A stretch of DNA of 64,000 bases from a bacterium (GTDB taxonomy: Bacteria > Patescibacteriota > Patescibacteriia > UBA10025). The stretch spans positions 467,710 through 531,709 of the forward strand of contig JAKAGM010000001.1 of the NCBI GenBank assembly GCA_021815445.1, read 5' to 3'. Every line of letters starts with the position of its first letter. Position 1 is the stretch's first letter. The position numbers and the translations under genes were made by a program. This document shows, piece after piece, positions 1 to 64,000 of this stretch. The notes below the pieces were generated by a model. That model was not told where the DNA came from. It ran no database searches and saw only the letters and a list, made by a program, of their open reading frames with translations.

Positions 1-7
1 CGATAAT

Positions 8-1264
8 GTGCCCACTACAGTCAAAGCCTTCGGGAAAAATGCGGGCGATAAAGTCGTCGCACAAAGTTTTTCAACAGCAGTTGACACCCCGGTAAAACGG
101 ATCCAGGTTTACCTGCGCAAACACTCGAACCCAAACAACAACATCACGCTTCGGCTTGTTGCTGATACTGGCGCGAATAATCCGAGCAACACGGTCATCA
201 GCCAGGCGACTATCAGTAAGAATGACATAAGCGGCGCGTTTTCCTGGATTGAAGTGAGTTTCCCTATTCCCCCGCTGCTTGTCGGGGGAAGGACGTATTG
301 GCTGACCCTGGACGCGAATGCTGTCGATACGAAATATTACGAATGGGACCTCGATACAAATGCGGCTGCATTCCCCGGCGAGGCTCGTCAGACAACGGAC
401 TTTTCTACTGGCGCCTGGAACGTCGTGAACGGCGACTTCGCATTCAAAACTTTTGGCGTCGGAGCGACATCAGCATCGAACGTGACTGTCGGAACTTCCG
501 CCAAGCCAAAAAATCTTCATGCGAAAAATATTTTGAATTCTTCGGAGATTTGGGGTGACGCATACTATGATTCCAAAGACGCCGCCTCGATAGTGCATGG
601 TGCGTCCCACCCCTCGACAAATGATCTGCCCAAGCCCTTTCCGATACAAGACGCGGATATCACGAATTGGGAGAATATTGCCGCGGCCGGCGGCAACCTC
701 ACGGCAGGAGATGTCGATACGTTTACTCCCGGAGTCGGAGGAGCTCCCGATACCTATACAATCACCAGTGCGAGGAGTTTCGGGCCCAAGAAAATTGTCG
801 GCAATCTCATACTTGATAACGGCGCAAATCTTACGCTGACCGGCAACATTTGGGTTACGGGAAATATTACCTTCGCTCACCCCGGCGCCCACGTTCAGCT
901 CGCGGCAAGTTTTGGACCGTTATCCGGCGTTGTCATTACCGACGGGCAAATTGTTGATAAGAACAATTCAGTCATCAGAGGTTCCGGAGATCCAAAAAGT
1001 TTTCCCCTCTTTATCTCTACGCTCAACCTGATTGACACGCCGGCTATCGATACGAGCAATAATTCCCGTTCGGTGATTTATTACGCTCCCTTTGGCGTTA
1101 TCCACCTCGATCAAAACGGGTACCTCAATAGCGCGTTGGCCTATTACATAGAAATGGACCAGGGCAGTACAGTCGAGTATAACTCCGCCTTACAGGGATT
1201 CACTCTCCCCCCCGAACCCGGACGCGTCTTTGGAGTCGAATCAGGCACCTGGCAGGAGAAGTAG
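8..1264 (+). CDS. Hypothetical secreted beta-solenoid repeat protein. The start is GTG at position 8 with no in-frame stop upstream inside the window, so the N-terminus may lie beyond the window edge.
   Basis: Long ORF with repeated NxT/G-rich beta-strand-like segments (NLILDNGANLTLTGNIWVTGNITF) typical of right-handed beta-helix proteins. No catalytic motif recognised. Confidence 0.45.
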   Translation: MPTTVKAFGKNAGDKVVAQSFSTAVDTPVKRIQVYLRKHSNPNNNITLRLVADTGANNPSNTVISQATISKNDISGAFSWIEVSFPIPPLLVGGRTYWLTLDANAVDTKYYEWDLDTNAAAFPGEARQTTDFSTGAWNVVNGDFAFKTFGVGATSASNVTVGTSAKPKNLHAKNILNSSEIWGDAYYDSKDAASIVHGASHPSTNDLPKPFPIQDADITNWENIAAAGGNLTAGDVDTFTPGVGGAPDTYTITSARSFGPKKIVGNLILDNGANLTLTGNIWVTGNITFAHPGAHVQLAASFGPLSGVVITDGQIVDKNNSVIRGSGDPKSFPLFISTLNLIDTPAIDTSNNSRSVIYYAPFGVIHLDQNGYLNSALAYYIEMDQGSTVEYNSALQGFTLPPEPGRVFGVESGTWQEK

Positions 1265-1418
1265 TGAGGACAAAACGAGTTTCTCCCTTAAAAGTGCCAG
1301 GCAATGGGAGACACAAAACTACATTTTCATTGAGAAACCCAAAGAAAAGCCAGAAAACCGGGTTATCCACAGTAGCTGTAATCAGCTAAAAACAGCTAAA
1401 AATACGAACAAGCCGAGG

Positions 1419-1447
1419 GCTTGACAAAATAACCATCACCGGGTAAG
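1419..1447 (+). promoter_or_regulatory. Sigma70-like promoter (TTGACA-17-TAAGAT) upstream of the giant adhesin gene, leaving a ~380-nt leader.
   Basis: TTGACA at 1419-1424, 17-nt spacer, TAAGAT at 1442-1447, read directly from the sequence. Confidence 0.5.
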
Positions 1448-1834
1448 ATGCATGAACAAAAGATAGTGTTTTGAGAACAATTCCCAAAAAAATCAAAACA
1501 TCGCTCATTAGTCCACGTAGGAGGAAACTGTACATTCCAAAAATACTTTCGGAGGAAAGTATAAAAAGCCAACAAAAGGTTATAAAAGCAATGCCTCGCT
1601 GAAGCTTAAGCGAAGCGGGCAGCAATAAAATCAGCTTCAAGTCGGATAAACACTCTAGGGTAACCCCTAGAATTCACGCTGATTTCTTTCACAAGTTGAG
1701 TTTATAACTTTCTGTTGGCTTTTTTGATTGTCTGGCTACGCCAGACAACAATCCTGCCTGAGCGAGTCCCTTGTCGAAGGATCTCGCTCAACCATCAACT
1801 TAATTAACTCTATATATCAATTAACACACATTAT

Positions 1835-4800
1835 ATGACTATTAATCTCCTCCCCCGCAAGACCTGGCGCCAGAGAATCCTCAAGGGCGTCCACGTTTTC
1901 GCATTACTCGCTCTCGTGGCAAATATGTCCATGGCGAGCGTTTTTATTTCGCCGACCACTACGCTGGCCAAGCAGGCTGATACTGCTGAACAAGTCCCGC
2001 AAAGCGCTACGGTGAATACCGACGCGGCTACCACTGCCGCGGTGAGCACGCCTGTCCCTAATCCGGCGCTCGGCCAATCATGCGGTTTGGATATCGGCTT
2101 GATCGTTGATACCTCGGGCAGTATTGATTCCACGGAGATGTTGCAGATGAAAACGGCCATGACGAATTTTTCCAACGCTTTTGTCGGCACACCGACTGTC
2201 TTTAGTCTGACCTCTTTCGCGGATGATTCAGTGTTGAAGAGAGCTTTCTCCCGCACCCCGACCCAGATGGCCGGAGATATCGGCACAGACATTCCGTCAT
2301 ACGGCAACGGGTGGACGAACTGGGACAGCGGTTTGGCAAGAAGCTTTGCCACTTTTGATCCGCGTGCCGCTAAATCAAATTTAATTGTTATTGCTACTGA
2401 CGGCTCTCCCAACCACTGGGGTTATCCGACAAACACGGGAATCACTGATTACACTCAGGCGTTAAGCTATGCTGTCACTCGCGCCAACACTATCAAAACT
2501 GCCGGCACGCGAATCGTCGTCGTGGGCATTGGCAATGATACCAGCGATCCGGCAACTCTTGCCGAGAAACTGCAAAAGATGGAAGACATCAGCGGAACAA
2601 ATGTTGCCACAACTCCCGGAGCGATCACTACCTCAACCGATGTAATTAAAGTCACTGACTTTACCGGCATTGGATCAGCATTGTCAGCTTTCGCCAGCCA
2701 ATTGTGCGGCGGAAAAATCCTCGTCCAAAAACAATTTGATACCAACGGCGACGGCCAAGTCGACCTGGACGGTTCGCAGCCGAATGACGCCCTGACCGGA
2801 TGGACATTTGATGTCAATGGAACGCCGACGAATCCGGCTCCGCTCACCACCACGAATACCGGTGCGCTATCCTTCGATGTTCAGAACGGCACCTACAGTG
2901 TCTCTGAGACAAACATAAAATCCGGAACCCGACTTGCCAGCGCAACATGCGTCAAGGGCACCCAGGCGGTTGGGACTTTTGACCCGGCCACAAAGACCGT
3001 CAACGGCCTGGTGATGGGAACGGACGGAACAATTAATTGCAACTTCGTCAATTCAACCGACACCGGAACTCTGAAAGTCGTCAAGCATGTCGTCGGCGGA
3101 ACAGCCACGGCTGCTAACTGGCAGCTTCACGTCAAACAAAACGGCAGTGAAGTCGCCGGCAGCCCGCAAGCGGGGAGCGAAGCAGGCACCAGCTATACTC
3201 TACCGGTTGGAACATACAACGTTTCTGAAACCGGAGGGTCCGCCAATTATACCCAGTCATTTTCAGACAACTGCCCCGGCGGTACCATTACCATCGCAAA
3301 TGGCCAAACTGCCGCCTGTACGCTGACGAATACCCGCGATACGGCCAGAGTGGTATTCCAAAAAGTTCTTGTCGGCAACTCCCAGAACCAGGTTCCCGCC
3401 GACTGGACGTTCACGGTCAACGACCAGCAAGTGAACGGCAACGGCGGCTCGACTGTTTTGCAGACCAACCAGGATTACACTGTCACCGAATCCTCCAGTT
3501 ACAGCAATCTTTATTCTTTGACGAATGCTACCGGCGCCTGCCATCTCAATGCCCAGGGCCAAATCATCGTGAATACCGCCGCCAACGGCGGCACCTGCAC
3601 AGTCACCAACACCCGGAATACCGGATCGCTGGTCGTGCATAAGGATGTCGTGAACCCGGATGGCGGCGCTGTGTCAGATACGCACCAGTTCACCGTCACT
3701 CTTGATGGCGGAAACTCAAAAACAATTGCTGAAGGGACTGACGCGACATACTTGAATCTTCCCACGGGAACATACACCGTGGCTGAAAACTCGGACGCAG
3801 ATTACACGTTTGTTTCGTATAGCTCTGACACTGACGTAAATACCGCAGGCGCACAGGTGGTCGTAACAAAAGACGGCACGACCCAGCTTACGGTGACGAA
3901 CAAGCAGAAGAAAGCGACGGTGACGATCAACAAAGATGTCCGCGACTATCTGGGCAATGACGTTTCTGACAGCACTTCATTTCAAGTGACCTGGAGCGGG
4001 AGCCCGATGACCATAAGCGAGGGATCCCCCGCTGTCTTCCAAGTGAACCCCGGGACATACACATTTACTGAAACAGCAAACTCGCTCTATACCACCCAGA
4101 CAGCTTCGTATCAGGTGACAGTTACAAGCAACGGTTCCGCTTCACGCACCTTTGTGAACTGGCAGAAGTCCGGCACGATTACGGGCATGAAGTTTAATGA
4201 CATGAACGGCAATGGCGTGAAAGATTCGGGCGACAACGGATTGCAGAACTGGGAAATCTATATTGACTCGAACGGCAACGGATCGTGGGACAGTGCAGAA
4301 CCTAAAGTCGTCACCGATGTAAACGGCAACTACACATTCACCAATCTGACCCCCGGCACCTACAAAGTTCGGGAAATCCAAAAGAACGGCTGGACGCAAA
4401 CCTACCCGTCAAACAACCTGAACAATGTTACGCTCTCGGTCGGACAAACAGTGAGTAACCAAAACTTCGGCAACTTCCAGCTCGGAGCCATTACAGGCAT
4501 GAAGTTCAACGACCTGAACGGCAACGGCGTGAAAGACGCCGGAGAGCCGGGAATAGCCGGATGGACCATCAACATTACGAGTCCGGTGAATACCAATACC
4601 ACGACAGATGTGAATGGCAACTACATCTTCCCGAACCTTACTGCGGGCACCTATGCGGTCAGTGAGACTCACCAGACAGGCTGGACGCAGACCGCGCCGG
4701 CCGGAGGCACGTATTCCGTGCCGATTACCTCAGGTACAGCCGCTGCCGATAAGAACTTCGGAAATTTTCAGAATATTTCCGTCCGAGTCTGCAAGTACGT

Positions 4801-7800
4801 GGATACCAACGGTGATGGAAATATCGCCAATGACCCGCTCTACACGGGGCAGGGCGGCTGGGCTATGACGTTGAACACCGCTACCACGCAAAATACCGTT
4901 GAAGGTTGTACCACCTTCTCGAACCTCGGCCCCGGAGCTTACACGTTAAGTGAAGGCGCTAAATCGGGCTGGGTAAAAACCTACCCTGTGGGAGCTAATT
5001 ACCAGTTCAATGCTGTTTCAGGCCAAAACCAGGATTACAAGTTTGGAAATTTCCAGACTGCAACTGTTTCCGGGTACAAATACAATGACATGAACGGCGA
5101 CGGTAACTTAGCTGACGGCGCTCCCCTGCAAAACTGGGAAATCAAGGCTACAAAAGGCGCCGCAGTCAAGACCGCCACTACAGATGTGAATGGCTTCTAC
5201 CAATTCAGTTTCTCGCCCAGCGAGAACGGCCAATGGATAATCAGCGAAACCTTAAAGGCTGACTGGACCCAGACAGCGCCCAACGGCGGGACGTATACCG
5301 TCAACGTCGCTTCGGGGACCAATGAAGTCAATAAGAACTTCGGCAATTTCCATAACGCCAGCGTCACTGTCTGCAAATACGTAGACGTGAACGGCGACGG
5401 TAACATTGTCGGCGACCCGCTCTACACTGCCGCAGGCGGATGGCCTGTCCGTTTCCACGGCATTACTCAGAATACAGTTGACGGCTGCACCACGTTTACC
5501 GGCATCACTCCGGGAAGCTACACCGTTGACGAGCTCAACCTTTCCGGCTGGACACGCACTATGCCGACGGGGCCGTCCTATACCTACACCGCCGTCTCCG
5601 GTGACCACACGACTTACAACTTTGCCAACTTCCAGCTCGGATCAATTTCAGGCATGAAGTTCAACGACCTGAACGGCAACGGCACCAAAGACATCGGAGA
5701 ACCCGGTTTGGCAGGATGGACCATCAGCATTTCCGGACCGGCAAGCGCAAATACCGTGACTGATGCAAATGGCAACTATAGCTTCGCTAATCTGACTGCA
5801 GGTACCTACACGGTGAGTGAAACACAACAGGGTGGCTGGACACAAACTGCACCGGCTGGAAATACCTACTCGGTAGCAATTACTTCAGGAACTGCGGCCA
5901 CCGGAAAAAATTTCGGCAACTTCCAAAAGATCTCTGTCCGCGTGTGCAAGTATGTTGACGTCAACGGCGATGGAAATATCGCCAATGACCCGCTCTACAC
6001 GGGGCAGGGCGGTTGGGCTATGACGTTGAACACCGCTACCACGCAAAATACCGTTGAAGGTTGTACCACCTTCTCGAACCTCGGCCCCGGAGCTTACACG
6101 GTAAGTGAAGGAGCGAAGACCGGCTGGATCAAGACCTATCCGACAGCTGCAAACTACGCTTTCAACGCTGTCTCGGGCCAAAACCAGACCTTTGCATTCG
6201 GCAACTACCAGACAGCCACAGTCTCGGGCTATAAGTTCGAGGATACAAATGGCAACGGCGTCCGGGACAACGGCGAGCTTGGATTGCCAAATTGGCATAT
6301 CACCGCTACCAAAGGCGCGTCGGTAAAAGATGTGACGACAGACGCGAACGGTTTCTATCAGTTCTCTTTCGCCCCGAATGAAACGGGCTCATGGACTGTC
6401 GGTGAGGTGAACCAGGCCGGATGGACGCAAACAGCTCCAGTAAGCGCGACTTATGCTGTAGCTGTAAACTCCGGCACCGCTGAGATAAACAAGAATTTCG
6501 GCAACTTCAAGAATTTCAATGTGTACGTCTGCAAATATGTGGACGGCAACGGTGACGGCTCAGTGGCTTACGACAGCTTTTACAACGGCGAGGGCGGCTG
6601 GCCTATCGTATTGAACGACGTTACGCACTATACGACAAATGGCTGCGCCGAGTTCACCGACCTTGGCCCCGGCAGTTATACATTGAATGAAGGTTCAAAA
6701 GTCGGGTGGATCCAGACGAATCCGCAGGGCGGATATGAGTTCAACGGCGCATCGGGCTTCGATCCTGAATATATCTTCGCCAATTTCCAGCTTGGTTCAG
6801 TCTCGGGCCATAAGTTCGAGGACATGAACGGTAACGGGAAATTCGACCTTGGCACTGACCTGCCGAAGAGCGATGTCACCATCAAACTCTGGCACGACGG
6901 CGAAGTTGTCGCCACCGACGTCACTGACGAGAACGGCGCATACAGTTTCACCGGGCTTAAGGCCGGCGATTACACTGTTTCAGAGAATCCGCTTGCCGGA
7001 TGGATACAGACCTATCCCGCGCTCCCCGGCACCTATGCCTTCACAATTTCTTCGGGAACAGTACTGACAGACTATGACTTCGGCAACTTCAAGCAAACCT
7101 CAATTTCCGGGATGAAGTTTAACGATGTCAACGGAAACGGCGTGAAAGACCAGGGTGAGAACGGACTCGCGGGTTGGACCATAAAACTCTTTGCGCTCAA
7201 TGACGGCCAGTACGTGTCCCAGTCTCAAACCGTCACTGATGACGCGGGCAATTACTCCTTTAATGCGCTGACTCCGGGGACATACTCCCTCTCTGAGACA
7301 AACCAGGATGGCTGGACGCAAACGTATCCTGCCGCTCCCGGCTCCTACACAGGTATTGAATTGACATCGGGAATTCCTTTTGTCGGCAAAGACTTCGGCA
7401 ACTTCAAACTTGGCAAGATATCCGGCTACAAATTCGACAATACCGGAAGCAAGCTCGATAACTGGCAGGTCTGCTTGAGCGGCGGGTCAATCGACAACGG
7501 CGTCGACAAGGACTTCGGTTCCCACTGCGTCGTCACGGGAAGCGGCGAATGGCCGACCGGCTACTATGAGTTTTCCGGCTTGCTTGCCGGCACATATAGC
7601 GTGAAAGAAACGGCCCAGGACGGTTGGACAGCGGTAACCCCTGCTTCGGGTGAATATACCGGCATCGCTGTAACTTCACAGTTCGACAAGTCTTACGACT
7701 TCACGAATCGCCGCATCTATCCTGATCTTACCATCTCGAAGACTGACGGTCTCACCACGGCCAACCCCGGCCAGACAATCACCTACACGATTGTCGTGAA

Positions 7801-9295
7801 GAACCAGGGCGAATACAAAGCTGATGGCGTAGTCGTCACCGACACGTTGCCCGCGCACCTGACATTCGTCTCGGCGAGTCCCGCCGCGGCCACACAGGTC
7901 GGCAACGCGCTGACATGGAATCTCGGCACGCTCGCTGTCGGTGCTTCACAGACAATAACCGTCACTGCGAAAATAGACGCGCTGATGCCGTTCGGGAACA
8001 CTGATCTGAAAAACACGGCTACCGCCTCGACAACGACTGTCGAACCGGACACTTCAAATAACACCGCGACTGATACTACAACTGTCCCGGCATCGCCAAC
8101 AATCTCCCTGACTAAGACAGCTTCAGCGCCTCAGGTCAATCCGGGCGACACTATCACCTTTACCATGACATGGGGCGTGGATAGCAACAGCCAGGCGACC
8201 AACGTGGTACTCACCGACCCCGTTCCGGCGAATACGACCTTCGTCTCTGCGAATAATGGCGGTGTCTACAACTCCGGAACTAACACAGTTACCTGGACAC
8301 TCGGGACCAAGAATCCCGGCGATACAGGCGCTGTCCAGCTCGTAGTCAAGGCGTTTACGCCTCTTGCAAGCGGCACGGTGATTAAAAACGTCGCCACACT
8401 TGGCTCGACACAGAACAACCCTGTCCAGGCGCAGGCGTCTGTCACTATTGTTTCAGGGCCTATCCTGAAAATTTCCAAAGTTGCCGACAAACAGCAGGTA
8501 AACCCGGGCTCGAAAGTGACATACACTGTCGTCATCACCAACACGGGCAACGACCAGGCGACAAATGCCACGCTCACCGATACCCTGCCGGCCGGCTTCA
8601 CGTTCGCTGACTCTGGCCTGTCGACCAAGACGTTCGTCCTCGGCAATCTCCTCGCAGGCACGAGCGTTACCACAACCTACGATGTCAACGTCGCATCAGA
8701 CGCGACTGCCGGCATCCACGAGAACACGGCAACGACAAAGGCGGACAATCATCCTGCCGTCACGGCCAAAGCTCCCGTCGAGGTCATCATCCCGCAGATC
8801 CTCGCGGAGCAGGCGTTCCCTAAACTGGTGATTACAAAAAAGGTGGACAAAGCGTTTGCCAATCCCGGCAACACCGTTACCTATACTGTCGTAGTGGAAA
8901 ATACGGGAAATGCCGTCGCGATAAACGTCCAGGTGCAGGATCTCCTGCCCGCGGGTTTCACCTTTACCGACAAGACGACCACAAAAGTGTTTAAAGTCGG
9001 AGACCTGGCGCCCGGCCAGAAGCATGATGTGAAATATGACGTCGTCATCAGCAAAGACATGCCGGCAGGCACCTACAAGAACTTCGCAGTCGCGTGGGCT
9101 GACAACCATCCGAATGTCACAGTGTCCGCCCCGCTTGAAGTGAGAGTTCCCAAGGTGCTCGGCGCCGAGATTCTTCCGACCACCGGCAACAACCTGCTTG
9201 AAATAGTCTTCATAGCATTCGCAGCGCTCTTCGTATTCTTTATCGGCTGGGGCCTCTGGGTAACCCGCCGGGACGAGAACGAGGAACGGGCATAA
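1835..9295 (+). CDS. Giant LPXTG-anchored surface adhesin of 2486 aa. Architecture: N-terminal signal/TM, a vWA domain with a MIDAS motif, about 14 SdrD-B/CnaB-type domains, five DUF11 repeats, and a C-terminal LPTTG sorting signal.
   Basis: vWA MIDAS motif DTSGS within DIGLIVDTSGSIDS. Repeated units MKFNDxNGNGVKDxGExGxxGWTI ... TDVNGNYxFxNLTxGTYxVSE ... GWTQT resemble SdrD B-like/CnaB folds. DUF11-like repeats (TYTIVVKNQGEYKADGVVVTDTLPAHLTFVSASP). C-terminus has LPTTGNN, a hydrophobic stretch, then RRDENEERA. Confidence 0.9.
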   Translation: MTINLLPRKTWRQRILKGVHVFALLALVANMSMASVFISPTTTLAKQADTAEQVPQSATVNTDAATTAAVSTPVPNPALGQSCGLDIGLIVDTSGSIDSTEMLQMKTAMTNFSNAFVGTPTVFSLTSFADDSVLKRAFSRTPTQMAGDIGTDIPSYGNGWTNWDSGLARSFATFDPRAAKSNLIVIATDGSPNHWGYPTNTGITDYTQALSYAVTRANTIKTAGTRIVVVGIGNDTSDPATLAEKLQKMEDISGTNVATTPGAITTSTDVIKVTDFTGIGSALSAFASQLCGGKILVQKQFDTNGDGQVDLDGSQPNDALTGWTFDVNGTPTNPAPLTTTNTGALSFDVQNGTYSVSETNIKSGTRLASATCVKGTQAVGTFDPATKTVNGLVMGTDGTINCNFVNSTDTGTLKVVKHVVGGTATAANWQLHVKQNGSEVAGSPQAGSEAGTSYTLPVGTYNVSETGGSANYTQSFSDNCPGGTITIANGQTAACTLTNTRDTARVVFQKVLVGNSQNQVPADWTFTVNDQQVNGNGGSTVLQTNQDYTVTESSSYSNLYSLTNATGACHLNAQGQIIVNTAANGGTCTVTNTRNTGSLVVHKDVVNPDGGAVSDTHQFTVTLDGGNSKTIAEGTDATYLNLPTGTYTVAENSDADYTFVSYSSDTDVNTAGAQVVVTKDGTTQLTVTNKQKKATVTINKDVRDYLGNDVSDSTSFQVTWSGSPMTISEGSPAVFQVNPGTYTFTETANSLYTTQTASYQVTVTSNGSASRTFVNWQKSGTITGMKFNDMNGNGVKDSGDNGLQNWEIYIDSNGNGSWDSAEPKVVTDVNGNYTFTNLTPGTYKVREIQKNGWTQTYPSNNLNNVTLSVGQTVSNQNFGNFQLGAITGMKFNDLNGNGVKDAGEPGIAGWTINITSPVNTNTTTDVNGNYIFPNLTAGTYAVSETHQTGWTQTAPAGGTYSVPITSGTAAADKNFGNFQNISVRVCKYVDTNGDGNIANDPLYTGQGGWAMTLNTATTQNTVEGCTTFSNLGPGAYTLSEGAKSGWVKTYPVGANYQFNAVSGQNQDYKFGNFQTATVSGYKYNDMNGDGNLADGAPLQNWEIKATKGAAVKTATTDVNGFYQFSFSPSENGQWIISETLKADWTQTAPNGGTYTVNVASGTNEVNKNFGNFHNASVTVCKYVDVNGDGNIVGDPLYTAAGGWPVRFHGITQNTVDGCTTFTGITPGSYTVDELNLSGWTRTMPTGPSYTYTAVSGDHTTYNFANFQLGSISGMKFNDLNGNGTKDIGEPGLAGWTISISGPASANTVTDANGNYSFANLTAGTYTVSETQQGGWTQTAPAGNTYSVAITSGTAATGKNFGNFQKISVRVCKYVDVNGDGNIANDPLYTGQGGWAMTLNTATTQNTVEGCTTFSNLGPGAYTVSEGAKTGWIKTYPTAANYAFNAVSGQNQTFAFGNYQTATVSGYKFEDTNGNGVRDNGELGLPNWHITATKGASVKDVTTDANGFYQFSFAPNETGSWTVGEVNQAGWTQTAPVSATYAVAVNSGTAEINKNFGNFKNFNVYVCKYVDGNGDGSVAYDSFYNGEGGWPIVLNDVTHYTTNGCAEFTDLGPGSYTLNEGSKVGWIQTNPQGGYEFNGASGFDPEYIFANFQLGSVSGHKFEDMNGNGKFDLGTDLPKSDVTIKLWHDGEVVATDVTDENGAYSFTGLKAGDYTVSENPLAGWIQTYPALPGTYAFTISSGTVLTDYDFGNFKQTSISGMKFNDVNGNGVKDQGENGLAGWTIKLFALNDGQYVSQSQTVTDDAGNYSFNALTPGTYSLSETNQDGWTQTYPAAPGSYTGIELTSGIPFVGKDFGNFKLGKISGYKFDNTGSKLDNWQVCLSGGSIDNGVDKDFGSHCVVTGSGEWPTGYYEFSGLLAGTYSVKETAQDGWTAVTPASGEYTGIAVTSQFDKSYDFTNRRIYPDLTISKTDGLTTANPGQTITYTIVVKNQGEYKADGVVVTDTLPAHLTFVSASPAAATQVGNALTWNLGTLAVGASQTITVTAKIDALMPFGNTDLKNTATASTTTVEPDTSNNTATDTTTVPASPTISLTKTASAPQVNPGDTITFTMTWGVDSNSQATNVVLTDPVPANTTFVSANNGGVYNSGTNTVTWTLGTKNPGDTGAVQLVVKAFTPLASGTVIKNVATLGSTQNNPVQAQASVTIVSGPILKISKVADKQQVNPGSKVTYTVVITNTGNDQATNATLTDTLPAGFTFADSGLSTKTFVLGNLLAGTSVTTTYDVNVASDATAGIHENTATTKADNHPAVTAKAPVEVIIPQILAEQAFPKLVITKKVDKAFANPGNTVTYTVVVENTGNAVAINVQVQDLLPAGFTFTDKTTTKVFKVGDLAPGQKHDVKYDVVISKDMPAGTYKNFAVAWADNHPNVTVSAPLEVRVPKVLGAEILPTTGNNLLEIVFIAFAALFVFFIGWGLWVTRRDENEERA
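4481..6790 (+). repeat. Intragenic tandem duplication of two 1155-bp units (385 aa each, four CnaB/SdrD-B-like domains per unit). The units contain 133-bp cores that are near-identical at the DNA level (4813-4945 vs 5968-6100, one mismatch).
   Basis: Direct comparison of the two units. Protein segments LGAITGMKFNDLNGNGVKDAGEPGIAGWTI... and LGSISGMKFNDLNGNGTKDIGEPGLAGWTI... are collinear, and the ISVRVCKYVD...GPGAYT block is identical at the nucleotide level except for one C/T. Confidence 0.85.
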
Positions 9296-9470
9296 ATGTA
9301 TTTAACGCGCAGGGCGGGTCTCTCACCGAGCCTGAGGCTCTCAGAGCCGAAGGCCTGACCCGCCCTCGCATCGGGAGAGTACCCCAGGTCTCCCGACCTG
9401 GGGTCAAAGCCCCTCCACCAAAAGTGCGCAGGCCAAGTCTCCTGACTTGGCCGGACAATCCAACGGGGAC
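9296..9470 (+). promoter_or_regulatory. Structured intergenic region with three related palindromic hairpins, each containing a GTCTC core. Probable terminator/insulator or protein-binding array between the two LPXTG genes.
   Basis: Palindromes AGGGCGGGTC...GACCCGCCCT enclosing GGCTCTCAGAGCC, then CCCCAGGTCtcccgACCTGGGG and GGCCAAGTCtcctgACTTGGCC, in ~150 nt. Confidence 0.35.
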
Positions 9471-9500
9471 TTGACAACTTGTTGTCAATATCAGTACACT
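9471..9500 (+). promoter_or_regulatory. Candidate sigma70 promoter whose -35 lies inside an 8-bp inverted repeat (TTGACAAC ttg TTGTCAA), which could be an operator.
   Basis: TTGACA at 9471-9476, ~18-nt spacer, TACACT. The palindrome TTGACAACTTGTTGTCAA overlaps the -35. Confidence 0.35.
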
Positions 9501-9615
9501 AAGCGTGTCCATTTTACAAAATACATCCCAGAAAACCCCCTCCCCAGAAGTCACGGGGACAGAGGTTTTTCCAGGAATTGGAACCGGCAGTACTAATAAT
9601 TTATCAATATAACTT

Positions 9616-12081
9616 ATGAGTAAATTCATACTCATGGCGCAAAGACGCCTCAATAAGACCTGGTCAATGACCATAATCGGGGGGATAGTTTTGAGTGTGC
9701 TCATCGGGGGTGTGCTCATCGCAAAGGCCGACATCGGTACTATAACAATTAATGATCCTGTCTTAGTTTCCGGAACCACGTACAAAGTAACCGGCATGTG
9801 GAGCCCACAAGGTAACCAATGCTGGACAAGTGGGGGTGACGGCACTTTCCACTACAAAGTTTATGTTTTCGATGATAAAAACGGCAACGGAAATTACGAT
9901 AGCGGTGAGAAGATTTCTCAAGTTAATCCTGCCGCTTGTAATGAAGATTACACATCAAGCGTTTCAAGCTCAAATCGTGATTTAGGCGGTAATTGGCCCG
10001 CAATCGCATCTTCTAGCAATGGGGGTACTCCCCAACCAGATGCGGCTTTTACCTTGGGCAACGGTAGCCACACAATTTGCGCAGCACTGATACACGTTCA
10101 AGATAACGGCCATGATCGGGTAGATGGTGTGACCTGTGCCAGTAAGCCGATTGTCATAGCCTATTGCGGCGACGGGATCAAGAACAATGGCGAACAATGT
10201 GACGGCACCGACGGAGTTAGTCCACATCAAACCTGTAATGCTGATTGTCATCTTGTCGATGTCCCCTACTGCGGCGACGGCATCGTGAACCAGACGAGTG
10301 AACAGTGTGATCAGGGCCCTGATGGCGGTTCAACATGCACCACTAAGTGCACATGGAAGCCAGCCACTATTACACTTAATAAAGAGGTAAATAACCAGTT
10401 CGGCGGAGATGCTGCTCCAAGTGATTTTACTTTGAAGATTGACGGAGAAGCGGTATCCCAGGGAGTAGCTCATGAAGTTACCCTTGATACGCCTCATTCA
10501 ATTGATGAAGGAAGTCTCACTGACACTGGCTATGCGTTTGACTCGATTAAGGGCGGTGAACAGTGTCCCTCGGAGCTTGGCGGGACTGTAACTCTCTCTG
10601 CTGGAGAGAATATCACCTGCACGATCACAAACCACGACGTCCAGCCGAAACTGACAGTGGTTAAAGAGGTAGTCGGCGGCCCAAAGACTGTTGCTGACTT
10701 TCCGCTGTTTGTTGGAGATATCTCAGTCACGAGCGGCGTCCAGAACGGCTTTAATGCCGGATTTTATCACGTGACCGAAACGAATCAACCCGGGTATACC
10801 GCAGCATTCTCATGCAATGATGACGGGGAAGGAACGGTCAGCCTGAATCTGGGTGATGTCAAAACCTGCACTATCACCAACACATACACCCCGTTTTGCG
10901 GCGACAAGATTGTTGATAAAAGGGAGCAATGCGACGGAAACACCCAAGTTTGCACTACGGCAGACGGCTACAAGGGTACTCAAACCTGCAACATGCCACC
11001 GCCTCCAAATAGTGTAACAGCTGCAGTTGCTACGAATTACTGCACGTGGAATCCTTGTGTGACTACTGAGAAATGCGGTGATGGTATCAAAAACGGCCTT
11101 GAACAGTGCGACGGCACAGACGGAGTCGCTTCCAACCAGACCTGCACCGCGCAGTGCACGCTCAAGGACAATCCTACGCCACTTACGCCGAACCCTGTTA
11201 TCACGCTTGCAAAGATTGACTCTCCGGACCCTGTTGCCGCCGGAGCGAATATCACTTACACCTTGAATTGGACGGTGAGCAACGCGTCGGCGACCAACGT
11301 TGTCCTGACCGACGTGATTCCCGCGAACACGACTTTCGTGTCCGCTTCGACGCCCAGCGCATATGATTCCGGCACGAACAAGGTGACATGGAGCATGGGC
11401 ACGGTTGCCACAGGCAACTACGTGACCACGCTCGTCGTGAAAGTCGCCTCCCCTCTCGCCAACGGCACTAAGATTGATAACACGGCGACCATCGACAGCA
11501 CAGAGACCGACCCGGTGAATGCCGCAGCCCAGACGACGGTCTCGACAGCCCCGATACTGAGCGTCGAAAAGATCGTTGACGTGACGACAGCGAATCCCGG
11601 CCAGACAGTGAACTACACGGTGAAAGTGACCAACAGCGGCACTGACACGGCAAACAACGTCAAACTGACAGATGTGCTCCCGGCCGGCTTTACCGCCAAG
11701 GATGACGGCACAGGGACTGTCATTCACAGCTTCGGCAACATCGCCGCCGGCGAAACAGTGTCCACTTCATTCGCCGTAGTCATCGGCAGCACAGTGACAG
11801 CAGGGACCTATACGAACGTCGTGCAGGTCGTCGGCGACAATCACAGCCAGGTGGCCGCCCAGATAGCGCTCAATGTAGTTGTGCCGCAAGTGCTTGGCGA
11901 AAAGACTGAAGTGACACCCGCCCCGAAACCGAAAGTTTTGGGAGCAACAACGCTCCCGGTCACAGGATCGAACCTGTGGGTATGGGTCATCGCTTCGATG
12001 CTCGTCGCTTCTCTTGTCGGCGTCGGCGTCTACTTTAAGCCGAGAGAGCTTTCCGCAGAGGACAAGAACACTTCCAAATAA
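9616..12081 (+). CDS. LPXTG-anchored surface protein of 821 aa with Cys-rich CGDG...EQCDG repeats (Myxococcus-type cysteine-rich repeat-like) and DUF11 repeats; C-terminal LPVTG.
   Basis: N-terminal TM segment IIGGIVLSVLIGGVLIA. Repeats YCGDGIKNNGEQCDGTDG, YCGDGIVNQTSEQCDQGPDG, FCGDKIVDKREQCDGN, KCGDGIKNGLEQCDGTDG. DUF11-like block TYTLNWTVSNASATNVVLTDVIPANTTFVSAS. C-terminus LPVTGSN, hydrophobic stretch, KPRELSAEDKNTSK. Confidence 0.85.
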   Translation: MSKFILMAQRRLNKTWSMTIIGGIVLSVLIGGVLIAKADIGTITINDPVLVSGTTYKVTGMWSPQGNQCWTSGGDGTFHYKVYVFDDKNGNGNYDSGEKISQVNPAACNEDYTSSVSSSNRDLGGNWPAIASSSNGGTPQPDAAFTLGNGSHTICAALIHVQDNGHDRVDGVTCASKPIVIAYCGDGIKNNGEQCDGTDGVSPHQTCNADCHLVDVPYCGDGIVNQTSEQCDQGPDGGSTCTTKCTWKPATITLNKEVNNQFGGDAAPSDFTLKIDGEAVSQGVAHEVTLDTPHSIDEGSLTDTGYAFDSIKGGEQCPSELGGTVTLSAGENITCTITNHDVQPKLTVVKEVVGGPKTVADFPLFVGDISVTSGVQNGFNAGFYHVTETNQPGYTAAFSCNDDGEGTVSLNLGDVKTCTITNTYTPFCGDKIVDKREQCDGNTQVCTTADGYKGTQTCNMPPPPNSVTAAVATNYCTWNPCVTTEKCGDGIKNGLEQCDGTDGVASNQTCTAQCTLKDNPTPLTPNPVITLAKIDSPDPVAAGANITYTLNWTVSNASATNVVLTDVIPANTTFVSASTPSAYDSGTNKVTWSMGTVATGNYVTTLVVKVASPLANGTKIDNTATIDSTETDPVNAAAQTTVSTAPILSVEKIVDVTTANPGQTVNYTVKVTNSGTDTANNVKLTDVLPAGFTAKDDGTGTVIHSFGNIAAGETVSTSFAVVIGSTVTAGTYTNVVQVVGDNHSQVAAQIALNVVVPQVLGEKTEVTPAPKPKVLGATTLPVTGSNLWVWVIASMLVASLVGVGVYFKPRELSAEDKNTSK

Positions 12082-12093
12082 CATTGTCTAACG

Positions 12094-12161
12094 CCTTGGC
12101 CGGGTATCCCTACCCGGCCAAGGAAAAAATCCCGGCTCGCGTGTATGAGCCGGGTTTTTTG
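12094..12161 (+). terminator. Bidirectional rho-independent terminator pair. A 13-bp-stem hairpin is followed by A6, and a second hairpin CCCGGCTC-N8-GAGCCGGG is followed by T6.
   Basis: CCTTGGCCGGGTAtcccTACCCGGCCAAGG-AAAAAA-TCCCGGCTCgcgtgtatGAGCCGGG-TTTTTT, immediately after the stop at 12081. Confidence 0.8.
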
Positions 12162-12478
12162 GTTTCAGTCATTCTGCCCATTTCCTCCCCCTGCTAGTAA
12201 AATCTACCGCCCCGAACTTGATTCGGGGTCCCGCAATATTACATCGGGATGCTAAATTAATCTGCCACTCCGGGCTTGCCTGCCCGCCTCTGGAGGGACC
12301 CGGAGTCCCGATGTAGTGACTGGGATGCTGCCCGCCCCGCTTCGCGGAGCGAGGCCAGGGAGTCAAGCTCAGCATGGGAAGATTTATTAGTCCTCCCTCA
12401 CATCAGAACACGCTTCTTTGCAGATAATAGCCAGGCAAGGAACCGCTCGACAAAGCGTTTTAAATCCCCGAATCGGCC

Positions 12479-12507
12479 TTGACAAAATGGCTGGGATTTG
12501 ATATCCT
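12479..12507 (+). promoter_or_regulatory. Candidate promoter TTGACA-17-TATCCT upstream of the CAP-domain gene.
   Basis: TTGACA at 12479-12484 with TATCCT at 12502-12507. A second TGcTATACT sits 11 nt before the annotated ATG. Confidence 0.35.
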
Positions 12508-12543
12508 AAAACGTTACTACTTTCTGCTATACTACATATTGTT

Positions 12544-14064
12544 ATGGAAGAAAGTCGCCAGCCGCACAAAAGAATACTCCACGGTATTAAGCATGTGCAT
12601 CACCACGTGAAGCGCCATGCGTGGAGGTTATTTATCCCCCACCAGGGCAATAACCACCAGCCGCATGCCCTGCGGCCCAGAGCGCTTAGGGTCTATTCTA
12701 TAGGCCTGATTTTGGTGAAGGTTTTCGTCAGCGGCTTCCTGTTTCTCGTATATCCGTCCTCCGGAGAGTTTGCCTCGATTACCGCTTCGCAGATCCTGAG
12801 CCTGACCAACGCTTCCCGGGCTGAGAACGGCATTGCGTCGCTTTCACTGAATAGCACACTCAACCGTGCCGCCAGCCTCAAGGCGCAGGATATGATAGCG
12901 AATAATTACTTTGCGCACACGAGCCCCCAGGGGGTGAAACCGTGGGATTTCCTGAAACGGGCGGGCTACAGCTATAGCGCCGCGGGCGAGAATCTCGCCA
13001 TGGATTTCACGGAGGCTGAGACTGTCCACACGGCTTTCATGAACAGCCCGTCCCACAGAGAAAACATCCTCAATGGGAAATATACCGAAATGGGCATCGC
13101 AGTAGTTTCAGGAAAAATAGACGGACGCGAGACAACGTTGCTCGTTGAGTTTTTTGGCAAACCCTACCAACAGGCTGCCGCTGTTGCGCAACAGGCAAAA
13201 CCGACGCCAACTCCGACCCCGACTCCAGCTACCCAACCAAAGCCCGCTCCCGCCCCGAAGCCGGCAGCACAGCCGGTGACGTATACGGCGAAGCTTGCGA
13301 GCCAGAGTGCCGCCTCGCTGGCGATAAAAACCAACGAAATAATCCCGGTATGGGTGGAATTTACGAACACGGGAACAGCGACGTGGACGAATTCGGGCGA
13401 GCATTTTATCGCGTTGAACGTCGCAAACCCGCCAGGCAGGGAGAGCGTTTTCAGGAATGACGCATGGAAAGCGCCGTACCGCCCCGGCATCATGGACCAA
13501 ACCCAAGTGAGGCCCGGGCAGAATGCGAGATTCTCTTTCACGCTCCAGGCTCCCGCCCAAGCCGGCACGTATGAAGAAGATTTCGGGCTCGTAGCCGAGA
13601 ACCTCACATGGATCGCGGGAGGGTCCGTCAACATTCCAATCACCGTCGTTGAGGAGCAGAAGCAGGAAACGCCGACCACCGTCGAGGTTGTCGGGCAGGC
13701 TACCCCGCCGCCGCCCGTGGAACAGACCCCGCCTCCTGCAAACACCGCCCAACAGCCGACAAATCTAGCTGTCCCGCCTGCTAATATTGCCGTCGAACAG
13801 CCTAGCCCGGCTCCCGAAACGCAAGTGCTCGGAGAGCAAAGCGGTGATTTCGTCGGATTACTCGTAGAAATTTCAAACAAATTCTTCGTTGTCTTTCTTA
13901 TTTTCATTATCATCGCTCTCCTGCTCAACATCCTGATCAGGATTCGCATTCAACATCCGCATCTGATTTTCCAGACTTCCCTGGTTATCATTCTCGCTGC
14001 CAGCGCCGTATTGTATAAGCCGCACTTCCTTGAGAGCGTGACGCGGGTGCTTACGATCACGTAA
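12544..14064 (+). CDS. Membrane-anchored CAP/SCP (PR-1/YkwD-like) domain protein with a Pro/Thr-rich linker, a second extracellular domain and a C-terminal TM.
   Basis: CAP-superfamily motifs (NYFAHTSPQG...GENLA...HTAFMNSPSHRENIL...YTEMGIAV). Linker PTPTPTPTPATQPKPAPAPKPAAQP. Hydrophobic N- and C-terminal segments. The start codon is uncertain. Confidence 0.65.
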   Translation: MEESRQPHKRILHGIKHVHHHVKRHAWRLFIPHQGNNHQPHALRPRALRVYSIGLILVKVFVSGFLFLVYPSSGEFASITASQILSLTNASRAENGIASLSLNSTLNRAASLKAQDMIANNYFAHTSPQGVKPWDFLKRAGYSYSAAGENLAMDFTEAETVHTAFMNSPSHRENILNGKYTEMGIAVVSGKIDGRETTLLVEFFGKPYQQAAAVAQQAKPTPTPTPTPATQPKPAPAPKPAAQPVTYTAKLASQSAASLAIKTNEIIPVWVEFTNTGTATWTNSGEHFIALNVANPPGRESVFRNDAWKAPYRPGIMDQTQVRPGQNARFSFTLQAPAQAGTYEEDFGLVAENLTWIAGGSVNIPITVVEEQKQETPTTVEVVGQATPPPPVEQTPPPANTAQQPTNLAVPPANIAVEQPSPAPETQVLGEQSGDFVGLLVEISNKFFVVFLIFIIIALLLNILIRIRIQHPHLIFQTSLVIILAASAVLYKPHFLESVTRVLTIT

Positions 14065-14265
14065 AAATCCCTACTTTGGCGGTGAGCAGGTTTCAAAGCT
14101 TGCGCCATCAAGCGTAACTTATCCACAGGGATGTCTGCTGTGCTGTGTAATAAGCGCATTTTTGTGCGTGGAGTAATTTCTTGACTCCTTGACCCCGCTA
14201 TCCCTTCTGCCGTAAGATGAAGTAACGTCTTTTTTTAATGAAATAAGGTGTATATACCCTCTTAA

Positions 14266-15309
14266 ATGTCTATGAAACTTTTTTCCGCTCGAACACCAGG
14301 AATTGTGATAGCCGCTGTCGGCGTAATCCTGCTTTCTAGCGCCCTCCTGGTTGCTCATCCGGCATACGGCTTTGAAGCGCCTGTCATTACCTCCGTACCC
14401 CCGGCAAATGCCGTGACAACTGATGGTACGTACGTTTACCAGGCACAAGTCCAAACGGCCGGCCCGCAGACAGACCTGTCATACTCGTTGGCGCATCAAC
14501 CCGAGGGAATGACTGTCGACGCGCAGGGAAAAATCACCTGGCAACCTCGCACCCCCGGCGACTACCGCATCGTCCTCGATGTCGCCGACTCTCTCGGCAA
14601 CGCGTCCCAGCCGTTCAGGGTCACTGTCGTACTGGGAGCGCCGGTTAAAATTGCCATTGAACCTAACAACCAGCCGACACCCGTCAAAACGGGCGCCACG
14701 GTCCAATTCATCGCAAAGGCATTTGATGCAAAAGGAAATTCGGCCTCTGTGGATAAAGCCGTGTGGTCAACTGACGGAAGTATAGGTTCCATCTCACCCG
14801 ACGGCCTGTTTTCGGCGCAAAAGAAAGGCGCCGGTCATGTGACGGCCAGAGTGGGGACTATTACATCAACAATAGCTGTCTCGGTAACCGGTTCACAGGT
14901 AAAGTCTCCCGCCCCACAAGGAAAGGTTCTCGGGACATCTACAGAACCGGGCGACCAGAATACAAACGCGAACTCCGAGCCTCAAACGGGTGATACGCTT
15001 CAAGCGGCCCCGCAATCACAAGCGCAGGCTAATCCGCAAGCTTCCTGCACGAATTGGCGACAGTGGATTATTATTGCGATGCTCATTGTATACGCGCTTG
15101 CGTTGATCCTCTACTACAAGTATATGGCGAAGCGTTCAAACTCATTGTGGTGGCTTTTCCCGACATTATTGACGGTAATCGGGCTTATCATCTACTCGCG
15201 CTATATGTGCGTGGGGACGTACGTCTGGTGGCCCTGGGTGCTGCTTCTGCTCGGTATCGTCATTACGTTCATCTCCAGTCCGCATCGCGCGCCGGCAAAC
15301 CCGGCGTGA
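14266..15309 (+). CDS. Secreted/membrane protein with a bacterial Ig-like (Big_2-type) domain and C-terminal TM helices.
   Basis: Signal-peptide-like N-terminus. Big_2-like segment AVWSTDGSIGSISPDGLFSAQKKGAGHVTARVGTITSTIAVSVTG. Two C-terminal hydrophobic helices. Confidence 0.65.
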   Translation: MSMKLFSARTPGIVIAAVGVILLSSALLVAHPAYGFEAPVITSVPPANAVTTDGTYVYQAQVQTAGPQTDLSYSLAHQPEGMTVDAQGKITWQPRTPGDYRIVLDVADSLGNASQPFRVTVVLGAPVKIAIEPNNQPTPVKTGATVQFIAKAFDAKGNSASVDKAVWSTDGSIGSISPDGLFSAQKKGAGHVTARVGTITSTIAVSVTGSQVKSPAPQGKVLGTSTEPGDQNTNANSEPQTGDTLQAAPQSQAQANPQASCTNWRQWIIIAMLIVYALALILYYKYMAKRSNSLWWLFPTLLTVIGLIIYSRYMCVGTYVWWPWVLLLLGIVITFISSPHRAPANPA

Positions 15310-15509
15310 AGGGAGCCATAACAATTACTTACACGACAGTGGACTCGCATCAGGGTTCACTGTTTTGGATATACTGCCATGGCATCTGTACAAGTCCGTC
15401 AGAACAGGGTATACTGGGCGGGCGACATCGTGCAAATGTATTCGTTTGTGGCCGAGTAGCCGCCCATGCATGTGCCGGTGGCTAACAGAGTAATTTGGCA
15501 AAATAACCC

Positions 15510-15950
15510 ATGACATTCTCATCACTCGAAATACTCATCGTGCCTCTCGTAGCCGGTTTTCTCGCCCAGGCCATTAAGCTGTTGACGGACGGCATCAAGG
15601 GCAACTTTGACTTTAAACACCTGTGGGCGAGCTACGGCGGGATGCCCTCATCTCATGCCGCTTTTGTCGTCGCGCTGGTAACTGAGGTTTGGTTCAGAGA
15701 AGGCATCGGTTCGTCTTCCTTTGCGATTGCGACAATCTTTGCCCTGCTTGTCATGCGTGACGCGCTCGGACTCCGCATGCACTTAGGGCACCAGGGAAAA
15801 GCTATTAATGAACTCATAACAAAATACTATCCTGAAGCCAAGGATGCCATCCCGCCGCTTGAGGAAAGATTAGGCCACACTCCCGCGCAAATCGCTGTCG
15901 GCGCCCTCCTCGGACTCTGTGTTGCATTCACGATTCATTACATCCTCTAG
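15510..15950 (+). CDS. Divergent PAP2 family membrane protein (DUF212/YuiD-like).
   Basis: Motif GGMPSSHAAFVVAL and the overall 146-aa multi-TM layout are characteristic of the PF02681 family. Confidence 0.65.
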   Translation: MTFSSLEILIVPLVAGFLAQAIKLLTDGIKGNFDFKHLWASYGGMPSSHAAFVVALVTEVWFREGIGSSSFAIATIFALLVMRDALGLRMHLGHQGKAINELITKYYPEAKDAIPPLEERLGHTPAQIAVGALLGLCVAFTIHYIL

Positions 15951-15973
15951 GCCTCCATACCTTTTCAACATTT

Positions 15974-16006
15974 AAAACGTCTTGGATTTTTCCGGGACGT
16001 TTTTGT
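15974..16006. terminator. Bidirectional terminator hairpin between convergent genes (AAACGTC...GACGTTT followed by a T-run).
   Basis: AAAACGTCttggatttttccggGACGTTTTTGTTT lies between the + gene ending at 15950 and the - gene ending at 16012. Confidence 0.55.
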
Positions 16007-16011
16007 TTCTA

Positions 16012-16464
16012 TCAGAGCTGCAGTTCCTTGCGCAGTATATTGCGGTAGATGTCCCTGCGGCTGACGAGACCGATAATGCGATTGTCCGGATCTACGACGA
16101 TAGCGCGGTGAATTCTTTTGACGAGAAGCAATGATCCGACACGCATGATGGACATGTCAGGATCGACAGTCACGACCTTTTTGGTCATGATTTTTTCGAC
16201 GGTAATATCGGCGTGCTGGGAAGCGGCTCGTTCGAGCTTATTGAAGTCAGTCCACAACTCAGGATTATTGTTAAACTCCTCATGTGTGGGAAAAAGGGCT
16301 CGAAAAATGTCCTTCTCGGAGATGATGCCCACGAGTTTCCCCGCATCGTCCACTACAGGGGCTCCGGAAATAACCTTGCTGGTAAGCAGCTGGGCGGCCG
16401 TCCGTAAAGTATCGCTCTGTTTGAGCGAAAAAACGTTCTCTGCCATGACATCGCGTACGTTCAT
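16012..16464 (-). CDS. CBS domain pair protein.
   Basis: Two CBS motifs (VISGAPVVDDAGKLVGIISEKDIFRA; RAIVVDPDNRIIGLVSRRDI). Confidence 0.8.
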   Translation of the reverse strand: MNVRDVMAENVFSLKQSDTLRTAAQLLTSKVISGAPVVDDAGKLVGIISEKDIFRALFPTHEEFNNNPELWTDFNKLERAASQHADITVEKIMTKKVVTVDPDMSIMRVGSLLLVKRIHRAIVVDPDNRIIGLVSRRDIYRNILRKELQL

Positions 16465-16467
16465 AAG

Positions 16468-17553
16468 CTAACTTCGAAATTTTTCTTGTAAAGTCATTTT
16501 TGGTACCAGGATTTTCTCGACCTTTGTCTTCACCTTTTTCTTGGGCGCCACAAAAGCAATAATGATAAAGAGTAAGCCGACGCCGATGATGATGATTCCT
16601 TTTGTCCGGAGCGAAGAAAAGAAATACGAAAGAAAATCTTTTGCAAGCGCATCAACGAGCGTCTGGATGGATCCTGTCATATTCGAATTCGCAAGGGCGT
16701 TCGAAAGCATCGCTGTAGCGCGCGGTATAACGATAAAGGGTGCTCCGACCAGTATAGCACCGACAAGGAAAAGCGGGAATCCGACCCAGCCAAAAAATGA
16801 CTTTGCGCTCGTCATTGTAAGCGCACCAATGAGGAGAAGTATCATGAGAAGGACGACGAACAGAGTTTTAAGCGCTTCGATACCCTGCGAGATCCGATCG
16901 CGAGCTCTGTTCATCTGCGAAAAAGTGCGGTCAGCGCTGGAGATTCCCTGATGATCATTCTGGGATGAGATCAGCTCCTGGAGGGTCAAAGCATCGGGTA
17001 TCTGATCAATGAACGTGGCTATATGCATATCTTTCAATGCGTTATCGACAGAAACGCCCGGAGGTAGGCACACATCCCGGGTCACAAGCAACGACTGGTC
17101 TCCGGACGCCAGCTCCGCCGGTGTGCAGACAGGCAGGGCATTGAGGCGGGATTGCACTTCGGTCGTAAGAATACCCGTTGTTCTTTCCTTGATATCGCCT
17201 AAAGGTATGACGATATTGACGGTGCGAATATCCTGTTTTGAGCCGAGCCAGGCAAAGAACGTGTCAATAGTCGATTCGGTTTGTGTCTGGAGCCACGCCG
17301 AAGTGATGATGCTTTTTACTATTCTGACCATATCATCACTCGAGAAAAAAGGTATATCATTAACAAGCGAGGTATTCTTTTTCAGCTCATCAAGTGCGAT
17401 GGTAATCGACTCATCGTAGACCTTGTGGTCTCTCAACTTTTGCTTAAGAATATCAGGATTGAGAAGAGTTGACTTAACGCTCTGCAGCGCGAGTGCGGCA
17501 GGAGTCACTATGACAAAGACGAGGATTAAAATAATGGCCAGAAATCTTCTCAT
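16468..17553 (-). CDS. Hypothetical membrane protein with an N-terminal TM, a large extracytoplasmic domain and C-terminal TMs.
   Basis: ORF with hydrophobic segments at both ends. Only 3 nt separate it from the downstream CBS gene, suggesting an operon. Confidence 0.55.
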   Translation of the reverse strand: MRRFLAIILILVFVIVTPAALALQSVKSTLLNPDILKQKLRDHKVYDESITIALDELKKNTSLVNDIPFFSSDDMVRIVKSIITSAWLQTQTESTIDTFFAWLGSKQDIRTVNIVIPLGDIKERTTGILTTEVQSRLNALPVCTPAELASGDQSLLVTRDVCLPPGVSVDNALKDMHIATFIDQIPDALTLQELISSQNDHQGISSADRTFSQMNRARDRISQGIEALKTLFVVLLMILLLIGALTMTSAKSFFGWVGFPLFLVGAILVGAPFIVIPRATAMLSNALANSNMTGSIQTLVDALAKDFLSYFFSSLRTKGIIIIGVGLLFIIIAFVAPKKKVKTKVEKILVPKMTLQEKFRS

Positions 17554-17575
17554 AAAATCACGTGCTCAGGAATAA

Positions 17576-17791
17576 TCAAAAGGGCTTAATAGGCAGCCCG
17601 GGATCCCGGGGATTATCGCCATGCGCGCGCGGATGCGCATGCCAAGGCCGCTTAGTATGCGTGTTCATAAAGTAGATGATTCCCCATAGTCCTACGCCGA
17701 TGAGCAGAGGAAAGCCGATGCTATGGGCATCGGTAAAAAATGAAATGATGTTTTGTACCAACTGCATAGAGACCCTTGGAATATTAGTCAA
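17576..17791 (-). CDS. Small hypothetical membrane protein (71 aa).
   Basis: Hydrophobic segment FPLLIGVGLWGIIYF. Overlaps the upstream gene by 8 nt, suggesting translational coupling. Confidence 0.4.
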   Translation of the reverse strand: MTNIPRVSMQLVQNIISFFTDAHSIGFPLLIGVGLWGIIYFMNTHTKRPWHAHPRAHGDNPRDPGLPIKPF

Positions 17792-18356
17792 TTATGAACG
17801 GAAGTTCCTTGAGAACCTGCCCGTTGACGACCATTGACACAGTATATGACCCCTTTTTCCCAGGGCTTGATAATCCGATTTCGCCGTCGACTATTTCGAT
17901 TCCCTGCTGATCCTTCAGTAAAGCAGAACCTTTGTATATTTGAACCCCGAGTCTATCTTTCGTCTGCAGTCCTTTTTTTACCTGGACAACCAAAACGATA
18001 TTATCGTTCACCTGAAATTTCTCCTGCACGGGAGAACGCGGCTTGCCGGTGAATTTGGCCATATACGCCGAATGAAAGTAATCGGAAAATGAAGGTGCAG
18101 CTTGGGAGACTTGGTTTGTCGAGCCGGCAGGAAGTTCGCCGTCATTTGTTTGTGGTGCGACAACCGTATTCGCATCGGGGAGATTGCTGTCGGCTGTGAC
18201 AGCTTGATTGGCAGCGGGCTGATTCTTTTCTACGCTCGTCCCTTCCACTCTGCCGCGGATGATTGAACTATCCGTTGTACGAACGGCAAAAAACCAAGCG
18301 CCAAGAGCGCCTACTATGAGCAGCGATCCTCCAATCCAAATAGGTTTTCGTACCAT
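17784..18356 (-). CDS. Membrane-anchored hypothetical protein. The start was moved to the internal Met (MVRKPIWIGG...) to avoid a 100-nt overlap with fpg.
   Basis: The ORF track gives 17784..18467. The internal ATG at 18356 gives an N-terminal TM (IWIGGSLLIVGALGAWFFA) and a 10-nt gap to the upstream gene. Confidence 0.5.
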   Translation of the reverse strand: MVRKPIWIGGSLLIVGALGAWFFAVRTTDSSIIRGRVEGTSVEKNQPAANQAVTADSNLPDANTVVAPQTNDGELPAGSTNQVSQAAPSFSDYFHSAYMAKFTGKPRSPVQEKFQVNDNIVLVVQVKKGLQTKDRLGVQIYKGSALLKDQQGIEIVDGEIGLSSPGKKGSYTVSMVVNGQVLKELPFIID

Positions 18357-18366
18357 AGAGATCAGG

Positions 18367-19170
18367 TTATGTTTGGCATGTTGTGCAAAAATACGTGCCC
18401 CTGCCACCGAGCAATTGGAATTGTACAGGACTCTGGCACCGCGGGCAAGCTGCGTTTTTACGGCCATGGATGGCTAAAAAATCCCGAATCTCACCCGTAA
18501 AACCGCCTTGGATTCCGCGACGAATTTCGTTCATCGCCCGCTTAAGAATTTGCTGGATAGCTGCATGCAACTTTTGTATTTCACCTGCCGTAAGGCTAGA
18601 AGGGATTCGGAGAGGGAGTATGCCCGCTTCCCAAAGAATCTCATCCGAGAATGCGTTCCCTATTCCCCCGATATACCGCTGGTTCATCAGCAAAGTTTTG
18701 ATGTTCGCGCGTTTTTGGCGGGAAACCAGCTCGTGAAGTTTTTGAACGGTAAAATCAGGCCAAAGAGGATCTATGCCTGATGACGCCCACGGAGGAGCCT
18801 TTGGAGAGTCGACTAAGGCAACCTTCATCCACTGCGTCCTATCGCACACGGCGAGCGCGCGCTTGTCTTGGAAATGAATCGTGACGCACGCATACCTCGG
18901 TGTCTCCCCGCCTGCGGCCACCGGATAGATCTCCCCGTGGAGCATCAAATGGATCCAGAGGAAGGAGCCGTTGCTGAAAGAAAAAACCAGCTGTTTTCCC
19001 CTCCGTTGTACGGAAAGTAGTGTATTGCCCCTGAGTGCCTTTTGGAACGCTTCGGCTGATGCTGCCCCCAGCGGTTTGGGAGCGGACACATATACGGATA
19101 GAATTGTTGCGTTTTTATATGACGCGGTGAGATTTTCTGCAAATACGGTAAGATCGGGCAACTCTGGCAT
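18367..19170 (-). CDS. fpg: Formamidopyrimidine-DNA glycosylase / Nei family DNA glycosylase-AP lyase.
   Basis: N-terminal MPELPD (catalytic Pro2/Glu3), H2TH region, and C-terminal zinc finger CPRCQSPV...YFCTTCQ. Confidence 0.8.
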   Translation of the reverse strand: MPELPDLTVFAENLTASYKNATILSVYVSAPKPLGAASAEAFQKALRGNTLLSVQRRGKQLVFSFSNGSFLWIHLMLHGEIYPVAAGGETPRYACVTIHFQDKRALAVCDRTQWMKVALVDSPKAPPWASSGIDPLWPDFTVQKLHELVSRQKRANIKTLLMNQRYIGGIGNAFSDEILWEAGILPLRIPSSLTAGEIQKLHAAIQQILKRAMNEIRRGIQGGFTGEIRDFLAIHGRKNAACPRCQSPVQFQLLGGRGTYFCTTCQT

Positions 19171-19178
19171 AAAGTGTT

Positions 19179-19457
19179 TTATGCTTTGGTGCGTCGAATG
19201 CCCCGCTTCTTGAGCTCCCGCTCAATATCGTGGGCGATTCTATTGCCTATCCCCTCGACTTTTTGCATCCCGGCTATCCAGGAGCGGACATACATGTCGG
19301 CAAGCGATTCATCAAGTTTCTCGATAGCTTCAGCGGCTTGTTCATACGCCCGCGCCCGAAAGAAATATTTTTCACCTGTTTTTGCGCGTAGCACATCCGC
19401 TTTCATTATAAAAATTTGCGCAATCTCATGATTCAGCGCGATGGTCGTCTTGGGCAT
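19179..19457 (-). CDS. Standalone helix-hairpin-helix protein resembling the N-terminal 8-kDa (dRP-lyase) domain of family X DNA polymerases.
   Basis: FRARAYEQAAEAIEKL...MQKVEGIGNRIAHDIERELKKRGI parallels the Pol beta 8-kDa domain pattern (NAYRKAASVIAKY...LPGVGTKIAEKIDEFLATG). The gene is 92 aa and sits 8 nt upstream of fpg. Confidence 0.55.
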   Translation of the reverse strand: MPKTTIALNHEIAQIFIMKADVLRAKTGEKYFFRARAYEQAAEAIEKLDESLADMYVRSWIAGMQKVEGIGNRIAHDIERELKKRGIRRTKA

Positions 19458-19481
19458 ACAGTCTCGTATCTACGAGTGAAA

Positions 19482-20249
19482 TTACGAGGTAAATCTCTTC
19501 GCTATTTCTGCTGCGGTATCGAGTTCCGCGGGACAATATCGAGACGGGATAATGACTGAATCCGCTGGAGAGCTCCCCGGGACTTCTGCCGACGTAGCCA
19601 TGATGCACTCGTCGTTTTGGACATGATCGAGACCGAGCTGATGCCCAAACTCATGAAGAATGGTGGAAATAAGGTATGGCGTTTCATTGTTTGGCGCCTC
19701 CACCGATATCCCTTTGATCGTCTGGAAAAAAACCACCATTCCATCATCATTCACCGTCGATCCGATATTGGTCGGCTGGTCCGAATACGTATTCAAACAC
19801 AGCAGGTATGCGATTGCCGTATCTCCATGGGAGTGGACTTTCTCCATCTGTTGGGCAAGCTTCCTGATATCAATCTTTGAGTAGGATCCCTGCATGGCGG
19901 TAAAGGTGTTGTTTTGGACGAATTGGACGGCTTCACTCCTCCCGGTGATGCGCTGGATTTCAGATCCGACGATGGTCATAACATCCAGGGGCACCGCGCA
20001 ACCCTCATACCTGTCGACAATAATCCGCAGATGAGGGAATTTTTTTACATCAAAGTAGTCTGACTTTGCGTCACCGTCATATCTGAGATGAAAGATCCCC
20101 CTCAAGAAGGGCGACCGGGCGAACGTTTCCCGGTAATTGGCATTAAACCAGTTATCCTGCTGGGAGGAATTGGCGAAATACCTGACCACGCCAAAGGAAA
20201 ATATGGCAAGAATAAAAAGAACCAGAAAGAATGCAGCGAGTTTTTTCAT
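19482..20249 (-). CDS. Membrane-anchored zinc metalloprotease of the metzincin type (HEFGHQLGLDH).
   Basis: HExxHxxGxxH motif ILHEFGHQLGLDHVQNDECIM with a Met shortly after. N-terminal TM MKKLAAFFLVLFILAIFSF. Confidence 0.7.
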   Translation of the reverse strand: MKKLAAFFLVLFILAIFSFGVVRYFANSSQQDNWFNANYRETFARSPFLRGIFHLRYDGDAKSDYFDVKKFPHLRIIVDRYEGCAVPLDVMTIVGSEIQRITGRSEAVQFVQNNTFTAMQGSYSKIDIRKLAQQMEKVHSHGDTAIAYLLCLNTYSDQPTNIGSTVNDDGMVVFFQTIKGISVEAPNNETPYLISTILHEFGHQLGLDHVQNDECIMATSAEVPGSSPADSVIIPSRYCPAELDTAAEIAKRFTS

Positions 20250-20575
20250 AGGTTAAAACCAGGCAACGTGCGGACATCGGTCCACTCATCTTGTCTGTCG
20301 TCCCAGCGATACGCTTTAACTCCGTCGACAAACTCAGATTCAGAATATTGATATTCGACTTTCGTTATCGAGCCGACTCTCCGGGAGCCGAGGCCGCGCT
20401 TGCCGACTACGCGCGGCTTTACCGTCCTTTCGAGTTTCATCTTCATTGACGGCGTGGCAAATACAATATACTCGATTGTGCCCGGACCGGGATCGAGGTC
20501 TTCATGTTCGTGTTCAATGACGTCAAAAGTGTCGGTAATCCTTCCTACGATTTCCTGCCATCGCTCCTCCGTCAT
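20246..20575 (-). CDS. Hypothetical protein (109 aa), translationally coupled to the metzincin gene by a 4-nt overlap.
   Basis: ORF with ATGA overlap to the downstream gene. No recognisable motif. Confidence 0.45.
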   Translation of the reverse strand: MTEERWQEIVGRITDTFDVIEHEHEDLDPGPGTIEYIVFATPSMKMKLERTVKPRVVGKRGLGSRRVGSITKVEYQYSESEFVDGVKAYRWDDRQDEWTDVRTLPGFNL

Positions 20576-20697
20576 GTTGAGAATGGAATCTTAGAAATAA
20601 TCGTCGGAGACAGCCGTGCACGCCAGAACACGCCCATGATACCACTTTTTCACTCCATCTGCAACTGCCGACGGAAAAGCGGCGCGCGAATCAGGCG

Positions 20698-21762
20698 TTA
20701 TTTCAACGTTATGGTCGCGGCAGGAAGGTCGCGTACGGGGACCCGCAAAGGCGTCGGGACGTGGTCACGAAGCCCTAACGGGACAGAGCCCTCCAAAGCT
20801 TGGATCGGAAACGGCTCTGGGCCCGTAGGATCTTCGCCTTTTTGGTCAGGCTCGATAGTGATTGTTACTTTCGTTTTTCCATCAGCGAGATTCAGCGGAA
20901 ATGCGTCCTTAAACTCATCGGGGGGATTGCGTAAAAAGTCTTCCCCGGGGAACGCCGGTCCGGACTTCCCGCCGCTATACCCTGAAAAATTGTCTTTACC
21001 GGCGACGGAAGAGAACCTGCCGGCAGAGAGGGTCCTGCCATTGTTCGTCACCCATGCTTCATACGTCCAGCCGGCCGGCGCCTCAGGAAGCACGAGACTT
21101 GATCTAAGCGCCCCGCCGGGCAGGAAAAACCATACTCCGCTTTCTTCTTGAGCGACGGGATCATCTGTAGGTGTGGCGAGAATATATGACCCGCTGAGCT
21201 CATGGATATCTATATCCGTGAACGAGAGGATGGCTGTTTTGTTCTCAAATGTTCCGGAAAGCACGGCACTTGATGAGGGCAGATTGTCGAGATTGCTATC
21301 GGCTTCAATGGTGATAAATGCTTTCGTGATAGTCCGGCTCTGGTCGTACGAAAAGGGGAACGTGTTATTATCAATTTTCGCTCCGGTCAAGGTCACCAAT
21401 TCCCCGCTTTGTGTCGCGGTAAAGATTCCTGCACTGACAGATGTTACGCCGTCAGATACCCATAGCTGATAATGACCGCGGCTCAATAGAGGGAGGTGTA
21501 TGCCATCTACATGGACATTTCTGCCTTTTGTAGTATTTGTATTCTGTATAACAGGAGCCGGCAGTACCGTGCTTTTGCCTCCAAAAACTACCCATACGCT
21601 TACTGCGACAGTGACGATGCTGATGAAAAAAAACAAAGACCAAAAAAACTTCGGTGCGGGAGCGTAGGATAATGGGCGTCCGCCTTTCTGATCCGCATGC
21701 ACATGCTGTGGTACGGGTGAGGGAACTTTTTGAGATTTGATTGGATCATCCATAAAAACCAA
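20698..21762 (-). CDS. Membrane-anchored protein with two anti-sigma-K RskA C-terminal-like extracytoplasmic domains. It lacks the cytoplasmic anti-sigma domain.
   Basis: Duplicated signature YQLWVSDGVTSVSAGIF / YEAWVTNNGRTLSAGRF after a single TM (FFWSLFFFISIVTVAVSVWVVF). The N-terminal cytoplasmic part is only ~45 aa. Confidence 0.5.
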   Translation of the reverse strand: MVFMDDPIKSQKVPSPVPQHVHADQKGGRPLSYAPAPKFFWSLFFFISIVTVAVSVWVVFGGKSTVLPAPVIQNTNTTKGRNVHVDGIHLPLLSRGHYQLWVSDGVTSVSAGIFTATQSGELVTLTGAKIDNNTFPFSYDQSRTITKAFITIEADSNLDNLPSSSAVLSGTFENKTAILSFTDIDIHELSGSYILATPTDDPVAQEESGVWFFLPGGALRSSLVLPEAPAGWTYEAWVTNNGRTLSAGRFSSVAGKDNFSGYSGGKSGPAFPGEDFLRNPPDEFKDAFPLNLADGKTKVTITIEPDQKGEDPTGPEPFPIQALEGSVPLGLRDHVPTPLRVPVRDLPAATITLK

Positions 21763-22135
21763 GAAACCCTACGCCAAACAAGCTGACCACGCTAAGAAAA
21801 ACAAGGAGAAGAGCTAGCCCGCCTGTCGCTTGCCCCTTGCGAGCGATTGCAGCGTACCAGGCTGACAAAAAAATCGGGATAAGCAGCAGGGCGAAATAAT
21901 ACACCTCAAAGCGTCGTACTGCTGGACTAACAAATCCCAGACCTATGCTGACAATCCATTGGGCAATCAACAACGTGAGATATCGCTTGCGGTATGCTCC
22001 CAACTGATCTAAAGATACCAGATCGGGATCAAAGAGGACGCGCAGCAGCCAAACACCCTGCAAAAATGCCGCAAAAGCTAGGGCATAATACAGGACAAGA
22101 ACCGGGGCATGAAGATTGGAGGCCAGGGAGCTCAT
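21746..22135 (-). CDS. Small polytopic membrane protein (about 4 TM).
   Basis: Four hydrophobic helices. 4-nt overlap with the upstream RAYT-like gene and 17-nt overlap with the downstream gene. Confidence 0.5.
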   Translation of the reverse strand: MSSLASNLHAPVLVLYYALAFAAFLQGVWLLRVLFDPDLVSLDQLGAYRKRYLTLLIAQWIVSIGLGFVSPAVRRFEVYYFALLLIPIFLSAWYAAIARKGQATGGLALLLVFLSVVSLFGVGFLGFYG

Positions 22136-22719
22136 ATGTGGGTGTATGCGGAATTGCGGCTAGTGGTGGAAAAAGTATACTTCCAAAGCTTGAGATTCAT
22201 TTTATCCCTTTTGTGACCTCGATGTCCACTGTATGCGGGGCAAATGAAGAGTACAGCCAAGTCCTCCGGATTTTCGCATAAACCCGCTCGAACCGGGTTC
22301 CAATGGATATAATTGAGTTTTTCTCCCAATTTTTCATCGGAGTAAATATTGAAATCGTAAAAAGATGGTTGCCAGATTTTGATTGCATCTCTTTTATACA
22401 GTATATCTTGGGTAGGCAAGGCTTTCATGCCTTGTCTCTTTCTCGACGGGGCATAAAAGCCCCGTCTACCCGACAAAAGATAATTTGAAATCCGCTTCGC
22501 AGAACGTCCTTTAATGTCGTGCATTATTTGCGATACTGTCAACTTTGGTTTTTCCTCTACATCCCGCCAAAGGATCATATGAAAATGATCCGGCATAATC
22601 ACGTATCCTAAAACGTTGAACCCTAATTTCTTTGCATAAAAACTAACATCGCCCAAAAGAATCCCACAACAAAACGGATCGTTAAACAACCTTCTGATCC
22701 GAAACGTTTTTGTGGTCAC
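22132..22719 (-). CDS. IS200/IS605-family Y1 (HUH) transposase homolog of the REP-associated tyrosine transposase (RAYT) type; possibly domesticated.
   Basis: HUH motif PDHFHMILW and catalytic Tyr motif NYIHWNPVRAGL. About 195 aa. No IS terminal structures or tnpB partner were identified. Appears co-operonic with membrane proteins. Confidence 0.7.
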   Translation of the reverse strand: MTTKTFRIRRLFNDPFCCGILLGDVSFYAKKLGFNVLGYVIMPDHFHMILWRDVEEKPKLTVSQIMHDIKGRSAKRISNYLLSGRRGFYAPSRKRQGMKALPTQDILYKRDAIKIWQPSFYDFNIYSDEKLGEKLNYIHWNPVRAGLCENPEDLAVLFICPAYSGHRGHKRDKMNLKLWKYTFSTTSRNSAYTHI

Positions 22720-22757
22720 AAAATGAGCCTAGCTTTCCTCATTAAACCGTGACAAGC

Positions 22758-23309
22758 TCATTTTTTCTCAAAAATGCTCGTAAAATCCCACAACGCCAAC
22801 AATGCATTCAAACGTTCGAGCCGAACCGACTTCCTTTTCACGCTCTCTGTGGCCAGCATCATTTTTGGACCCCGCCAATCCTGGAGAAGCTCGGTGAGGA
22901 GGAAGCGGCAGATGAACTCGACCAGCTCGCGTGCTGTCCCGATATAATGAACTTTTTTCGCTGCTACTTTGTCTAACGCCAAGCACAGTCGTTCGTCCTG
23001 CGTGTATATAGCCCACGAACGGTCAATCCCTTTTCGTAACGTCAACTTGTTCCCCCGGAGTATGAGGTTTGGCAAATGAAGCACTCCCTTCTTGAGCATA
23101 CGGACAATTGGCAAAATGAAGGTGCGCCACTTTTTCATTTTTGTTGAGACAATCAGAAGTTTGGTGAAACGGTCGACATCTTTTGTCGTCCCGATAACCT
23201 GCACTTTTGTTCTTTTTTGCACGACTCGAACGAGGGTTGCGAACATTTCTTGGTCGACCCTCTTGTAGAGTGGATACAACCATTCAGGAGGTGTGTTCCT
23301 ATTTCTCAT
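22758..23309 (-). CDS. Hypothetical basic protein. The start was chosen at the internal Met to limit overlap with rarA; the ORF track start is 23420.
   Basis: ORF 22758..23420. The first ~37 codons overlap the rarA 3' end in another frame, so ATG at 23309 is more plausible. Confidence 0.35.
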   Translation of the reverse strand: MRNRNTPPEWLYPLYKRVDQEMFATLVRVVQKRTKVQVIGTTKDVDRFTKLLIVSTKMKKWRTFILPIVRMLKKGVLHLPNLILRGNKLTLRKGIDRSWAIYTQDERLCLALDKVAAKKVHYIGTARELVEFICRFLLTELLQDWRGPKMMLATESVKRKSVRLERLNALLALWDFTSIFEKK

Positions 23310-24585
23310 TTTGATCTTCTTTCGGCTTATAATACTTCTTCCCTTGTAATTTCTTCGGTAAATAGTCTTGTTTTCCGTCTTCAGGGGAATAGTCATGGGA
23401 ATATTTGTATCCCTCGCCATACTTCAAATCTTTCATCAGGTCAGTCACGGCGTTTCGTAAGTGCAGAGGTACGGGTTCATTCATGGAGTCTTTGACATCC
23501 TTTTTGGCTTCCAGCAAACCTTGGTAGGAGCTGTTGTCTTTCGGCGCATTCGCGAGATACACGACACCGTGCGCAAGGTTAATCTGGCATTCGGGATATC
23601 CGATCAAACGTACAGCGTTGAATACATCTATGGCCGTATGCAATGCTTGCGGGTCAGCCATCCCGACATCCTCTGAAGCGAACACCACCATCCTCCGGGC
23701 GATAAACTCGGGATCCTCCCCCGCTTCCACCATCCTGTTGAGCCAGTAGAGAGCCCCGTCAGGATTCGAACCGCGCATGGATTTGATGAACGCTGAAATG
23801 ACATTGTAATGTTCTTCGCCTTTTTTGTCGTACTGAAGCGCTTTATGCTGAAGCGCGTCTTCTACATCATGCAAACTGATGTGCTTCACCCCGGTTTTGT
23901 CTTTCTTTGTCGCTTTTGAGGCAATCTCAAGAGCGTTCAAGACTGTTCGCGCGTCACCGTTGGATGCCTCGAGGAGGAGATCCATCGCCTTCGCTGCAAT
24001 CTGGATTTTTTCCTTGCCCAAGCCGCGCTCTTTGTCTTTGAGGGCCTGCTTCACAATCTTTGAAAGTTCGGGGACGCTGAGCCGCTCAAGAACAAACACA
24101 CGCGAACGGGATAAAAGCGGTGCTATGACCTCGAACGAAGGATTCTCTGTCGTGGCACCGATGAGCGTGATAAGTCCGCTCTCCACCACGGGCAGGAACG
24201 CATCTTGCTGCGCTTTATTCCACCTATGGATTTCATCGACAAATAAAATAGTCCGTTCGTTGTGGAACGACCGCTGTTTCTCAGCTTCAACAATCACTTT
24301 GCGCAAATCGGCGATGCCGGATGTCACGGCTGACATCTGGACAAATTTTGACTTTGTTTGCTCGGCAACAATTCGTGCCAACGTAGTCTTCCCCGACCCC
24401 GGCGGCCCCCAAAAGATAATTGAGAAGAGCTCGTCGTTCTCTATGGCCCGCCTGAGCAGCATCCCGGGCCCGACAATCTTTTCCTGACCAAAGAACTCAT
24501 CGAAGGTACGGGAACGCATCCGGTCGGCGAGAGGCGCCTCGCGACGTAAAGACTGCTTCATTTTTTCCTGAAACAAATCAGCCAT
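23299..24585 (-). CDS. rarA: Replication-associated recombination protein A (MgsA/RarA, WRNIP1 homolog), an AAA+ ATPase.
   Basis: Walker A FWGPPGSGKTTLARI, Walker B ILFVDEIHRWNKAQQD, plus the C-terminal MgsA helical domain. Confidence 0.9.
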   Translation of the reverse strand: MADLFQEKMKQSLRREAPLADRMRSRTFDEFFGQEKIVGPGMLLRRAIENDELFSIIFWGPPGSGKTTLARIVAEQTKSKFVQMSAVTSGIADLRKVIVEAEKQRSFHNERTILFVDEIHRWNKAQQDAFLPVVESGLITLIGATTENPSFEVIAPLLSRSRVFVLERLSVPELSKIVKQALKDKERGLGKEKIQIAAKAMDLLLEASNGDARTVLNALEIASKATKKDKTGVKHISLHDVEDALQHKALQYDKKGEEHYNVISAFIKSMRGSNPDGALYWLNRMVEAGEDPEFIARRMVVFASEDVGMADPQALHTAIDVFNAVRLIGYPECQINLAHGVVYLANAPKDNSSYQGLLEAKKDVKDSMNEPVPLHLRNAVTDLMKDLKYGEGYKYSHDYSPEDGKQDYLPKKLQGKKYYKPKEDQNEK

Positions 24586-24699
24586 AGTATGTATGTATAG
24601 TGTACCACGTCAAAGATGGCAAAAAAAGACTTGACAAGGCCCCTCACAGTAAGATAAAGTCCTACCATAAAATCGCTCACAACCAACAAAGGAGAGGTC

Positions 24700-24975
24700 A
24701 TGCCGACACCGCTCGGTACCGTTACAGATCGATACAGGCGTATACACTGTGTCGCATTGAATCCCGAGGTCACGCTGATCCAAGGTGCTCGCGTCCGGTT
24801 CACATTCCCTGGCAGCATCCACCAGAAACCGGTGTCATTCGAGCAGGAGGCAAGCTCGATTGAAGTCTCCCGCCAGCAGGTCGAGCGCGTCGAGCCGGGA
24901 ACATCCTGTGGCCTCAAGATTGACGGCTCCGTCTGCCTCCCCCCGATCGGGACGGAGATCGTTCTTCTCGACTGA
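24700..24975 (+). CDS. Small hypothetical protein (91 aa), possibly a beta-barrel (EF-Tu domain-2-like), with a strong RBS.
   Basis: AAGGAGAGG sits 5 nt before the ATG. Sequence VRFTFPGSIHQKP...GTSCGLKIDGSVCLPPIGTEIVL. Confidence 0.5.
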   Translation: MPTPLGTVTDRYRRIHCVALNPEVTLIQGARVRFTFPGSIHQKPVSFEQEASSIEVSRQQVERVEPGTSCGLKIDGSVCLPPIGTEIVLLD

Positions 24976-25138
24976 CCCGCAGTTCACTTCGCCACTTTTC
25001 CACCGCGGCTCCACCATGGACGCCGCTTTTTTCTATCTCTTGACAAATCAACCCAAAAGACGTACTATGCAACGTCAACAAATACTTGAATAGATCGTTG
25101 TCAAGAAACTACAAACCCGGGAAGAAAGGGGTGATATT

Positions 25139-25477
25139 ATGTTCGGGCAATACGGTACAGGATTGCTCATCGCACTGGCTACTACCGCAGTGGTGGCAGT
25201 GCTGGTCGCGATGGGGAGAGCGCCGAATGATAAAGGCAGGTTTGCCCTCTTCATTGGGGCGCTTACATCAGTCCTCACAGGAGCTGTGCAGGTGATCCAA
25301 AAAGCCGAGCTACTGGACATGGAATGGATCTTTGCAGTCATGCTCGTATTGGCAGGAGCCATCATCCTACTGTACGCGTTCTTCGCACTGGCGAGGCGTG
25401 AGCACGAAGTTGCGGGCACATTCCTCGGCATCCTGAGCGCCCTCCTGATGTCACAGGCAGTGTCCGGGATGTTCTAA
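25139..25477 (+). CDS. Small membrane protein (112 aa, 3-4 TM).
   Basis: RBS AAAGGGGTGA precedes the ATG. Hydrophobic helices run throughout. Confidence 0.5.
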   Translation: MFGQYGTGLLIALATTAVVAVLVAMGRAPNDKGRFALFIGALTSVLTGAVQVIQKAELLDMEWIFAVMLVLAGAIILLYAFFALARREHEVAGTFLGILSALLMSQAVSGMF

Positions 25478-25547
25478 CCTGGACTTTCCTGGTTTGAAAA
25501 ACCGTCCGGGTCGCTGTCTCAGCGGCTCGGACGTCTTTTTTTATTCA

Positions 25548-26603
25548 TTAAACCTGTTTTGCAAGCTTATGGACAAGGCGCTTGAACTCTTTCTGAACCG
25601 GATCAGGAATATCCAGATTGTCGAGCAAAATTGATGCCCGTCTGAACGAGTTGGTAATATAGCGTCGTGCGCGTTCGTATCCGCCGCTTTCGACAATCAA
25701 CGCCTTTAATCGAACAAGGTCTCGGCCTGACTTCTTTCTTTTGCGTAGGAGTCTGAGCAGGGTGGCGCTGTGGCGCTTTGACTGCAGGGCAAATGAAATA
25801 AGCAGAGTAATCTTGCCCGACCTGATGTCAGATGACCTGCCGGCCAGCCCCCTGCTGAACACGTTTTGTACGTCGTCGGTAAGCTGAAAGGCTATCCCGG
25901 CGTCCCGGGCAAACGCATGGAACGCTTTTGTCGGTATCCGCGCCCGCCCCAGACGCACCCCGAGCAAAAACGGAGATTCGATGGTATAGACAGCTGTCTT
26001 GTGCTGATAGCGGAGAAACTGCTGGTCAATCGGAGGCACCTTTTCCGGGAGAGCAAGAATGTCGAGCACCTGGCCGATATAGGTCGTATGGAGCGTTCGC
26101 TCAATGTCCTCAAGCGCCGACATCTTTTGGGCCAGTGAAAAACCCGTACTCAGAACGCACCGTTGGACAAGGTCTGAGGCAATGTCCCCCGCAATGATGG
26201 CGATGTCACGCCCCACCTTCTCGCGGTCGGCCTTTGCCAGCCCTCTCGGGGCGTAGCTTTCAAAAACCTTATGGAGCGTCGGCCTGCCGCGGCGAACGAC
26301 GTCTTCATCGATAATATCATCGTGAATGAGCAGGTACGCATGGAGAACTTCATACGCCGCTGCAACCTTGAGAATATCCGCGGTGGCCCGGTTCCGAGGA
26401 TTGCTTAAAAAACCGAGCACGACAAGCGTTCCGCGTGTCCGCTTCGCACCCGGCCTGAGTGTATATTCCTTGATACTGCGCATTATACGGCGTCCGAACG
26501 CGTGGCGGGCTGACCCAGCTTCTGCATCAAAGAATGACCTCAGCGCGCCATTAATGCGCTTACGAAGATCGGCGGCTGAGCTGTGGGATGGAGGCGTATT
26601 CAT
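25548..26603 (-). CDS. Polyprenyl (isoprenyl) diphosphate synthase, trans-IPPS family.
   Basis: First aspartate-rich motif LIHDDIIDED and second motif QLTDDVQN. Confidence 0.85.
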   Translation of the reverse strand: MNTPPSHSSAADLRKRINGALRSFFDAEAGSARHAFGRRIMRSIKEYTLRPGAKRTRGTLVVLGFLSNPRNRATADILKVAAAYEVLHAYLLIHDDIIDEDVVRRGRPTLHKVFESYAPRGLAKADREKVGRDIAIIAGDIASDLVQRCVLSTGFSLAQKMSALEDIERTLHTTYIGQVLDILALPEKVPPIDQQFLRYQHKTAVYTIESPFLLGVRLGRARIPTKAFHAFARDAGIAFQLTDDVQNVFSRGLAGRSSDIRSGKITLLISFALQSKRHSATLLRLLRKRKKSGRDLVRLKALIVESGGYERARRYITNSFRRASILLDNLDIPDPVQKEFKRLVHKLAKQV

Positions 26604-27304
26604 TATTTTCCAAATTTTCTCTTTCGGCCCGCGTAGTCGGCAAGCGCCATATCCAAATCCTTTTCTGAAAAATCAGGCCAGAGCGTGTCGCAGAAATACA
26701 GTTCGCTGTAGGTAGACTGCCAGGTCAGAAAGTTGGAAAGGCGTTGCTCCCCTGCCGTGCGAATAATGAAGTCGGGATCGGAAGTTCCCTTTGTGTACAA
26801 ATTTTGCGCAACAGTTTCCTCGGTAATCTCGTTGGGCTTGAGCTTTTGCGCAATCATTTCTTTAATTGCATGGATGATTTCTTCTCGCCCGCCGTAATTG
26901 AGTGCAAGCGTGACAATGCCCCGGTTGTTCTTCTTGGTTAATTCGACGGCTTGCCTGATTTTGCGCTGGAGCAGGCGCGAGAGCGTCTTGATCTGGCCTA
27001 TCACCTGCAGTTGGACTCCTTTTTCATTCAGGCGTTTAATATCCATCGTGAGAACCCATTTGAAAAACTCAAAAAGGTCCCGAACCTCCTCCTTAGAGCG
27101 TTTCCAATTCTCGGTAGAGAATGCATACAAGGTTATCTGGTTAATCCCTCTGTCAAAACACCAGCTTGAGACGCGATCCACTGTTTTATACCCTTCCCGA
27201 TGACCTTCAATGGCGGGAAGTCCGCGCGCTCGCGCCCAGCGGCGGTTACCGTCCATAATAAAACCTATGTGTTTTGGGAGCGATGCGGTGTTTGCGTCTG
27301 ACAT
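26603..27304 (-). CDS. uppS: Undecaprenyl-diphosphate synthase (cis-prenyltransferase).
   Basis: Hallmark motif HIGFIMDGNRRWA, plus RTAGEQRLSNFLTWQSTYSELYF. Confidence 0.9.
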   Translation of the reverse strand: MSDANTASLPKHIGFIMDGNRRWARARGLPAIEGHREGYKTVDRVSSWCFDRGINQITLYAFSTENWKRSKEEVRDLFEFFKWVLTMDIKRLNEKGVQLQVIGQIKTLSRLLQRKIRQAVELTKKNNRGIVTLALNYGGREEIIHAIKEMIAQKLKPNEITEETVAQNLYTKGTSDPDFIIRTAGEQRLSNFLTWQSTYSELYFCDTLWPDFSEKDLDMALADYAGRKRKFGK

Positions 27305-27415
27305 AGATACTACACATACTCTCTCAAAAAGGGGTGCTCGTCAAGGATTGATACAAAAGAGGCTTTACAAACGCTGTGGGGGAAGGTAGAATCTCATCAT
27401 TGTAAAGTCTTGTAA

Positions 27416-27488
27416 CGGGGTATGGCCCAATTGGTAGGGCGCTCGCTTCGGGTGCGAGAGGTTCCCGGTTCAAGTCCGGGTACCCCGA
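27416..27488 (+). tRNA. tRNA-Pro (anticodon CGG); CCA is not encoded.
   Basis: Manual cloverleaf: acceptor CGGGGTA/TACCCCG, D-stem GCCC/GGGC, anticodon stem CTCGC/GCGAG with loop TTCGGGT (G37), T-arm CCCGG-TTCAAGT-CCGGG, discriminator A. Confidence 0.9.
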
Positions 27489-27521
27489 TAATTTACCACC
27501 TGCATATGTCGCGTTCAACTA

Positions 27522-27550
27522 TTGACAACGCCACCATTTTGTGATAGATT
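27522..27550 (+). promoter_or_regulatory. Sigma70-like promoter TTGACA-17-TAGATT driving the small ORF downstream of tRNA-Pro.
   Basis: TTGACA at 27522-27527 and TAGATT at 27545-27550. Confidence 0.45.
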
Positions 27551-27703
27551 TGCTTTTGGTCTCCGCACGTTGTCTAGCAGTTAAACCCCAAACCCTCACC
27601 TGGAGCAACCACATGCTCTTTTCCTCACACTCCCCCTAAAGTGACCCGTGACCGACTTCTGCTCACGAGACGATCGAAGTCCATTCGGAACTTTGGAGGG
27701 GTC

Positions 27704-27886
27704 ATGTGCAACACCAAACTTGGTCAACACAGTTCACTCGAAGGGAGTTTCGAATTCCACCTGCGCGGCAAAGCGCCTTTCACGGGAAAGGTGACACGCG
27801 TTAAAGGCCAGACGGCCACAGTCAAGATGAATGACGGCTCGAAGATAACCGTCAACCTTTCCGCCTCCGCACGGCGTGCATCATAG
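27704..27886 (+). CDS. Small hypothetical protein (60 aa) with its own promoter, RBS and terminator; possibly a YwbE/DUF2196-like small beta protein.
   Basis: GGAGGGG lies 5 nt upstream of the ATG at 27704. Sequence GKVTRVKGQTATVKMNDGSKITVNL. Followed by the terminator at 27920-27954. The ORF track's longer version starts at a GTG at 27641. Confidence 0.35.
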   Translation: MCNTKLGQHSSLEGSFEFHLRGKAPFTGKVTRVKGQTATVKMNDGSKITVNLSASARRAS

Positions 27887-27919
27887 CAACCCAAGCCGGT
27901 TGCCCACAGATTTTACCAC

Positions 27920-27954
27920 CCGCCCCGCAATCTATCGCTGGGCGGTCTTTTTTT
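27920..27954 (+). terminator. Rho-independent terminator (CCGCCC...GGGCGG followed by TCTTTTTTT).
   Basis: 6-bp GC stem, 14-nt loop, then a T-run. Confidence 0.5.
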
Positions 27955-27956
27955 CC

Positions 27957-28006
27957 AATAAAAAAACTCCCGCCGCCCTGGACCGGTGGAGGGAGATATT
28001 CTTTTT
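27957..28006 (+). repeat. Copy A of a ~50-nt intergenic hairpin motif (ATAAAAAAACTCCC...GGGAGAT-TTnTTT).
   Basis: AATAAAAAAACTCCCGCCGCCCTGGACCGGTGGAGGGAGATATTCTTTTT. Compare copies at 31205-31256 and 45892-45923. Confidence 0.4.
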
Positions 28007-28189
28007 GAACGAACAACTACATTTTGGACCCCCGCCGCAAATTAACAACCTTCGGAGCGGGCTGTCTGCGACGTTTCTTTTTCTTCTTTTCCGCCAGTAA
28101 CTCGGCGGCGATACGATCCTCCGGCCCTGACCAGGTACGAGGAAGTCCCGGGTCCCCTCTCATGTGATACTCCTTCTACGCCGCGTGTT

Positions 28190-29296
28190 TTACGCGGCAA
28201 TGTCGAGGTCGAACAACATCTTCGCCGCCTGGAGATACCGGGCGGTGGTTTGCTTCACAATGTCGGGTGGAAGCTCGGGAGCCGGCGGTTTTTTGTTCCA
28301 GCCGATCCTCTCGAGGTAATCGCGGACAGGCTGCTTGTCGAAACTCACTTGCGGCCTTCCCGGCTTGTACGTAGCCTTCTGCCAGAAGCGTGAAGAATCC
28401 GACGTCACCACCTCATCCAGGAGTGTGAGGACGGTCTGGCCATTATCGTCAACTGTCAACCCGAACTCGAACTTCGTGTCGGCGACGATGATTCCCCGCT
28501 CTTCGGAATATTCCTGGGCAGCGGTATAGAGACCGAGCGAGGTGGACTCTATATCCTCGGCAAGTTCCCGGGCCGAATATGCATACTCAGGATGATCGCC
28601 CAACCATTGCGTCAAAATGTCCAGCATCTGCTGGTAGTTGATATTCTCGTCGTGCGCGCCGGCGACCGCCTTCGTGGAAGGAGTGAAGATGGGCCGAGGC
28701 AACTTTTCCGACTCCAATAAATCACGCGGAAGGGAGAATCCATGCACTGTGACCAATTCATCCACTTGCGATGCGATTGCCTCCAGGTACTCCTTCCAGT
28801 AGGATCCGGAGATGAAACCTCGCACGATGCACTCAAGCGGCAGGACATCGCACTGTCTCACGATTGCCGTACGTCCCTCCAGCTCTGCGCGGAACGGATG
28901 GAACTCCTCAGGGAGGTCTCCCACCTCAGTAGAAAGGAGGTGGTGCTGGAATCGATGACCGCCCGCCAACAGACTTTCGAAGAAGAGATAGAACAGCGGC
29001 ATCCAGGCCATGGACATGGCATGGAGGGCCTTCCCCTTTCCCGGGATTGCGTTCGGGAAAACAACATCGAAGGCGGACATGCGGTCGGTAGTGACGATAG
29101 CCAATCGATTACCCGGCAGGTAGAAAGTGTCTCGAACCTTCCCCTGTGTGCGGCGAAATCGGTCGGAGAGACCGAAGTGATCGGTGTTGATGAGAACAGA
29201 CATAATAGTCCTTTCTTTCGGATGAACTACAGGTTCGATGGGAGAGCTAGAGTAGATCAAGGTCACTACGCCGCGAGCTGGAGCCTGTTTTCCCAA
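28190..29296 (-). CDS. purC: Phosphoribosylaminoimidazole-succinocarboxamide (SAICAR) synthase, long form.
   Basis: Motif TDRMSAFDVV and overall SAICAR synthetase collinearity. Adjacent to purB. Confidence 0.8.
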   Translation of the reverse strand: MGKQAPARGVVTLIYSSSPIEPVVHPKERTIMSVLINTDHFGLSDRFRRTQGKVRDTFYLPGNRLAIVTTDRMSAFDVVFPNAIPGKGKALHAMSMAWMPLFYLFFESLLAGGHRFQHHLLSTEVGDLPEEFHPFRAELEGRTAIVRQCDVLPLECIVRGFISGSYWKEYLEAIASQVDELVTVHGFSLPRDLLESEKLPRPIFTPSTKAVAGAHDENINYQQMLDILTQWLGDHPEYAYSARELAEDIESTSLGLYTAAQEYSEERGIIVADTKFEFGLTVDDNGQTVLTLLDEVVTSDSSRFWQKATYKPGRPQVSFDKQPVRDYLERIGWNKKPPAPELPPDIVKQTTARYLQAAKMLFDLDIAA

Positions 29297-30765
29297 TGGT
29301 CTGCATTACGTTTGGTCCGCCACGAGGCTAGGCCGATGTAGAGTCTCGGTTGGCGCAAGACACGCAGTTGCTTCGGTGTCATTTTTGCGACAAATGGGGC
29401 AACTGACTCATCTGCCATCAATAGATCATACACTTTCGCACCCGACTCCGCAGCGCTATCGCATACATCAGCGACATACGCATATGCCGACGGGTAGCCA
29501 TAGTAGGTCAGTAGCGTATTGAGCGGGTCGGAAATGATCAGGTCACCCTTCAGTTCAAGATTCTTGAGCATTTGGGACTCATCCACCACGAGCGTAGCCA
29601 TGATGCGATTCAGCGTTTTAGCCGCAGTACAGACGAACTCCAAGATCTCAAAATGGAACCGCCCCGAGGCAGAATTCGTCAGGTCTCGCTGGTGCTCAGT
29701 GATAAGGTCAAGATACACCCCGATCATCCGGCCCAGCTCGGCCTTATTCATGCTCTTGACGTTTTCCACTGCGATCGGGTTGTTCTTGTGCGCCATGATC
29801 GACGACCGGCCTTGGAGCGCCTTTGCCTGTGCGACTTCAGAGATTTCCGTGGCCTGCAAACGGCGCAAACTGTCAGCCAGATCTCCAAAGATGCCCATAA
29901 TCATCGTTAAGCGGTGATAGACGTCAGCCATCGGTTCCGGCATATTCTTCTGATGGGAATACCGGCCGGGCTTTAAGCCGAGGTGACCCAAGAGCTGCTT
30001 TTCGAAACGCATTGGGTTATTCATGATGAGTGATGATGGGCCATAGGTACCGACCGGACCAGAGATTTTACCGACCAGCATGCCGACTTCCCGTTCAAGC
30101 TTTGCAATCTCGCCGGCAAGTCGGCAGACATACTCATCAATGGCATCACCGAATGTGATCGGTGAAGCTAACTGCAAATGCGTCCTGCCTGCCTGCACCG
30201 TGTCAGCGTACTGGCGCGCGATCCTGATGAAATGCCTCAGCAGTTTCTTCAATAGCGGAATAATCACTGTGATGATCGCATCGCGCATACGCGCGGCATC
30301 CGCAGTATCCAGCACATCGCAACTTGTGAGCATGAGATGCGGGTAACGTTGCGAGGTTTCGCTGATCGCAGATTTGATGAGCATCACGAGTGCCCGGACA
30401 TCATGACGAACCGCTTTAATTCGTCTTGGCACTCCGTACTCCAGACGGTAGACGTCCCGAGCCCGGAGTCCGACGCAAGCTTGGATAATTTCCTGCATAG
30501 ACCGACTGGGGCATTCACCTAGCTCAAAGAGCTGAATAGCCAGCGCCGCCTCGACCGCTCCTTCATAGAGGACTCGACCCTTCTCTGAGGTAAACGGGGC
30601 GAGCTCCTGGTTCACATACCGGTAGGAGAACGGGCTTGCTTGAGAGAAATCCCGTCGTCGGACGATCAACATAGTTTGCTCCAAAATCGACCACAGCCGC
30701 GGGTCATAGAACTGAAAATGCGGCGGCACCTCCGTGACTCGTTTTCGAGTCTTAGTACTGCTCAT
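29266..30765 (-). CDS. purB: Adenylosuccinate lyase (fumarate-lyase superfamily).
   Basis: Fumarate-lyase signature GRSSIMAHKNNPIAVE, motif GRTHLQLASPITFGD, and genomic context with purC. Confidence 0.85.
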   Translation of the reverse strand: MSSTKTRKRVTEVPPHFQFYDPRLWSILEQTMLIVRRRDFSQASPFSYRYVNQELAPFTSEKGRVLYEGAVEAALAIQLFELGECPSRSMQEIIQACVGLRARDVYRLEYGVPRRIKAVRHDVRALVMLIKSAISETSQRYPHLMLTSCDVLDTADAARMRDAIITVIIPLLKKLLRHFIRIARQYADTVQAGRTHLQLASPITFGDAIDEYVCRLAGEIAKLEREVGMLVGKISGPVGTYGPSSLIMNNPMRFEKQLLGHLGLKPGRYSHQKNMPEPMADVYHRLTMIMGIFGDLADSLRRLQATEISEVAQAKALQGRSSIMAHKNNPIAVENVKSMNKAELGRMIGVYLDLITEHQRDLTNSASGRFHFEILEFVCTAAKTLNRIMATLVVDESQMLKNLELKGDLIISDPLNTLLTYYGYPSAYAYVADVCDSAAESGAKVYDLLMADESVAPFVAKMTPKQLRVLRQPRLYIGLASWRTKRNADHWENRLQLAA

Positions 30766-31204
30766 GTGCTACTCCTTTCCCTTCTGTATCTGTTCACTTG
30801 CGTTGTTAACGTCCATTTTTTGAACTAAAAACAACCAAAACACCAAGGATTTACCTTACCAAAACGCATCTCTATAGTCAATCTGAATCCTCCCTTTACA
30901 TGCCTTCAATCCCATGTTACCATTCTACAAAATGAAATAGGGGTCATTCGTTTTCGTTTCTCGAAACCAGGAGGAGTCAGATGAGTAGGCATGACAGAGA
31001 TCACGTCTGCAAAGCACATTCCTCGGCAGGGGGTGGAAGGGTAAAATGCCTGTGCGGTCGAATATGGCAAGACCCCCCAACTGCGGAGATCCTGGCAACA
31101 GGAAGTCCCGCCCAACGCCGCGAAGCTCAGAAACGCAGGCGGCCATAACTCTGCCGCCCGCGATGCTGTTCTCCCGGACCTTTATGGCTCCGGTTTTTTA
31201 TACG

Positions 31205-31256
31205 TATAAAAAAACTCCCTCCCACTTTGGTAGAGTGAGGGGAGATCTTGCTTTCG
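31205..31256 (+). repeat. Copy B of the ~50-nt hairpin motif (ATAAAAAAACTCCC...GGGAGAT-TTnTTT).
   Basis: TATAAAAAAACTCCCTCCCACTTTGGTAGAGTGAGGGGAGATCTTGCTTTC, within the 690-bp untranslated gap between the purA-like gene and purB. Confidence 0.4.
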
Positions 31257-31452
31257 CACATGTGCTACTTTTTGCGACCTTTTGCCAAGAAGGGCCAGAA
31301 GAAACGCTGCGGCCCCCATTCAGCATTTGCAGGATCGGAGCTTGGAATAGGATGGGGTGTCCTTTCGCCCGGAGCAGTGCGCCGAACGGGCTGTAACGGA
31401 CGATCACCTAGGAACTTTGTATGCTTCGGCATGTGACCCTCCGTGATCATGA

Positions 31453-32970
31453 TCATGCAACAGAACGAAGGACTTTACCGTCGAGCCCAGCGGAAGTCGA
31501 AATGATACCCACTGGAACACCTGCATAGCGCTCGTAGGTCCTGATGAGCTGGTGGACGCACCCGGGTAAATCCCTTTCCGAGTTGATCCCGCGAATGTCA
31601 GTGTCCTCCAAATCAATCCGGACACAAACCTCTTGCACATCGACACCGTCCAGCTCCTCGGTCATGGGGTACGTGGGCGGCTCGACGAGCTCGCCATCAA
31701 TCTTGTAACCAGTCGCTATTGGCAAGTTGATGTTGAGACCCGACAGACCGTCAACCTGCGTTAGAGCTATGCAATCGGCTCCGTTAACCATGGCCGCGCA
31801 TCGCGTCATATACAGATCGGGGCCTCCGACTTCACGCCCACGCATGGTAGTCGAACCGCGGTTGTTGAAAAGGACTTCGAAGTGCTCGGCCCAATCCTGC
31901 TTTGTGGCGGAACCAGCATTGATGAGATCTCGCTTTGCCTGCAAGAATGCTTCCTGCGCATTCTGATTGAATTGCGGAAGTCCCGGGAACAGCTCAGGCC
32001 GCAATTCGGGAAACACCTCGGCATCGTGGCGATTCCACCAGCCCGTCGGAAACGGCCCCTCACCAACCCGTGTTAGGAACAACTTCGAGATGAGGATAAC
32101 AGGGCCGAAGAGATGCATCGGAAGACCACCACAGTATGCCGCTGCCTGCGCGATTGACTGGGTCGCGGAATTGAACGGATACGTCCCGCGAACGTGCAGA
32201 CCATATCCTTGGGTCATACCAAAGAGTACGGGGACGTTTCTGCGCATCAGGTCGTGCAACACCGGATCGATGTTGGTGATGTACGGACGAAGAAAGTCTG
32301 CGTCCGCCAGCAGTCGTTCGACCTCGTTGTCAGGGCTCATATCAGCGAGTGAAAATTCTTTCTCAGTCCCTTTCATTCTGAGCTCGAACTCTTTCAACAT
32401 CGGGAAGAACGCGTCGTAGAACCCTTTGACCCACTTCCGGAGAAGATCTGCGTCGAGGAGATGTCCGGTGAGCGGACCTACGCGCAGATCGATCCCCGCG
32501 ATCATTGGTGAGATACCTCGACCGGTAGTGCCTACCGCCGCACTGCCCTTCACGAGTTCAAGCAAGCCCTCGAGCAGCGAGTGGTAGCGAAGAAAGATTG
32601 GCGCCCTCTTGGAGACCAGAAGTGGCGCTTTCAGATCGCCAACAATGGCGATGAGATCGCGAAGCTCGCGAACCAACCGCGCTACCTCGACCAGCACCGC
32701 ATCACCGATGATCCCCATTTTTCCATCGGCAAGTAATGTCGGGACAAGATGGAAAATGAACGGGTAGAGTTGTCCATCGGCGCCCCTGATGTGCCGTGTA
32801 CGGCCAGTATTCGCACCTCCTTGTACACGGGCTGAGACATCAAAGTAAGGGCCCAAGACCGCCTCGATGCCGCCTTTACCGCTGTCCCCCCAGGCATCAC
32901 CGACTTCGATAGTCGATCGACGTCCGCCTTTTTTGTACCACAACTGTTCTAAAAACACATCGGGTTGCAT
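31453..32970 (-). CDS. Divergent adenylosuccinate synthetase homolog (505 aa).
   Basis: Collinear AdSS motifs GDAWGDSGKGG (cf. QWGDEGKGK), QGGANTGRT (cf. GGHNAGHT), GTTGRGISP, TRVGEGPFPT, and a C-terminal ...ALTQVDGLSGL block. It is ~70 aa longer than canonical PurA and has substitutions in the GTP/IMP-binding loops. Confidence 0.65.
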   Translation of the reverse strand: MQPDVFLEQLWYKKGGRRSTIEVGDAWGDSGKGGIEAVLGPYFDVSARVQGGANTGRTRHIRGADGQLYPFIFHLVPTLLADGKMGIIGDAVLVEVARLVRELRDLIAIVGDLKAPLLVSKRAPIFLRYHSLLEGLLELVKGSAAVGTTGRGISPMIAGIDLRVGPLTGHLLDADLLRKWVKGFYDAFFPMLKEFELRMKGTEKEFSLADMSPDNEVERLLADADFLRPYITNIDPVLHDLMRRNVPVLFGMTQGYGLHVRGTYPFNSATQSIAQAAAYCGGLPMHLFGPVILISKLFLTRVGEGPFPTGWWNRHDAEVFPELRPELFPGLPQFNQNAQEAFLQAKRDLINAGSATKQDWAEHFEVLFNNRGSTTMRGREVGGPDLYMTRCAAMVNGADCIALTQVDGLSGLNINLPIATGYKIDGELVEPPTYPMTEELDGVDVQEVCVRIDLEDTDIRGINSERDLPGCVHQLIRTYERYAGVPVGIISTSAGLDGKVLRSVA

Positions 32971-33130
32971 TCCGACTCTCCTTCCTATTGTTTACGGCAG
33001 TTAACGTTCTTTCTTTGTTTTGGTCATTTACTTTATCACTCCCTCATGTCCCTTGTAAAGCAAAGGGAGGTTGAAAAATAGCTTAAAATAGTTTATACTA
33101 CCGTCATTATTAATCACTCATCCACACCTT

Positions 33131-33601
33131 ATGAAAAAGTCACCCGCGATGATAATCATTCTCATTTTAGCCCTCGCAGGACTCCTCCTGTCGGGCTATC
33201 TGTCATACCTTAACCTTTGGGGCGCCGGATGCTCGAAGTTTTTCATAAGCTGCGGAGGCAGCAAGGCGGTGCACATTTTCGGTCAGCCGACATGCGTCTA
33301 TGGGTTCTTTATGTACTTGGCAGTGTTCATCCTCGCCATCGTCGCCTTGTTCAAAGAGAGCGCCCGCAGCGTGATGAAGACCCTGCTTGGTTTCGCAATC
33401 CTCGGCACGGCATTCTCCGGCTTTCTCACCTTCTACGAACTTGTCGTGCTTAAGATAGAGTTCAGCGGCCTCCCCGCCTGCGCATATGGGCTGATTCTCT
33501 ATGTCGGGATATTGATTGTCGCAATGCTCGCCCTCAAGCAAAAAAACGAGATCGTGCCTCAGCAGACTCCTCCGCAGATGCCCCAAACACCTCAGCAATA
33601 A
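33131..33601 (+). CDS. Small polytopic membrane protein with conserved cysteines; possible VKOR-like thiol oxidoreductase fold.
   Basis: Four TM helices, a Cys-containing loop GCSKFFISCGG...GQPTC, and a Gln/Pro-rich tail. Confidence 0.4.
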   Translation: MKKSPAMIIILILALAGLLLSGYLSYLNLWGAGCSKFFISCGGSKAVHIFGQPTCVYGFFMYLAVFILAIVALFKESARSVMKTLLGFAILGTAFSGFLTFYELVVLKIEFSGLPACAYGLILYVGILIVAMLALKQKNEIVPQQTPPQMPQTPQQ

Positions 33602-33623
33602 CAACTATCAACACGTAAACATC

Positions 33624-33656
33624 GGGGGGCAGACTGATCAGTCTGCCCTCCTTTTG
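33624..33656. terminator. Perfect 22-bp palindrome (GGGCAGACTGATCAGTCTGCCC) between convergent genes, followed by a T-run; a bidirectional terminator.
   Basis: Read directly at 33627-33648, flanked by TCCTTTTG. Confidence 0.6.
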
Positions 33657-33659
33657 ATA

Positions 33660-33965
33660 CTATTCAATCCCCAGTGCCGCCTTTGCTTCAGCGGACATCT
33701 TATCCGGCGTCCATGGCGGATCGAATGTCAGGTCAACTTTCACCTCGCCGACTCCGGCGACGGCTTTGAGTTTCGATGTAATGTCATGAAGGAAAAAATC
33801 TATGAGCGGGCATCCCGGCGTCGTCAGGGTAATGCGCACGCTGATATTTTTCCCGTCGGTAATTTCAATGCCGTAGACGAGTCCGAGCGAAACAACATCG
33901 ATCCTGAGTTCAGGATCGAGCACTGTTGAGAGGGCATTGAGGACGTCTTTTTTGCTTACGGGCAT
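33660..33965 (-). CDS. DUF59/MIP18-family Fe-S cluster assembly domain protein (SufT/PaaD-like).
   Basis: VLDPELRIDVVSLGLVYGIEI...ITLTTPGCPLIDF is typical of the PF01883 family. Confidence 0.7.
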   Translation of the reverse strand: MPVSKKDVLNALSTVLDPELRIDVVSLGLVYGIEITDGKNISVRITLTTPGCPLIDFFLHDITSKLKAVAGVGEVKVDLTFDPPWTPDKMSAEAKAALGIE

Positions 33966-33973
33966 GAAAGAAG

Positions 33974-34468
33974 TCAGCGCAAAATATGTAAGCGGAGGTA
34001 GAACGCCAGAAGCACAACATAATTAGCTATCATATACCATTTGGCTTCCCAGTTATAGCCGTCGAACTTGTACGAAGAAAGCGGCCAGAGAAAGGGTGTA
34101 GGAAAAAATTTTCTTGAATGGGTGGGGATGTCAACAATGATATGTAAAAGCCACCCGAACGCTGCCCATGGCACCGAGCCCATGATTGCCCATGCTATGG
34201 AGAAGCCGATAATCCATAACGGAATGCTGTGGGTGACGTCATATATCCTGTACACCCAAGGCGGGACCCTATTTGCCATATTCTCGACAGTATCCTCGCT
34301 GACCTTGAACCACATTTTGTAATTATTTGTAATAACCGAATAGACGGCGTTCGGGACGAACGCAATAAGATCCGGAGCGAGGCTCAGTGCGATACCGACT
34401 GTCCGGGTCGTCGGAGGAGCATTCTTAAAAATAAGGGTAGCCCAAAGTCCGTGTGCGAGTATGTCCAT
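33974..34468 (-). CDS. Membrane-bound metal-dependent hydrolase family protein (DUF457/YdjM-like).
   Basis: MDILAHGLW N-terminus, LAPDLIAF, HIIVDIPTHS and FLWPLS motifs, in a small multi-TM protein. Confidence 0.5.
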   Translation of the reverse strand: MDILAHGLWATLIFKNAPPTTRTVGIALSLAPDLIAFVPNAVYSVITNNYKMWFKVSEDTVENMANRVPPWVYRIYDVTHSIPLWIIGFSIAWAIMGSVPWAAFGWLLHIIVDIPTHSRKFFPTPFLWPLSSYKFDGYNWEAKWYMIANYVVLLAFYLRLHILR

Positions 34469-34477
34469 AAAGCTAGT

Positions 34478-35290
34478 CTAGCGCACCAGGCGGGGTTGGG
34501 CAACTCTCCTCGTCCGGCGGAAAGTTGCAGCCAATATTATCAAACTCAAAACGTATGTCCCAATTTCGAGAGTAGAAGGTGCGGCGCTATACCCGAACAA
34601 GGACCTGAGCATACCTCCTCCAAACCCGGTTTCCGGGAGAACAAACGAAATATTATACGCATGGGAGGTGAAAAAGGTGATGATTCCCGCATCCTGCAGT
34701 TCACGGGCTCCCCGGGCAAATAATCCTGCCGCGCAAAGAATTAGGACAAATGTGCTGATGCGAAAAAAAACACGGAGAGATATTTTTTCCCATGCGGTAA
34801 AGAAACCTATCGCGATAATTCCCGCCCCGCCGAAACCGAGCAACGCGCTCGCGACGCTGTTGCTCTCAGCCAGCTTGGTTGCCGCAAGGAGAAAAAATGA
34901 AGTTTCGACGCCTTCACGAAAAACTGAAAAAAGAATTAATAAGAATATCCCGAGTAAAAACCCGCGTTCGATATGCTGCTCAATCCGCTGTTCAATCTTC
35001 TGGGCATGATGCCGCTGGCGGCGCATCCAATACAGCATCGTCGTCAGGAGAACCGCAGCGCCCATCATCGCGCTACTTTCAAAAATCTTTTCCGAATTGT
35101 CCTTGAGACTGTCCGCGATCGAAAAGAGCGCGACACCGACCATAGCAGAAAGAATCACGCCTATCACAGCACCCCACCATACATAGCGCAGGCACTGGAA
35201 CTGCCGTGTACGGAGCAGGTAACTGGCTACAATGCCGATAACCAGGCCCGCTTCAAGCGTTTCTCGGAATGTGATGAAAAAATCCGCCAT
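34478..35290 (-). CDS. High-affinity iron permease, FTR1/EfeU family.
   Basis: Two RExxE motifs (FRETLEAG, FREGVETS) in a 7-TM protein. Confidence 0.75.
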   Translation of the reverse strand: MADFFITFRETLEAGLVIGIVASYLLRTRQFQCLRYVWWGAVIGVILSAMVGVALFSIADSLKDNSEKIFESSAMMGAAVLLTTMLYWMRRQRHHAQKIEQRIEQHIERGFLLGIFLLILFSVFREGVETSFFLLAATKLAESNSVASALLGFGGAGIIAIGFFTAWEKISLRVFFRISTFVLILCAAGLFARGARELQDAGIITFFTSHAYNISFVLPETGFGGGMLRSLFGYSAAPSTLEIGTYVLSLIILAATFRRTRRVAQPRLVR

Positions 35291-35633
35291 GTGGATAACT
35301 ACTCTTAATGAGAATCATTCCCATTTTAACATATCCACATGTTTGGGACAATGAACTACCGCCAGCTCACGCCGGTGGTTTCTGTCTTGCCGTCTTGAAA
35401 ACGGCTGGTTTAAAAAACACCAGGCAAGGATTTTCCCATCGCACGGCGCACTGTCTGACCCCGTCAGTCGCGACTGACGGGGGAGTTTGCGCCATGCTGT
35501 CCTTTCTTTTCTCTCCACTTTTCTTTGGACAAGCAAAGAAAAGTGGAGCCCGCCCGGAGGGCATCTCTATTACAACTCTGATTAAAAATTCGGGAAACTC
35601 TAATTTACGACGTACCGTGCAAATAGCCCCCCG

Positions 35634-37463
35634 CTACTCCCACTCAATAGTTCCAGGCGGTTTGTTCGTGAGATCGTAAAACACAAAAGAGATATCTTTT
35701 GCCATGCAAACTTTCACTATGTCCCTCAGCACTTTGTCCGGCAGACGGTAATAACGGACAGTCATTGCCTCGCGCGACGCCACGGGACGCAAAACAATGC
35801 TCTCGCCGTCCCCTACTCCATAGGGCAGGAGAACAACGGGAAATTGCCAGATGTCGGCGAGCCCGGCTTTGTCGATAATCCGCGAAACAGCATCATCAAT
35901 TTTTTGTAAACGCTTGACGCGTTTCTCGTTGACATATGCTTCGTGCAGGGAAGCTCTTTGAAGATCCTTGCTGTCGCCGCCGACAAGCAGTACTACCCTG
36001 TTGATGCTCGAAAGTTTGTTCGTCAGCATCGGAGAAAGACGACCGACTCCGTCAATATTCCGGGTGCCGTATACGACGGCCGGATGACGGTAGCTGCGCT
36101 GGTCTCCTTGCACCCCGACGCTTCGCACCGGCAGAAGGTCAACCCGTGCTTCGTCCAAACCCGCTTCTGCCGTGAGGGATGAAAAAACTGCCCGCACCTC
36201 TTTCCTGTCTTCAGGAGAAACGTTCACACCGTCTTTTTTTGGACTGCAAAGGATGCGAATGCCCAAACCAGGTCCCGGAAACGGGTGGCGCCATACCAGG
36301 TCGCGCGGGATACCAAGACGCTCCCCCATCTCCCGAACTTCGTCTTTATACAAATCTTTGAGCGGCTCTACGACCTCGCCGCGCTCTACAAGCTCCTGGA
36401 GTTCGGGAACCCTATTATGATGCGTCTTGATAACGTCTGCATGCTGAGTCCTGCCCGTTTCAATAGTATCTGGATAAATCGTCCCCTGGCCGAGCAACCA
36501 GCTATTGGGGTCGAGATTGAACTTTCGCATTGCACGCTCTTTCACTTCGAGGAATGTGGATCCTATCCTCTTCCGCTTTTCTTCCGGATCAGCGACGCCT
36601 TTGAGGATATGGAGAAATGTTATGCGCTCATCCACTACATTCAAGTTGCCAAAACCGGATTTGAAAAGCATTTTTTGAACTTTCGCTGATTCTTGATAGC
36701 GCATAAGTCCGCTGTCTACGTGCAGCCCCAGGACCCGGTCTTTGCCGAGTACCCGCTCGAGGAGGGCGAAACAGACAGTGGAGTCCACGCCGCCGCTCAC
36801 GAGGAGAAATACGTTTTTACCACCCACCTGCCGTCTTATCTGATCTTCAATCTCGCGAACGACAGCTTCACCCGTCCAATCCTGCCGCGCGTTGCATATG
36901 CCTATCACGAAATTCCTCAGCATAGTCATCCCCTGCTCGGAGTGCGTTACCTCAGGATGAAACTGGAATCCGTAGAGACGTCGCTTCTCGTCAGCCATTG
37001 CCGCGACGGGGCAATGATCAGTTTCGCCTACGACAGTAAATCCTGCGCCGACTTGAGTGACGCTGTCCCCGTGGCTCATCCATACGTCCCGCCGGTCATC
37101 AACATGGGAAAAAATCCGCGAAGGATATATGCGAAGCTTCGCGGTACCGTACTCCCTCGTGGCACCGGGTCGAACAGTCCCGCCGAGCGCATGCGCCATA
37201 AGCTGGTGGCCGTAACAAAGGCCAAGCACCGGCAGGCCGAGCGTGAATATTTTTTTATCAAAAGCAATCTTTTCCTCGAGGACGCTCTGAGGGCCGCCGG
37301 ACAGCACAATACCCACGGCTGAGCGCAGCTGCTTGGCGGGCGTATCTGCCGGATAAATCCTGGACAGCACCGACAGCTCGCGTATTCTGCGTGCAATCAG
37401 ATGCGTATATTGGGACCCAAAATCAAGTATGGCAATCTCCTGATGGTGGCTGGGGTTTGACAT
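35634..37463 (-). CDS. guaA: GMP synthase (glutamine-hydrolysing).
   Basis: GATase domain (ILDFGSQYTHLIARRIRELSV, LGLCYGHQL), PP-loop LLVSGGVDSTV, and C-terminal ...GTIEWE. Confidence 0.95.
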   Translation of the reverse strand: MSNPSHHQEIAILDFGSQYTHLIARRIRELSVLSRIYPADTPAKQLRSAVGIVLSGGPQSVLEEKIAFDKKIFTLGLPVLGLCYGHQLMAHALGGTVRPGATREYGTAKLRIYPSRIFSHVDDRRDVWMSHGDSVTQVGAGFTVVGETDHCPVAAMADEKRRLYGFQFHPEVTHSEQGMTMLRNFVIGICNARQDWTGEAVVREIEDQIRRQVGGKNVFLLVSGGVDSTVCFALLERVLGKDRVLGLHVDSGLMRYQESAKVQKMLFKSGFGNLNVVDERITFLHILKGVADPEEKRKRIGSTFLEVKERAMRKFNLDPNSWLLGQGTIYPDTIETGRTQHADVIKTHHNRVPELQELVERGEVVEPLKDLYKDEVREMGERLGIPRDLVWRHPFPGPGLGIRILCSPKKDGVNVSPEDRKEVRAVFSSLTAEAGLDEARVDLLPVRSVGVQGDQRSYRHPAVVYGTRNIDGVGRLSPMLTNKLSSINRVVLLVGGDSKDLQRASLHEAYVNEKRVKRLQKIDDAVSRIIDKAGLADIWQFPVVLLPYGVGDGESIVLRPVASREAMTVRYYRLPDKVLRDIVKVCMAKDISFVFYDLTNKPPGTIEWE

Positions 37464-37518
37464 ATTGCCCTTCTACTGTATCATAAAGAGTACTTTAGTG
37501 AATACTTCTCGTGGAAAT

Positions 37519-38982
37519 ATGAACAATTTCGAAGAAACATTCACGTTTGATGACGTGCTGCTCATGCCGGGCTACTCGACACTCCGGCCGCGTGAAACTG
37601 ACGCGTCAACGCAATTTACGCGGAATATACGGATCAAGGCGCCTCTCGTCTCTGCTCCCATGGACACGGTCACCGGGTCCAGACTTGCAATTACATTGGC
37701 CCTGCAGGGAGGGATTGGCATCATTCATAAGAATATGCCCCCGGAACAGCAGGCTGAGGAAGTGCTCCGGGTCAAAAAGTTTGAAAACGGATTTATTGAG
37801 AATCCTTTCGTGCTCCTCCCTGAGGACACGATTGAGAAGGTAGTGCGCGTCCGCAAGGAACGGGGATTCAATAAAATTCCGATTGTCGACAGACATAATG
37901 TATTTGTCGGCCTGATTAGCGAGCTTGATTATAGTATTCCCGACGACCTAAAAATTCCCATCAAGTTTAAAATGCGTCCCGCGGATGAAATTATCACAGG
38001 CAAGAAGGGCATCACGCTTGATAAGGCGAATACTCTCATCAAGAAACATCGTCTTGCTGTCCTGCCCATCCTGGGCGCTAACGGGCGGCTCGTGGCAATC
38101 GTCTCACGGAAAGATCTTGAGAAGAACGTCCAATTTCCAGATTCCGCAAAAGACGACCGAAAAAACCTGCGTGTGGGAGCCGCCGTGTCCATAGGACAAG
38201 AAGCTTTACAACGAGCCAAGCTGACTGCAGAAGCTGGGGTAGATGTCCTCGTCATCGATGTCGCGCACGGCCATTCAAAGGGGGTTATTGACACCCTGCG
38301 GTTGCTCAAAAAAGAGAAGTCATTGAAGGATGTTGATGTCGTCGCGGGAAATGTGGCCACGGCAGAGGGAGCTAAGGCGCTCGTTGCCGCAGGCGCTGAT
38401 GCAATAAAAGTCGGCGTCGGACCCGGCTCAATTTGCACTACCCGCATCATTGCGGGAATCGGCGTTCCTCAGCTATCGGCAATTCTCGAAGCGAAGAAGG
38501 GGAGGGCAAAATCAACTGTCCCGATTATTGCTGACGGCGGGATTCGTTTTTCCGGTGATATCGTAAAAGCTCTTGCTGCAGGGGCAAATACGGTTATGAT
38601 CGGCAATCTTTTTGCGGGAACGGACGAGGCTCCCGGCGACATCGAATACCACAACGGCCAGATGTACAAGTCATACCGGGGCATGGGTTCGCGCGATGCC
38701 ATGCTCGAAGGGAGCAAAGACAGATACGGTCAATCGGGCGAGCGGGCGGAGAAGCTTGTCCCCGAAGGGGTCGTCGGCCGCGTCAGGTACAAAGGCCCCC
38801 TCGCGCAGCATGTGCACCAGCTTGTCGGGGGACTTCGGGCCGGACTTGCCTATGTAGGCGCTCAAACTATTCCTCAGCTGCAGCAAAAAGCGAAATTCGT
38901 CCGCATCACGCAGGCGGGAAAAGTGGAAAGCCATCCCTACAACATTAGTATCACAAAAGAATCCCCGAACTATTCCGCTTAG
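37519..38982 (+). CDS. guaB: IMP dehydrogenase with a CBS subdomain. Start chosen at [20 protein letters not shown]; the ORF track start is 37465.
   Basis: N-terminal TFDDVLLMP, catalytic loop [31 protein letters not shown], and GSKDRY. Confidence 0.9.
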
Positions 38983-39047
38983 GACGCATAAAGTGAAACC
39001 CGCCCTTCCAATGAAAGAGCTGGTTTTTTCTGTCTGCGGGGTAAAGT

Positions 39048-40535
39048 TTATTTCTTGATCCGCTCTCTCAGGGCGCGGTGGGCCTCATGCAACCGTTCAA
39101 GCAATATGCCTTCGTGGACGATGTTGTGCATCCTGTTGGAGATGATAAATTGTCCGCGAATCATCAGATCCCGGATATTGTGGCCGCCGTGGGTGATCAT
39201 GTTCGACACCAATGTCGAAGGATCGTTCTCGTCGAAAGGAAGGAATCCCCTGTCCTTCAACTTCCAAAAAGCCAGGTCGGCCCGGTATCCCGGCGCTATA
39301 CGACCTACATTTTTTAGGCCGAGTATTGAGGCGCCTTGCGCGGTAATCATGTTGAACAATTCAACGTAACTGACATTCGACATTTCCTGATGCAATGTTT
39401 TGGCCTGAAGGGCCTCGGAAAGAAGGTCGAGACGGTTTTTGCTGATGACACTGTCGGTACCCAAGGCAATGCGATCTGTTGCACCGACTTTTTTAAAGAG
39501 CGGGTAATTGAATGTCCCGCTTCTATGGAGGAGATTAGACGTCGGGAGATGGACGACCCCTGCTTTACGGTCGCGGATAAGCTCTACCTCCTCACGTGTG
39601 AGATAAATACCGTGAGAAAGGATACAGTTGGGGCCGAGAAGGCCATATTTATCGAGGACCTTCACCGGAGTGTCGCCATGGAGTCGCGCGCATTGCTCAA
39701 CATAATCCTTTGTTTCCGCAGAATGCATTGTAAGGAGAACATTATATTTTTTCACAAGACGCGCCACGCGCTCTAAGACGCTCGGACTCGTCTTATAAAG
39801 GTAATGGAGAGCTACCGCGGGAGTGGAGTGATACGTTCGAGCGGCTTTGAGATATGTTTCTACCATCTCGGGAGTATTATGAGGATGCGAATTTGATGCA
39901 GCGCTTACGGCATTGATTACCTGTTGTCGTGTAATCCCGGCCGCCTCCTCTACCGGATCAAACACCCCATAGTGGGAAAGGATGGAGGTTATTCCCCAAC
40001 GTTGTTCTTCGGTAAAATCCCCGATCGCGCCAAGGACAAAATCCTCAGCTGTCATCTGCTGCTCGAGAAGGGCCATGCGTTTCAGCGAGGTGGCTAAATC
40101 ATCCTCTTCAAACGCCAAAGCGGATCGGAGAAGATACATGGGCGGATGCGCATGCGCGTTAATAAAACCGGGAGTAATTACGACTCCCCCGCGTTGTTCC
40201 GCATCATAGATGACATCGACGGTCTCTAAATTGACGCGCGACCGGTCAGAGGAATCAAAAATATCCTCAATGGTATCGCCGCGAATAAGGAGGGAGGCGC
40301 GCTCGCGAATTTCCAGCTTTCCCTGACTTCCGATAGAAATGACAAACGGACTTCCGTGGATAAGGATGGTCTCGGGTTTTTTCTTGCCATGCAACACCGA
40401 ATATCTGCTGCTGCTTTTCCGCGTAGATTTGAACTCAACGCCCCCATCGGGGTATGTGAGATTTTGGACATCGCGTAAAATCATGTTTGCGTAACTATAA
40501 AAAAAGTACCTGTAATAATATGACGGGTGAGCCAT
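39048..40535 (-). CDS. Metal-dependent amidohydrolase of the MtaD / guanine deaminase / chlorohydrolase family.
   Basis: Metal-binding motif ITPGFINAHAHPPMYLLRS, HSAETKDYVEQ, and a downstream HxH/D pattern. Sits in the purine salvage neighbourhood. The start may instead be the internal Met at 40484. Confidence 0.7.
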   Translation of the reverse strand: MAHPSYYYRYFFYSYANMILRDVQNLTYPDGGVEFKSTRKSSSRYSVLHGKKKPETILIHGSPFVISIGSQGKLEIRERASLLIRGDTIEDIFDSSDRSRVNLETVDVIYDAEQRGGVVITPGFINAHAHPPMYLLRSALAFEEDDLATSLKRMALLEQQMTAEDFVLGAIGDFTEEQRWGITSILSHYGVFDPVEEAAGITRQQVINAVSAASNSHPHNTPEMVETYLKAARTYHSTPAVALHYLYKTSPSVLERVARLVKKYNVLLTMHSAETKDYVEQCARLHGDTPVKVLDKYGLLGPNCILSHGIYLTREEVELIRDRKAGVVHLPTSNLLHRSGTFNYPLFKKVGATDRIALGTDSVISKNRLDLLSEALQAKTLHQEMSNVSYVELFNMITAQGASILGLKNVGRIAPGYRADLAFWKLKDRGFLPFDENDPSTLVSNMITHGGHNIRDLMIRGQFIISNRMHNIVHEGILLERLHEAHRALRERIKK

Positions 40536-40702
40536 ATTGTCAACCTATACCAAGCACGCGTGATCCTCAAACCAGCAAAAAATCATAGTTCGGGTCAGTT
40601 TTGGCGGGCACAAGGGCGACTTCAAAGGGGTGTTCAATATAGGTGGAAAAGTGGCCGATCCTCCGCTTGACCGCTGAAAACCCCTTGATGTACAATGGAT
40701 TA

Positions 40703-41842
40703 ATGAAAATAAAGAGTGTGACAAAGAAGCGTCCAACGGGACATGCGCGACGCCGACGCAAGGTTCGCGTCGCCATTATCGGCGTGGGCAACTGCGCGCA
40801 GTCGCTCGTAGAGTGCGTGCAATACTACCAGAACGCCGCTGAGAATGCCACGGTGCCCGGGCTCATGCACGTCAACGTCGGAGGATACCACGTGCGCGAC
40901 ATTGAGTTTTCTGCCGCGATAGATATCAATAAGACAAAAGTGGGCAAGGATCTTGCCGACGCTATACACGCGCATCCGAATAATGCGGTGAAAATTTGCA
41001 AAGTTCCCCGCACCGGCGTCATTGTTCAGCGCGGCATGACCCATGATGGGATCGGTATGTACCTTAAGGACATGGTTATTCCCGCCAAGGGAGACAGTGT
41101 CGATGTGGTCCAGCTCCTCAAAGATACTCGGACAGACGTCGTGGTGAATTACCTGCCCGTCGGATCAGAAGAAGCGACTAAATGGTACGTGGAGCAAGTC
41201 CTCGAGGCCGGCTGCGCTTTTGTCAATTGTATCCCCGTTTTTATTGCGCGGGAGAAATACTGGCAGCGCAGGTTTGCCCGAGCCGGGCTTCCTATCCTCG
41301 GCGATGATATCAAGTCCCAGGTCGGCGCCACGATACTTCACAGGACCCTGACAAACCTGTTCCTTTCCCGCGGGATGAAAATCTTGCGCACCTACCAACT
41401 CAACACGGGCGGCAACACTGATTTCCTCAATATGCTTGAGCGAGCGAGGCTGAGATCAAAAAAGATTTCGAAAACAAATTCAGTTGTTTCCCAAATCAAT
41501 AACAAAGGCCTGAGCATCAAGCCCGAAAATGTGCACATAGGCCCCTCCGACTATGTCCCGTGGCAAAAAGACAATAAAATCGCTTTTATCCGCGTTGAAG
41601 CGCTTCATATCGGCGATATTCCCATGGAACTTGAGTGTCGGCTTTCAGTCCAAGATTCACCAAACTCTGCTGGCATAGTCATCGACGCGGTACGACTCGC
41701 CAAGCTCGGTCTCGACAGGAAACTTTCCGGGGCTCTGAAAGGGCCGTCTTCATTTTTATTCAAATCACCGCCCATCCAGCCGACAGACGACGAGGCATGG
41801 CGCATGACCGACCAATTCATCAAGAAATACGGCTGGAGATAA
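40703..41842 (+). CDS. ino1: myo-Inositol-1-phosphate synthase. Start chosen at MKIKSV; the ORF track start is 40643.
   Basis: Rossmann motif VRVAIIGVGNCAQSLVE (cf. VGVGNCASSLVQG of actinobacterial Ino1) and full-length collinearity with ~360-390-aa bacterial/archaeal MIPS. Confidence 0.8.
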   Translation: MKIKSVTKKRPTGHARRRRKVRVAIIGVGNCAQSLVECVQYYQNAAENATVPGLMHVNVGGYHVRDIEFSAAIDINKTKVGKDLADAIHAHPNNAVKICKVPRTGVIVQRGMTHDGIGMYLKDMVIPAKGDSVDVVQLLKDTRTDVVVNYLPVGSEEATKWYVEQVLEAGCAFVNCIPVFIAREKYWQRRFARAGLPILGDDIKSQVGATILHRTLTNLFLSRGMKILRTYQLNTGGNTDFLNMLERARLRSKKISKTNSVVSQINNKGLSIKPENVHIGPSDYVPWQKDNKIAFIRVEALHIGDIPMELECRLSVQDSPNSAGIVIDAVRLAKLGLDRKLSGALKGPSSFLFKSPPIQPTDDEAWRMTDQFIKKYGWR

Positions 41843-41909
41843 CTATGACTTCAAAAAGCCCACTATGAATCAATAGCGGGCTTTTGGTATAGAATATCAG
41901 AATACCGAC

Positions 41910-44900
41910 CTATAATGACGAGCTATCAGGAAGGGTACAAACGGTTTTTAAACCTACTTTTCTGCATATCGGAGTGACGCTCGCCACACAACTGCCATCA
42001 GCTGTACATGAAGTTCCCGCCAGGCAGGTAAATCCGCATTTTCGGCAGTCAGAAGTTAATTTACCGTTGTTACACACCTGCTTGGAGACATTGCATTGCC
42101 CAAAGACAGTCTGGTCAGCGCACTGAGCATAGACCCCGCTATGGCCGTTGTCATATTGATATCGTGGCCACGAAGCGTTTCGAGCTGTGCGTGGAAGATC
42201 AAAAGCGAGTATCTTAACCAACGGAGCCGGCTCGTAGCTGTTGCCATACACAACCATATCGAGGTGGCCGTCGGAGTTAATGTCTTTCAAGGCAACTTCA
42301 AGGTATGAGCCGAGATTGCCAATATATATCGGGTAACCGGCGATTTCTTTTCCCTGCGCGCTGAACGCGTGCACGGAGGAACCGTCAACTGCCACAATTT
42401 CTGGCGCCCCGTCGCCATTGACATCACCGATAACGGGGGAATGGATCCCCCAGAGTTCAAGCGGCCAGCCAGCCAGCATATGCCCCGCGGCATCCCATGC
42501 ATTCAGATGATCCCGTGAATCAGCAACTATTTCGGGAGTTCCATCTGCGTTGATATCCCCGATGGCTATGTTTCCTCCACTGAGCCCGAGGGGTACGGTG
42601 GCGATCAGTTCACCCGTATAACGATAGATAGATAACGTGTTCCATCCCGTGATAATAATTTCTAAAGCGCCGTCTCCATTGATATCTGCCAGCACAAGCC
42701 CCGTGGTATTTCTTGTATCCCCATCGGCAACAACCCAGCTTTTCTTCATTGTTCCGTCATTGCCAATAATAAAAATCTCGCGCTGATAGGTCGAACCGGT
42801 AGCATCTACCGCCACAACCTCAGGTTTACCATCGTTATCAACATCGCCCACAGCAATTGTCGTATCCAGGAGATATGCCGTGTCGGGCAGGCTCACGGGC
42901 CAGTGGGCGAGACTGCTGCCGTCTCCATGCCATGCTTCGATTTGCTTGGGGTATTTATCGACTGAAATGACCTCCGGTTTGCCGTCTAGATCCAGGTCAG
43001 CAATTACGGGTCCCTTGACGCTCGACTCAATCAATTTTGGCCATCCATTGGTAATCTCAGCCCCGGTGTAATCGACGACGTGGATACCTTTTGTACCTTC
43101 AAGTGTTCCAAAAACAATTTCTTTATAGCCATCTCCGTTGAGGTCCCCGGTGACCATTCCGTATGGGTTCCTTAACGCTTGAAACGGCTGGGCGGTGGCG
43201 GGAGTTCCGTCATCGTTCCAAACTTGAAGGTTTTGATAAGAACCGAGAATAATTTCCGCTTTTCCATCCTTATCAATATCGTCCGGATTAATGTGAGATT
43301 CTGATCTGTCGTAAAATCTGACAGGCCAACCAGCTACCAACCCAGTAAGCACCTCCCGTGAGTCAGAAACTTCTCTGCCTGCAGAGTCGATGACGGTGAG
43401 TTTAACGAAATAGTTGCCCATCAGCGCTGATGTATCCCACGTAGCCAGAACCCCTAGGGTCACGGGCGTCTGGCTTTCGGTAATGACTGTCCAGTTTGAC
43501 GGATCATTTTCCGAAGCATACGAAACTCGATATCGAGAGAAATTTTTCCCGTACGCCGAGCCTGAAATAGTTTGATTTCCCCGGGTGTAATACCCTGTCT
43601 GTGCAGGATTTTCAATGTGAGAAACAAGAGGATCGCTAACCATGAGCGCCCTGTAGGCATCTACTTTTCCGCTCCCGGTATACTTGTCCCATCCTGTACC
43701 ATACTGCACATCCCAGCTTTTGCACACACCAGCGTTAGAGGTGCATGTCTTGGTTCCCGAATCAACGTAGCATGTCGAGTCCATAGCGCACTCGTATATG
43801 TCGTATGTGCCGCACGGCGTATACCAGTAGCACGTCGGCTGGAGGGAGCACGAGCTCTTTGAAACCACCGTACCGCAGTCATATGAGGCGTGAGAGAGGT
43901 CCGTGGCGGATTCCTCCAGAGCCGCTCGCACTTGTTCGGGGGTAAACTCAGGATGCCTGGCCTTCACGAGCCCCGCAACGCCTGATACAAACGGTGACGC
44001 CATCGAGGTCCCTCGCGCCCTATAGTACCCCCCGCCCACGATGCTGAGTCCGTCACGGTACATATCCAAGCCGGAGGCCTGGAGCGACAAAATGTTCCGC
44101 GAGACAAATGGGGATCGTTCTTGGTCTCCGTTCATGGTCACTACCCCGCTGTCTCCACCGGGAGCAGTGACATCAATTTTTCCCCAATTAGAAAAAGATG
44201 ATTTCACATCCTGATGATCGAGCGCGCCCACGGTGATGACGTTCTGGAACTGCGCAGGAGCAAACGCTTGTGCGGGCGCGTTGCTGTTGCCGGCGGCTGC
44301 AACGAGAACTACGCCAAGGCTGTGTACATAAGCAACGACATCCTCTAAGAATGGGTACTCGGCGCTTGGACTGTACCCGCCCCAACTCATATTGATGATG
44401 TTCGCACCGTTGTTGGCAGCGTACACGAGGGTATCCGCCAGCTCAGAAGTGTATCCGGATCCTTGGGCATTCAGTCCCTTCACCGACATTATGGTGCAGT
44501 GAGGACAGACTCCGGCGATTCCTTTTCCATTATTAAATTCAGCGGCTATGATCCCGGCGACGTGTGTGCCATGGCCGAAGTTGTCTTTCGGATCGGGGCC
44601 AGGATTTTTGGAGACTGCACACGAATATGGTGCAAATGCGGCGCAGGTTGTGAAATCCCATCCCATGACGTCATCCACGTAGCCATTGTGGTCATCGTCG
44701 ATACCATTGCCCGCGATCTCGCCGGTATTCCGCCAGATATTATTCCGGATATCCTCGTGGGTATAATCCACTCCGGTATCAGACACAGCAATTATGACTT
44801 TATTTTTTGAGTAATCAATCGGCGCAGGACCGTCCCCATTCACTGTATTGGCCAAATATACAACATCGAGGACATCAGTAACGCCATCCCCGTTAACGTC

Positions 44901-45785
44901 AGTAACCTCCACAGGATCAGGCGCAGGAGCATTTTGAAAGGTGTATTTAATAAGGAGGTTTACGTCGTCCTGCGTGATTTTGCCGTCTTTATTCAAATCG
45001 CCCCGTTTGGCATAGATGACATCCCATGCCCGCGGGGCACTAATGGTTTTGACTGACCACTGATCGTCATACAGCTGCCCCCAACTGCCCGATGATGCAA
45101 AGTAGGGATCATTAGGAGTCAGGGTTGCAGAAAGTATGTAATTGGGCTGCGCATATTCTACGTTGCCGCTTGCCAATAACTTTTTCTGAATTTGAAAAAC
45201 ATCGATAGCACTTTGATCTCCGATATCAGAGGTGGAGAAATGCAGCGTGGTCCATCTGTTGAGGCCAACATCAGTTATCTTTTGGGATGCCCCCTGTTGG
45301 AGGGGAGTTTTTTGCAGTGCGTTCGTGGATAAAGCGTTCTTTGCACTCTGAAGGGTCACATGAAGAAGTTTCTTCTGAGAGGTTTGAGTCTGCGCGGTAG
45401 ACGGAGTTTTCTGCTGGGCATTCGGATCGACCGGCTGGACACGCATCCCTGTCGAGGGGTCTACTAGGATTTCTTGCGGTTCTGACAAAGCTCCGCTGAT
45501 AGCTTTTTGACGGTCTGCATCGGTAATACCGGCCTTAAATTTCACGAGAAGTTCGGCCGGAGTGTACTTGGATTCCTCTGCCGTCGGCAAAGCCGCAGCA
45601 GCGAGTGACAGCGCTGGTGAAGCATTAGTCGCATTTGAGCCGATACCCTGCACAAAATTCACCACCATTCCGATTCCCAGGAACGTGGCGCCCAGCATGA
45701 TGACTGCTATGTTAGCCTTAATAATCATGTCGGCTATTTTTCTGCCCTGATCTTCACCGGCGTAGTGCAACCTTATGCCATTCAT
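41910..45785 (-). CDS. Large secreted S8 subtilisin-like serine protease (1291 aa) with a dockerin-type Ca-binding repeat pair, FG-GAP repeats and a Cys-rich C-terminal module.
   Basis: Catalytic triad blocks AVSDTGVDYTHEDI (Asp), HGTHVAGIIAA (His), GTSMASPFVSGVAGL (Ser). Dockerin-like DLNKDGKITQDDVNLL / DVNGDGVTDVLDVVYL. FG-GAP-like GDVDNDGKPEVV, GDINADGTPEIV, GDVNGDGAPEIV. N-terminal TM. C-terminal Cys-rich ~70 aa. Confidence 0.9.
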   Translation of the reverse strand: MNGIRLHYAGEDQGRKIADMIIKANIAVIMLGATFLGIGMVVNFVQGIGSNATNASPALSLAAAALPTAEESKYTPAELLVKFKAGITDADRQKAISGALSEPQEILVDPSTGMRVQPVDPNAQQKTPSTAQTQTSQKKLLHVTLQSAKNALSTNALQKTPLQQGASQKITDVGLNRWTTLHFSTSDIGDQSAIDVFQIQKKLLASGNVEYAQPNYILSATLTPNDPYFASSGSWGQLYDDQWSVKTISAPRAWDVIYAKRGDLNKDGKITQDDVNLLIKYTFQNAPAPDPVEVTDVNGDGVTDVLDVVYLANTVNGDGPAPIDYSKNKVIIAVSDTGVDYTHEDIRNNIWRNTGEIAGNGIDDDHNGYVDDVMGWDFTTCAAFAPYSCAVSKNPGPDPKDNFGHGTHVAGIIAAEFNNGKGIAGVCPHCTIMSVKGLNAQGSGYTSELADTLVYAANNGANIINMSWGGYSPSAEYPFLEDVVAYVHSLGVVLVAAAGNSNAPAQAFAPAQFQNVITVGALDHQDVKSSFSNWGKIDVTAPGGDSGVVTMNGDQERSPFVSRNILSLQASGLDMYRDGLSIVGGGYYRARGTSMASPFVSGVAGLVKARHPEFTPEQVRAALEESATDLSHASYDCGTVVSKSSCSLQPTCYWYTPCGTYDIYECAMDSTCYVDSGTKTCTSNAGVCKSWDVQYGTGWDKYTGSGKVDAYRALMVSDPLVSHIENPAQTGYYTRGNQTISGSAYGKNFSRYRVSYASENDPSNWTVITESQTPVTLGVLATWDTSALMGNYFVKLTVIDSAGREVSDSREVLTGLVAGWPVRFYDRSESHINPDDIDKDGKAEIILGSYQNLQVWNDDGTPATAQPFQALRNPYGMVTGDLNGDGYKEIVFGTLEGTKGIHVVDYTGAEITNGWPKLIESSVKGPVIADLDLDGKPEVISVDKYPKQIEAWHGDGSSLAHWPVSLPDTAYLLDTTIAVGDVDNDGKPEVVAVDATGSTYQREIFIIGNDGTMKKSWVVADGDTRNTTGLVLADINGDGALEIIITGWNTLSIYRYTGELIATVPLGLSGGNIAIGDINADGTPEIVADSRDHLNAWDAAGHMLAGWPLELWGIHSPVIGDVNGDGAPEIVAVDGSSVHAFSAQGKEIAGYPIYIGNLGSYLEVALKDINSDGHLDMVVYGNSYEPAPLVKILAFDLPRTARNASWPRYQYDNGHSGVYAQCADQTVFGQCNVSKQVCNNGKLTSDCRKCGFTCLAGTSCTADGSCVASVTPICRKVGLKTVCTLPDSSSL

Positions 45786-45891
45786 AAATTTGAGATCCTT
45801 ATATTGACCCCATCTAAAAAACCATTGATGAACTGTATTTATTTACCCTCCGAAGGCATTATACCATACTCGAGGGACTTTGGCAAGCCGC

Positions 45892-45923
45892 CTGCTCCCT
45901 CACCGCAGCGGGAAGATTTTTTT
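45892..45923 (+). repeat. Copy C (partial) of the CTCCC...GGGA(A)GAT-TTTTTT hairpin motif.
   Basis: CTGCTCCCTCACCGCAGCGGGAAGATTTTTTTC lies in the intergenic region between the GNAT gene and the S8 protease gene. Confidence 0.3.
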
Positions 45924-45957
45924 CTAAACAAAACATTGGCCCGACAAAAACAAAAAA

Positions 45958-46428
45958 CTACTCTATCTTTTTTTGATAAATGATGTTGTCGACTTTCCAG
46001 CCTTCCTTTTCTCTCCTCATTTCCATATATCCGTTCTTCTTATAAAATTTTTGTGCTGCCACCTGCTTGGCTGATGTATTCAGCCGGATAACTGTGTATC
46101 CAAACTCCTTCGCTCTCTTTTCTAAAACATTTATGATCGCTTGTCCGTAGCCTTTTCTTTGAAAAATTGGATCCACCCGCATTCTCCTCAATTCCACGAT
46201 GTTCTCCGTCATTTTTCTCAGCCCACCCATCGCAATAATTTTATCACCTACTGTTCCTACTATAAACTCGCCTCTATTCTTTAGATAGATTCCTTCAATG
46301 TCCTCAAAATCCTTTTCCCACGCGCCTGTGTACATATACGCATCCTCATTTTTCAATGCACGGACATGAAGTTCAAAAATTTCCTTTTTGTCCGAATGTT
46401 TATATTGTCGTATGACTAATGTGTCCAT
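45958..46428 (-). CDS. GNAT family N-acetyltransferase.
   Basis: Acetyl-CoA binding motif RRMRVDPIFQRKGYGQAIIN. Confidence 0.8.
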   Translation of the reverse strand: MDTLVIRQYKHSDKKEIFELHVRALKNEDAYMYTGAWEKDFEDIEGIYLKNRGEFIVGTVGDKIIAMGGLRKMTENIVELRRMRVDPIFQRKGYGQAIINVLEKRAKEFGYTVIRLNTSAKQVAAQKFYKKNGYMEMRREKEGWKVDNIIYQKKIE

Positions 46429-46558
46429 GGCATAAGTATATCAAAAAAGACCTCAATATCCCATGAGGGCGCTAACAAATTGATGTTTCAAACGGCCGCC
46501 TAGATGTGCGTAGCCTACGGGTTGACAATGCTGTCGAGCGGGCCGCTCCATCCCACAG

Positions 46559-46629
46559 CTCCGGGACCTGGAGTTGAACCAAGATTACCAGGGCCAGAAC
46601 CTGGCGTCCTACCATTAGACGATCCCGGA
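46559..46629 (-). tRNA. tRNA-Gln (anticodon CUG); CCA is not encoded.
   Basis: Manual cloverleaf on the minus strand: acceptor TCCGGGA/TCCCGGA, D-arm GTCT-AATGGTA-GGAC, anticodon stem CCAGG/CCTGG with loop TTCTGGC, T-arm CTTGG-TTCAACT-CCAGG, discriminator G. Confidence 0.85.
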
Positions 46630-46869
46630 GTTGTGAGATTGAACAATGAAAAGTTATTTATTAATGTGATGCGGCGTAGAGAACCTTTACCCGGCACCCG
46701 TAGTGGTGCTGGGTGGCGTCCTACTCGCCCTCGCGGAGCCTCGGCGTAAGTGAAAAAATAGACGATAGTGGCACAAGACGGCGAACCTTCACCAAGCACA
46801 CTAACAAAAACCTGCGCACTTTTCAAGGTCCCCCTGCCAAGCACTAAGAAATCTTACATCCCGTGCAAG

Positions 46870-48438
46870 CTATTCTTCCCCCACAACTTCGCCTCCGAGA
46901 GATTCAAGAAGTCCTGCAAATGCTCCGCTTTCCGGCTCAGAGGAGACGGGACCGGGGTTTGGGGCTTGTTGATCTTCCTCCACAATCGACGTAGTATATT
47001 CAAGATCCTGCGAGCTTTGTTCGCGGAAAAGCGGAAGGAGGATCGCACGGGACTTTACGCTATTCGCCTGTTCTGCGAGCAATTTGAAAGGAAATCCGAG
47101 AGTCAGCAGGGAACCGTCAAATGACACTACCTTGCCGGCTTTGAGCAGCAGATAGAGCCCCCTATGGTCTTTCCGCACGCCTTCCAGAATTTTCGGCCAC
47201 CATGCGTGTATCGCGTTAAGGGACGTGGCCGAAGCATGGGGCTTTTGGACGCGAGGCGGAGCGACGGGCGGGGATGCCGTTTTCGCCTTTTTCTTTTCTT
47301 CTGTGGCGGGAGGTACTTGCGGAGAAGCGGGTTGAGCTTGTCGCCCGCCGGACTGAATGATAGACAAGACGGCAAGTTCAAGGGGAAGCTGGGGCAGCGG
47401 GGCATCGCGTGCTTCGCTTTTCTTTTCCAGCAGCGTTTCAATGCTTGCGAGGAGGCGGTCAAGCGTATATCCCCCGGCGACCGAGCGCAGCGCGCCTATG
47501 GCATCATCATCAAGACCGCTCTGGTCGAATTCCGACAATCCGCCGCCGACATTGATCAGCACAATCTTGCGAAGGAGTTCAATGAGGTCGTCCATGAGCT
47601 CGCCCATGTGCGCTCCCTCGCTTGCCAATCTGTTTACCAGCGTCAACGCAGAAACGGTGTCACCGTTTTGAAGATATGTAATGAGCTGAATTAATGAATG
47701 CACGTCCGACCGGGGAAGGACAAGGTCGGCCTGCTCCTGGGTAATTTTCGCATCCCCAAGAGCCAGAAGCTGGGTAAGCAGCACCTCGGCATCGCGGCTT
47801 GAACCGTTCGCTCGCCGCGCAATTGTCCTCATGACATCGGGATCTACGGAAACTTTTTCTTGTTTTGCTATAACGTCCAGACGCTTCATAAGATCTTCTG
47901 TCCCAATCCTTTTGAAATCGAATCGCTGGCAGCGAGAAATGATCGTCTCTGGGACTTTATGGATCTCTGTCGTTGCGAGGATGAACATAGCGTGAGCCGG
48001 CGGCTCTTCAAGTGTTTTTAAGAGAGCATTAAAAGCGGACGTTGAAAGCATGTGCACTTCATCAATGACAAAAACCTTCATGGGCAGCCGTTGCGGGGTA
48101 AATCGGGAGTTTTCTATAATGTGTTCACGCACATGGTCGACGCCTGTATTCGACGCAGCATCAATTTCGATAATATCGAGTGATCTCCCCTCGAGTATTT
48201 CCGTGCAAAAATCGCAGGTGTTGTCCGGTTCGCCGTCTTTTATTTTCTTGCAATTAACAGCTCTGGCAAGAAGGCGTGCCGTAGTAGTTTTTCCGACGCC
48301 TCTCGGACCGGAAAAAAGATACGCATGCGCCACCTGGCCGTTTTGTATCTCATGCAGGAGAGACGTTTTGATTGTATCTTGCCCTACAAGCTTAGAAAAT
48401 GTCTTGGGCCTGTATTTGCGGTAGAGTGCTAATGACAT
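46870..48438 (-). CDS. dnaX: DNA polymerase III subunit gamma/tau.
   Basis: N-terminal YRKYRPKTFSKLVGQD, Walker A GPRGVGKTTTARLLA, Zn-module CxxC (CKKIKDGEPDNTCDFC), and Walker B/sensor VFVIDEVHMLS. Confidence 0.9.
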   Translation of the reverse strand: MSLALYRKYRPKTFSKLVGQDTIKTSLLHEIQNGQVAHAYLFSGPRGVGKTTTARLLARAVNCKKIKDGEPDNTCDFCTEILEGRSLDIIEIDAASNTGVDHVREHIIENSRFTPQRLPMKVFVIDEVHMLSTSAFNALLKTLEEPPAHAMFILATTEIHKVPETIISRCQRFDFKRIGTEDLMKRLDVIAKQEKVSVDPDVMRTIARRANGSSRDAEVLLTQLLALGDAKITQEQADLVLPRSDVHSLIQLITYLQNGDTVSALTLVNRLASEGAHMGELMDDLIELLRKIVLINVGGGLSEFDQSGLDDDAIGALRSVAGGYTLDRLLASIETLLEKKSEARDAPLPQLPLELAVLSIIQSGGRQAQPASPQVPPATEEKKKAKTASPPVAPPRVQKPHASATSLNAIHAWWPKILEGVRKDHRGLYLLLKAGKVVSFDGSLLTLGFPFKLLAEQANSVKSRAILLPLFREQSSQDLEYTTSIVEEDQQAPNPGPVSSEPESGAFAGLLESLGGEVVGEE

Positions 48439-48564
48439 GGTTGGAAAGTTGTGTTACAAACACTGCCGTGGTTCAAGTATAGCCCTTCAACCGCCCTTTT
48501 GGCAATGCAAACCTACCCACTCCCCGAAGGAGGTGAGTTTTTTGAAGCCCGGCTGGTATTTTTT

Positions 48565-49266
48565 TCAGTTAATATCGTCGATCGCGTCGGCATCAGGAGC
48601 ACCCGCTTTATCTTCGGTAACCTCAGGTTCAGTAACTTCGCCATTCCCTTCTGGAGAAAGTGCAGCATGCGACTCGCCTACTTTGATGATATTCTCAACG
48701 GCAGCCCATATCGCCTCAGTGGCTTTGGGCACAAGAATAACTATCTCGTCTCCCGGCTGGCCCTTGAAATAAGTGATGGAGGCGAGGAGGACTTTGTAGG
48801 TTTTATTGCCCGCCAGAACTTTGAATTCACCCGTTGTTTCATCGTTAAGCAGTTTCCCCACCAGCCTGTTGCGATCGACGGGTCCGATTTGCTTATAGAC
48901 AAATGAGCCGTCTGCAGTGATAGTGAGCTTCAGCATGTCCCCTTCTACAAGCTTTGACTTGCTCGCGTAGTTCGCCGGTACGCTGTACCGTTTACCGTCG
49001 GGTCCGACCATGTGTTGGCCGTCAAAAATGCCTTCGACAATTTTGTCGTCTCCGCCGGCATTCACCGAGCCGACCTTGCGAGCTTTTTCCTGCACCTTGC
49101 TCGTGTCTTCATTGTCCACACCCATATCGCGTAAAATCTGCCTCGCAGCGTTCAGCGAGGCCTCGGCAGTTTCAAGCATCTGTTGCAGTTCGATAAGTTT
49201 ATTTTGATCCGTCATATCTTTTGTCTTTTTTGCCTTTTTGTGTCTGAATATTGATGTTTTTTGCAC
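48565..49266 (-). CDS. Hypothetical protein with an N-terminal coiled-coil and an acidic C-terminus.
   Basis: ORF of 233 aa immediately upstream of dnaX on the same strand. No recognised motif. Confidence 0.5.
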   Translation of the reverse strand: MQKTSIFRHKKAKKTKDMTDQNKLIELQQMLETAEASLNAARQILRDMGVDNEDTSKVQEKARKVGSVNAGGDDKIVEGIFDGQHMVGPDGKRYSVPANYASKSKLVEGDMLKLTITADGSFVYKQIGPVDRNRLVGKLLNDETTGEFKVLAGNKTYKVLLASITYFKGQPGDEIVILVPKATEAIWAAVENIIKVGESHAALSPEGNGEVTEPEVTEDKAGAPDADAIDDIN

Positions 49267-49372
49267 CCCCGTGCTGAGGACACAAACTAGCGATGTCAGT
49301 GTAGCAGTAGTATCTATCCGCCGTCAACCCTACGCGAAAGGCGCCCCTGAATACTTCTGTGAGTTCCGGCCA

Positions 49373-49903
49373 CTAGAGCGTGTAGACAAAAATCGGGATC
49401 GATTTCTCCGTTGGCTTGTCGACCCGTTCCGGTACCCAGCCCGGAATTGAAAAACTGTATGAGATCACCCTGGCTCCGGGTTTCAACTCAGCACGAAACT
49501 TCGGAGCTATTTTTTTCATTGCCATTGGGGTAAGGAAGCAAAAAACGACATCAGCGGGACTGAGGTCTGCGGTAAAGAAATCGGCAAAGCGCACCTCAAC
49601 GCACTTGTGGAGGCCCGCGGTGAGCAGTCTAATCTGTGAATAAAGAAACGGGAGCACGGACACTTCATATCCGATAGTCCGAGCACGGCAATTTCTGCCG
49701 AGAGCCATGAGGACACGGCCGTCACCTGACCCAAGATCAAAGAAAACCTGTTGGGAAGAAAGTCGCGCAAGCGTGACTATGCGGCCGATATCCCTATTGC
49801 GGACCGGAAGCCACGGCGCCGCTCTCAGACTCGCGTATGCGGCCGAACCGAACACAATGATAATAGATATAAAAACCAGTAATAAAACAAAGGGTTCGAG
49901 CAT
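49373..49903 (-). CDS. Small class I SAM-dependent methyltransferase with an N-terminal TM anchor.
   Basis: Motif I VFFDLGSGDGRVLMAL. N-terminal hydrophobic helix FVLLLVFISIIIVFGSAAYA. Confidence 0.55.
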   Translation of the reverse strand: MLEPFVLLLVFISIIIVFGSAAYASLRAAPWLPVRNRDIGRIVTLARLSSQQVFFDLGSGDGRVLMALGRNCRARTIGYEVSVLPFLYSQIRLLTAGLHKCVEVRFADFFTADLSPADVVFCFLTPMAMKKIAPKFRAELKPGARVISYSFSIPGWVPERVDKPTEKSIPIFVYTL

Positions 49904-49964
49904 ATTTCACTCTAAAAAAATAAACTCACTGCACAGTAATGTCCTACCGGCTGATGAACAAAAA

Positions 49965-50120
49965 TCACGATGAACCCGCGAACATGGAGGATAGGAGTAC
50001 GGTGACAATTGATGCAAGTGATACAAGCGTACTTATCAGGAGAAGGGCAGTCGCGATCTTGTGATGGACATCAACCTTCTCAATAACTTCGACGTCCTGC
50101 GTTTGTCGTTGAAAAGCCAT
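49965..50120 (-). CDS. Unlisted small ORF (51 aa) encoding a C-terminally anchored (tail-anchored-like) membrane peptide.
   Basis: Translating the minus strand by eye gives MAFQRQTQDVEVIEKVDVHHKIATALLLISTLVSLASIVTVLLSSMFAGSS. It is below the 60-aa cutoff of the ORF track. Confidence 0.3.
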   Translation of the reverse strand: MAFQRQTQDVEVIEKVDVHHKIATALLLISTLVSLASIVTVLLSSMFAGSS

Positions 50121-50270
50121 GAAACTATCTGGATAAAAGAAGGCAAAAATGTTTGCCGGATTTCGAATTGTACGACTATTTCGTGCTTTTACTCCTTAAC
50201 TCATGATTATTCGGACGTTCATCATTCGCGCAGCCAAACTCACATTGACCAATGTTGCGCCCGACCGACT

Positions 50271-53200
50271 CTAAAATTGAGGGCAGGATCCGGGCGGCTT
50301 ATTATGTGCTACTATCCCGCTGGCAATATAGGTGTTGTCCGGCGAAACCTCGAGATTGTACACCTTAACTGTTTCATCGACCTCCTGGATTGAGTAAATG
50401 GGTACAGGCCGACTCTGATCATCGGTGAGTGTATCCCCTACCTTGAGCCTGCCGACTTCAACCCATTCGCCGCGAGAATACATCGGGTGTGTTTTTGTGA
50501 CCTTGATTTTCCCATTGATAACAAGATAATTATTTGTCTCGTGTACATACACTTGCGTCACGTTATTATCAACCAACGCGCCAGTTTTAACATCATAGGC
50601 CTTGACCCCATCGCCAACTTTTAAACCCTCTATTGGCCTACTGGAGCCGTCGTTCATGAGGATTGGGGTGCCGGCCAGGAAACTTGAACGGCAAGTTCTG
50701 GGTTGGTTTTGCACGCACGATGTACCGTTGCAATAATATCCCGAGGCACAGGGAGTGCCGCAGGCATTGCCGCATTGGTCGTAGCCGCAGGTTTTGCCGG
50801 CGCACGAACAGGCCTGGCAGCTTCCATTGCCAGTGCAATAGGTTCCCGTCCCACAGCCGCAAACACTGCAATTATTTATCAGGGTTAAATTAGTCTGGCA
50901 GTATAACGGCTTGGTCGCGGAGCAAGATCCGACTAATGTGCCGTCACTGCAATTATTGAAAGTACCGGTCCGATTAATATTCTGGCGGAAAGTGGGCCAT
51001 TGGAGAGCCGCCGTCGATGAAGTTGCAACTGTATAAACCATCAGGTAATTTGTGTCAGAGCCGACCACGATCTCCGGTTTCCCATCCCCATTAACATCGG
51101 CAACAGCCGGACTCGAGTAAACAGCGCCAGGCGCATTATACGGCCATGGCGATACCGGAGTGCCGTCTCCCTGCCAGGCGTAGACCTTGCCATCCATAGA
51201 GCCCACAATAACTTCCGGCGATCCGTTGCCATCCAGATCCGCCAGGGCGGGAGAAGAATATACAATACTACCGGTGGTTATCGGCCATTTACTTGAAACC
51301 GGAGTGCCGTCAGCGTGCCAGGCGTAGACTTTATCATTACCGACGACAATTTCCAGGCCGGCATGCGCCGGATCAAGCTCACCGATGGCGGGTGAAGAAT
51401 CCCCTGATCCTCCGGTTGATTGCGGCCAGCCGGCGACCGGAGTGCCGTCAGCGTGCCAGGCGTATGTTTTGAAGCCCGAGCTCATGACCACTTCCAGCTT
51501 TCCGTCGCCGTCTATATCGGCCACCGCCGGCGAGGAGTAAAAAGAAGCAAACCACCCCGGGGCATCTTCGACATGTTTGGGCAGCCAGCCGGCGGTCTGA
51601 TCCCCGATGTACGGAGAACCATCGGCATGCCAGACATAAACATTTCCCTCTACGGTACCGACAATAACCTCAAGGCCGGGCGTTGACGGGTCCAGATCGG
51701 CAAGTACCGGAGTTGACCTTACCCAGCCCAAAGTAGATTTCGGCCAGTTAGGCACAGTTTGACCGTTTGCTGTCCAGGCATACACCTTGGAATCATACGA
51801 GCCGACAACCACCTCTTTAGTGCCATCTTTGTTGATATCTGCAACAGCCGGTGAGGATAAAACTTTATCACCAGTGGCAATCCCGTTTGTCCATCCAGCA
51901 ACAGCGCTTCCGTCAGAGTGCCAGGCGTAAACTTTATTATTAGCCGATCCAACTATTACTTCGGGCCCCGGAAAGCCAGGATCAATATCCGCTACTGCCG
52001 GCGATGAATAATTACCCGTCACCGGGCCAGTTACTTTTGGCCAACCAATCAGTGTGGCGCCGGCGGAATTCCACGCGTAAATATTTCCTGCATAGTCGCT
52101 GGCAACTACCTCCAGGGAACCCCCGGGAATAAGGTCAGCCACGGCTGGCCCGGAACGTACTGGGCCACCCATAAGCTGTGGCCAGCCGGTGAGGTACGGA
52201 GGCTGGACTATAACTGAAACGATACCCGTACTCGTAACATTGCCGACATAATCGTATGCTTTTGCCTGGAAAGTATGTGAGGTGGGAACGAGATCATTAA
52301 AGGAGGCTACGGCCGAATACGGGCTTGTCGTATCAGTCTCGCGCAGCACAGAGTCCGTATAAAACTCAACTTTCCAAACGCCAACAGTGTCAGACGCGTC
52401 CGCGGACACCGTGACCGGATTGGGAATAGTAACGCCGTTAGTCGGTGAGGTCAGAGTCACGGAAGGGGACGTCGGATCCGTATTTGTAACGGTAAAATTA
52501 ATGTTTGCTGAATCGCCGCTATTATTTGGTTTTGAATAAGGCGTGCCAGCCAGATCGTATGCCCTGGCAAAAATCGTATTTGCGCCATTAGGAATGTGTG
52601 TGGTATCAAGCGTAGCTTGATAGGGCGAGGTCGAGTCGGAGGCAAAAGGCGTAGTCGCGCCATTGAGATAAAATTCAACCTTTTCAATGCCCGAAGCATC
52701 CGAAGCATTAGCCGACACCGTGATATTGCCGGAAACGTTGGCGCCGGCTGTCGGCGCTGTGACAGAAGCAGTCGGTGGCGTAAAATCAGTCTTGCCAATC
52801 GTAATACTTACCGTCAACGCCGAGGATGTTTTTGAGACAGCTCTTATTTGCGTTCCGGTCGCCGGATCAGTGAAGGTTGTTCCGACTGGCAAAGCATTAT
52901 TTGCCAAACTACCCGGCGGAGTCGGATCAATGAGTTCCGAATAATTTAAATCCCCGACAAAGCCAACGTGTAGGAGCGCTCCAGTAAAAACTTCAGTACT
53001 GACACCGCCAATTCCGGTATCTTGTCCGATAGGTTGGCGAAATTCCACGTAGATATAATCTTGCGCTGAACGGGGAATTTTGATCGCTTTTAAATTTGAA
53101 GTGGTAGTAGACATAGGATAAAGGACGTAACTGCCGTTCGTAACCACAGTCTGAAGATTGGTGGCGCTCAACCAACCTAAATTTTCCTTATGCATGGCGT

Positions 53201-54521
53201 TGAAATGCCCGCCCTGGGTAGCGATACCCATGATGTCATAATAGTCGCCGTATTCAACGCGAAAACAGTCGGAATCAGCCACTGAAACCTTCCCGCAATC
53301 GTAAAATTGAGCATGATTATTCCCTAAGCCATGACCGAGCTCGTGCCCGACGACATACTGATCAAAAAATTCCGGTTTAACGCTTGAAACTGACATCTCA
53401 ACATCTCCATCCGGCGAATTGACCGTTACTTTACCTAACGTTGATATCCCCTCCCAAGTGGCACAGCCCCCGCCTCCAAAAGGGGCGGCAAGTACAAGAC
53501 GGCCATAATCATTATAGTTAACTTCAGCGTTAGCCGCGTTTAATAATGCGTTGATCATCGTCGAACTGCCGCAAGTTTGATCGACAGGAATGTTATACCA
53601 GCCGCGAACATCGGCTGCCTGGCCGGCATCAAGTACGCTCTTTATGTCAATCTGCGAATAGGAATTTTCCTGGTAATAGGCTTTTACCTGATTCATAACT
53701 GCTTGCGCTTGCGTGACAGTCAAAGTAGGGGCCGGGGTATTTTGAAAATTGAACAACAGAACCAGTGTTTTTTGATCGCCGAGCACTGGTGTCGCCGTTG
53801 TGACCTGGGATGTTTGATAACCCGTACTCACATTCTGCAGGTCTGTAAGCGCCGCGAATTTGACAGAACCGTCAAACAGCAAATTGCCGTCAATTTGATA
53901 GCCCTTCACTTCTAACTGCGATCCGGGCTTCACCGCCTGCAACGAAGCCTTTGCAGAATGAAGTATAATCTGCTGACCATCCGCCGTTCGCAACGAATAC
54001 TCGTTTTTACTTGTCTTATCGGTGTAATCTACTATCTGAACTTCCAGCTTCCCTCCCACAGTTTTAACGGTTTCCACGCAATCACTGGCGCGCGCTGTAA
54101 TAGCAGTGCGGACTTTATCAGTCAACACCATATTGAGCGCCTGGTCGGGATCCGCGGCCATTGTTTCCATGAAATGCTGCTTTCTTGAGACCAGGGCATT
54201 GTGAAGCGACGCCGATGCCGCCTGCTGAATATCAATCTTGCTAACATCCGAGCTTTCTAATTGGAAGGCGGCCAGGTCATCTTTTGAAAGCGTAACCTGG
54301 TGTACATCCGCTATGGAAGGCAGCGTAACCGGAGAACAGGCCACAGCCGACAATTTTGTTGTCGTCGATAATTGGGTAGTCGTTAACGCCGCCGCAAAAC
54401 CAACCGCCGCCGCTATGCCGGCAAACATCATGACGGCCAAACTGACCTTTTCATAAATATTCACCTCAGTTCTTGTCTCGATGTCTATTCTGTTATTTGG
54501 CATACGTTTTTTATTAGGCAT
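50271..54521 (-). CDS. Giant secreted multidomain protein (1416 aa). Architecture: N-terminal TM/signal anchor, Ig-like regions, a metzincin-type zinc metalloprotease domain, FG-GAP/VCBS-like repeats, a Cys-rich (EGF/keratin-like) module, and a C-terminal Hint (bacterial intein-like) domain.
   Basis: Metzincin motif VVGHELGHGLGNNH with Met-turn YDIMG (~53.3 kb). Repeats KVYAWHADGTP...SSPAVADLD occur about 8 times. Cys-rich CSVCGCGTGTYCTGNGSCQACSCAGKTCGYDQCGNACGTPCASGYYC. Hint blocks SSFLAGTPIL (N-terminal nucleophile position), KVTKTHPMY (TxxH) and VYNLEVSPDNTYIASGIVAHN (C-terminal HN). Confidence 0.9.
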   Translation of the reverse strand: MPNKKRMPNNRIDIETRTEVNIYEKVSLAVMMFAGIAAAVGFAAALTTTQLSTTTKLSAVACSPVTLPSIADVHQVTLSKDDLAAFQLESSDVSKIDIQQAASASLHNALVSRKQHFMETMAADPDQALNMVLTDKVRTAITARASDCVETVKTVGGKLEVQIVDYTDKTSKNEYSLRTADGQQIILHSAKASLQAVKPGSQLEVKGYQIDGNLLFDGSVKFAALTDLQNVSTGYQTSQVTTATPVLGDQKTLVLLFNFQNTPAPTLTVTQAQAVMNQVKAYYQENSYSQIDIKSVLDAGQAADVRGWYNIPVDQTCGSSTMINALLNAANAEVNYNDYGRLVLAAPFGGGGCATWEGISTLGKVTVNSPDGDVEMSVSSVKPEFFDQYVVGHELGHGLGNNHAQFYDCGKVSVADSDCFRVEYGDYYDIMGIATQGGHFNAMHKENLGWLSATNLQTVVTNGSYVLYPMSTTTSNLKAIKIPRSAQDYIYVEFRQPIGQDTGIGGVSTEVFTGALLHVGFVGDLNYSELIDPTPPGSLANNALPVGTTFTDPATGTQIRAVSKTSSALTVSITIGKTDFTPPTASVTAPTAGANVSGNITVSANASDASGIEKVEFYLNGATTPFASDSTSPYQATLDTTHIPNGANTIFARAYDLAGTPYSKPNNSGDSANINFTVTNTDPTSPSVTLTSPTNGVTIPNPVTVSADASDTVGVWKVEFYTDSVLRETDTTSPYSAVASFNDLVPTSHTFQAKAYDYVGNVTSTGIVSVIVQPPYLTGWPQLMGGPVRSGPAVADLIPGGSLEVVASDYAGNIYAWNSAGATLIGWPKVTGPVTGNYSSPAVADIDPGFPGPEVIVGSANNKVYAWHSDGSAVAGWTNGIATGDKVLSSPAVADINKDGTKEVVVGSYDSKVYAWTANGQTVPNWPKSTLGWVRSTPVLADLDPSTPGLEVIVGTVEGNVYVWHADGSPYIGDQTAGWLPKHVEDAPGWFASFYSSPAVADIDGDGKLEVVMSSGFKTYAWHADGTPVAGWPQSTGGSGDSSPAIGELDPAHAGLEIVVGNDKVYAWHADGTPVSSKWPITTGSIVYSSPALADLDGNGSPEVIVGSMDGKVYAWQGDGTPVSPWPYNAPGAVYSSPAVADVNGDGKPEIVVGSDTNYLMVYTVATSSTAALQWPTFRQNINRTGTFNNCSDGTLVGSCSATKPLYCQTNLTLINNCSVCGCGTGTYCTGNGSCQACSCAGKTCGYDQCGNACGTPCASGYYCNGTSCVQNQPRTCRSSFLAGTPILMNDGSSRPIEGLKVGDGVKAYDVKTGALVDNNVTQVYVHETNNYLVINGKIKVTKTHPMYSRGEWVEVGRLKVGDTLTDDQSRPVPIYSIQEVDETVKVYNLEVSPDNTYIASGIVAHNKPPGSCPQF

Positions 54522-54573
54522 AGGATGGAGTAATTATAAGACGAATAGCGAGGTTTGAGAAGAATAATTCTAG

Positions 54574-57114
54574 CTAGAGGGTCCGTTCCCCCACCGCCTG
54601 CGCTTTGGCCATCGTGGCGGGCTTGCCGAGCTGGGAACGCTCCATAATTTCAGCCTCGACAATCTTTTTATCTCTCCCATACCGGAGCCGCGAATACTCG
54701 GTAATCGCTTTTGCCACCTGCGCGTCCCCGTCCTGAGGAGGATATGTCTGCATCGTAAATGGCTTTGAGACGGTATTATCGATGAGGAGCTTGATATTGG
54801 CGTTGTACATGTCGACGTTCATCACGTCGTATTCGTCAAAGACCGGCGCGAACTCTTTCGCCATAGTCTCGGCGTCTTCGACGCCGACGCGGAACGCTAC
54901 GCGCGTCCCCACATTGCCGAATACGGCATCGCGGATGGTGATATCGTCGCCCTGGACCAACTGCGAAATATACTGGTGAGCGATGGTAAGATTAAGCCGG
55001 TACTTTCGCGCCTCGGAGAGGATGGTTTTAATCGAGTCAGTGACGAAATTTTGGAACTCGTCGACATAGAGATAAAAATCCTTGCGCTGTGCCTGGGGCA
55101 GTGACGCGCGTCGCAATGAGGCCATCTGAAGCTTCGAAACGATAATCAGGCCGAGAAGGTTGGAGTTCACTTCTCCCGTCGTGCCTTTCGAAAGGTTGAC
55201 GAGCAGTATTTTCTGTTTGTCCATAATTTCTCCCACATCGAACCCCGACCTGGGCTGGCCGATGATGTTCCTCATCATGGCGTTCTCCACGAACCTGCCG
55301 ACTTTAGAGATGAGGTACCCCAGCATCTCCGATTTGTGAAAATCGGACGTCTTGGCCATCTCCTGTTCCCAAAAAGCCCGTACGACGGGATCGCTCACTT
55401 TTGAAACTTTGTATTTCTGGAATGCGGGGTCGGTAAACATGCGCGGAATCTCCGCTATAGTGCCGGGCGACTCCGTATCGGCCATCAGCGTCAGCATGGC
55501 GTTTCGCATATTGTGCTCGAACATCGGCCCGATCATTTCGGGAGGAAAAAGCTTGTAAAAAATCGCTATCATTTCCTGGATGGCAAAATCACACTCTTCA
55601 GGTGTTTTTGCCTCTAACATGTTGAGGCCGACAGGGCGGTCTGCGTCCGAGGGGTTAAAGATGATTACGTCCTCTGCCCGTTGTTGCGGCACTTGCGCGA
55701 GAACTGCATTGACGAGGTCCCCATGGGGATCCACGACGCACACTCCTTCGCCGTTGACGATGTCCTGCACAATCATGTTTTCGAGGAGCACAGACTTTCC
55801 CACGCCCGACATACCGAGTACGTAGACATGGCGCCGCCTGTCTTCCCGCTTGATCCGTATGACGCTTTCGATGCCGCGGTACATATTATGGCCCAGCACC
55901 AGCCCCTCGCGAGGGATATTGGAGGGCGCGGGAGCTTTTCGCGCCGAGAGCCAGAGGATATTCGGCGTCTCAGTGGTGGGCAGGGGAAAGTGAAAGACGC
56001 TCGCAATCTCTTCGGTATTGAGGATGAGTTTCTTTCCCTCGTCGAACGCCCGATAAATAAAATTATGTATCAGCCCGTCCTGGCGCATCGGATCTTTGCG
56101 AGAAAAACCGTTCCCGTATTCATAGAGCGTGTACTGGTTAAAAGCATCCATGATGTTCTTGAGGAACTGTTGGGCGCGCTCCGGCGTGCTCGAGGAAGTA
56201 AGGATGCGGATATTAACGTCGAGGCCGGCTTTGCTCGTCTTTTCCTCGAGGCGCTTCACGATGTTTTCTTCCATAGGCGAAAGCCGATACATGACGTCCT
56301 GGTCTTTTTTTTCTTTTTTCGGGAAAAAGGTCCGAAAAAGGGTCCTAAAAATCCCGCTGATCCCGTGGGCGCCGAGCGCTTCGTTGAGCTTCTTCCCCTG
56401 CTGCATCTCCCTGGCGACACGGGCGCCCCAGGTGTGCCAGCTCGCTTTTGCGGATCGCGCGACAATCTGGATCGCCACGCCGTCATGCTCCCCTATTTTA
56501 CTGAGCGCGTTCGTGACGGCATTGAGCGGATCGACATCAAGCTCGCGGTACGACCTGATGGGAAAAATATACTGTTTGCGAAATACAAGCGTCGTGCCCG
56601 CGATGAAGCTTTGCGGGGTGAACATGTTATAATCGGGCACTTCATCAATCTGCGCTCGCGGATACTGGGCATGGATTTGCTGTTCCATGAACTGCCTGAG
56701 ATATTCGGGGACGACGACGTAAAATGCAATCACGCCCGCCATCGCCACTATCTCGACGGCAAAATGATCCGTACGGCCGCCCAAAAGCGAGCTTGCGCCG
56801 CGTTGTGCATGCATGCCTCCGAGCGCGTTCCACCACGCTTCAGCGACCACCAGCTGTTCTTCAATCGTCTTCCGTTGATCCTGCTCCGCCGCTTCCTGCT
56901 CCTTCGGCACGGTAACGAGGAGAATCACATGGCGGAGCGCCGAGGAAACTGAACGTTTTTTTTTGATGGTAAAACGGAGTACGATGCTTGCGGCTAATCC
57001 GATGACTACGAGTCCCGCTATGACGATAAATACATAAAAAAGCGGCGAGGAGGAAAATCCCTCCCACATTGCCGCGAGCCCTGATGCGAAATCAATATGA
57101 ATGCCGAACCCCAT
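54574..57114 (-). CDS. Membrane-anchored P-loop NTPase of the VirB4/TraC (AAA-like, DUF87) / type IV secretion ATPase superfamily (846 aa).
   Basis: N-terminal TM helices. Walker A RHVYVLGMSGVGKSVLLENM in the middle of the protein, as in VirB4. Walker B and motif C LYVDEFQNFV...EARKYRLNLTIAHQYISQL...TRVAFRVGVEDAETMAKEF match the VirB4/VirD4 RK...Q pattern. Confidence 0.8.
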   Translation of the reverse strand: MGFGIHIDFASGLAAMWEGFSSSPLFYVFIVIAGLVVIGLAASIVLRFTIKKKRSVSSALRHVILLVTVPKEQEAAEQDQRKTIEEQLVVAEAWWNALGGMHAQRGASSLLGGRTDHFAVEIVAMAGVIAFYVVVPEYLRQFMEQQIHAQYPRAQIDEVPDYNMFTPQSFIAGTTLVFRKQYIFPIRSYRELDVDPLNAVTNALSKIGEHDGVAIQIVARSAKASWHTWGARVAREMQQGKKLNEALGAHGISGIFRTLFRTFFPKKEKKDQDVMYRLSPMEENIVKRLEEKTSKAGLDVNIRILTSSSTPERAQQFLKNIMDAFNQYTLYEYGNGFSRKDPMRQDGLIHNFIYRAFDEGKKLILNTEEIASVFHFPLPTTETPNILWLSARKAPAPSNIPREGLVLGHNMYRGIESVIRIKREDRRRHVYVLGMSGVGKSVLLENMIVQDIVNGEGVCVVDPHGDLVNAVLAQVPQQRAEDVIIFNPSDADRPVGLNMLEAKTPEECDFAIQEMIAIFYKLFPPEMIGPMFEHNMRNAMLTLMADTESPGTIAEIPRMFTDPAFQKYKVSKVSDPVVRAFWEQEMAKTSDFHKSEMLGYLISKVGRFVENAMMRNIIGQPRSGFDVGEIMDKQKILLVNLSKGTTGEVNSNLLGLIIVSKLQMASLRRASLPQAQRKDFYLYVDEFQNFVTDSIKTILSEARKYRLNLTIAHQYISQLVQGDDITIRDAVFGNVGTRVAFRVGVEDAETMAKEFAPVFDEYDVMNVDMYNANIKLLIDNTVSKPFTMQTYPPQDGDAQVAKAITEYSRLRYGRDKKIVEAEIMERSQLGKPATMAKAQAVGERTL

Positions 57115-57118
57115 AAAG

Positions 57119-57643
57119 CTAGCGCTGTTTATCGCGGAGAGCGAGGAGGCGGTCAGCTTTAATTTTCGCTTCCTGTTCGAGGAAAAATTTGTTGACCCCC
57201 GGGATGATCTTGAGCCAGTCCCTGATCAATTGGAGCACCTTGGCCACCTGGACTCTTACCTCCTGCATGAGGACGAGTATTTTTGAGGCCGTTTCTTCAC
57301 CCTGTTTTTGGAAAAGAATCTGTTTATCGAGCGGGAGCTCGAGATAAATCTCCTCTAGTCCTTGGGAAAGGATATTCTCAATCTCGATAAGCGCCTGGCT
57401 TTTTTCCGCCTGGGGGATGCTAGCTCCGGGAGCTTGCGGAGGGATTACAATAGATGGGCCTTCAGTTTCTTTTGAAGGGACAGCATGCTCTGGGCGAGCT
57501 TCAGGAGGAGTTGTTTCTATAGACTCCCTTCCTGCTTCCCGCTCAGGTAATGGAGTACGTTCTTTTTCAGATCCTACTTCAAAAATATCCTCGACATTCC
57601 GTTCAGGAGTTTGATTTTCCTGCTTTTCGTTCGGTAGGGGCAT
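57119..57643 (-). CDS. Small acidic Pro/Glu-rich protein with a C-terminal coiled-coil (175 aa); first gene of the ATPase operon. Trimmed relative to ORF track entry 57119..57991.
   Basis: The internal ATG at 57643 lies just downstream of a minus-strand promoter. The longer ORF would run through the divergent promoter of the + strand lipoprotein gene. Only 4 nt separate it from the ATPase gene. Confidence 0.5.
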   Translation of the reverse strand: MPLPNEKQENQTPERNVEDIFEVGSEKERTPLPEREAGRESIETTPPEARPEHAVPSKETEGPSIVIPPQAPGASIPQAEKSQALIEIENILSQGLEEIYLELPLDKQILFQKQGEETASKILVLMQEVRVQVAKVLQLIRDWLKIIPGVNKFFLEQEAKIKADRLLALRDKQR

Positions 57644-57676
57644 TAAAATGAAAAAATTTTTCTCAAATCCACGTAA

Positions 57677-57705
57677 AGTATACCAGATTTTAGTCATTTT
57701 GGCAA
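57677..57705 (-). promoter_or_regulatory. Minus-strand extended -10 promoter (TTGCCA-17-TGgTATACT) for the small-protein/ATPase/giant-protease operon.
   Basis: Reverse complement reads TTGCCAaaatgactaaaatcTGGTATACT. It lies ~30 nt upstream of the ATG at 57643. Confidence 0.5.
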
Positions 57706-57730
57706 GGTAACAAGGTGCCCTTGCTATACA

Positions 57731-57759
57731 TTGACAAATCGCTAAATACGTGCTAATAT
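57731..57759 (+). promoter_or_regulatory. Near-consensus sigma70 promoter TTGACA-17-TAATAT for the lipoprotein gene, divergent from the operon promoter.
   Basis: TTGACA at 57731-57736 and TAATAT at 57754-57759. Confidence 0.6.
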
Positions 57760-57809
57760 GCTCTGTTAAATCACGATTGTCCAGAAACCGTATGTAACAG
57801 GAGGATGTC

Positions 57810-58601
57810 ATGAAACGTACAAGTGCTCTTTTCATCATCATCGCAATCGCGATCACTACTTCTTCACTCTTTGGAGGATGCGCTGGAAGTTTCGCCCCGA
57901 GTGGACAGCTTTTGAACGGGGGCGCTTGGATCACATTCGGCGCGAACCCCTTTGCGTCGATTTTCCCACAGCAGCCGCGGATCCAGGACAAGACGTCTGG
58001 ATTCGACTACATACTGTCCGATGGGGACAGCTACATAGTGATGCAGCAGCTAACAGGCTTTTGTGTGTTCCCAAACGCGCCGTCAGGGTGGGAGGTCGTG
58101 AACTTCGATGCCCAGTATAGCGGCCCCGGATTCTTTGGCTGGCGGAATCGTATGATTTCGTCTCCGAGGGATCTGCCCGAATTCTATATCGGGTGGAAAG
58201 GATGTGGTAAGGGGCGTCTCACCTTATCATTCGACTACAAAAACGTCTCCACGGGCGAGTTGTTTTCGAACCAGTTTCGGAAAGAGTTGTCTCGCATGTC
58301 CGATGAGAAGCTCTCCAAACACCTCTTCGAAAAAGATAAGCAGGCCTGGTGGTCTGCAAGGGGGGAAGAACACAAGATGGTCGTTGCCGCCGTGGATACA
58401 TCGCACGCGGCAGTGAAGGACTATTCGGAGCTTCAGGGACAGAACGATTTGGTCCTCAGGGCACAAGTGCTCCAACAGAGCCCCGTCAAATACGAAGCTC
58501 TTGAAGCAGCGATCCACAGCATGTGGGTCGACAAGATCGTCGAGTGGGAACTGGCAGTGAGATTCACATTTATGTTCCCGCGAGAGTTGGCAGGGAACTA
58601 G
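57810..58601 (+). CDS. Predicted lipoprotein (263 aa).
   Basis: Signal peptide with lipobox LFGGC (MKRTSALFIIIAIAITTSSLFGGCAGS). No recognised catalytic motif. Confidence 0.65.
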   Translation: MKRTSALFIIIAIAITTSSLFGGCAGSFAPSGQLLNGGAWITFGANPFASIFPQQPRIQDKTSGFDYILSDGDSYIVMQQLTGFCVFPNAPSGWEVVNFDAQYSGPGFFGWRNRMISSPRDLPEFYIGWKGCGKGRLTLSFDYKNVSTGELFSNQFRKELSRMSDEKLSKHLFEKDKQAWWSARGEEHKMVVAAVDTSHAAVKDYSELQGQNDLVLRAQVLQQSPVKYEALEAAIHSMWVDKIVEWELAVRFTFMFPRELAGN

Positions 58602-58675
58602 CGCGCTCTTTCGACATCGACATTGTGGCGCCGTCTGATCTTTAGATGGCGCCATTTTCTTTTTGCAAATGTGAC

Positions 58676-58704
58676 TTGAAAAAAAGTGAAAAGTGTGTTA
58701 CAAT
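58676..58704 (+). promoter_or_regulatory. Extended -10 promoter TTGAAA-17-TGtTACAAT upstream of the Clp-D1-like gene.
   Basis: TTGAAA at 58676-58681 and TGTTACAAT at 58696-58704. Confidence 0.5.
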
Positions 58705-58800
58705 ATACGCATACGTGATTTTTTGTATCACAATTGACGGACAGTCAAAGAAGGCCGTCCGTTTCCCAACGCGCATCCTCCTTCATTACACATTTAACGT

Positions 58801-59781
58801 ATGCCCATAACTTTGAGCTCGTCTCTGATTATCATCTTTGTGGTGCTTTTTGTCGTCATTTTTTGGATGTACAGGGAAAACACCAAAACATCGTTTAAGT
58901 TCAAAGTGCTTGATCTCTACTCGAAAGACCTGACGGCGCTGGCCAGAGCAGGACAGATAGATCCGGTCATCGGGAGAAAGCATGAAATTGAACGGGTGAT
59001 TCAGATTCTTTCCCGCAGGACAAAAAATAACCCCGTATTGATCGGTAAATCCGGCGTCGGCAAAACTGCAATAGCGGACGAGCTCGCCAGCATGATAGCC
59101 CGGGGCGAGGTGCCCTCTATCCTGAAGGACAAACGCGTGCTAGCCCTGGATCTTTCCGGACTGGTGGCCGGGACGAAATACCGCGGTGAGTTTGAGAAAA
59201 GGCTCAAGTCATTGACCGATGAGATTATCGCATCGCAGAGGAATATCATCCTCTTTATCGACGAACTCCACACGCTCGCCGAGGCCGGCGAAGCTTCGGG
59301 CGCCATCGATGCGGCGGACATCCTGAAACCGGCGCTCTCCAGGGGCGAACTGCAGGTGATAGGCGCTACAACGATGGAGGAATACCAAAAATACGTGGAA
59401 AAAGACCTGACGCTTGAGCGGCGTTTCCAGCCCGTCCTGATTAACGAGCCGTCGAAGGAAGACACGCTTGAAATCCTCAAAGGTATCCGTGAGCGCTACG
59501 AGAAACATCACCATGTGGAAATCACTGATGCAGCCCTCAAGAAATCCATCGAGCTTTCTGACCAGTACATCAAAGACCGCGTGTTTCCCGACAAAGCGAT
59601 CGACCTGATCGACGAGGCATCGGCAAAAGTGCGGCTTAAGAAGCTTGAGGACCGCCTGGCGGGCAAACATGAACGCCGGGTGGTGGAAGCGGATGATATC
59701 GTGGAGATCATGAATGAATGGCGAAACGACGCCACGATAGTCCACGCCGCGGAAAACGCTATAGACGCAAAGAAAGCCTGA
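58801..59781 (+). CDS. Membrane-anchored single-module AAA+ protein homologous to the first nucleotide-binding domain (D1) of ClpB/ClpA/ClpC; no D2 and no N-domain.
   Basis: N-terminal [17 protein letters not shown]1-type sequence [50 protein letters not shown]...LFIDELHTL...[10 protein letters not shown]. Only 326 aa. Confidence 0.75.
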
Positions 59782-59872
59782 ACGGCACAAAGGAAGCCAA
59801 CCTATACAACACCTTCACCTCTACAATACTCTTTCTCGGACGAAAGAACTGTTTACCCCGCAGGGGTCGACG

Positions 59873-61186
59873 GTGTCTTTGTATACCTGCGGCCCGACGG
59901 TTTACAATTACGCCCACATCGGCAACTTGCGCACGTACATTTTTGAAGACATCGTGAAACGGACATTGCTGGCTGATCGCTATCGGGTGAAGCATGTCAT
60001 GAATATCACCGATGTCGGCCACCTCACGTCTGACGCCGACGAAGGAGAGGATAAAATGGAAAAAGGCGCAAAAAGGGAACGCAGGTCCGTCTGGGATATC
60101 GCCGCTTTTTACACGGACGCCTTTAAGCAGAATATGCGGGAGCTCAACATCCTCGACCCCGACATCTGGGCAAAAGCTACGGACCACATTAAAGAACAGG
60201 TAGCGTGGATACAGAAGCTCGAGAAACTCGGGTATACCTACCAGATATCCGACGGAATCTACTTTGACACGTCAAAATTCCCTTCCTACGGCGCTCTGAC
60301 CGGCCAGAAACTCCATGAACTCAAAGAGGGGGCGCGCGTGGAAAAAAACGCCGAGAAGCGGCATCCGACCGACTTTGCGCTATGGAAACTTTCTCCCCAG
60401 GGTTCGAAGCGGCAAATGGAATGGCCGAGTCCGTGGGGGACCGGATTTCCCGGATGGCATATCGAATGCTCCGTCATGGCCCAAAAGTTTCTCGGCGAAA
60501 CTATCGATATCCATTGCGGGGGCATTGACCACATACCTACCCACCATACGAATGAGATCGCGCAGGCTGAAGCGGTGACAGGCAAACCGTTCGTGCATTA
60601 TTGGGTGCACGGTGAGTTTCTCGTATTGAATAAAATAAAAATGGCAAAGTCAGGGGACCATTTCATCACCCTGCAGGCAGTCAAGGATAAGGGCATCTCC
60701 CCTCTCGCGTACCGGTATTTCTGCCTCGGCGCGCATTACCGGTCGAAACTTACCTTCTCCTGGGATGCGCTGCAGGGAGCTCAAAATGCCCTGGACCATT
60801 TGTACAAGGAAGTTGAATCGTACGGTAGTCCGAAAATCGGATGTGCTGAATATGAGCAGAAATTTTCCAGGACAATTAATGATGATCTGGACACGCCGCG
60901 GGCTCTCGCCATCATGTGGGATCTGATAAAATCAAAGAACCCGGGATCGGCTAAAAAACAAACGCTGCTCATGTTCGACAAGGTGCTCGGCCTTCGTTTG
61001 GATAAAGTAAAAAAAGAAAAGATGACGGTCACTGACGCCGTTCGGGAACTCGTTGAAAAGCGTGAGCAGGCAAGGAAAAAAAAAGATTTTAAGAAGTCTG
61101 ACGAGCTAAGAAAACGAATTCAAGAACAAGGCTACGACGTTCAAGACACAGATCGAGGACCGGTAATCAAAAAAATCCGCCGATGA
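59873..61186 (+). CDS. cysS: Cysteinyl-tRNA synthetase (compact form).
   Basis: Class I motifs [13 protein letters not shown] (HIGN variant of HIGH) and KMAKSGDHF (KMSKS), plus Zn-binding Cys/His residues. Confidence 0.9.
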
Positions 61187-62157
61187 CCAACTTCTGGGCA
61201 GAGTTAAAAAAACCCATCATCGCACTCGCACCCATGGCCGGCGTCACTGACGCCGCTTTTAGGCTTGTGTGCAAAGACTTCGGCGCTGACGTCATTTACA
61301 CTGAATTTGCTTCCACGAACGCACTCGTCCATGGCAATGAAGCGACGCGGAAGATGATAGCCTTCGACCCCGGGGAACAGCCCGTCGTTTGCCAGATATT
61401 CGGCAGCGATCCTGAGATGTACGGCAAAGCCGCCGGCATCCTCGAAGAGATGGGTTTTGCCGGCGTCGATATCAATTTCGGCTGCCCCGCGTACAAAGTG
61501 GTGGCGCACGGCGGGGGCGTCTCGCTCATGCGCGATCCGAAACGCTGCGCGGAGCTTGTCCAGGCGGCGTGCGAAGGGGTAAAGAGCATTCCTGTGTCTA
61601 TAAAAATACGCGCAAGCATATGCAAAGAAAACTGCGATCGCAAGGATCCGGCGAACCATGTGACGGCACTCGACTTGGTTGACGCGATCAAACATCTGTC
61701 CGTAGCGGCGGTGATGATCCACGGCAGGAGTTATGAGAAACCTTTCGACGGAGAGACAAACACCGACGTCATCAGGCAAGTCAAGCGCGCTTTCAAAGGA
61801 ATTGTCATCGCCAACGGCGGCATCTATACACCGGAGGATGCGAAACGCATGCTCGATGAAACGGGCGCAGACGGTGTAGGCCTGGCCCGGGGTGTCCGAG
61901 GGTCTCCCTGGCTTTTCAAACAAATAAAAGATTATCTCGCAACAGGGGCCTACAAAGAATTCTCATGGGAAGAGAGGAAACAACTTGCGCTCAAACACTC
62001 TGCAGCGGCCCTCAAAACAAAGGGCGGGTGGGGTATCGTAGAAATGCGCAAGCACCTGGCTTGGTACGTCCACGGGACGCCGCATGCTGCGCGCCTTCGG
62101 GCACAATTGGTCAGAGTAAAAACCCTGAAGGACGTTGAAACCATCCTCGCTGAGTAA
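61183..62157 (+). CDS. tRNA-dihydrouridine synthase (Dus family, DusB-like).
   Basis: [18 protein letters not shown], catalytic NFGCP, and the TIM-barrel FMN-binding pattern. Confidence 0.9.
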
Positions 62158-62403
62158 AAGTGCCTTTATCTGTCACTCTGAGGACCCCGCCGCTCGCGAG
62201 CAGCGGGGAACGAAGAATCTCCTCGCCTCTGGCGAGGCAATCCTTCACCCTCGTCTGATTCCCGTTCAGGGCATGAGGCCTTCAAGGCTGAAAACGGGTA
62301 CAGGATGACAAAGAAAACGGCATTTTTAAATGCTCAAGAAAACACAAACGTTCGTATTGATCGAACGTCAACTTTTCTATTTATGAACCTTGATGACGAT
62401 TAC

Positions 62404-63120
62404 CTAGATATCGTACTTGAACTTTTTGTTCTCGCTCGCACCGCCTTTAATGAGAATCATGGCGGCTATGGGCAGGATAATCCAGACGAACTTCGCGTTT
62501 GGCGAGGCAAAAAGCTGCCGCGTCATCGGTGCGAGGTGGTTCGAAGCTTCCGGCGGAAGGAACGATAATGTAATACTCACGATCAGGCCCACGTGAAGTA
62601 CGCTGAACAGCAATACCTGCCACCACGACCCCGCCGAATCGGACGAAGCAATAGTTTTGACCAGTGCAGAACGCGAGAGCATGAAAAAAAGGACGATGAA
62701 AACAAGGAGAAATGCGGAGATGCGGAACACGAACAACTGAGAAACAGCGTTATTTATCCCCTGCTGAAAATTCGGGTCGGAAATAAACGGAGCGTGTTCG
62801 ACGATGGCAAGTGACATGTAGATAGAGACGAGGATAACGATGATTCTGTCGCGCCCAAGTGAAAGTCCGTAGAGAAACGCCGCGATGATGAAAAAGAGAA
62901 CTATGAAGAGATCCCAGCTCGGCTGTGACCAGTTGATGTTTTGCAAGAAGTTTGCGCTCTCTGCTGCTTGCGCCGCGTGGATGAATAACATAGATAAGAG
63001 GAAATCAAAGCTCAACAAAACGATTATAGCACAAAAGAAGAAAAAAAGCAACTCAAAGACAGTGTAGAAGCTTTTTTTTATAAAAGAAAAAAGGTCAGCC
63101 GAGCCGACCTTTGTACTCAT
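62404..63120 (-). CDS. Hypothetical polytopic membrane protein.
   Basis: Six hydrophobic helices. No recognised motif. Confidence 0.45.
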   Translation of the reverse strand: MSTKVGSADLFSFIKKSFYTVFELLFFFFCAIIVLLSFDFLLSMLFIHAAQAAESANFLQNINWSQPSWDLFIVLFFIIAAFLYGLSLGRDRIIVILVSIYMSLAIVEHAPFISDPNFQQGINNAVSQLFVFRISAFLLVFIVLFFMLSRSALVKTIASSDSAGSWWQVLLFSVLHVGLIVSITLSFLPPEASNHLAPMTRQLFASPNAKFVWIILPIAAMILIKGGASENKKFKYDI

Positions 63121-63128
63121 GTATACAT

Positions 63129-63512
63129 TTAGGCGATGAGTAGGGTTCCTTTAAGTTGGAAGGAGCCCCGAGCACCAGCGTCATCAATGTAATACGTGAT
63201 ATTACTCAGGAGTCCGTCTTCATCCGCACCAGGCCCCCGGACAATACGGATACGCTTCGTGAGCGGCACCGGAAGCTGGTGTAATACGGCTCCTCGAATA
63301 CACGCGAGCGCTGCCGTTTCATCACATATGGTGGCGGTCATCATCCTGACATACCCATGGGAATCAGGCGGACCCTGCAGGACGGTGATACAGCCGTTGG
63401 CCACGGTGACGAGCAGGTAAGGATCTTGGTGGTCGCGCGGATCGAAAGGGATGCTCATGGCGGGCAAGGAGCTTTCAATACTGCTACACGCGTTCATGAA
63501 GGGACTCCACAT
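63129..63512 (-). CDS. Hypothetical protein (127 aa). Overlaps the upstream ORF by 19 nt in another frame, so the two may be one gene with a frameshift.
   Basis: ORF track only. Confidence 0.35.
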   Translation of the reverse strand: MWSPFMNACSSIESSLPAMSIPFDPRDHQDPYLLVTVANGCITVLQGPPDSHGYVRMMTATICDETAALACIRGAVLHQLPVPLTKRIRIVRGPGADEDGLLSNITYYIDDAGARGSFQLKGTLLIA

Positions 63513-63967
63513 TGTGTGCGGTCTTCCTCGAGGATGATCCCGAGGATACAGCTGGTCTGATGTTCTTCTGGGTCACCCTTAATCTCGAAGCAGAGTCTTG
63601 CCGCAATGCTGACCGTATGCTTGCGCGACCTGTCTGGTAACAGAGCTTCAATCTCTGCGAGCGCCATAGGCTCCGCGGCAGACCAGTCAAACTGACGAAT
63701 CGCATGACTGACCCAAGCGGCGGGGTCGGATTCGTTTTTGATGCTGATCCGGTACATCTCGAAGTGCTGACCAGGCTCGTCGGAAGTGTAGCGCAATGCA
63801 TAAAAGGCATTGCAAAGGATTTCCCCCGGGCCCCATTCATTTCCGGAAATGAAGAAGAGTGTGCCTCCGGAGGTCATCAGGTCCCCAAGATAATACCGCT
63901 CCTTGACCGAGCATCCGCGCGCTTCCAGATCTTTAAGATTCCAGGTACTGACAGCCGGCGTTACCAT
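63494..63967 (-). CDS. Hypothetical protein (157 aa).
   Basis: ORF track only. The start lies near the window edge. Confidence 0.35.
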   Translation of the reverse strand: MVTPAVSTWNLKDLEARGCSVKERYYLGDLMTSGGTLFFISGNEWGPGEILCNAFYALRYTSDEPGQHFEMYRISIKNESDPAAWVSHAIRQFDWSAAEPMALAEIEALLPDRSRKHTVSIAARLCFEIKGDPEEHQTSCILGIILEEDRTQCGVPS

Positions 63968-64000
63968 GTTTCATGCTCCTTCTTTTTGACAGTGAACGAT

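Follow-up and report, generated by a model that had tools for sequence, protein, structure and literature searches.

Probable recent gene conversion between old tandem stalk units of a predicted fibrillar adhesin from a Patescibacteria-like bacterium

Intragenic recombination in a surface-protein gene is known from the direct repeats of H. pylori cagY (PMC2194252), and the mechanisms of antigen variation have been reviewed (PMC4534519). Periscope proteins, of which SasG, Rib and Sgo_0707 are examples, are defined by long tandem repeats that are highly identical in both DNA and protein, and recombination of these repeats has been proposed to alter the length of the stalk (PMC8201768). Fibrillar adhesins and SdrD-type MSCRAMM stalks have likewise been described (PMC8286594; SdrD B repeats, PDB 4jdz). 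The locus analyzed here shares with the periscope proteins a wall anchor, an N-terminal functional domain and a stalk of tandem globular domains, and its homologs vary in the number of stalk domains (8 versus 4). However, its repeats lack the identity by which periscope proteins are defined, as identity between them was 57-83% at the nucleotide level and 46-88% at the amino acid level, synonymous sites were saturated and near-identity was confined to 132 nt. As in cagY-type systems, recombination would have taken place between in-frame direct repeats in one gene, with products that stay in frame, and patches of identity lie within otherwise diverged copies. Unlike those systems, the locus has one 132-nt tract and one weaker tract in an old, saturated duplication, with no sign that rearrangement is frequent or programmed, and the searches reported below found no variants within the species. 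The repeat homogenisation seen here is a known phenomenon, of an ordinary kind, in a new host.

The gene encodes a protein of 2486 aa in which an N-terminal signal/TM segment is followed by a VWA domain, Ig-like domains, a stalk of ~12 CnaB/SdrD-B-like domains, four DUF11 domains and an LPTTG motif (LP.TG at aa 2447). Pfam matches were obtained to VWA, SdrD_B, SpaA and DUF11, and the translation and Pfam results together contained every element of the LPXTG fibrillar-adhesin architecture. Judged from its sequence, the protein is best explained as a fibrillar adhesin of a Patescibacteria-like bacterium, anchored by sortase and carrying at its tip the VWA domain, which is likely to be the ligand-binding head. 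The Patescibacteria assignment is based on contig size and on how more distant homologs are named. With SdrD-type stalks it has in common the terminal adhesive domain (VWA), the CnaB/SdrD-B-like stalk with EF-hand-like D-x-N-x-N-G loops and the LPXTG anchor; it differs from them in its Patescibacteria-like host (contig of ~0.88 Mb), in the alternation of canonical SdrD_B domains with a Cys-pair variant for which Pfam has no model, and in the four DUF11 domains of its C-terminal part. The database name "SpaA isopeptide-forming pilin-related" was borne by distant homologs only. The coordinates of all features are collected in Table 1.

Table 1. Features of the adhesin gene, with positions in the 64-kb window (the whole stretch of DNA that was analyzed).
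Feature	Position	Strand	Basis or comparison
Surface-protein gene (2486 aa)	1835..9295	+	single ORF, translation, Pfam
VWA domain (aa 86-249)	2090..2581	+	Pfam PF00092, E 2.8e-8, 34.6 bits vs cut-off 23.8
Unit 1 (385 aa)	4466..5620	+	FGNF motif positions, domain identity matrix, per-domain Pfam
Domain A1	4466-4756	+	
Domain B1	4757-5041	+	
Domain C1	5042-5338	+	
Domain D1	5339-5620	+	
Putative homogenised tract, head of A1	4466..4550	+	86% nt, third positions 0.82 vs 5621-5705
Putative conversion tract, B1 copy (aa 994-1037, DGNIANDP...GPGAYT)	4814..4945	+	131/132 vs 5969-6100
Unit 2 (385 aa)	5621..6775	+	motif positions, domain identity matrix, per-domain Pfam
Domain A2	5621-5911	+	
Domain B2	5912-6196	+	
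Domain C2	6197-6496	+	
Domain D2	6497-6775	+	
A-head partner tract, A2	5621..5705	+	exact run 5649-5683
Putative conversion tract, B2 copy	5969..6100	+	exact runs 5969-6012 (44 nt), 6014-6100 (87 nt)
Predicted cell-wall sorting signal	9173..9292	+	translation: LPTTG, hydrophobic stretch, charged tail RRDENEERA

Within the stalk, two consecutive in-frame units of 385 aa (1155 nt) were confirmed in the one ORF, each made up of four domains of ~95 aa that begin at an FGNF or FANF motif. The original prediction had placed the pair at 4481-6790; its period was the same as that found here, but its boundaries were off by 15 nt, as the units run from 4466 to 6775. It had also been proposed that most of each unit had diverged to about 60-70% amino acid identity; overall, 263 of ~385 aligned residues (68%) were identical between unit 1 and unit 2. 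By domain pair, identity was 76% for A, 88% for B, 63% for C and 46% for D, and in the domain identity matrix D1 was nearer to B1 and B2 (57%) than to D2. The gapless 1155-nt register extends only from ~4460 to ~5100, a stretch that takes in A, B and the start of C; beyond it, indels shift the rest. Tandem Repeats Finder reported zero arrays in positions 1-16000 because the units are too diverged, and the locus is therefore not a high-identity tandem repeat. A repeat-family search returned many low-identity families across the region, none of them the core by itself; the core was instead verified by comparing the two stretches directly.

The expectation of four CnaB/SdrD-B-like domains per unit held at the level of fold, but Pfam supported only the A and C types. 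In the per-domain search the scores to PF17210 (SdrD_B) were 59.2 bits for A1, 56.3 for A2 and 40.2 for C2, all over the gathering cut-off of 29.7, while C1 was under it at 26.1 bits and B1, B2, D1 and D2 had no Pfam match at E <= 0.01; the eight domains thus did not all exceed the gathering score. A profile of the A and C domains aligned with one of the B and D domains in hhalign at a probability of 99.5% (E 8e-23). The AF2 model of B1 had a pLDDT of 84.9, and its best fold matches in the PDB were to CnaB2/SpyCatcher, UafA and SdrD B1-B2, at TM 0.5-0.6 with weak E values of 0.016-0.3. Against PDB sequences, the B/D-type profile gave only weak EF-hand-loop matches. On the modeled structure and profile comparison, the B and D domains are predicted to be a divergent Cys-pair variant with a fold common to the SdrD-B-like A and C domains, and along the stalk Ca-loop SdrD-B-like domains (A, C) and this variant (B, D) follow one another in turn.

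The most similar part of the two units is a 132-nt core in the B domains, in which the B1 copy contains exact runs of 44 nt (4814-4857) and 87 nt (4859-4945) separated by a sole mismatch, a synonymous GGC/GGT difference at 4858. The original prediction had described a 133-bp core at 4813-4945 with one difference; the near-identity is real, but that interval holds two differences as position 4813 also differs, and the B1 left flank, which reads ...GTGGATACCAACGGT up to 4813, is outside the core. Nor are the copies perfect repeats over 133 bp, as had been stated, the longest perfect run being 87 bp. Identity at third codon positions was 0.977 in the core versus 0.36-0.39 in the flanks. In a permutation test the observed run was reached in none of 20000 permutations, with all sites or with third positions only (P <= 5e-5), and the binomial probability of <=1 mismatch in 132 at the flank identity of 71.5% was ~3e-18. 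Exact direct repeats of >=18 nt numbered four in the whole 64-kb window, three of which were within the adhesin gene at an offset of 1155.

A second, weaker tract of similarity was found at the heads of the A domains, and it includes an exact run of 35 nt (4494-4528, pairing with 5649-5683). Its third-position identity (Table 1) was an outlier, the values for other domain-head pairs all being <= 0.68, and once the B core was masked the permutation P for this tract was 1.5e-4 to 1.5e-3. This is probably a second conversion tract, older than the B core, and part of the similarity could reflect the slowly evolving, codon-biased motif GMKFNDLNGNG.

Comparison with orthologous genes gave further evidence on the history of the core. 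The B core (B1 or B2) was 86% identical in amino acids to the B core of P0003, the only ortholog that carries a B domain, and identity at third positions was 0.35-0.37; the core is therefore without constraint at the nucleotide level. In the flanks of the B domain, B2 shared 82% amino acid identity with P0003 B but 78% with B1, an arrangement incongruent with that of the core, where B1 and B2 were the same (100% aa) and P0003 was at 86%. No internal exact repeat of >19 nt was present in the orthologous genes of L002 and L003, and the patch is therefore lineage-specific. Ongoing gene conversion, one of the two explanations that had been offered for the core, was supported by the contrast of its third positions (0.98) with the saturated flanks and by the freedom of the ortholog core to vary. 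We consider it very likely that an old duplication was followed by a recent, short gene conversion between the B domains, with an earlier event at the A-domain heads, an argument that draws on one genome of the species.

Under this history, the two 385-aa units would go back to an old tandem duplication within the stalk, and long afterwards non-reciprocal homologous recombination would have overwritten ~132 nt of one B domain with the sequence of its counterpart. Mismatches at 4813 and 4946 would mark the two ends of the tract, and they limit the identity to at most 132 nt. Conversion would have wiped out the differences accumulated in the core, with one synonymous change either arising later or surviving patch repair, and a similar event, either earlier or less complete, may have homogenised the first ~85 nt of the A domains. 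The recombination presumably took place between misaligned sister copies or intramolecular copies. Neither RecA nor any other recombination gene turned up in the scanned parts of the 64-kb window, where RecA was sought among 18 neighbouring ORFs.

The headline of the original prediction, a recent 1155-bp tandem duplication, was contradicted by the third positions, as their identity between unit 1 and unit 2 equals that between orthologs of different species and the sites are just as saturated. A truly recent duplication of the whole unit, after which the non-core sequence diverged fast under diversifying selection, would account for units that are adjacent, in frame and exactly equal in length, and fast evolution is frequent in surface proteins. 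Fast protein divergence cannot, however, saturate synonymous sites to the level seen in the flanks, and the greater similarity of D1 to B1 and B2 than to D2 also argues against such an event. The comparison with orthologs, which had been put forward as a check, was likewise unfavourable: in neighbor-joining (NJ) trees D1 formed a clade with domains of P0002 and P0004 (bootstrap 98%) and D2 with its own orthologs (84%), so that each has separate orthologs in other species. C2 grouped with P0003 C to the exclusion of C1 (bootstrap 84%), a placement that is open to unequal-rate effects; the trees were built from domains of ~95 aa in four proteins only. A recent duplication is accordingly extremely unlikely.

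Some concern about assembly is warranted, given that the contig is from a short-read, k-mer metagenome assembly (k141), in which paralogous or strain variants could be threaded or merged into a false patch, and a perfect extra unit would collapse alike in every short-read assembly and so be hidden. Against this, the record name points to a largest k of 141, which exceeds the 132-nt patch, and its exact run of 87 nt by far, and so makes the de Bruijn path unique, the flanks are distinct and in frame on either side of it, and the contig is unbroken across the region for 877 kb. The 2486-aa protein was moreover unchanged across seven contigs of 0.2-1 Mb and at least two different lengths (877,264 and 881,187), the 877-kb one being an ENA metagenome contig (assembly ERZ27237554). 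We regard an artefact as very unlikely. The extension of identity to synonymous sites might instead suggest that selection on the nucleotides themselves, through an RNA element, an internal promoter or an overlapping gene, has kept the core alike, an idea that is barely credible given that the P0003 core differs at 63-65% of third positions. Each such element was also looked for in the core: no Rfam match fell there (the only matches were two distant tRNAs) and the fold z-score was -0.20, no promoter-like sites were present, and no ORF in another frame or on the other strand was common to both copies. Old duplication with later conversion remains the reading that we favor, and annotation of the locus should describe a modular stalk that is old and a conversion patch that is recent, not a fresh duplication.

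The original prediction had also linked the repeats to variation in stalk length. Exact runs of 87 nt and 44 nt that recur in frame at a distance of 1155 nt could plausibly support rare deletion or duplication of 385 aa. Change of stalk length by in-register recombination is plausible because the orthologs have four rather than eight domains and one has a hybrid: the 2486-aa protein has eight domains of the A-D block versus four in both P0002 and P0003, and P0002 carries an apparent A/C hybrid domain. No length variant was found within the species, the 90% cluster having the 2486-aa protein as its one member, and the protein collection held no variant of another length above 66% identity to it. 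A scan with the two-unit protein as query recovered distant relatives only (<=44% identity) from GTDB species genomes, and the B1 domain, run against JGI metagenome contigs, gave matches at <=42% identity only.

It is conceivable, although we think it rather unlikely, that the adhesin acts as a slow "periscope" in which conversion keeps recombination-competent patches alive and length shifts in frame by two or four domains. If so, natural length variants may exist that are invisible to short-read assemblies, and the distance at which an episymbiont and its host make contact could be tuned through stalk length. For the source population, the locus offers a concrete candidate junction for deletion or expansion. 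More broadly, our results indicate that intragenic homologous recombination takes place in a Patescibacteria-like lineage with a reduced genome and that species differ in how many stalk domains this adhesin family carries, neither of which will surprise specialists.

The adhesin fits the fibrillar-adhesin layout (PMC8286594), with its parts listed in the table below, and among its named homologs the closest carry annotations as MAG proteins from the Patescibacteria group and from Kerfeldbacteria. The orthologous adhesins of other species are syntenic: they are preceded by the same 603-aa gene and followed by a ~810-aa DUF11 gene. In the window, the genes downstream likewise code for surface proteins, namely a DUF11 protein of 821 aa that carries an LPVTG sorting signal of its own, a protein with a CAP (cysteine-rich secretory) domain and a PKD/Big-like protein; the gene for the 821-aa protein also adjoins the adhesin in the loci L001-L003, a conserved arrangement. 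An N-terminal signal (MTINLLPRKTWRQRILKG...) is common to all four orthologs (window 1835-2090 and the N-termini of P0002, P0003 and P0004). The window adhesin has the start of its VWA motif at aa 80, versus aa 328, 220 and 401 in P0002, P0003 and P0004, respectively, so that the relatives appear to have a variable extra module between signal and VWA domain that is missing from the window adhesin.

Features of the adhesin and of the genes 3' of it (nucleotide positions in the window unless marked aa)
Feature	Position	Strand	Description
Adhesin ORF	1835-9295	+	2486 aa
Adhesin part 1			Hydrophobic N-terminal segment
Adhesin part 2	aa 86-249		VWA domain
Adhesin part 3			Several Ig-like domains
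Adhesin part 4			~12 domains of 95-105 aa, FGNF/FANF motif at each start
Adhesin part 5			Four DUF11 domains
Adhesin part 6			C-terminal sorting signal: LPTTG, hydrophobic stretch, RRDENEERA
A1	4466-4756		Unit 1
B1	4757-5041		Unit 1
C1	5042-5338		Unit 1
D1	5339-5620		Unit 1
A2	5621-5911		Unit 2
B2	5912-6196		Unit 2
C2	6197-6496		Unit 2
D2	6497-6775		Unit 2
Weaker second tract	4466-4550 / 5621-5705		A-domain heads
Surface-protein genes	9616-12081, 12544-14064, 14266-15309		3' of adhesin

When the stalk domains were delimited by cutting at the FGNF motifs, A1-D1 and A2-D2 each made up a unit of exactly 385 aa (1155 nt), both in frame, as originally predicted for 4481-6790, coordinates that describe the same repeat with a 15-nt shift. 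The near-identical core within the B domains is also real, although the predicted 133 nt with a single difference had to be trimmed, given that position 4813 in that span differs too: 4814-4945 and 5969-6100 are identical at 131 of 132 positions, in exact runs of 87 and 44 nt, and the lone difference, at 4858, is synonymous. Chance is excluded as the origin of this identity, since the core flanks are 71.5% identical (binomial P for no more than one mismatch over 132 nt, ~3e-18) and the observed run was reached in 0 of 20000 permutations, whether of all sites or of third codon positions only. Only four exact direct repeats of at least 18 nt exist in the 64-kb window, three of them in this region at an offset of 1155.

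The units themselves are not the product of a recent tandem duplication, as the original prediction had proposed; the feature was correctly spotted, but its age was misread. Protein identity is 76% for the A pair, 88% for B, 63% for C and 46% for D, and D1 resembles B1/B2 (57%) more than it does D2. Outside the core, third codon positions are 36-39% identical between the units, in the range also found when the adhesin gene is compared with P0002 and P0003, its closest orthologs (0.29-0.52), and are thus saturated. In bootstrapped neighbor-joining trees, D1 grouped with domains of P0002 and P0004 (98%), D2 with domains of P0002 and P0003 (84%), and C2 with the C domain of P0003 to the exclusion of C1 (84%). 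Together, the saturation and these groupings place the unit copies before the species splits.

Against this old background, third positions within the core are 97.7% identical between B1 and B2. The same 44 codons in the B domain of P0003 retain 86% protein identity with third positions of just 35-37%, which are therefore free to differ, and so there is no constraint on the nucleotides as such. Relationships also conflict along the domain: in the flanks B2 is nearer to the P0003 B domain (82% aa) than to B1 (78%), whereas in the core B1 equals B2. We infer from these comparisons that the core is a patch of recent gene conversion between the B domains, as had been suggested. No internal exact repeats >19 nt were found in the orthologous genes. 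Readings of the patch as an RNA element, a promoter or an overlapping ORF were unsupported, there being no Rfam family, no RNA folding signal (z-score -0.20), no promoter-like sites and no ORF that the two copies share in a different frame or on the opposite strand. A false patch created by an assembly chimera is unlikely. An 877,264-bp ENA metagenome contig (ERZ27237554 k141_1660939) contains the window sequence unchanged, and its record name indicates a largest k of 141. This k is greater than the patch (132 nt) and the exact run of 87 nt within it, and hence the path through the graph is unique; moreover, the identical 2486-aa product is present on seven contigs, 0.2-1 Mb in size and of at least two distinct lengths. 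An extra, perfectly identical unit would be hidden by collapse in every short-read assembly.

The weaker tract at the A-domain heads has 86% nucleotide identity, including a 35-nt exact run, and a third-position identity of 0.82, versus at most 0.68 for every other pair of heads, whether paralogs or orthologs (P = 1.5e-4 to 1.5e-3 with the B core masked). Separately, the head of domain E, which follows unit 2 (6776-6835), is ~75-80% identical in nucleotides to the A2 head (5621-5680) at the same 1155-nt offset, and, of the domains that are not A, E resembles A2 most (54% aa); this may be what is left of the beginning of a third unit. The fourth exact repeat (29 nt; 51298-51326 and 51436-51464, 138 nt apart and in frame) encodes YAWHADGTPV in adjacent FG-GAP-like repeats of a minus-strand gene (50271-54521), whose 1416-aa product ends in a Pretoxin-HINT domain without a toxin domain beyond. 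Also on the minus strand (41910-45785) is a 1290-aa protein with dockerin type I, subtilase S8 and five FG-GAP repeats, a mix unusual in a genome of such size.

The description of each unit as four CnaB/SdrD-B-like domains stands at the level of the fold, but the stalk really alternates two subtypes. A1, A2 and C2 passed the Pfam SdrD_B threshold, with C1 slightly under it, while B1, B2, D1 and D2 had no Pfam match at E <= 0.01. The B/D domains are a separate Cys-pair type (VCKYVD-NGDG ... GC-TF) with a D-x-N-G-D-G loop and invariant Cys12 and Cys51, a pair whose invariance suggests an intradomain disulfide; of the 120 best homologs, few had this variant, and those were Patescibacteria-like proteins. 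The two types are homologous by profile-profile comparison (99.5%), and the AlphaFold2 model of B1 (pLDDT 84.9) had CnaB2/SpyCatcher, UafA and SdrD B domains as top matches, at TM-scores of 0.5-0.6 and weak E-values.

The exact runs of 87 and 44 nt recur in frame at a spacing of 1155 nt. Crossing-over between the copies would remove or add exactly 385 aa and would leave an intact hybrid B domain, in the order A-B-C2-D2. This is the architecture seen in P0003, whose block is A-B-C-D; that of P0002 is A-D1-C-D2, and the window adhesin has eight domains. The third stalk domain of P0002 (aa 1323-1422; 6967-7266 in its locus, L002) looks like a hybrid of an A2-type head (25/34 identical to A2) and a C2-type tail (44/66 to C2), the scar that would be expected from an in-register deletion of two domains. 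The P0003 architecture and the P0002 hybrid point to whole-domain changes of stalk length in evolution. No variant of the adhesin >66% identical was found at another length, and its 90% cluster has one member. The adhesin is functionally similar to periscope proteins (PMC8201768), but those are defined by long, highly identical repeats, which it lacks. It is already well known that repeats in surface-protein genes undergo gene conversion and unequal recombination (e.g. cagY, PMC2194252; reviewed in PMC4534519), and the conversion patch of the adhesin is an ordinary case of this process in a little-studied lineage.

Follow-up and report, generated by a model that had tools for sequence, protein, structure and literature searches.

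Hint domains are known to perform three jobs, namely splicing in inteins, toxin release in PT-HINT proteins and lipidation of a signal protein in Hedgehog. The locus analyzed here raises the question of what a Hint might do at the extreme C-terminus of an exported protease, where almost nothing is left for it to splice, release or modify. The gene, located at positions 50271..54521 on the minus strand of the window (the whole 64-kb stretch of DNA analyzed), encodes, according to the ORF list and its translation, a 1416-residue exported multidomain metalloprotease whose residues 1270-1416 are the translation of positions 50274-50714. No other Hint was found within the 64-kb window, and an identical 1416-residue protein is present on an 877-kb ENA metagenome contig.

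All of the features given below are on the minus strand. The only membrane segment of the protein is N-terminal (residues 26-46, VSLAVMMFAGIAAAVGFAAAL, positions 54384..54446), and it reads as a signal anchor or a signal peptide. It is followed by a zinc metalloprotease domain (residues 268-504, positions 53010..53720) that was recognized by Pfam Reprolysin_5 (31.9 bits, cut-off 27) and, with 37.5 bits, under its cut-off, by the M6 domain model TIGR03296; the metzincin motif HELGHGLGNNH was located at residues 393-403 (positions 53313-53345). Two bacterial Ig-like domains (Pfam Big_7, 108.6 bits across two stretches; residues ~575-780, positions 52182..52799) and an FG-GAP repeat beta-propeller region (Pfam FG-GAP_3, 96.1 bits, and FG-GAP, 63.7 bits; residues ~781-1185, positions 50967..52181) lead to a Cys-rich stretch (residues 1186-1279, positions 50685..50966), defined by the translation and by its identity to the relatives L003 and L004, which ends in PRTC(1277)RS(1279) and adjoins the Hint. 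Based on profiles, alignment and an AlphaFold2 model, the Hint itself comprises 128 residues (1280-1407, positions 50301..50684). Only the nine-residue tail KPPGSCPQF (positions 50274..50300) separates it from the stop codon (positions 50271-50273).

The original prediction had recognized a Hint of the BIL/PT-HINT kind from the strings SSFLAGTPIL, TKTHP and VYNLEVSPDNTYIASGIVAHN, all of which, like the tail, are in the translation, and had proposed an alignment to Pfam profiles as a check. In that alignment, PT-HINT (PF07591) matched the whole protein with 57.0 bits (E 3e-15) and its C-terminal 209 residues with 61.2 bits (E 1.7e-16), against a cut-off of 27.7, and both the block A nucleophile and the block B TxxH were conserved. 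The intein_Cterm model TIGR01443 scored 18.8-24.1 bits (cut-off 15.6), the best solved relative by sequence was the C. thermocellum A-type BIL 2LWY (E 1.4e-14), and an exhaustive search with the Hint returned 13,928 cluster representatives with E<=1e-3. Judged by these scores, the match is far beyond chance. The structural prediction points to the same fold: the AlphaFold2 model of the Hint has a pLDDT of 91.3 (~52 for the tail), its top Foldseek match is Tetrahymena BIL2 (6Y75, E 1.4e-12), and 2LWY superposes on it with a TM of 0.86 and an rmsd of 1.6 A. The best 50 of the 60 PDB matches with E<=1e-3 are all BILs, inteins, Hedgehog or Vint.

HMM alignments place Ser1280 (codon AGT, positions 50682-50684) at Hint position 1, as had been proposed, with Cys1277 (positions 50691-50693) three residues N-terminal of it. 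Block B contains Thr1342 (positions 50496-50498) and His1345 (positions 50487-50489), and the domain ends with His1406 (positions 50304-50306) and Asn1407 (positions 50301-50303). A further Asn, Asn1389, belongs to a VYN motif (positions 50355-50357), and the block F His position is occupied by Asn1396 (positions 50334-50336). Lys1408, at +1, is encoded at positions 50298-50300, and Cys1413, at +6, at positions 50283-50285. In a family alignment of 262 related domains, from which all of the column counts were taken, Cys occupies position 1 in 255 cases and Ser in five, while block B has Thr in 258 and His in 260, and the terminal His and Asn are found in 261 and 262 domains, respectively. Asn at the block F His position is shared by 42 of these domains, and the +1 residue is Lys in 183, Ala in 25, Arg in 12, Ser in 8, Thr in 3 and Cys in none. 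Since Ser1280, Thr1342/His1345 and His1406-Asn1407 all lie at catalytic positions, this is a real and apparently intact Hint of the BIL/PT-HINT kind, not a degenerate one. The idea that Cys1277 is the real nucleophile, displaced by a three-residue insertion, was also considered and is unlikely because block B is positioned for the bond between residues -1 and 1.

With the A-type BIL 2LWY (C. thermocellum BIL4, 35% identity), the domain has in common the N-terminal nucleophile, the TxxH, the His-Asn, the lack of a nucleophile at +1 and the occurrence in exported bacterial proteins. It differs in its position 1, a Ser within C-x-S-S in place of Cys, in the conserved Lys at +1, where the studied C. 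thermocellum BIL has Ala, and in its place at the extreme C-terminus, where the nine residues that follow provide no real C-extein to ligate or release. A-type BILs are defined by a C-terminal His-Asn as in inteins (PMC4031507); here this pair is present with no nucleophile at +1 (Lys1408), and the domain lies in a variable region of a secreted bacterial protein, its extreme terminal location being unusual for this class. BUBL BIL2 of Tetrahymena thermophila (6Y75/6TMM, 24-26% identity) resolves its thioester by a Lys epsilon-amine (PMC8616854), and the present family keeps a lysine right behind its His-Asn. However, BIL2 is eukaryotic, cytoplasmic and flanked by ubiquitin-like domains, whereas the present Hint follows the Cys-rich stretch of a secreted protease and is followed by a nine-residue tail. 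The fold and the residues of blocks A, B and G are those of class 1 mini-inteins, but the +1 residue is Lys rather than Cys, Ser or Thr, there is no endonuclease, and the hosts are diverse secreted proteins rather than a conserved site of a housekeeping protein. The bodies of these hosts are unrelated, and a homologue search using the Cys-rich stretch and tail with the Hint deleted as a query yielded no Hint-less alleles. A Hint-less paralogue, the neighbouring subtilase (41910-45785), has the FG-GAP region and the initial part of the Cys-rich module in common with the protease, and the comparison of the two gave no matching empty site. The C-terminus of the subtilase does not align to the N-flank joined to the tail of the Hint protease; it merely ends earlier and is, therefore, uninformative on splicing.

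Sequence conservation is concentrated at the C-terminal end. The Cys-rich stretch, Hint and tail together are 44-69% identical to those of L003 and L004, compared with 13-36% for the body domains; the Cys-rich stretch alone is 52-69% identical to its counterparts, and the Hints of the three Ser1 relatives (the present one, L003 and L004) are 58-66% identical. By these values the C-terminal module is the best conserved part of the protein, which, together with the retention of every near-invariant catalytic position, speaks against a degenerate Hint kept as a fold, one of the options raised in the original prediction. Ser1 (AGT/AGC), the Cys at -3 and one tail Cys are common to the 1416-residue protease, L003 and L004. 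The upstream Cys noted in the original prediction is not a random feature: C-x-S-S is found in all four clearly aligned Ser1 domains of the 262, as well as in L003, and a Cys at -3 in only five of the 255 Cys1 domains. Ser1 arose in three lineages, each time within C-x-S-S, a recurrence that suggests a selected alternative and not decay. Among the tails whose cysteines are odd in number, 13 of 15 are accompanied by a Cys at -5 to -1, against 14 of 107 for the other tails (Fisher p 1.5e-8). After clustering by identity, p is 1e-5 at 70%, 0.011 at 60% and 0.10 at 55%, the covariation thus resting on few independent lineages and losing significance at 55% clustering. In the Cys1 members, the upstream Cys could pair with Cys1 instead of with the tail.

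The protease belongs to a larger set of proteins with the same architecture. Defining a terminal Hint as one with a tail of at most 25 residues, we found 122 non-identical cases with a median tail of 12 residues, on peptidases and on adhesin-like and pilin-like proteins of Patescibacteria, Omnitrophota and Eisenbacteria. In an unbiased sample of close relatives, the short-tail form accounts for about a third of the proteins (55/152). The bodies include S8, C25 and C1 peptidases as well as Ig-like, FG-GAP, beta-helix and pilin-like proteins, with no toxin domain among the families listed. Several Hint copies per genome are found in Omnitrophota, and tandem arrays also occur. Of the 122 terminal Hints, 86 have Lys at +1 and a further 24 have it at +2 (90% together), whereas Lys constitutes only 4% of the remaining tail residues. 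The tails are mostly Pro-rich and poorly conserved, some having only one to four residues; those of relatives include KPPGACPIPAE, KPPGEFCLPPVR and KPTGCIPNAF. Within clades there is conservation, such as KPPG..C.P in the clade of the 1416-residue protease and KEDCxx[FY]xQYCxxC on small Cys-rich proteins of Eisenbacteria. An all-against-all comparison of the neighbours of 34 terminal-Hint loci revealed no partner gene conserved across the family, the sole exception being a downstream FN3/TolB-like lipoprotein gene found in Eisenbacteria only. Among metagenome contigs, the search for closer relatives gave only three weak loci. In the limited collection of literature examined, we found no Hint- or intein-like domain linked to Patescibacteria or Omnitrophota, whose cell-surface biology is, in our view, largely unexplored.

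These observations bear on how the domain might act. The original prediction was right about the Hint, its Ser1, the TxxH and His-Asn residues and the near absence of sequence after it (nine residues, then the stop), but its interpretation does not hold in three respects: besides the degenerate fold discussed above, it had proposed processing at the N-terminal side only and release of the body from a C-terminal anchor. An N-terminal hydrophobic segment was detected by a hydrophobicity heuristic in 79 of 91 related proteins, and a C-terminal one, using a Kyte-Doolittle heuristic, in 0 of 91. The Hint and tail of the protease likewise contain no hydrophobic or known anchoring element, and because nothing hydrophobic follows the Hint, it is not a C-terminal anchor. 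Moreover, the invariant His-Asn and the lysine that comes after it in 90% of the terminal Hints argue that the C-terminal junction is apparently used too.

The reading that we prefer, with a probability of about 0.5, is that the last 137 residues form an A-type-BIL-like Hint module, catalytically competent, which cuts itself out of the exported protease. After export, Ser1280 would attack the carbonyl of Ser1279 with the assistance of Thr1342 and His1345, and the resulting N-to-O acyl shift would leave the 1279-residue body attached through an ester. Asn1407 would then cyclise with the help of His1406 and sever the bond to Lys1408. Canonical transesterification is impossible because the +1 residue is not Cys, Ser or Thr; instead, the ester may be resolved by water or by an amine of the tail lysine. 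One candidate is the alpha-amine that the cut liberates, as in the aminolysis mechanism proposed for A-type BILs (PMC4031507); another is the Lys epsilon-amine, with which Tetrahymena BIL2 has been reported to form an isopeptide (PMC8616854). The product would be either the body re-joined to the nine-residue tail or the body with a free C-terminus, the 128-residue Hint being shed either way. A disulfide between Cys1277 and Cys1413, spanning both junctions, probably keeps the tail in position; with Ser at position 1, these two would be the sole Cys pair near the active site. Inteins controlled by disulfides involving Cys-3 or Cys+1 have been described (PMC3922620). On the other side, Ser1 is rare here (5/262) and set in an otherwise Cys-type context, the aligned block F His position is Asn1396, and re-ligating a nine-residue stub has no obvious benefit. 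Candidate purposes of self-removal are maturation control, an aid to export or folding, and the simple persistence of a mobile cassette.

The Ser1280 ester, formed at the distal end of an N-terminally anchored protease, could instead be attacked by an outside nucleophile, as in Hedgehog or sortase reactions. The C-terminus of the body would then be covalently joined to an amine or hydroxyl on a host cell or on the envelope of the cell itself, and the Hint would be discarded. As in Hedgehog, whose Hint is among the fold matches (1AT0, E 4.9e-6), the domain ends exported proteins, and the family consensus G|CF at the N-terminal junction resembles the Hedgehog GCF motif. It is found, like a general C-terminal tag, on many unrelated bodies and in several copies per Omnitrophota genome, and it ends C25 and S8 peptidases; the C25 peptidases of Bacteroidota end in a T9SS sorting domain instead, and a life attached to other cells is assumed for the host lineages. 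Additionally, BIL2 can move its N-extein onto lysines of other proteins (PMC8616854). We nevertheless consider such a transfer doubtful. Hedgehog-type chemistry needs the N-terminal junction only, and in Hedgehog the Hint lacks a functional His-Asn at its C-terminal end and is followed by a sterol-recognition region, whereas here the His-Asn is invariant, the lysine is kept in 90% of the terminal Hints and no such region or other adaptor follows. No partner gene is conserved across the 34 loci, and the other surface proteins in the window bear ordinary LPXTG signals. It is unlikely, slightly more so than transfer, that the change from Cys to Ser at position 1, together with the block F Asn, has left the Hint inactive or nearly so, the domain persisting at the protein's tip in a structural or binding role. 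Replacing Cys by Ser usually impairs a given intein, and the counts of Ser1 and of block F Asn (42/262) are in line with this. However, many natural inteins use Ser1, all of the other catalytic residues are kept, Ser1 is retained in three relatives despite the divergence of their bodies, and each of its three origins has the same C-x-S-S context.

That the Hint and its stub are a selfish, intein-like mobile element, which lodges at non-essential C-termini of secreted proteins and excises itself cleanly with no host function, seems improbable to us. The module is far better conserved than its hosts, is carried by unrelated bodies and occurs in multiple copies and tandem arrays, and insertion into variable parts of bacterial proteins has been described for BILs (PMC5874633). 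Nevertheless, the 128-residue mini-domain comes with no homing endonuclease or other mobility gene, its flanks are co-adapted by lineage in Cys pairing and C-x-S-S, and a stop codon could remove, without cost, an element located at the very end of a gene; the presence of this one in at least 122 proteins argues, therefore, for a benefit. We give still less weight to the idea that Asn cyclisation serves to free the short tail (KPPGSCPQF in this protein) as a peptide with a signalling or antimicrobial function: the invariant His-Asn and the within-clade conservation of tails would fit, but position 1 (C/S) and TxxH are equally conserved although not needed for such a role, most tails are Pro-rich and poorly conserved, down to one to four residues, and a 1400-residue carrier for a 9-mer is implausible. 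Very improbable, finally, is a polymorphic-toxin remnant, in which truncation would have removed the C-terminal toxin domain that once followed a PT-HINT. PT-HINT is the best-scoring Pfam family, and databases call the relatives 'polymorphic toxin-type HINT domain-containing protein'; by definition, a PT-HINT directly precedes the C-terminal toxin domain that it releases (PMC3482391). In contrast, almost nothing follows the present Hint, so toxin release cannot be its role, and there is no toxin, recognisable immunity gene, RHS or filamentous stalk. All of the frames downstream of the stop were read without finding a continuation or a toxin-like ORF: the 370-bp spacer holds only a 51-residue hydrophobic ORF, followed by the gene for a 176-residue protein whose match to the methyltransferase DOT1 is weak and sub-threshold (19.6 bits, cut-off 23). 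Among the downstream genes we recognised none resembling a toxin or immunity gene, immunity proteins being diverse. Toxin-delivery stalk domains (RHS, filamentous haemagglutinin, LXG and others) are absent among the 25 commonest families of the 34 terminal-Hint proteins, whose bodies are enzymes or adhesin-like, and the short-tail form, with its conserved lysine, is stable and widespread.

Hints at the end of secreted enzymes, with almost nothing behind them, form a large set that fits none of the three known jobs of the domain, and the database label of polymorphic-toxin component is probably wrong for this architecture. A wider possibility, which we regard as tentative and rather unlikely, is that terminal Hints provide ultra-small, cell-attached bacteria with a self-contained, enzyme-free module for conjugation at the C-terminus. 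The (thio)ester at the end of the exported enzyme or adhesin would be handed over to an amine, either that of the module's own conserved lysine or, in trans, one on the envelope or on a host cell. If this were true, covalent attachment would be a bacterial counterpart of Hedgehog lipidation or sortase anchoring, and its chemistry would be suited to extracellular conditions by the disulfide across the junctions and by the oxidation-proof C-x-S-S. The lysine-initiated tail, the Cys pair and C-x-S-S may also serve protein-ligation tools under oxidising conditions, and they offer cheap mutational tests. Conjugation or maturation of surface proteins independent of helper enzymes and ATP would, if true, represent a new protein-anchoring or maturation route in Patescibacteria and Omnitrophota.

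The Hint protease gene of the window (50271-54521, minus strand) translates into 1416 residues. A single hydrophobic segment near the N-terminus (aa 26-46) precedes a zinc protease domain whose metzincin motif, HELGHGLGNNH, lies at aa 393-403; two Big_7 domains come next, then FG-GAP repeats and a Cys-rich stretch (aa 1186-1279; 50685-50966, minus strand), which leads directly into the Hint domain (aa 1280-1407; 50301-50684, minus strand) and a final 9-residue tail, KPPGSCPQF. The region singled out in the original prediction (50274-50714, minus strand) corresponds to aa 1270-1416, where all the noted strings, as well as the tail, were found in the translation. The Hint domain proposed for the C-terminal end was confirmed by Pfam PT-HINT, which scored 57.0 bits against the whole protein and 61.2 bits against its last 209 aa (gathering score 27.7), and the NCBIfam intein_Cterm match was above its cut-off. 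Position 1, the first Hint residue, falls at Ser1280 in weaker matches to Intein_splicing, Vint, Hom_end_hint, Hint_2 and Hint, in agreement with the Ser noted at the nucleophile position. The AlphaFold2 model of aa 1252-1416 has a mean pLDDT of 91.3, with a poorly modelled tail (about 52), and its best structural matches are the bacterial intein-like (BIL) domains 6Y75, Tetrahymena BIL2 (E 1.4e-12), and 2LWY of C. thermocellum (TM 0.86, rmsd 1.6 A). The Hint at aa 1280-1407 is a real domain and a member of the HINT superfamily; it is the only one in the window.

Alignment of 262 near-full-length related domains, taken from the 152 best cluster representatives, showed Cys at position 1 in 255 and Ser in 5, the block B Thr and His in 258 and 260, the VYN Asn in 247, and the terminal His and Asn in 261 and 262, respectively. 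The window's Hint keeps block B Thr/His, the VYN Asn and the terminal His-Asn, and departs at two positions: Ser occupies position 1, and Asn1396 stands in for the block F His, as Asn does in 42/262 domains. Of the residues to be checked, TxxH and HN are kept, in near-invariant columns, and block A has Ser as its putative nucleophile. Because these catalytic columns are retained, the suggestion of a degenerate Hint used as a fold is not supported, and the domain, judged by its residues, is not degenerate.

The closest relatives, at loci L003 (1442 aa) and L004 (1443 aa), keep Ser1 (codons AGC and AGT, respectively), the Cys at -3 and a single Cys in a KPPG...C tail; the closest genomes in which this C-terminal module occurs belong to Parcubacteria and Patescibacteria, which makes a CPR bacterium the likely source of the window. 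Identity to these two proteins is 52-69% in the Cys-rich stretch, 58-66% in the Hint and 44-67% in the tail, compared with just 13-36% in the body (pre-protease region, protease, Ig-like and FG-GAP) and 30-42% in the short N-terminal/TM segment, and no protease domain is detectable in L003. What is conserved is thus the C-terminal module, whether kept by selection or shuffled as a cassette. The Cys-rich stretch (CSDGT..G.C....KP.YCQ.NL.L.NNCS.CGC...), which has no match in Pfam, also occurs in L003, L004, L024 and other Patescibacteria proteins, whether or not a Hint follows. The neighbouring S8 subtilase (41910-45785, minus strand; 1291 aa) is paralogue-like in architecture but Hint-less: besides a dockerin-like segment and FG-GAP repeats, this protein of the same genome has the initial part of the Cys-rich module, after which it stops.

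PT-HINT domains are defined by their place directly before a toxin domain (PMC3482391), which is absent from the Hint protease. No frame continues past its stop codon and no toxin domain follows, so the exclusion of toxin release was borne out; from the sequence, the Hint would not release a toxin. The downstream 370-bp spacer contains only a putative 51-aa hydrophobic ORF (49965-50120, minus strand; C-terminal half hydrophobic), uncalled in the source-contig annotation, which calls only an opposite-strand 41-aa ORF in this spacer; the next gene has a sub-threshold DOT1 methyltransferase match (19.6 bits; cut-off 23). A C-terminal anchor, also proposed originally, found no support: the Hint and tail lack a hydrophobic segment, and by a Kyte-Doolittle heuristic such a segment is C-terminal in 0/91 related proteins and N-terminal in 79/91.

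An exhaustive search returned 13,928 cluster representatives with E<=1e-3, of which 151 reached E<=1e-30. The last Hint lies within 25 residues of the C-terminus (a terminal Hint) in 55 of the 152 best proteins; 42 of these 55 have a single Hint. With added genome loci and short homologues, 122 non-identical terminal Hints were gathered (median tail 12 aa), from Patescibacteria, Omnitrophota (several per genome) and Eisenbacteria; in Thermoplasmata archaea, related Hints are internal, with tails of 83-1874 aa. Database names for the relatives are "polymorphic toxin-type HINT domain-containing protein" or "intein/homing endonuclease"; no toxin domain is among the families listed for terminal-Hint proteins. 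In Deltaproteobacteria, Planctomycetota, Nitrospirota and Verrucomicrobiota, proteins of ~870-1010 aa (L048, L054, L058-L060, L067-L081, e.g., L058:6001-6429) contain direct tandem arrays of 2-5 Hints, with nothing but K-G or K-G-G-G between the domains (HN|KG|CF..., HN|KGGG|CF...) and Gly-rich regions after them.

Among the 122 terminal Hints, Lys is at +1, the first tail residue, in 86, at +2 in 24, at +3 in 4 and at none of these in 8; Lys makes up just 4% of the rest of the tails, and Pro 17.6% of the tails. Since +2 is usually Lys when +1 is Arg, Ala, Gln or similar, the pattern after His-Asn points to lysine itself and not merely to positive charge. A Cys at -5 to -1 of the N-flank accompanies 13/15 of the tails whose Cys count is odd, versus 14/107 of the other tails (Fisher p 1.5e-8). 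When each state was counted once per identity cluster, p was 1e-5 at 70%, 0.011 at 60% and 0.10 at 55% identity, and because of this weakening the support, from perhaps six lineages, is suggestive. The simplest reading would be a disulfide between the last N-extein residues and the tail; both ends of the Hint fold adjoin each other. The Cys noted three residues upstream of Ser1 is real and recurrent, as C-x-S-S occurs in all four clearly aligned Ser1 domains and in L003, spread over three lineages, each with Cys1 domains as its nearest relatives; among Cys1 domains, just 5/255 have a Cys at -3. The exception is the Ser1 domain of the related protein P0032, inside a tandem array.

Three sequence features define A-type BILs: a nucleophile at the N-terminus, His-Asn at the C-terminus and the absence of a nucleophile at +1. 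Their usual reaction is cleavage at one junction or at both; splicing is also possible, if Asn cyclisation frees an amine that then attacks the N-terminal thioester (PMC4031507; PMC7664689). The window's Hint shares all three sequence features, as an A-type BIL would, and lacks the architecture of polymorphic toxins, canonical inteins and Hedgehog. In Tetrahymena BIL2, structurally the closest domain by the predicted model, a lysine epsilon-amine reportedly resolves the thioester into an isopeptide (PMC8616854), and disulfides with Cys-3, Cys1 or Cys+1, both natural and engineered, are known to control inteins (PMC3922620). Autoprocessing by the window's Hint is likely. Ser1280 would form an ester with the protease body and Asn1407 would cyclise; we infer that both reactions are in use, because both junctions are equally conserved and lysine is kept at the C-terminal one. 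Lys1408 (alpha- or epsilon-amine) or water would resolve the ester, the Hint would be shed, and a Cys1277-Cys1413 disulfide would keep the freed nonapeptide in place. Ser at position 1 would make the catalytic residue safe from trapping or oxidation outside the cell, leaving Cys1277 and Cys1413 as the sole remaining pair.

Candidate purposes of the module include maturation control of exported hydrolases and an aid to export or folding. Another is that a mobile cassette simply persists. Among the bodies that precede terminal Hints are S8 subtilases, C25 and C1 peptidases, a glycosidase, and proteins of Ig-like, FG-GAP or beta-helix type. No partner gene conserved with terminal Hints was found across 34 loci. 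Directly upstream of the Hint protease gene lies a VirD4/TraG-like type IV secretion coupling protein (54574-57114, minus strand; 846 aa). At L001:8001-9565, two adjoining paralogous genes encode proteins of 252 and 253 aa, each with an N-terminal hydrophobic segment, ~100 further residues and then a Hint that leaves a tail of 8-10 aa; they are flanked by cupredoxin-like genes and by the gene of a 1204-aa protein that matches nothing in Pfam.

A further candidate is transfer of the Hedgehog or sortase type, by which the body would become covalently bound to a nucleophile of the envelope or of a host. Two large surface proteins of the window (1835-9295, plus strand, 2486 aa; 9616-12081, plus strand, 821 aa), with SdrD_B, DUF11, SpaA and VWA domains, carry LPTTG and LPVTG at their C-termini, with a hydrophobic stretch and basic residues after the motif. 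These are classical sortase sorting signals; the Hint is therefore an additional, not the sole, C-terminal device in this organism. No sortase was found among the scanned window ORFs. The tail could also be released as a peptide. The conserved 13-17-aa Cys-rich tail (KEDCxx[FY]xQYCxxC) that follows the Hint in small secreted Cys-rich Eisenbacteria proteins of about 150-400 aa (L027, L032, L034, L036, L038-L042, L049) might be such a peptide; in eight of these loci (L027, L032, L034, L036, L038-L041), a gene for an FN3-repeat, TolB-like-propeller lipoprotein lies directly downstream. Lastly, 3 of 34 terminal-Hint proteins start with a pilin-like (type IV) prokaryotic N-terminal methylation motif, and in these a self-cleaving domain would sit at the far end of a pilin-like protein.
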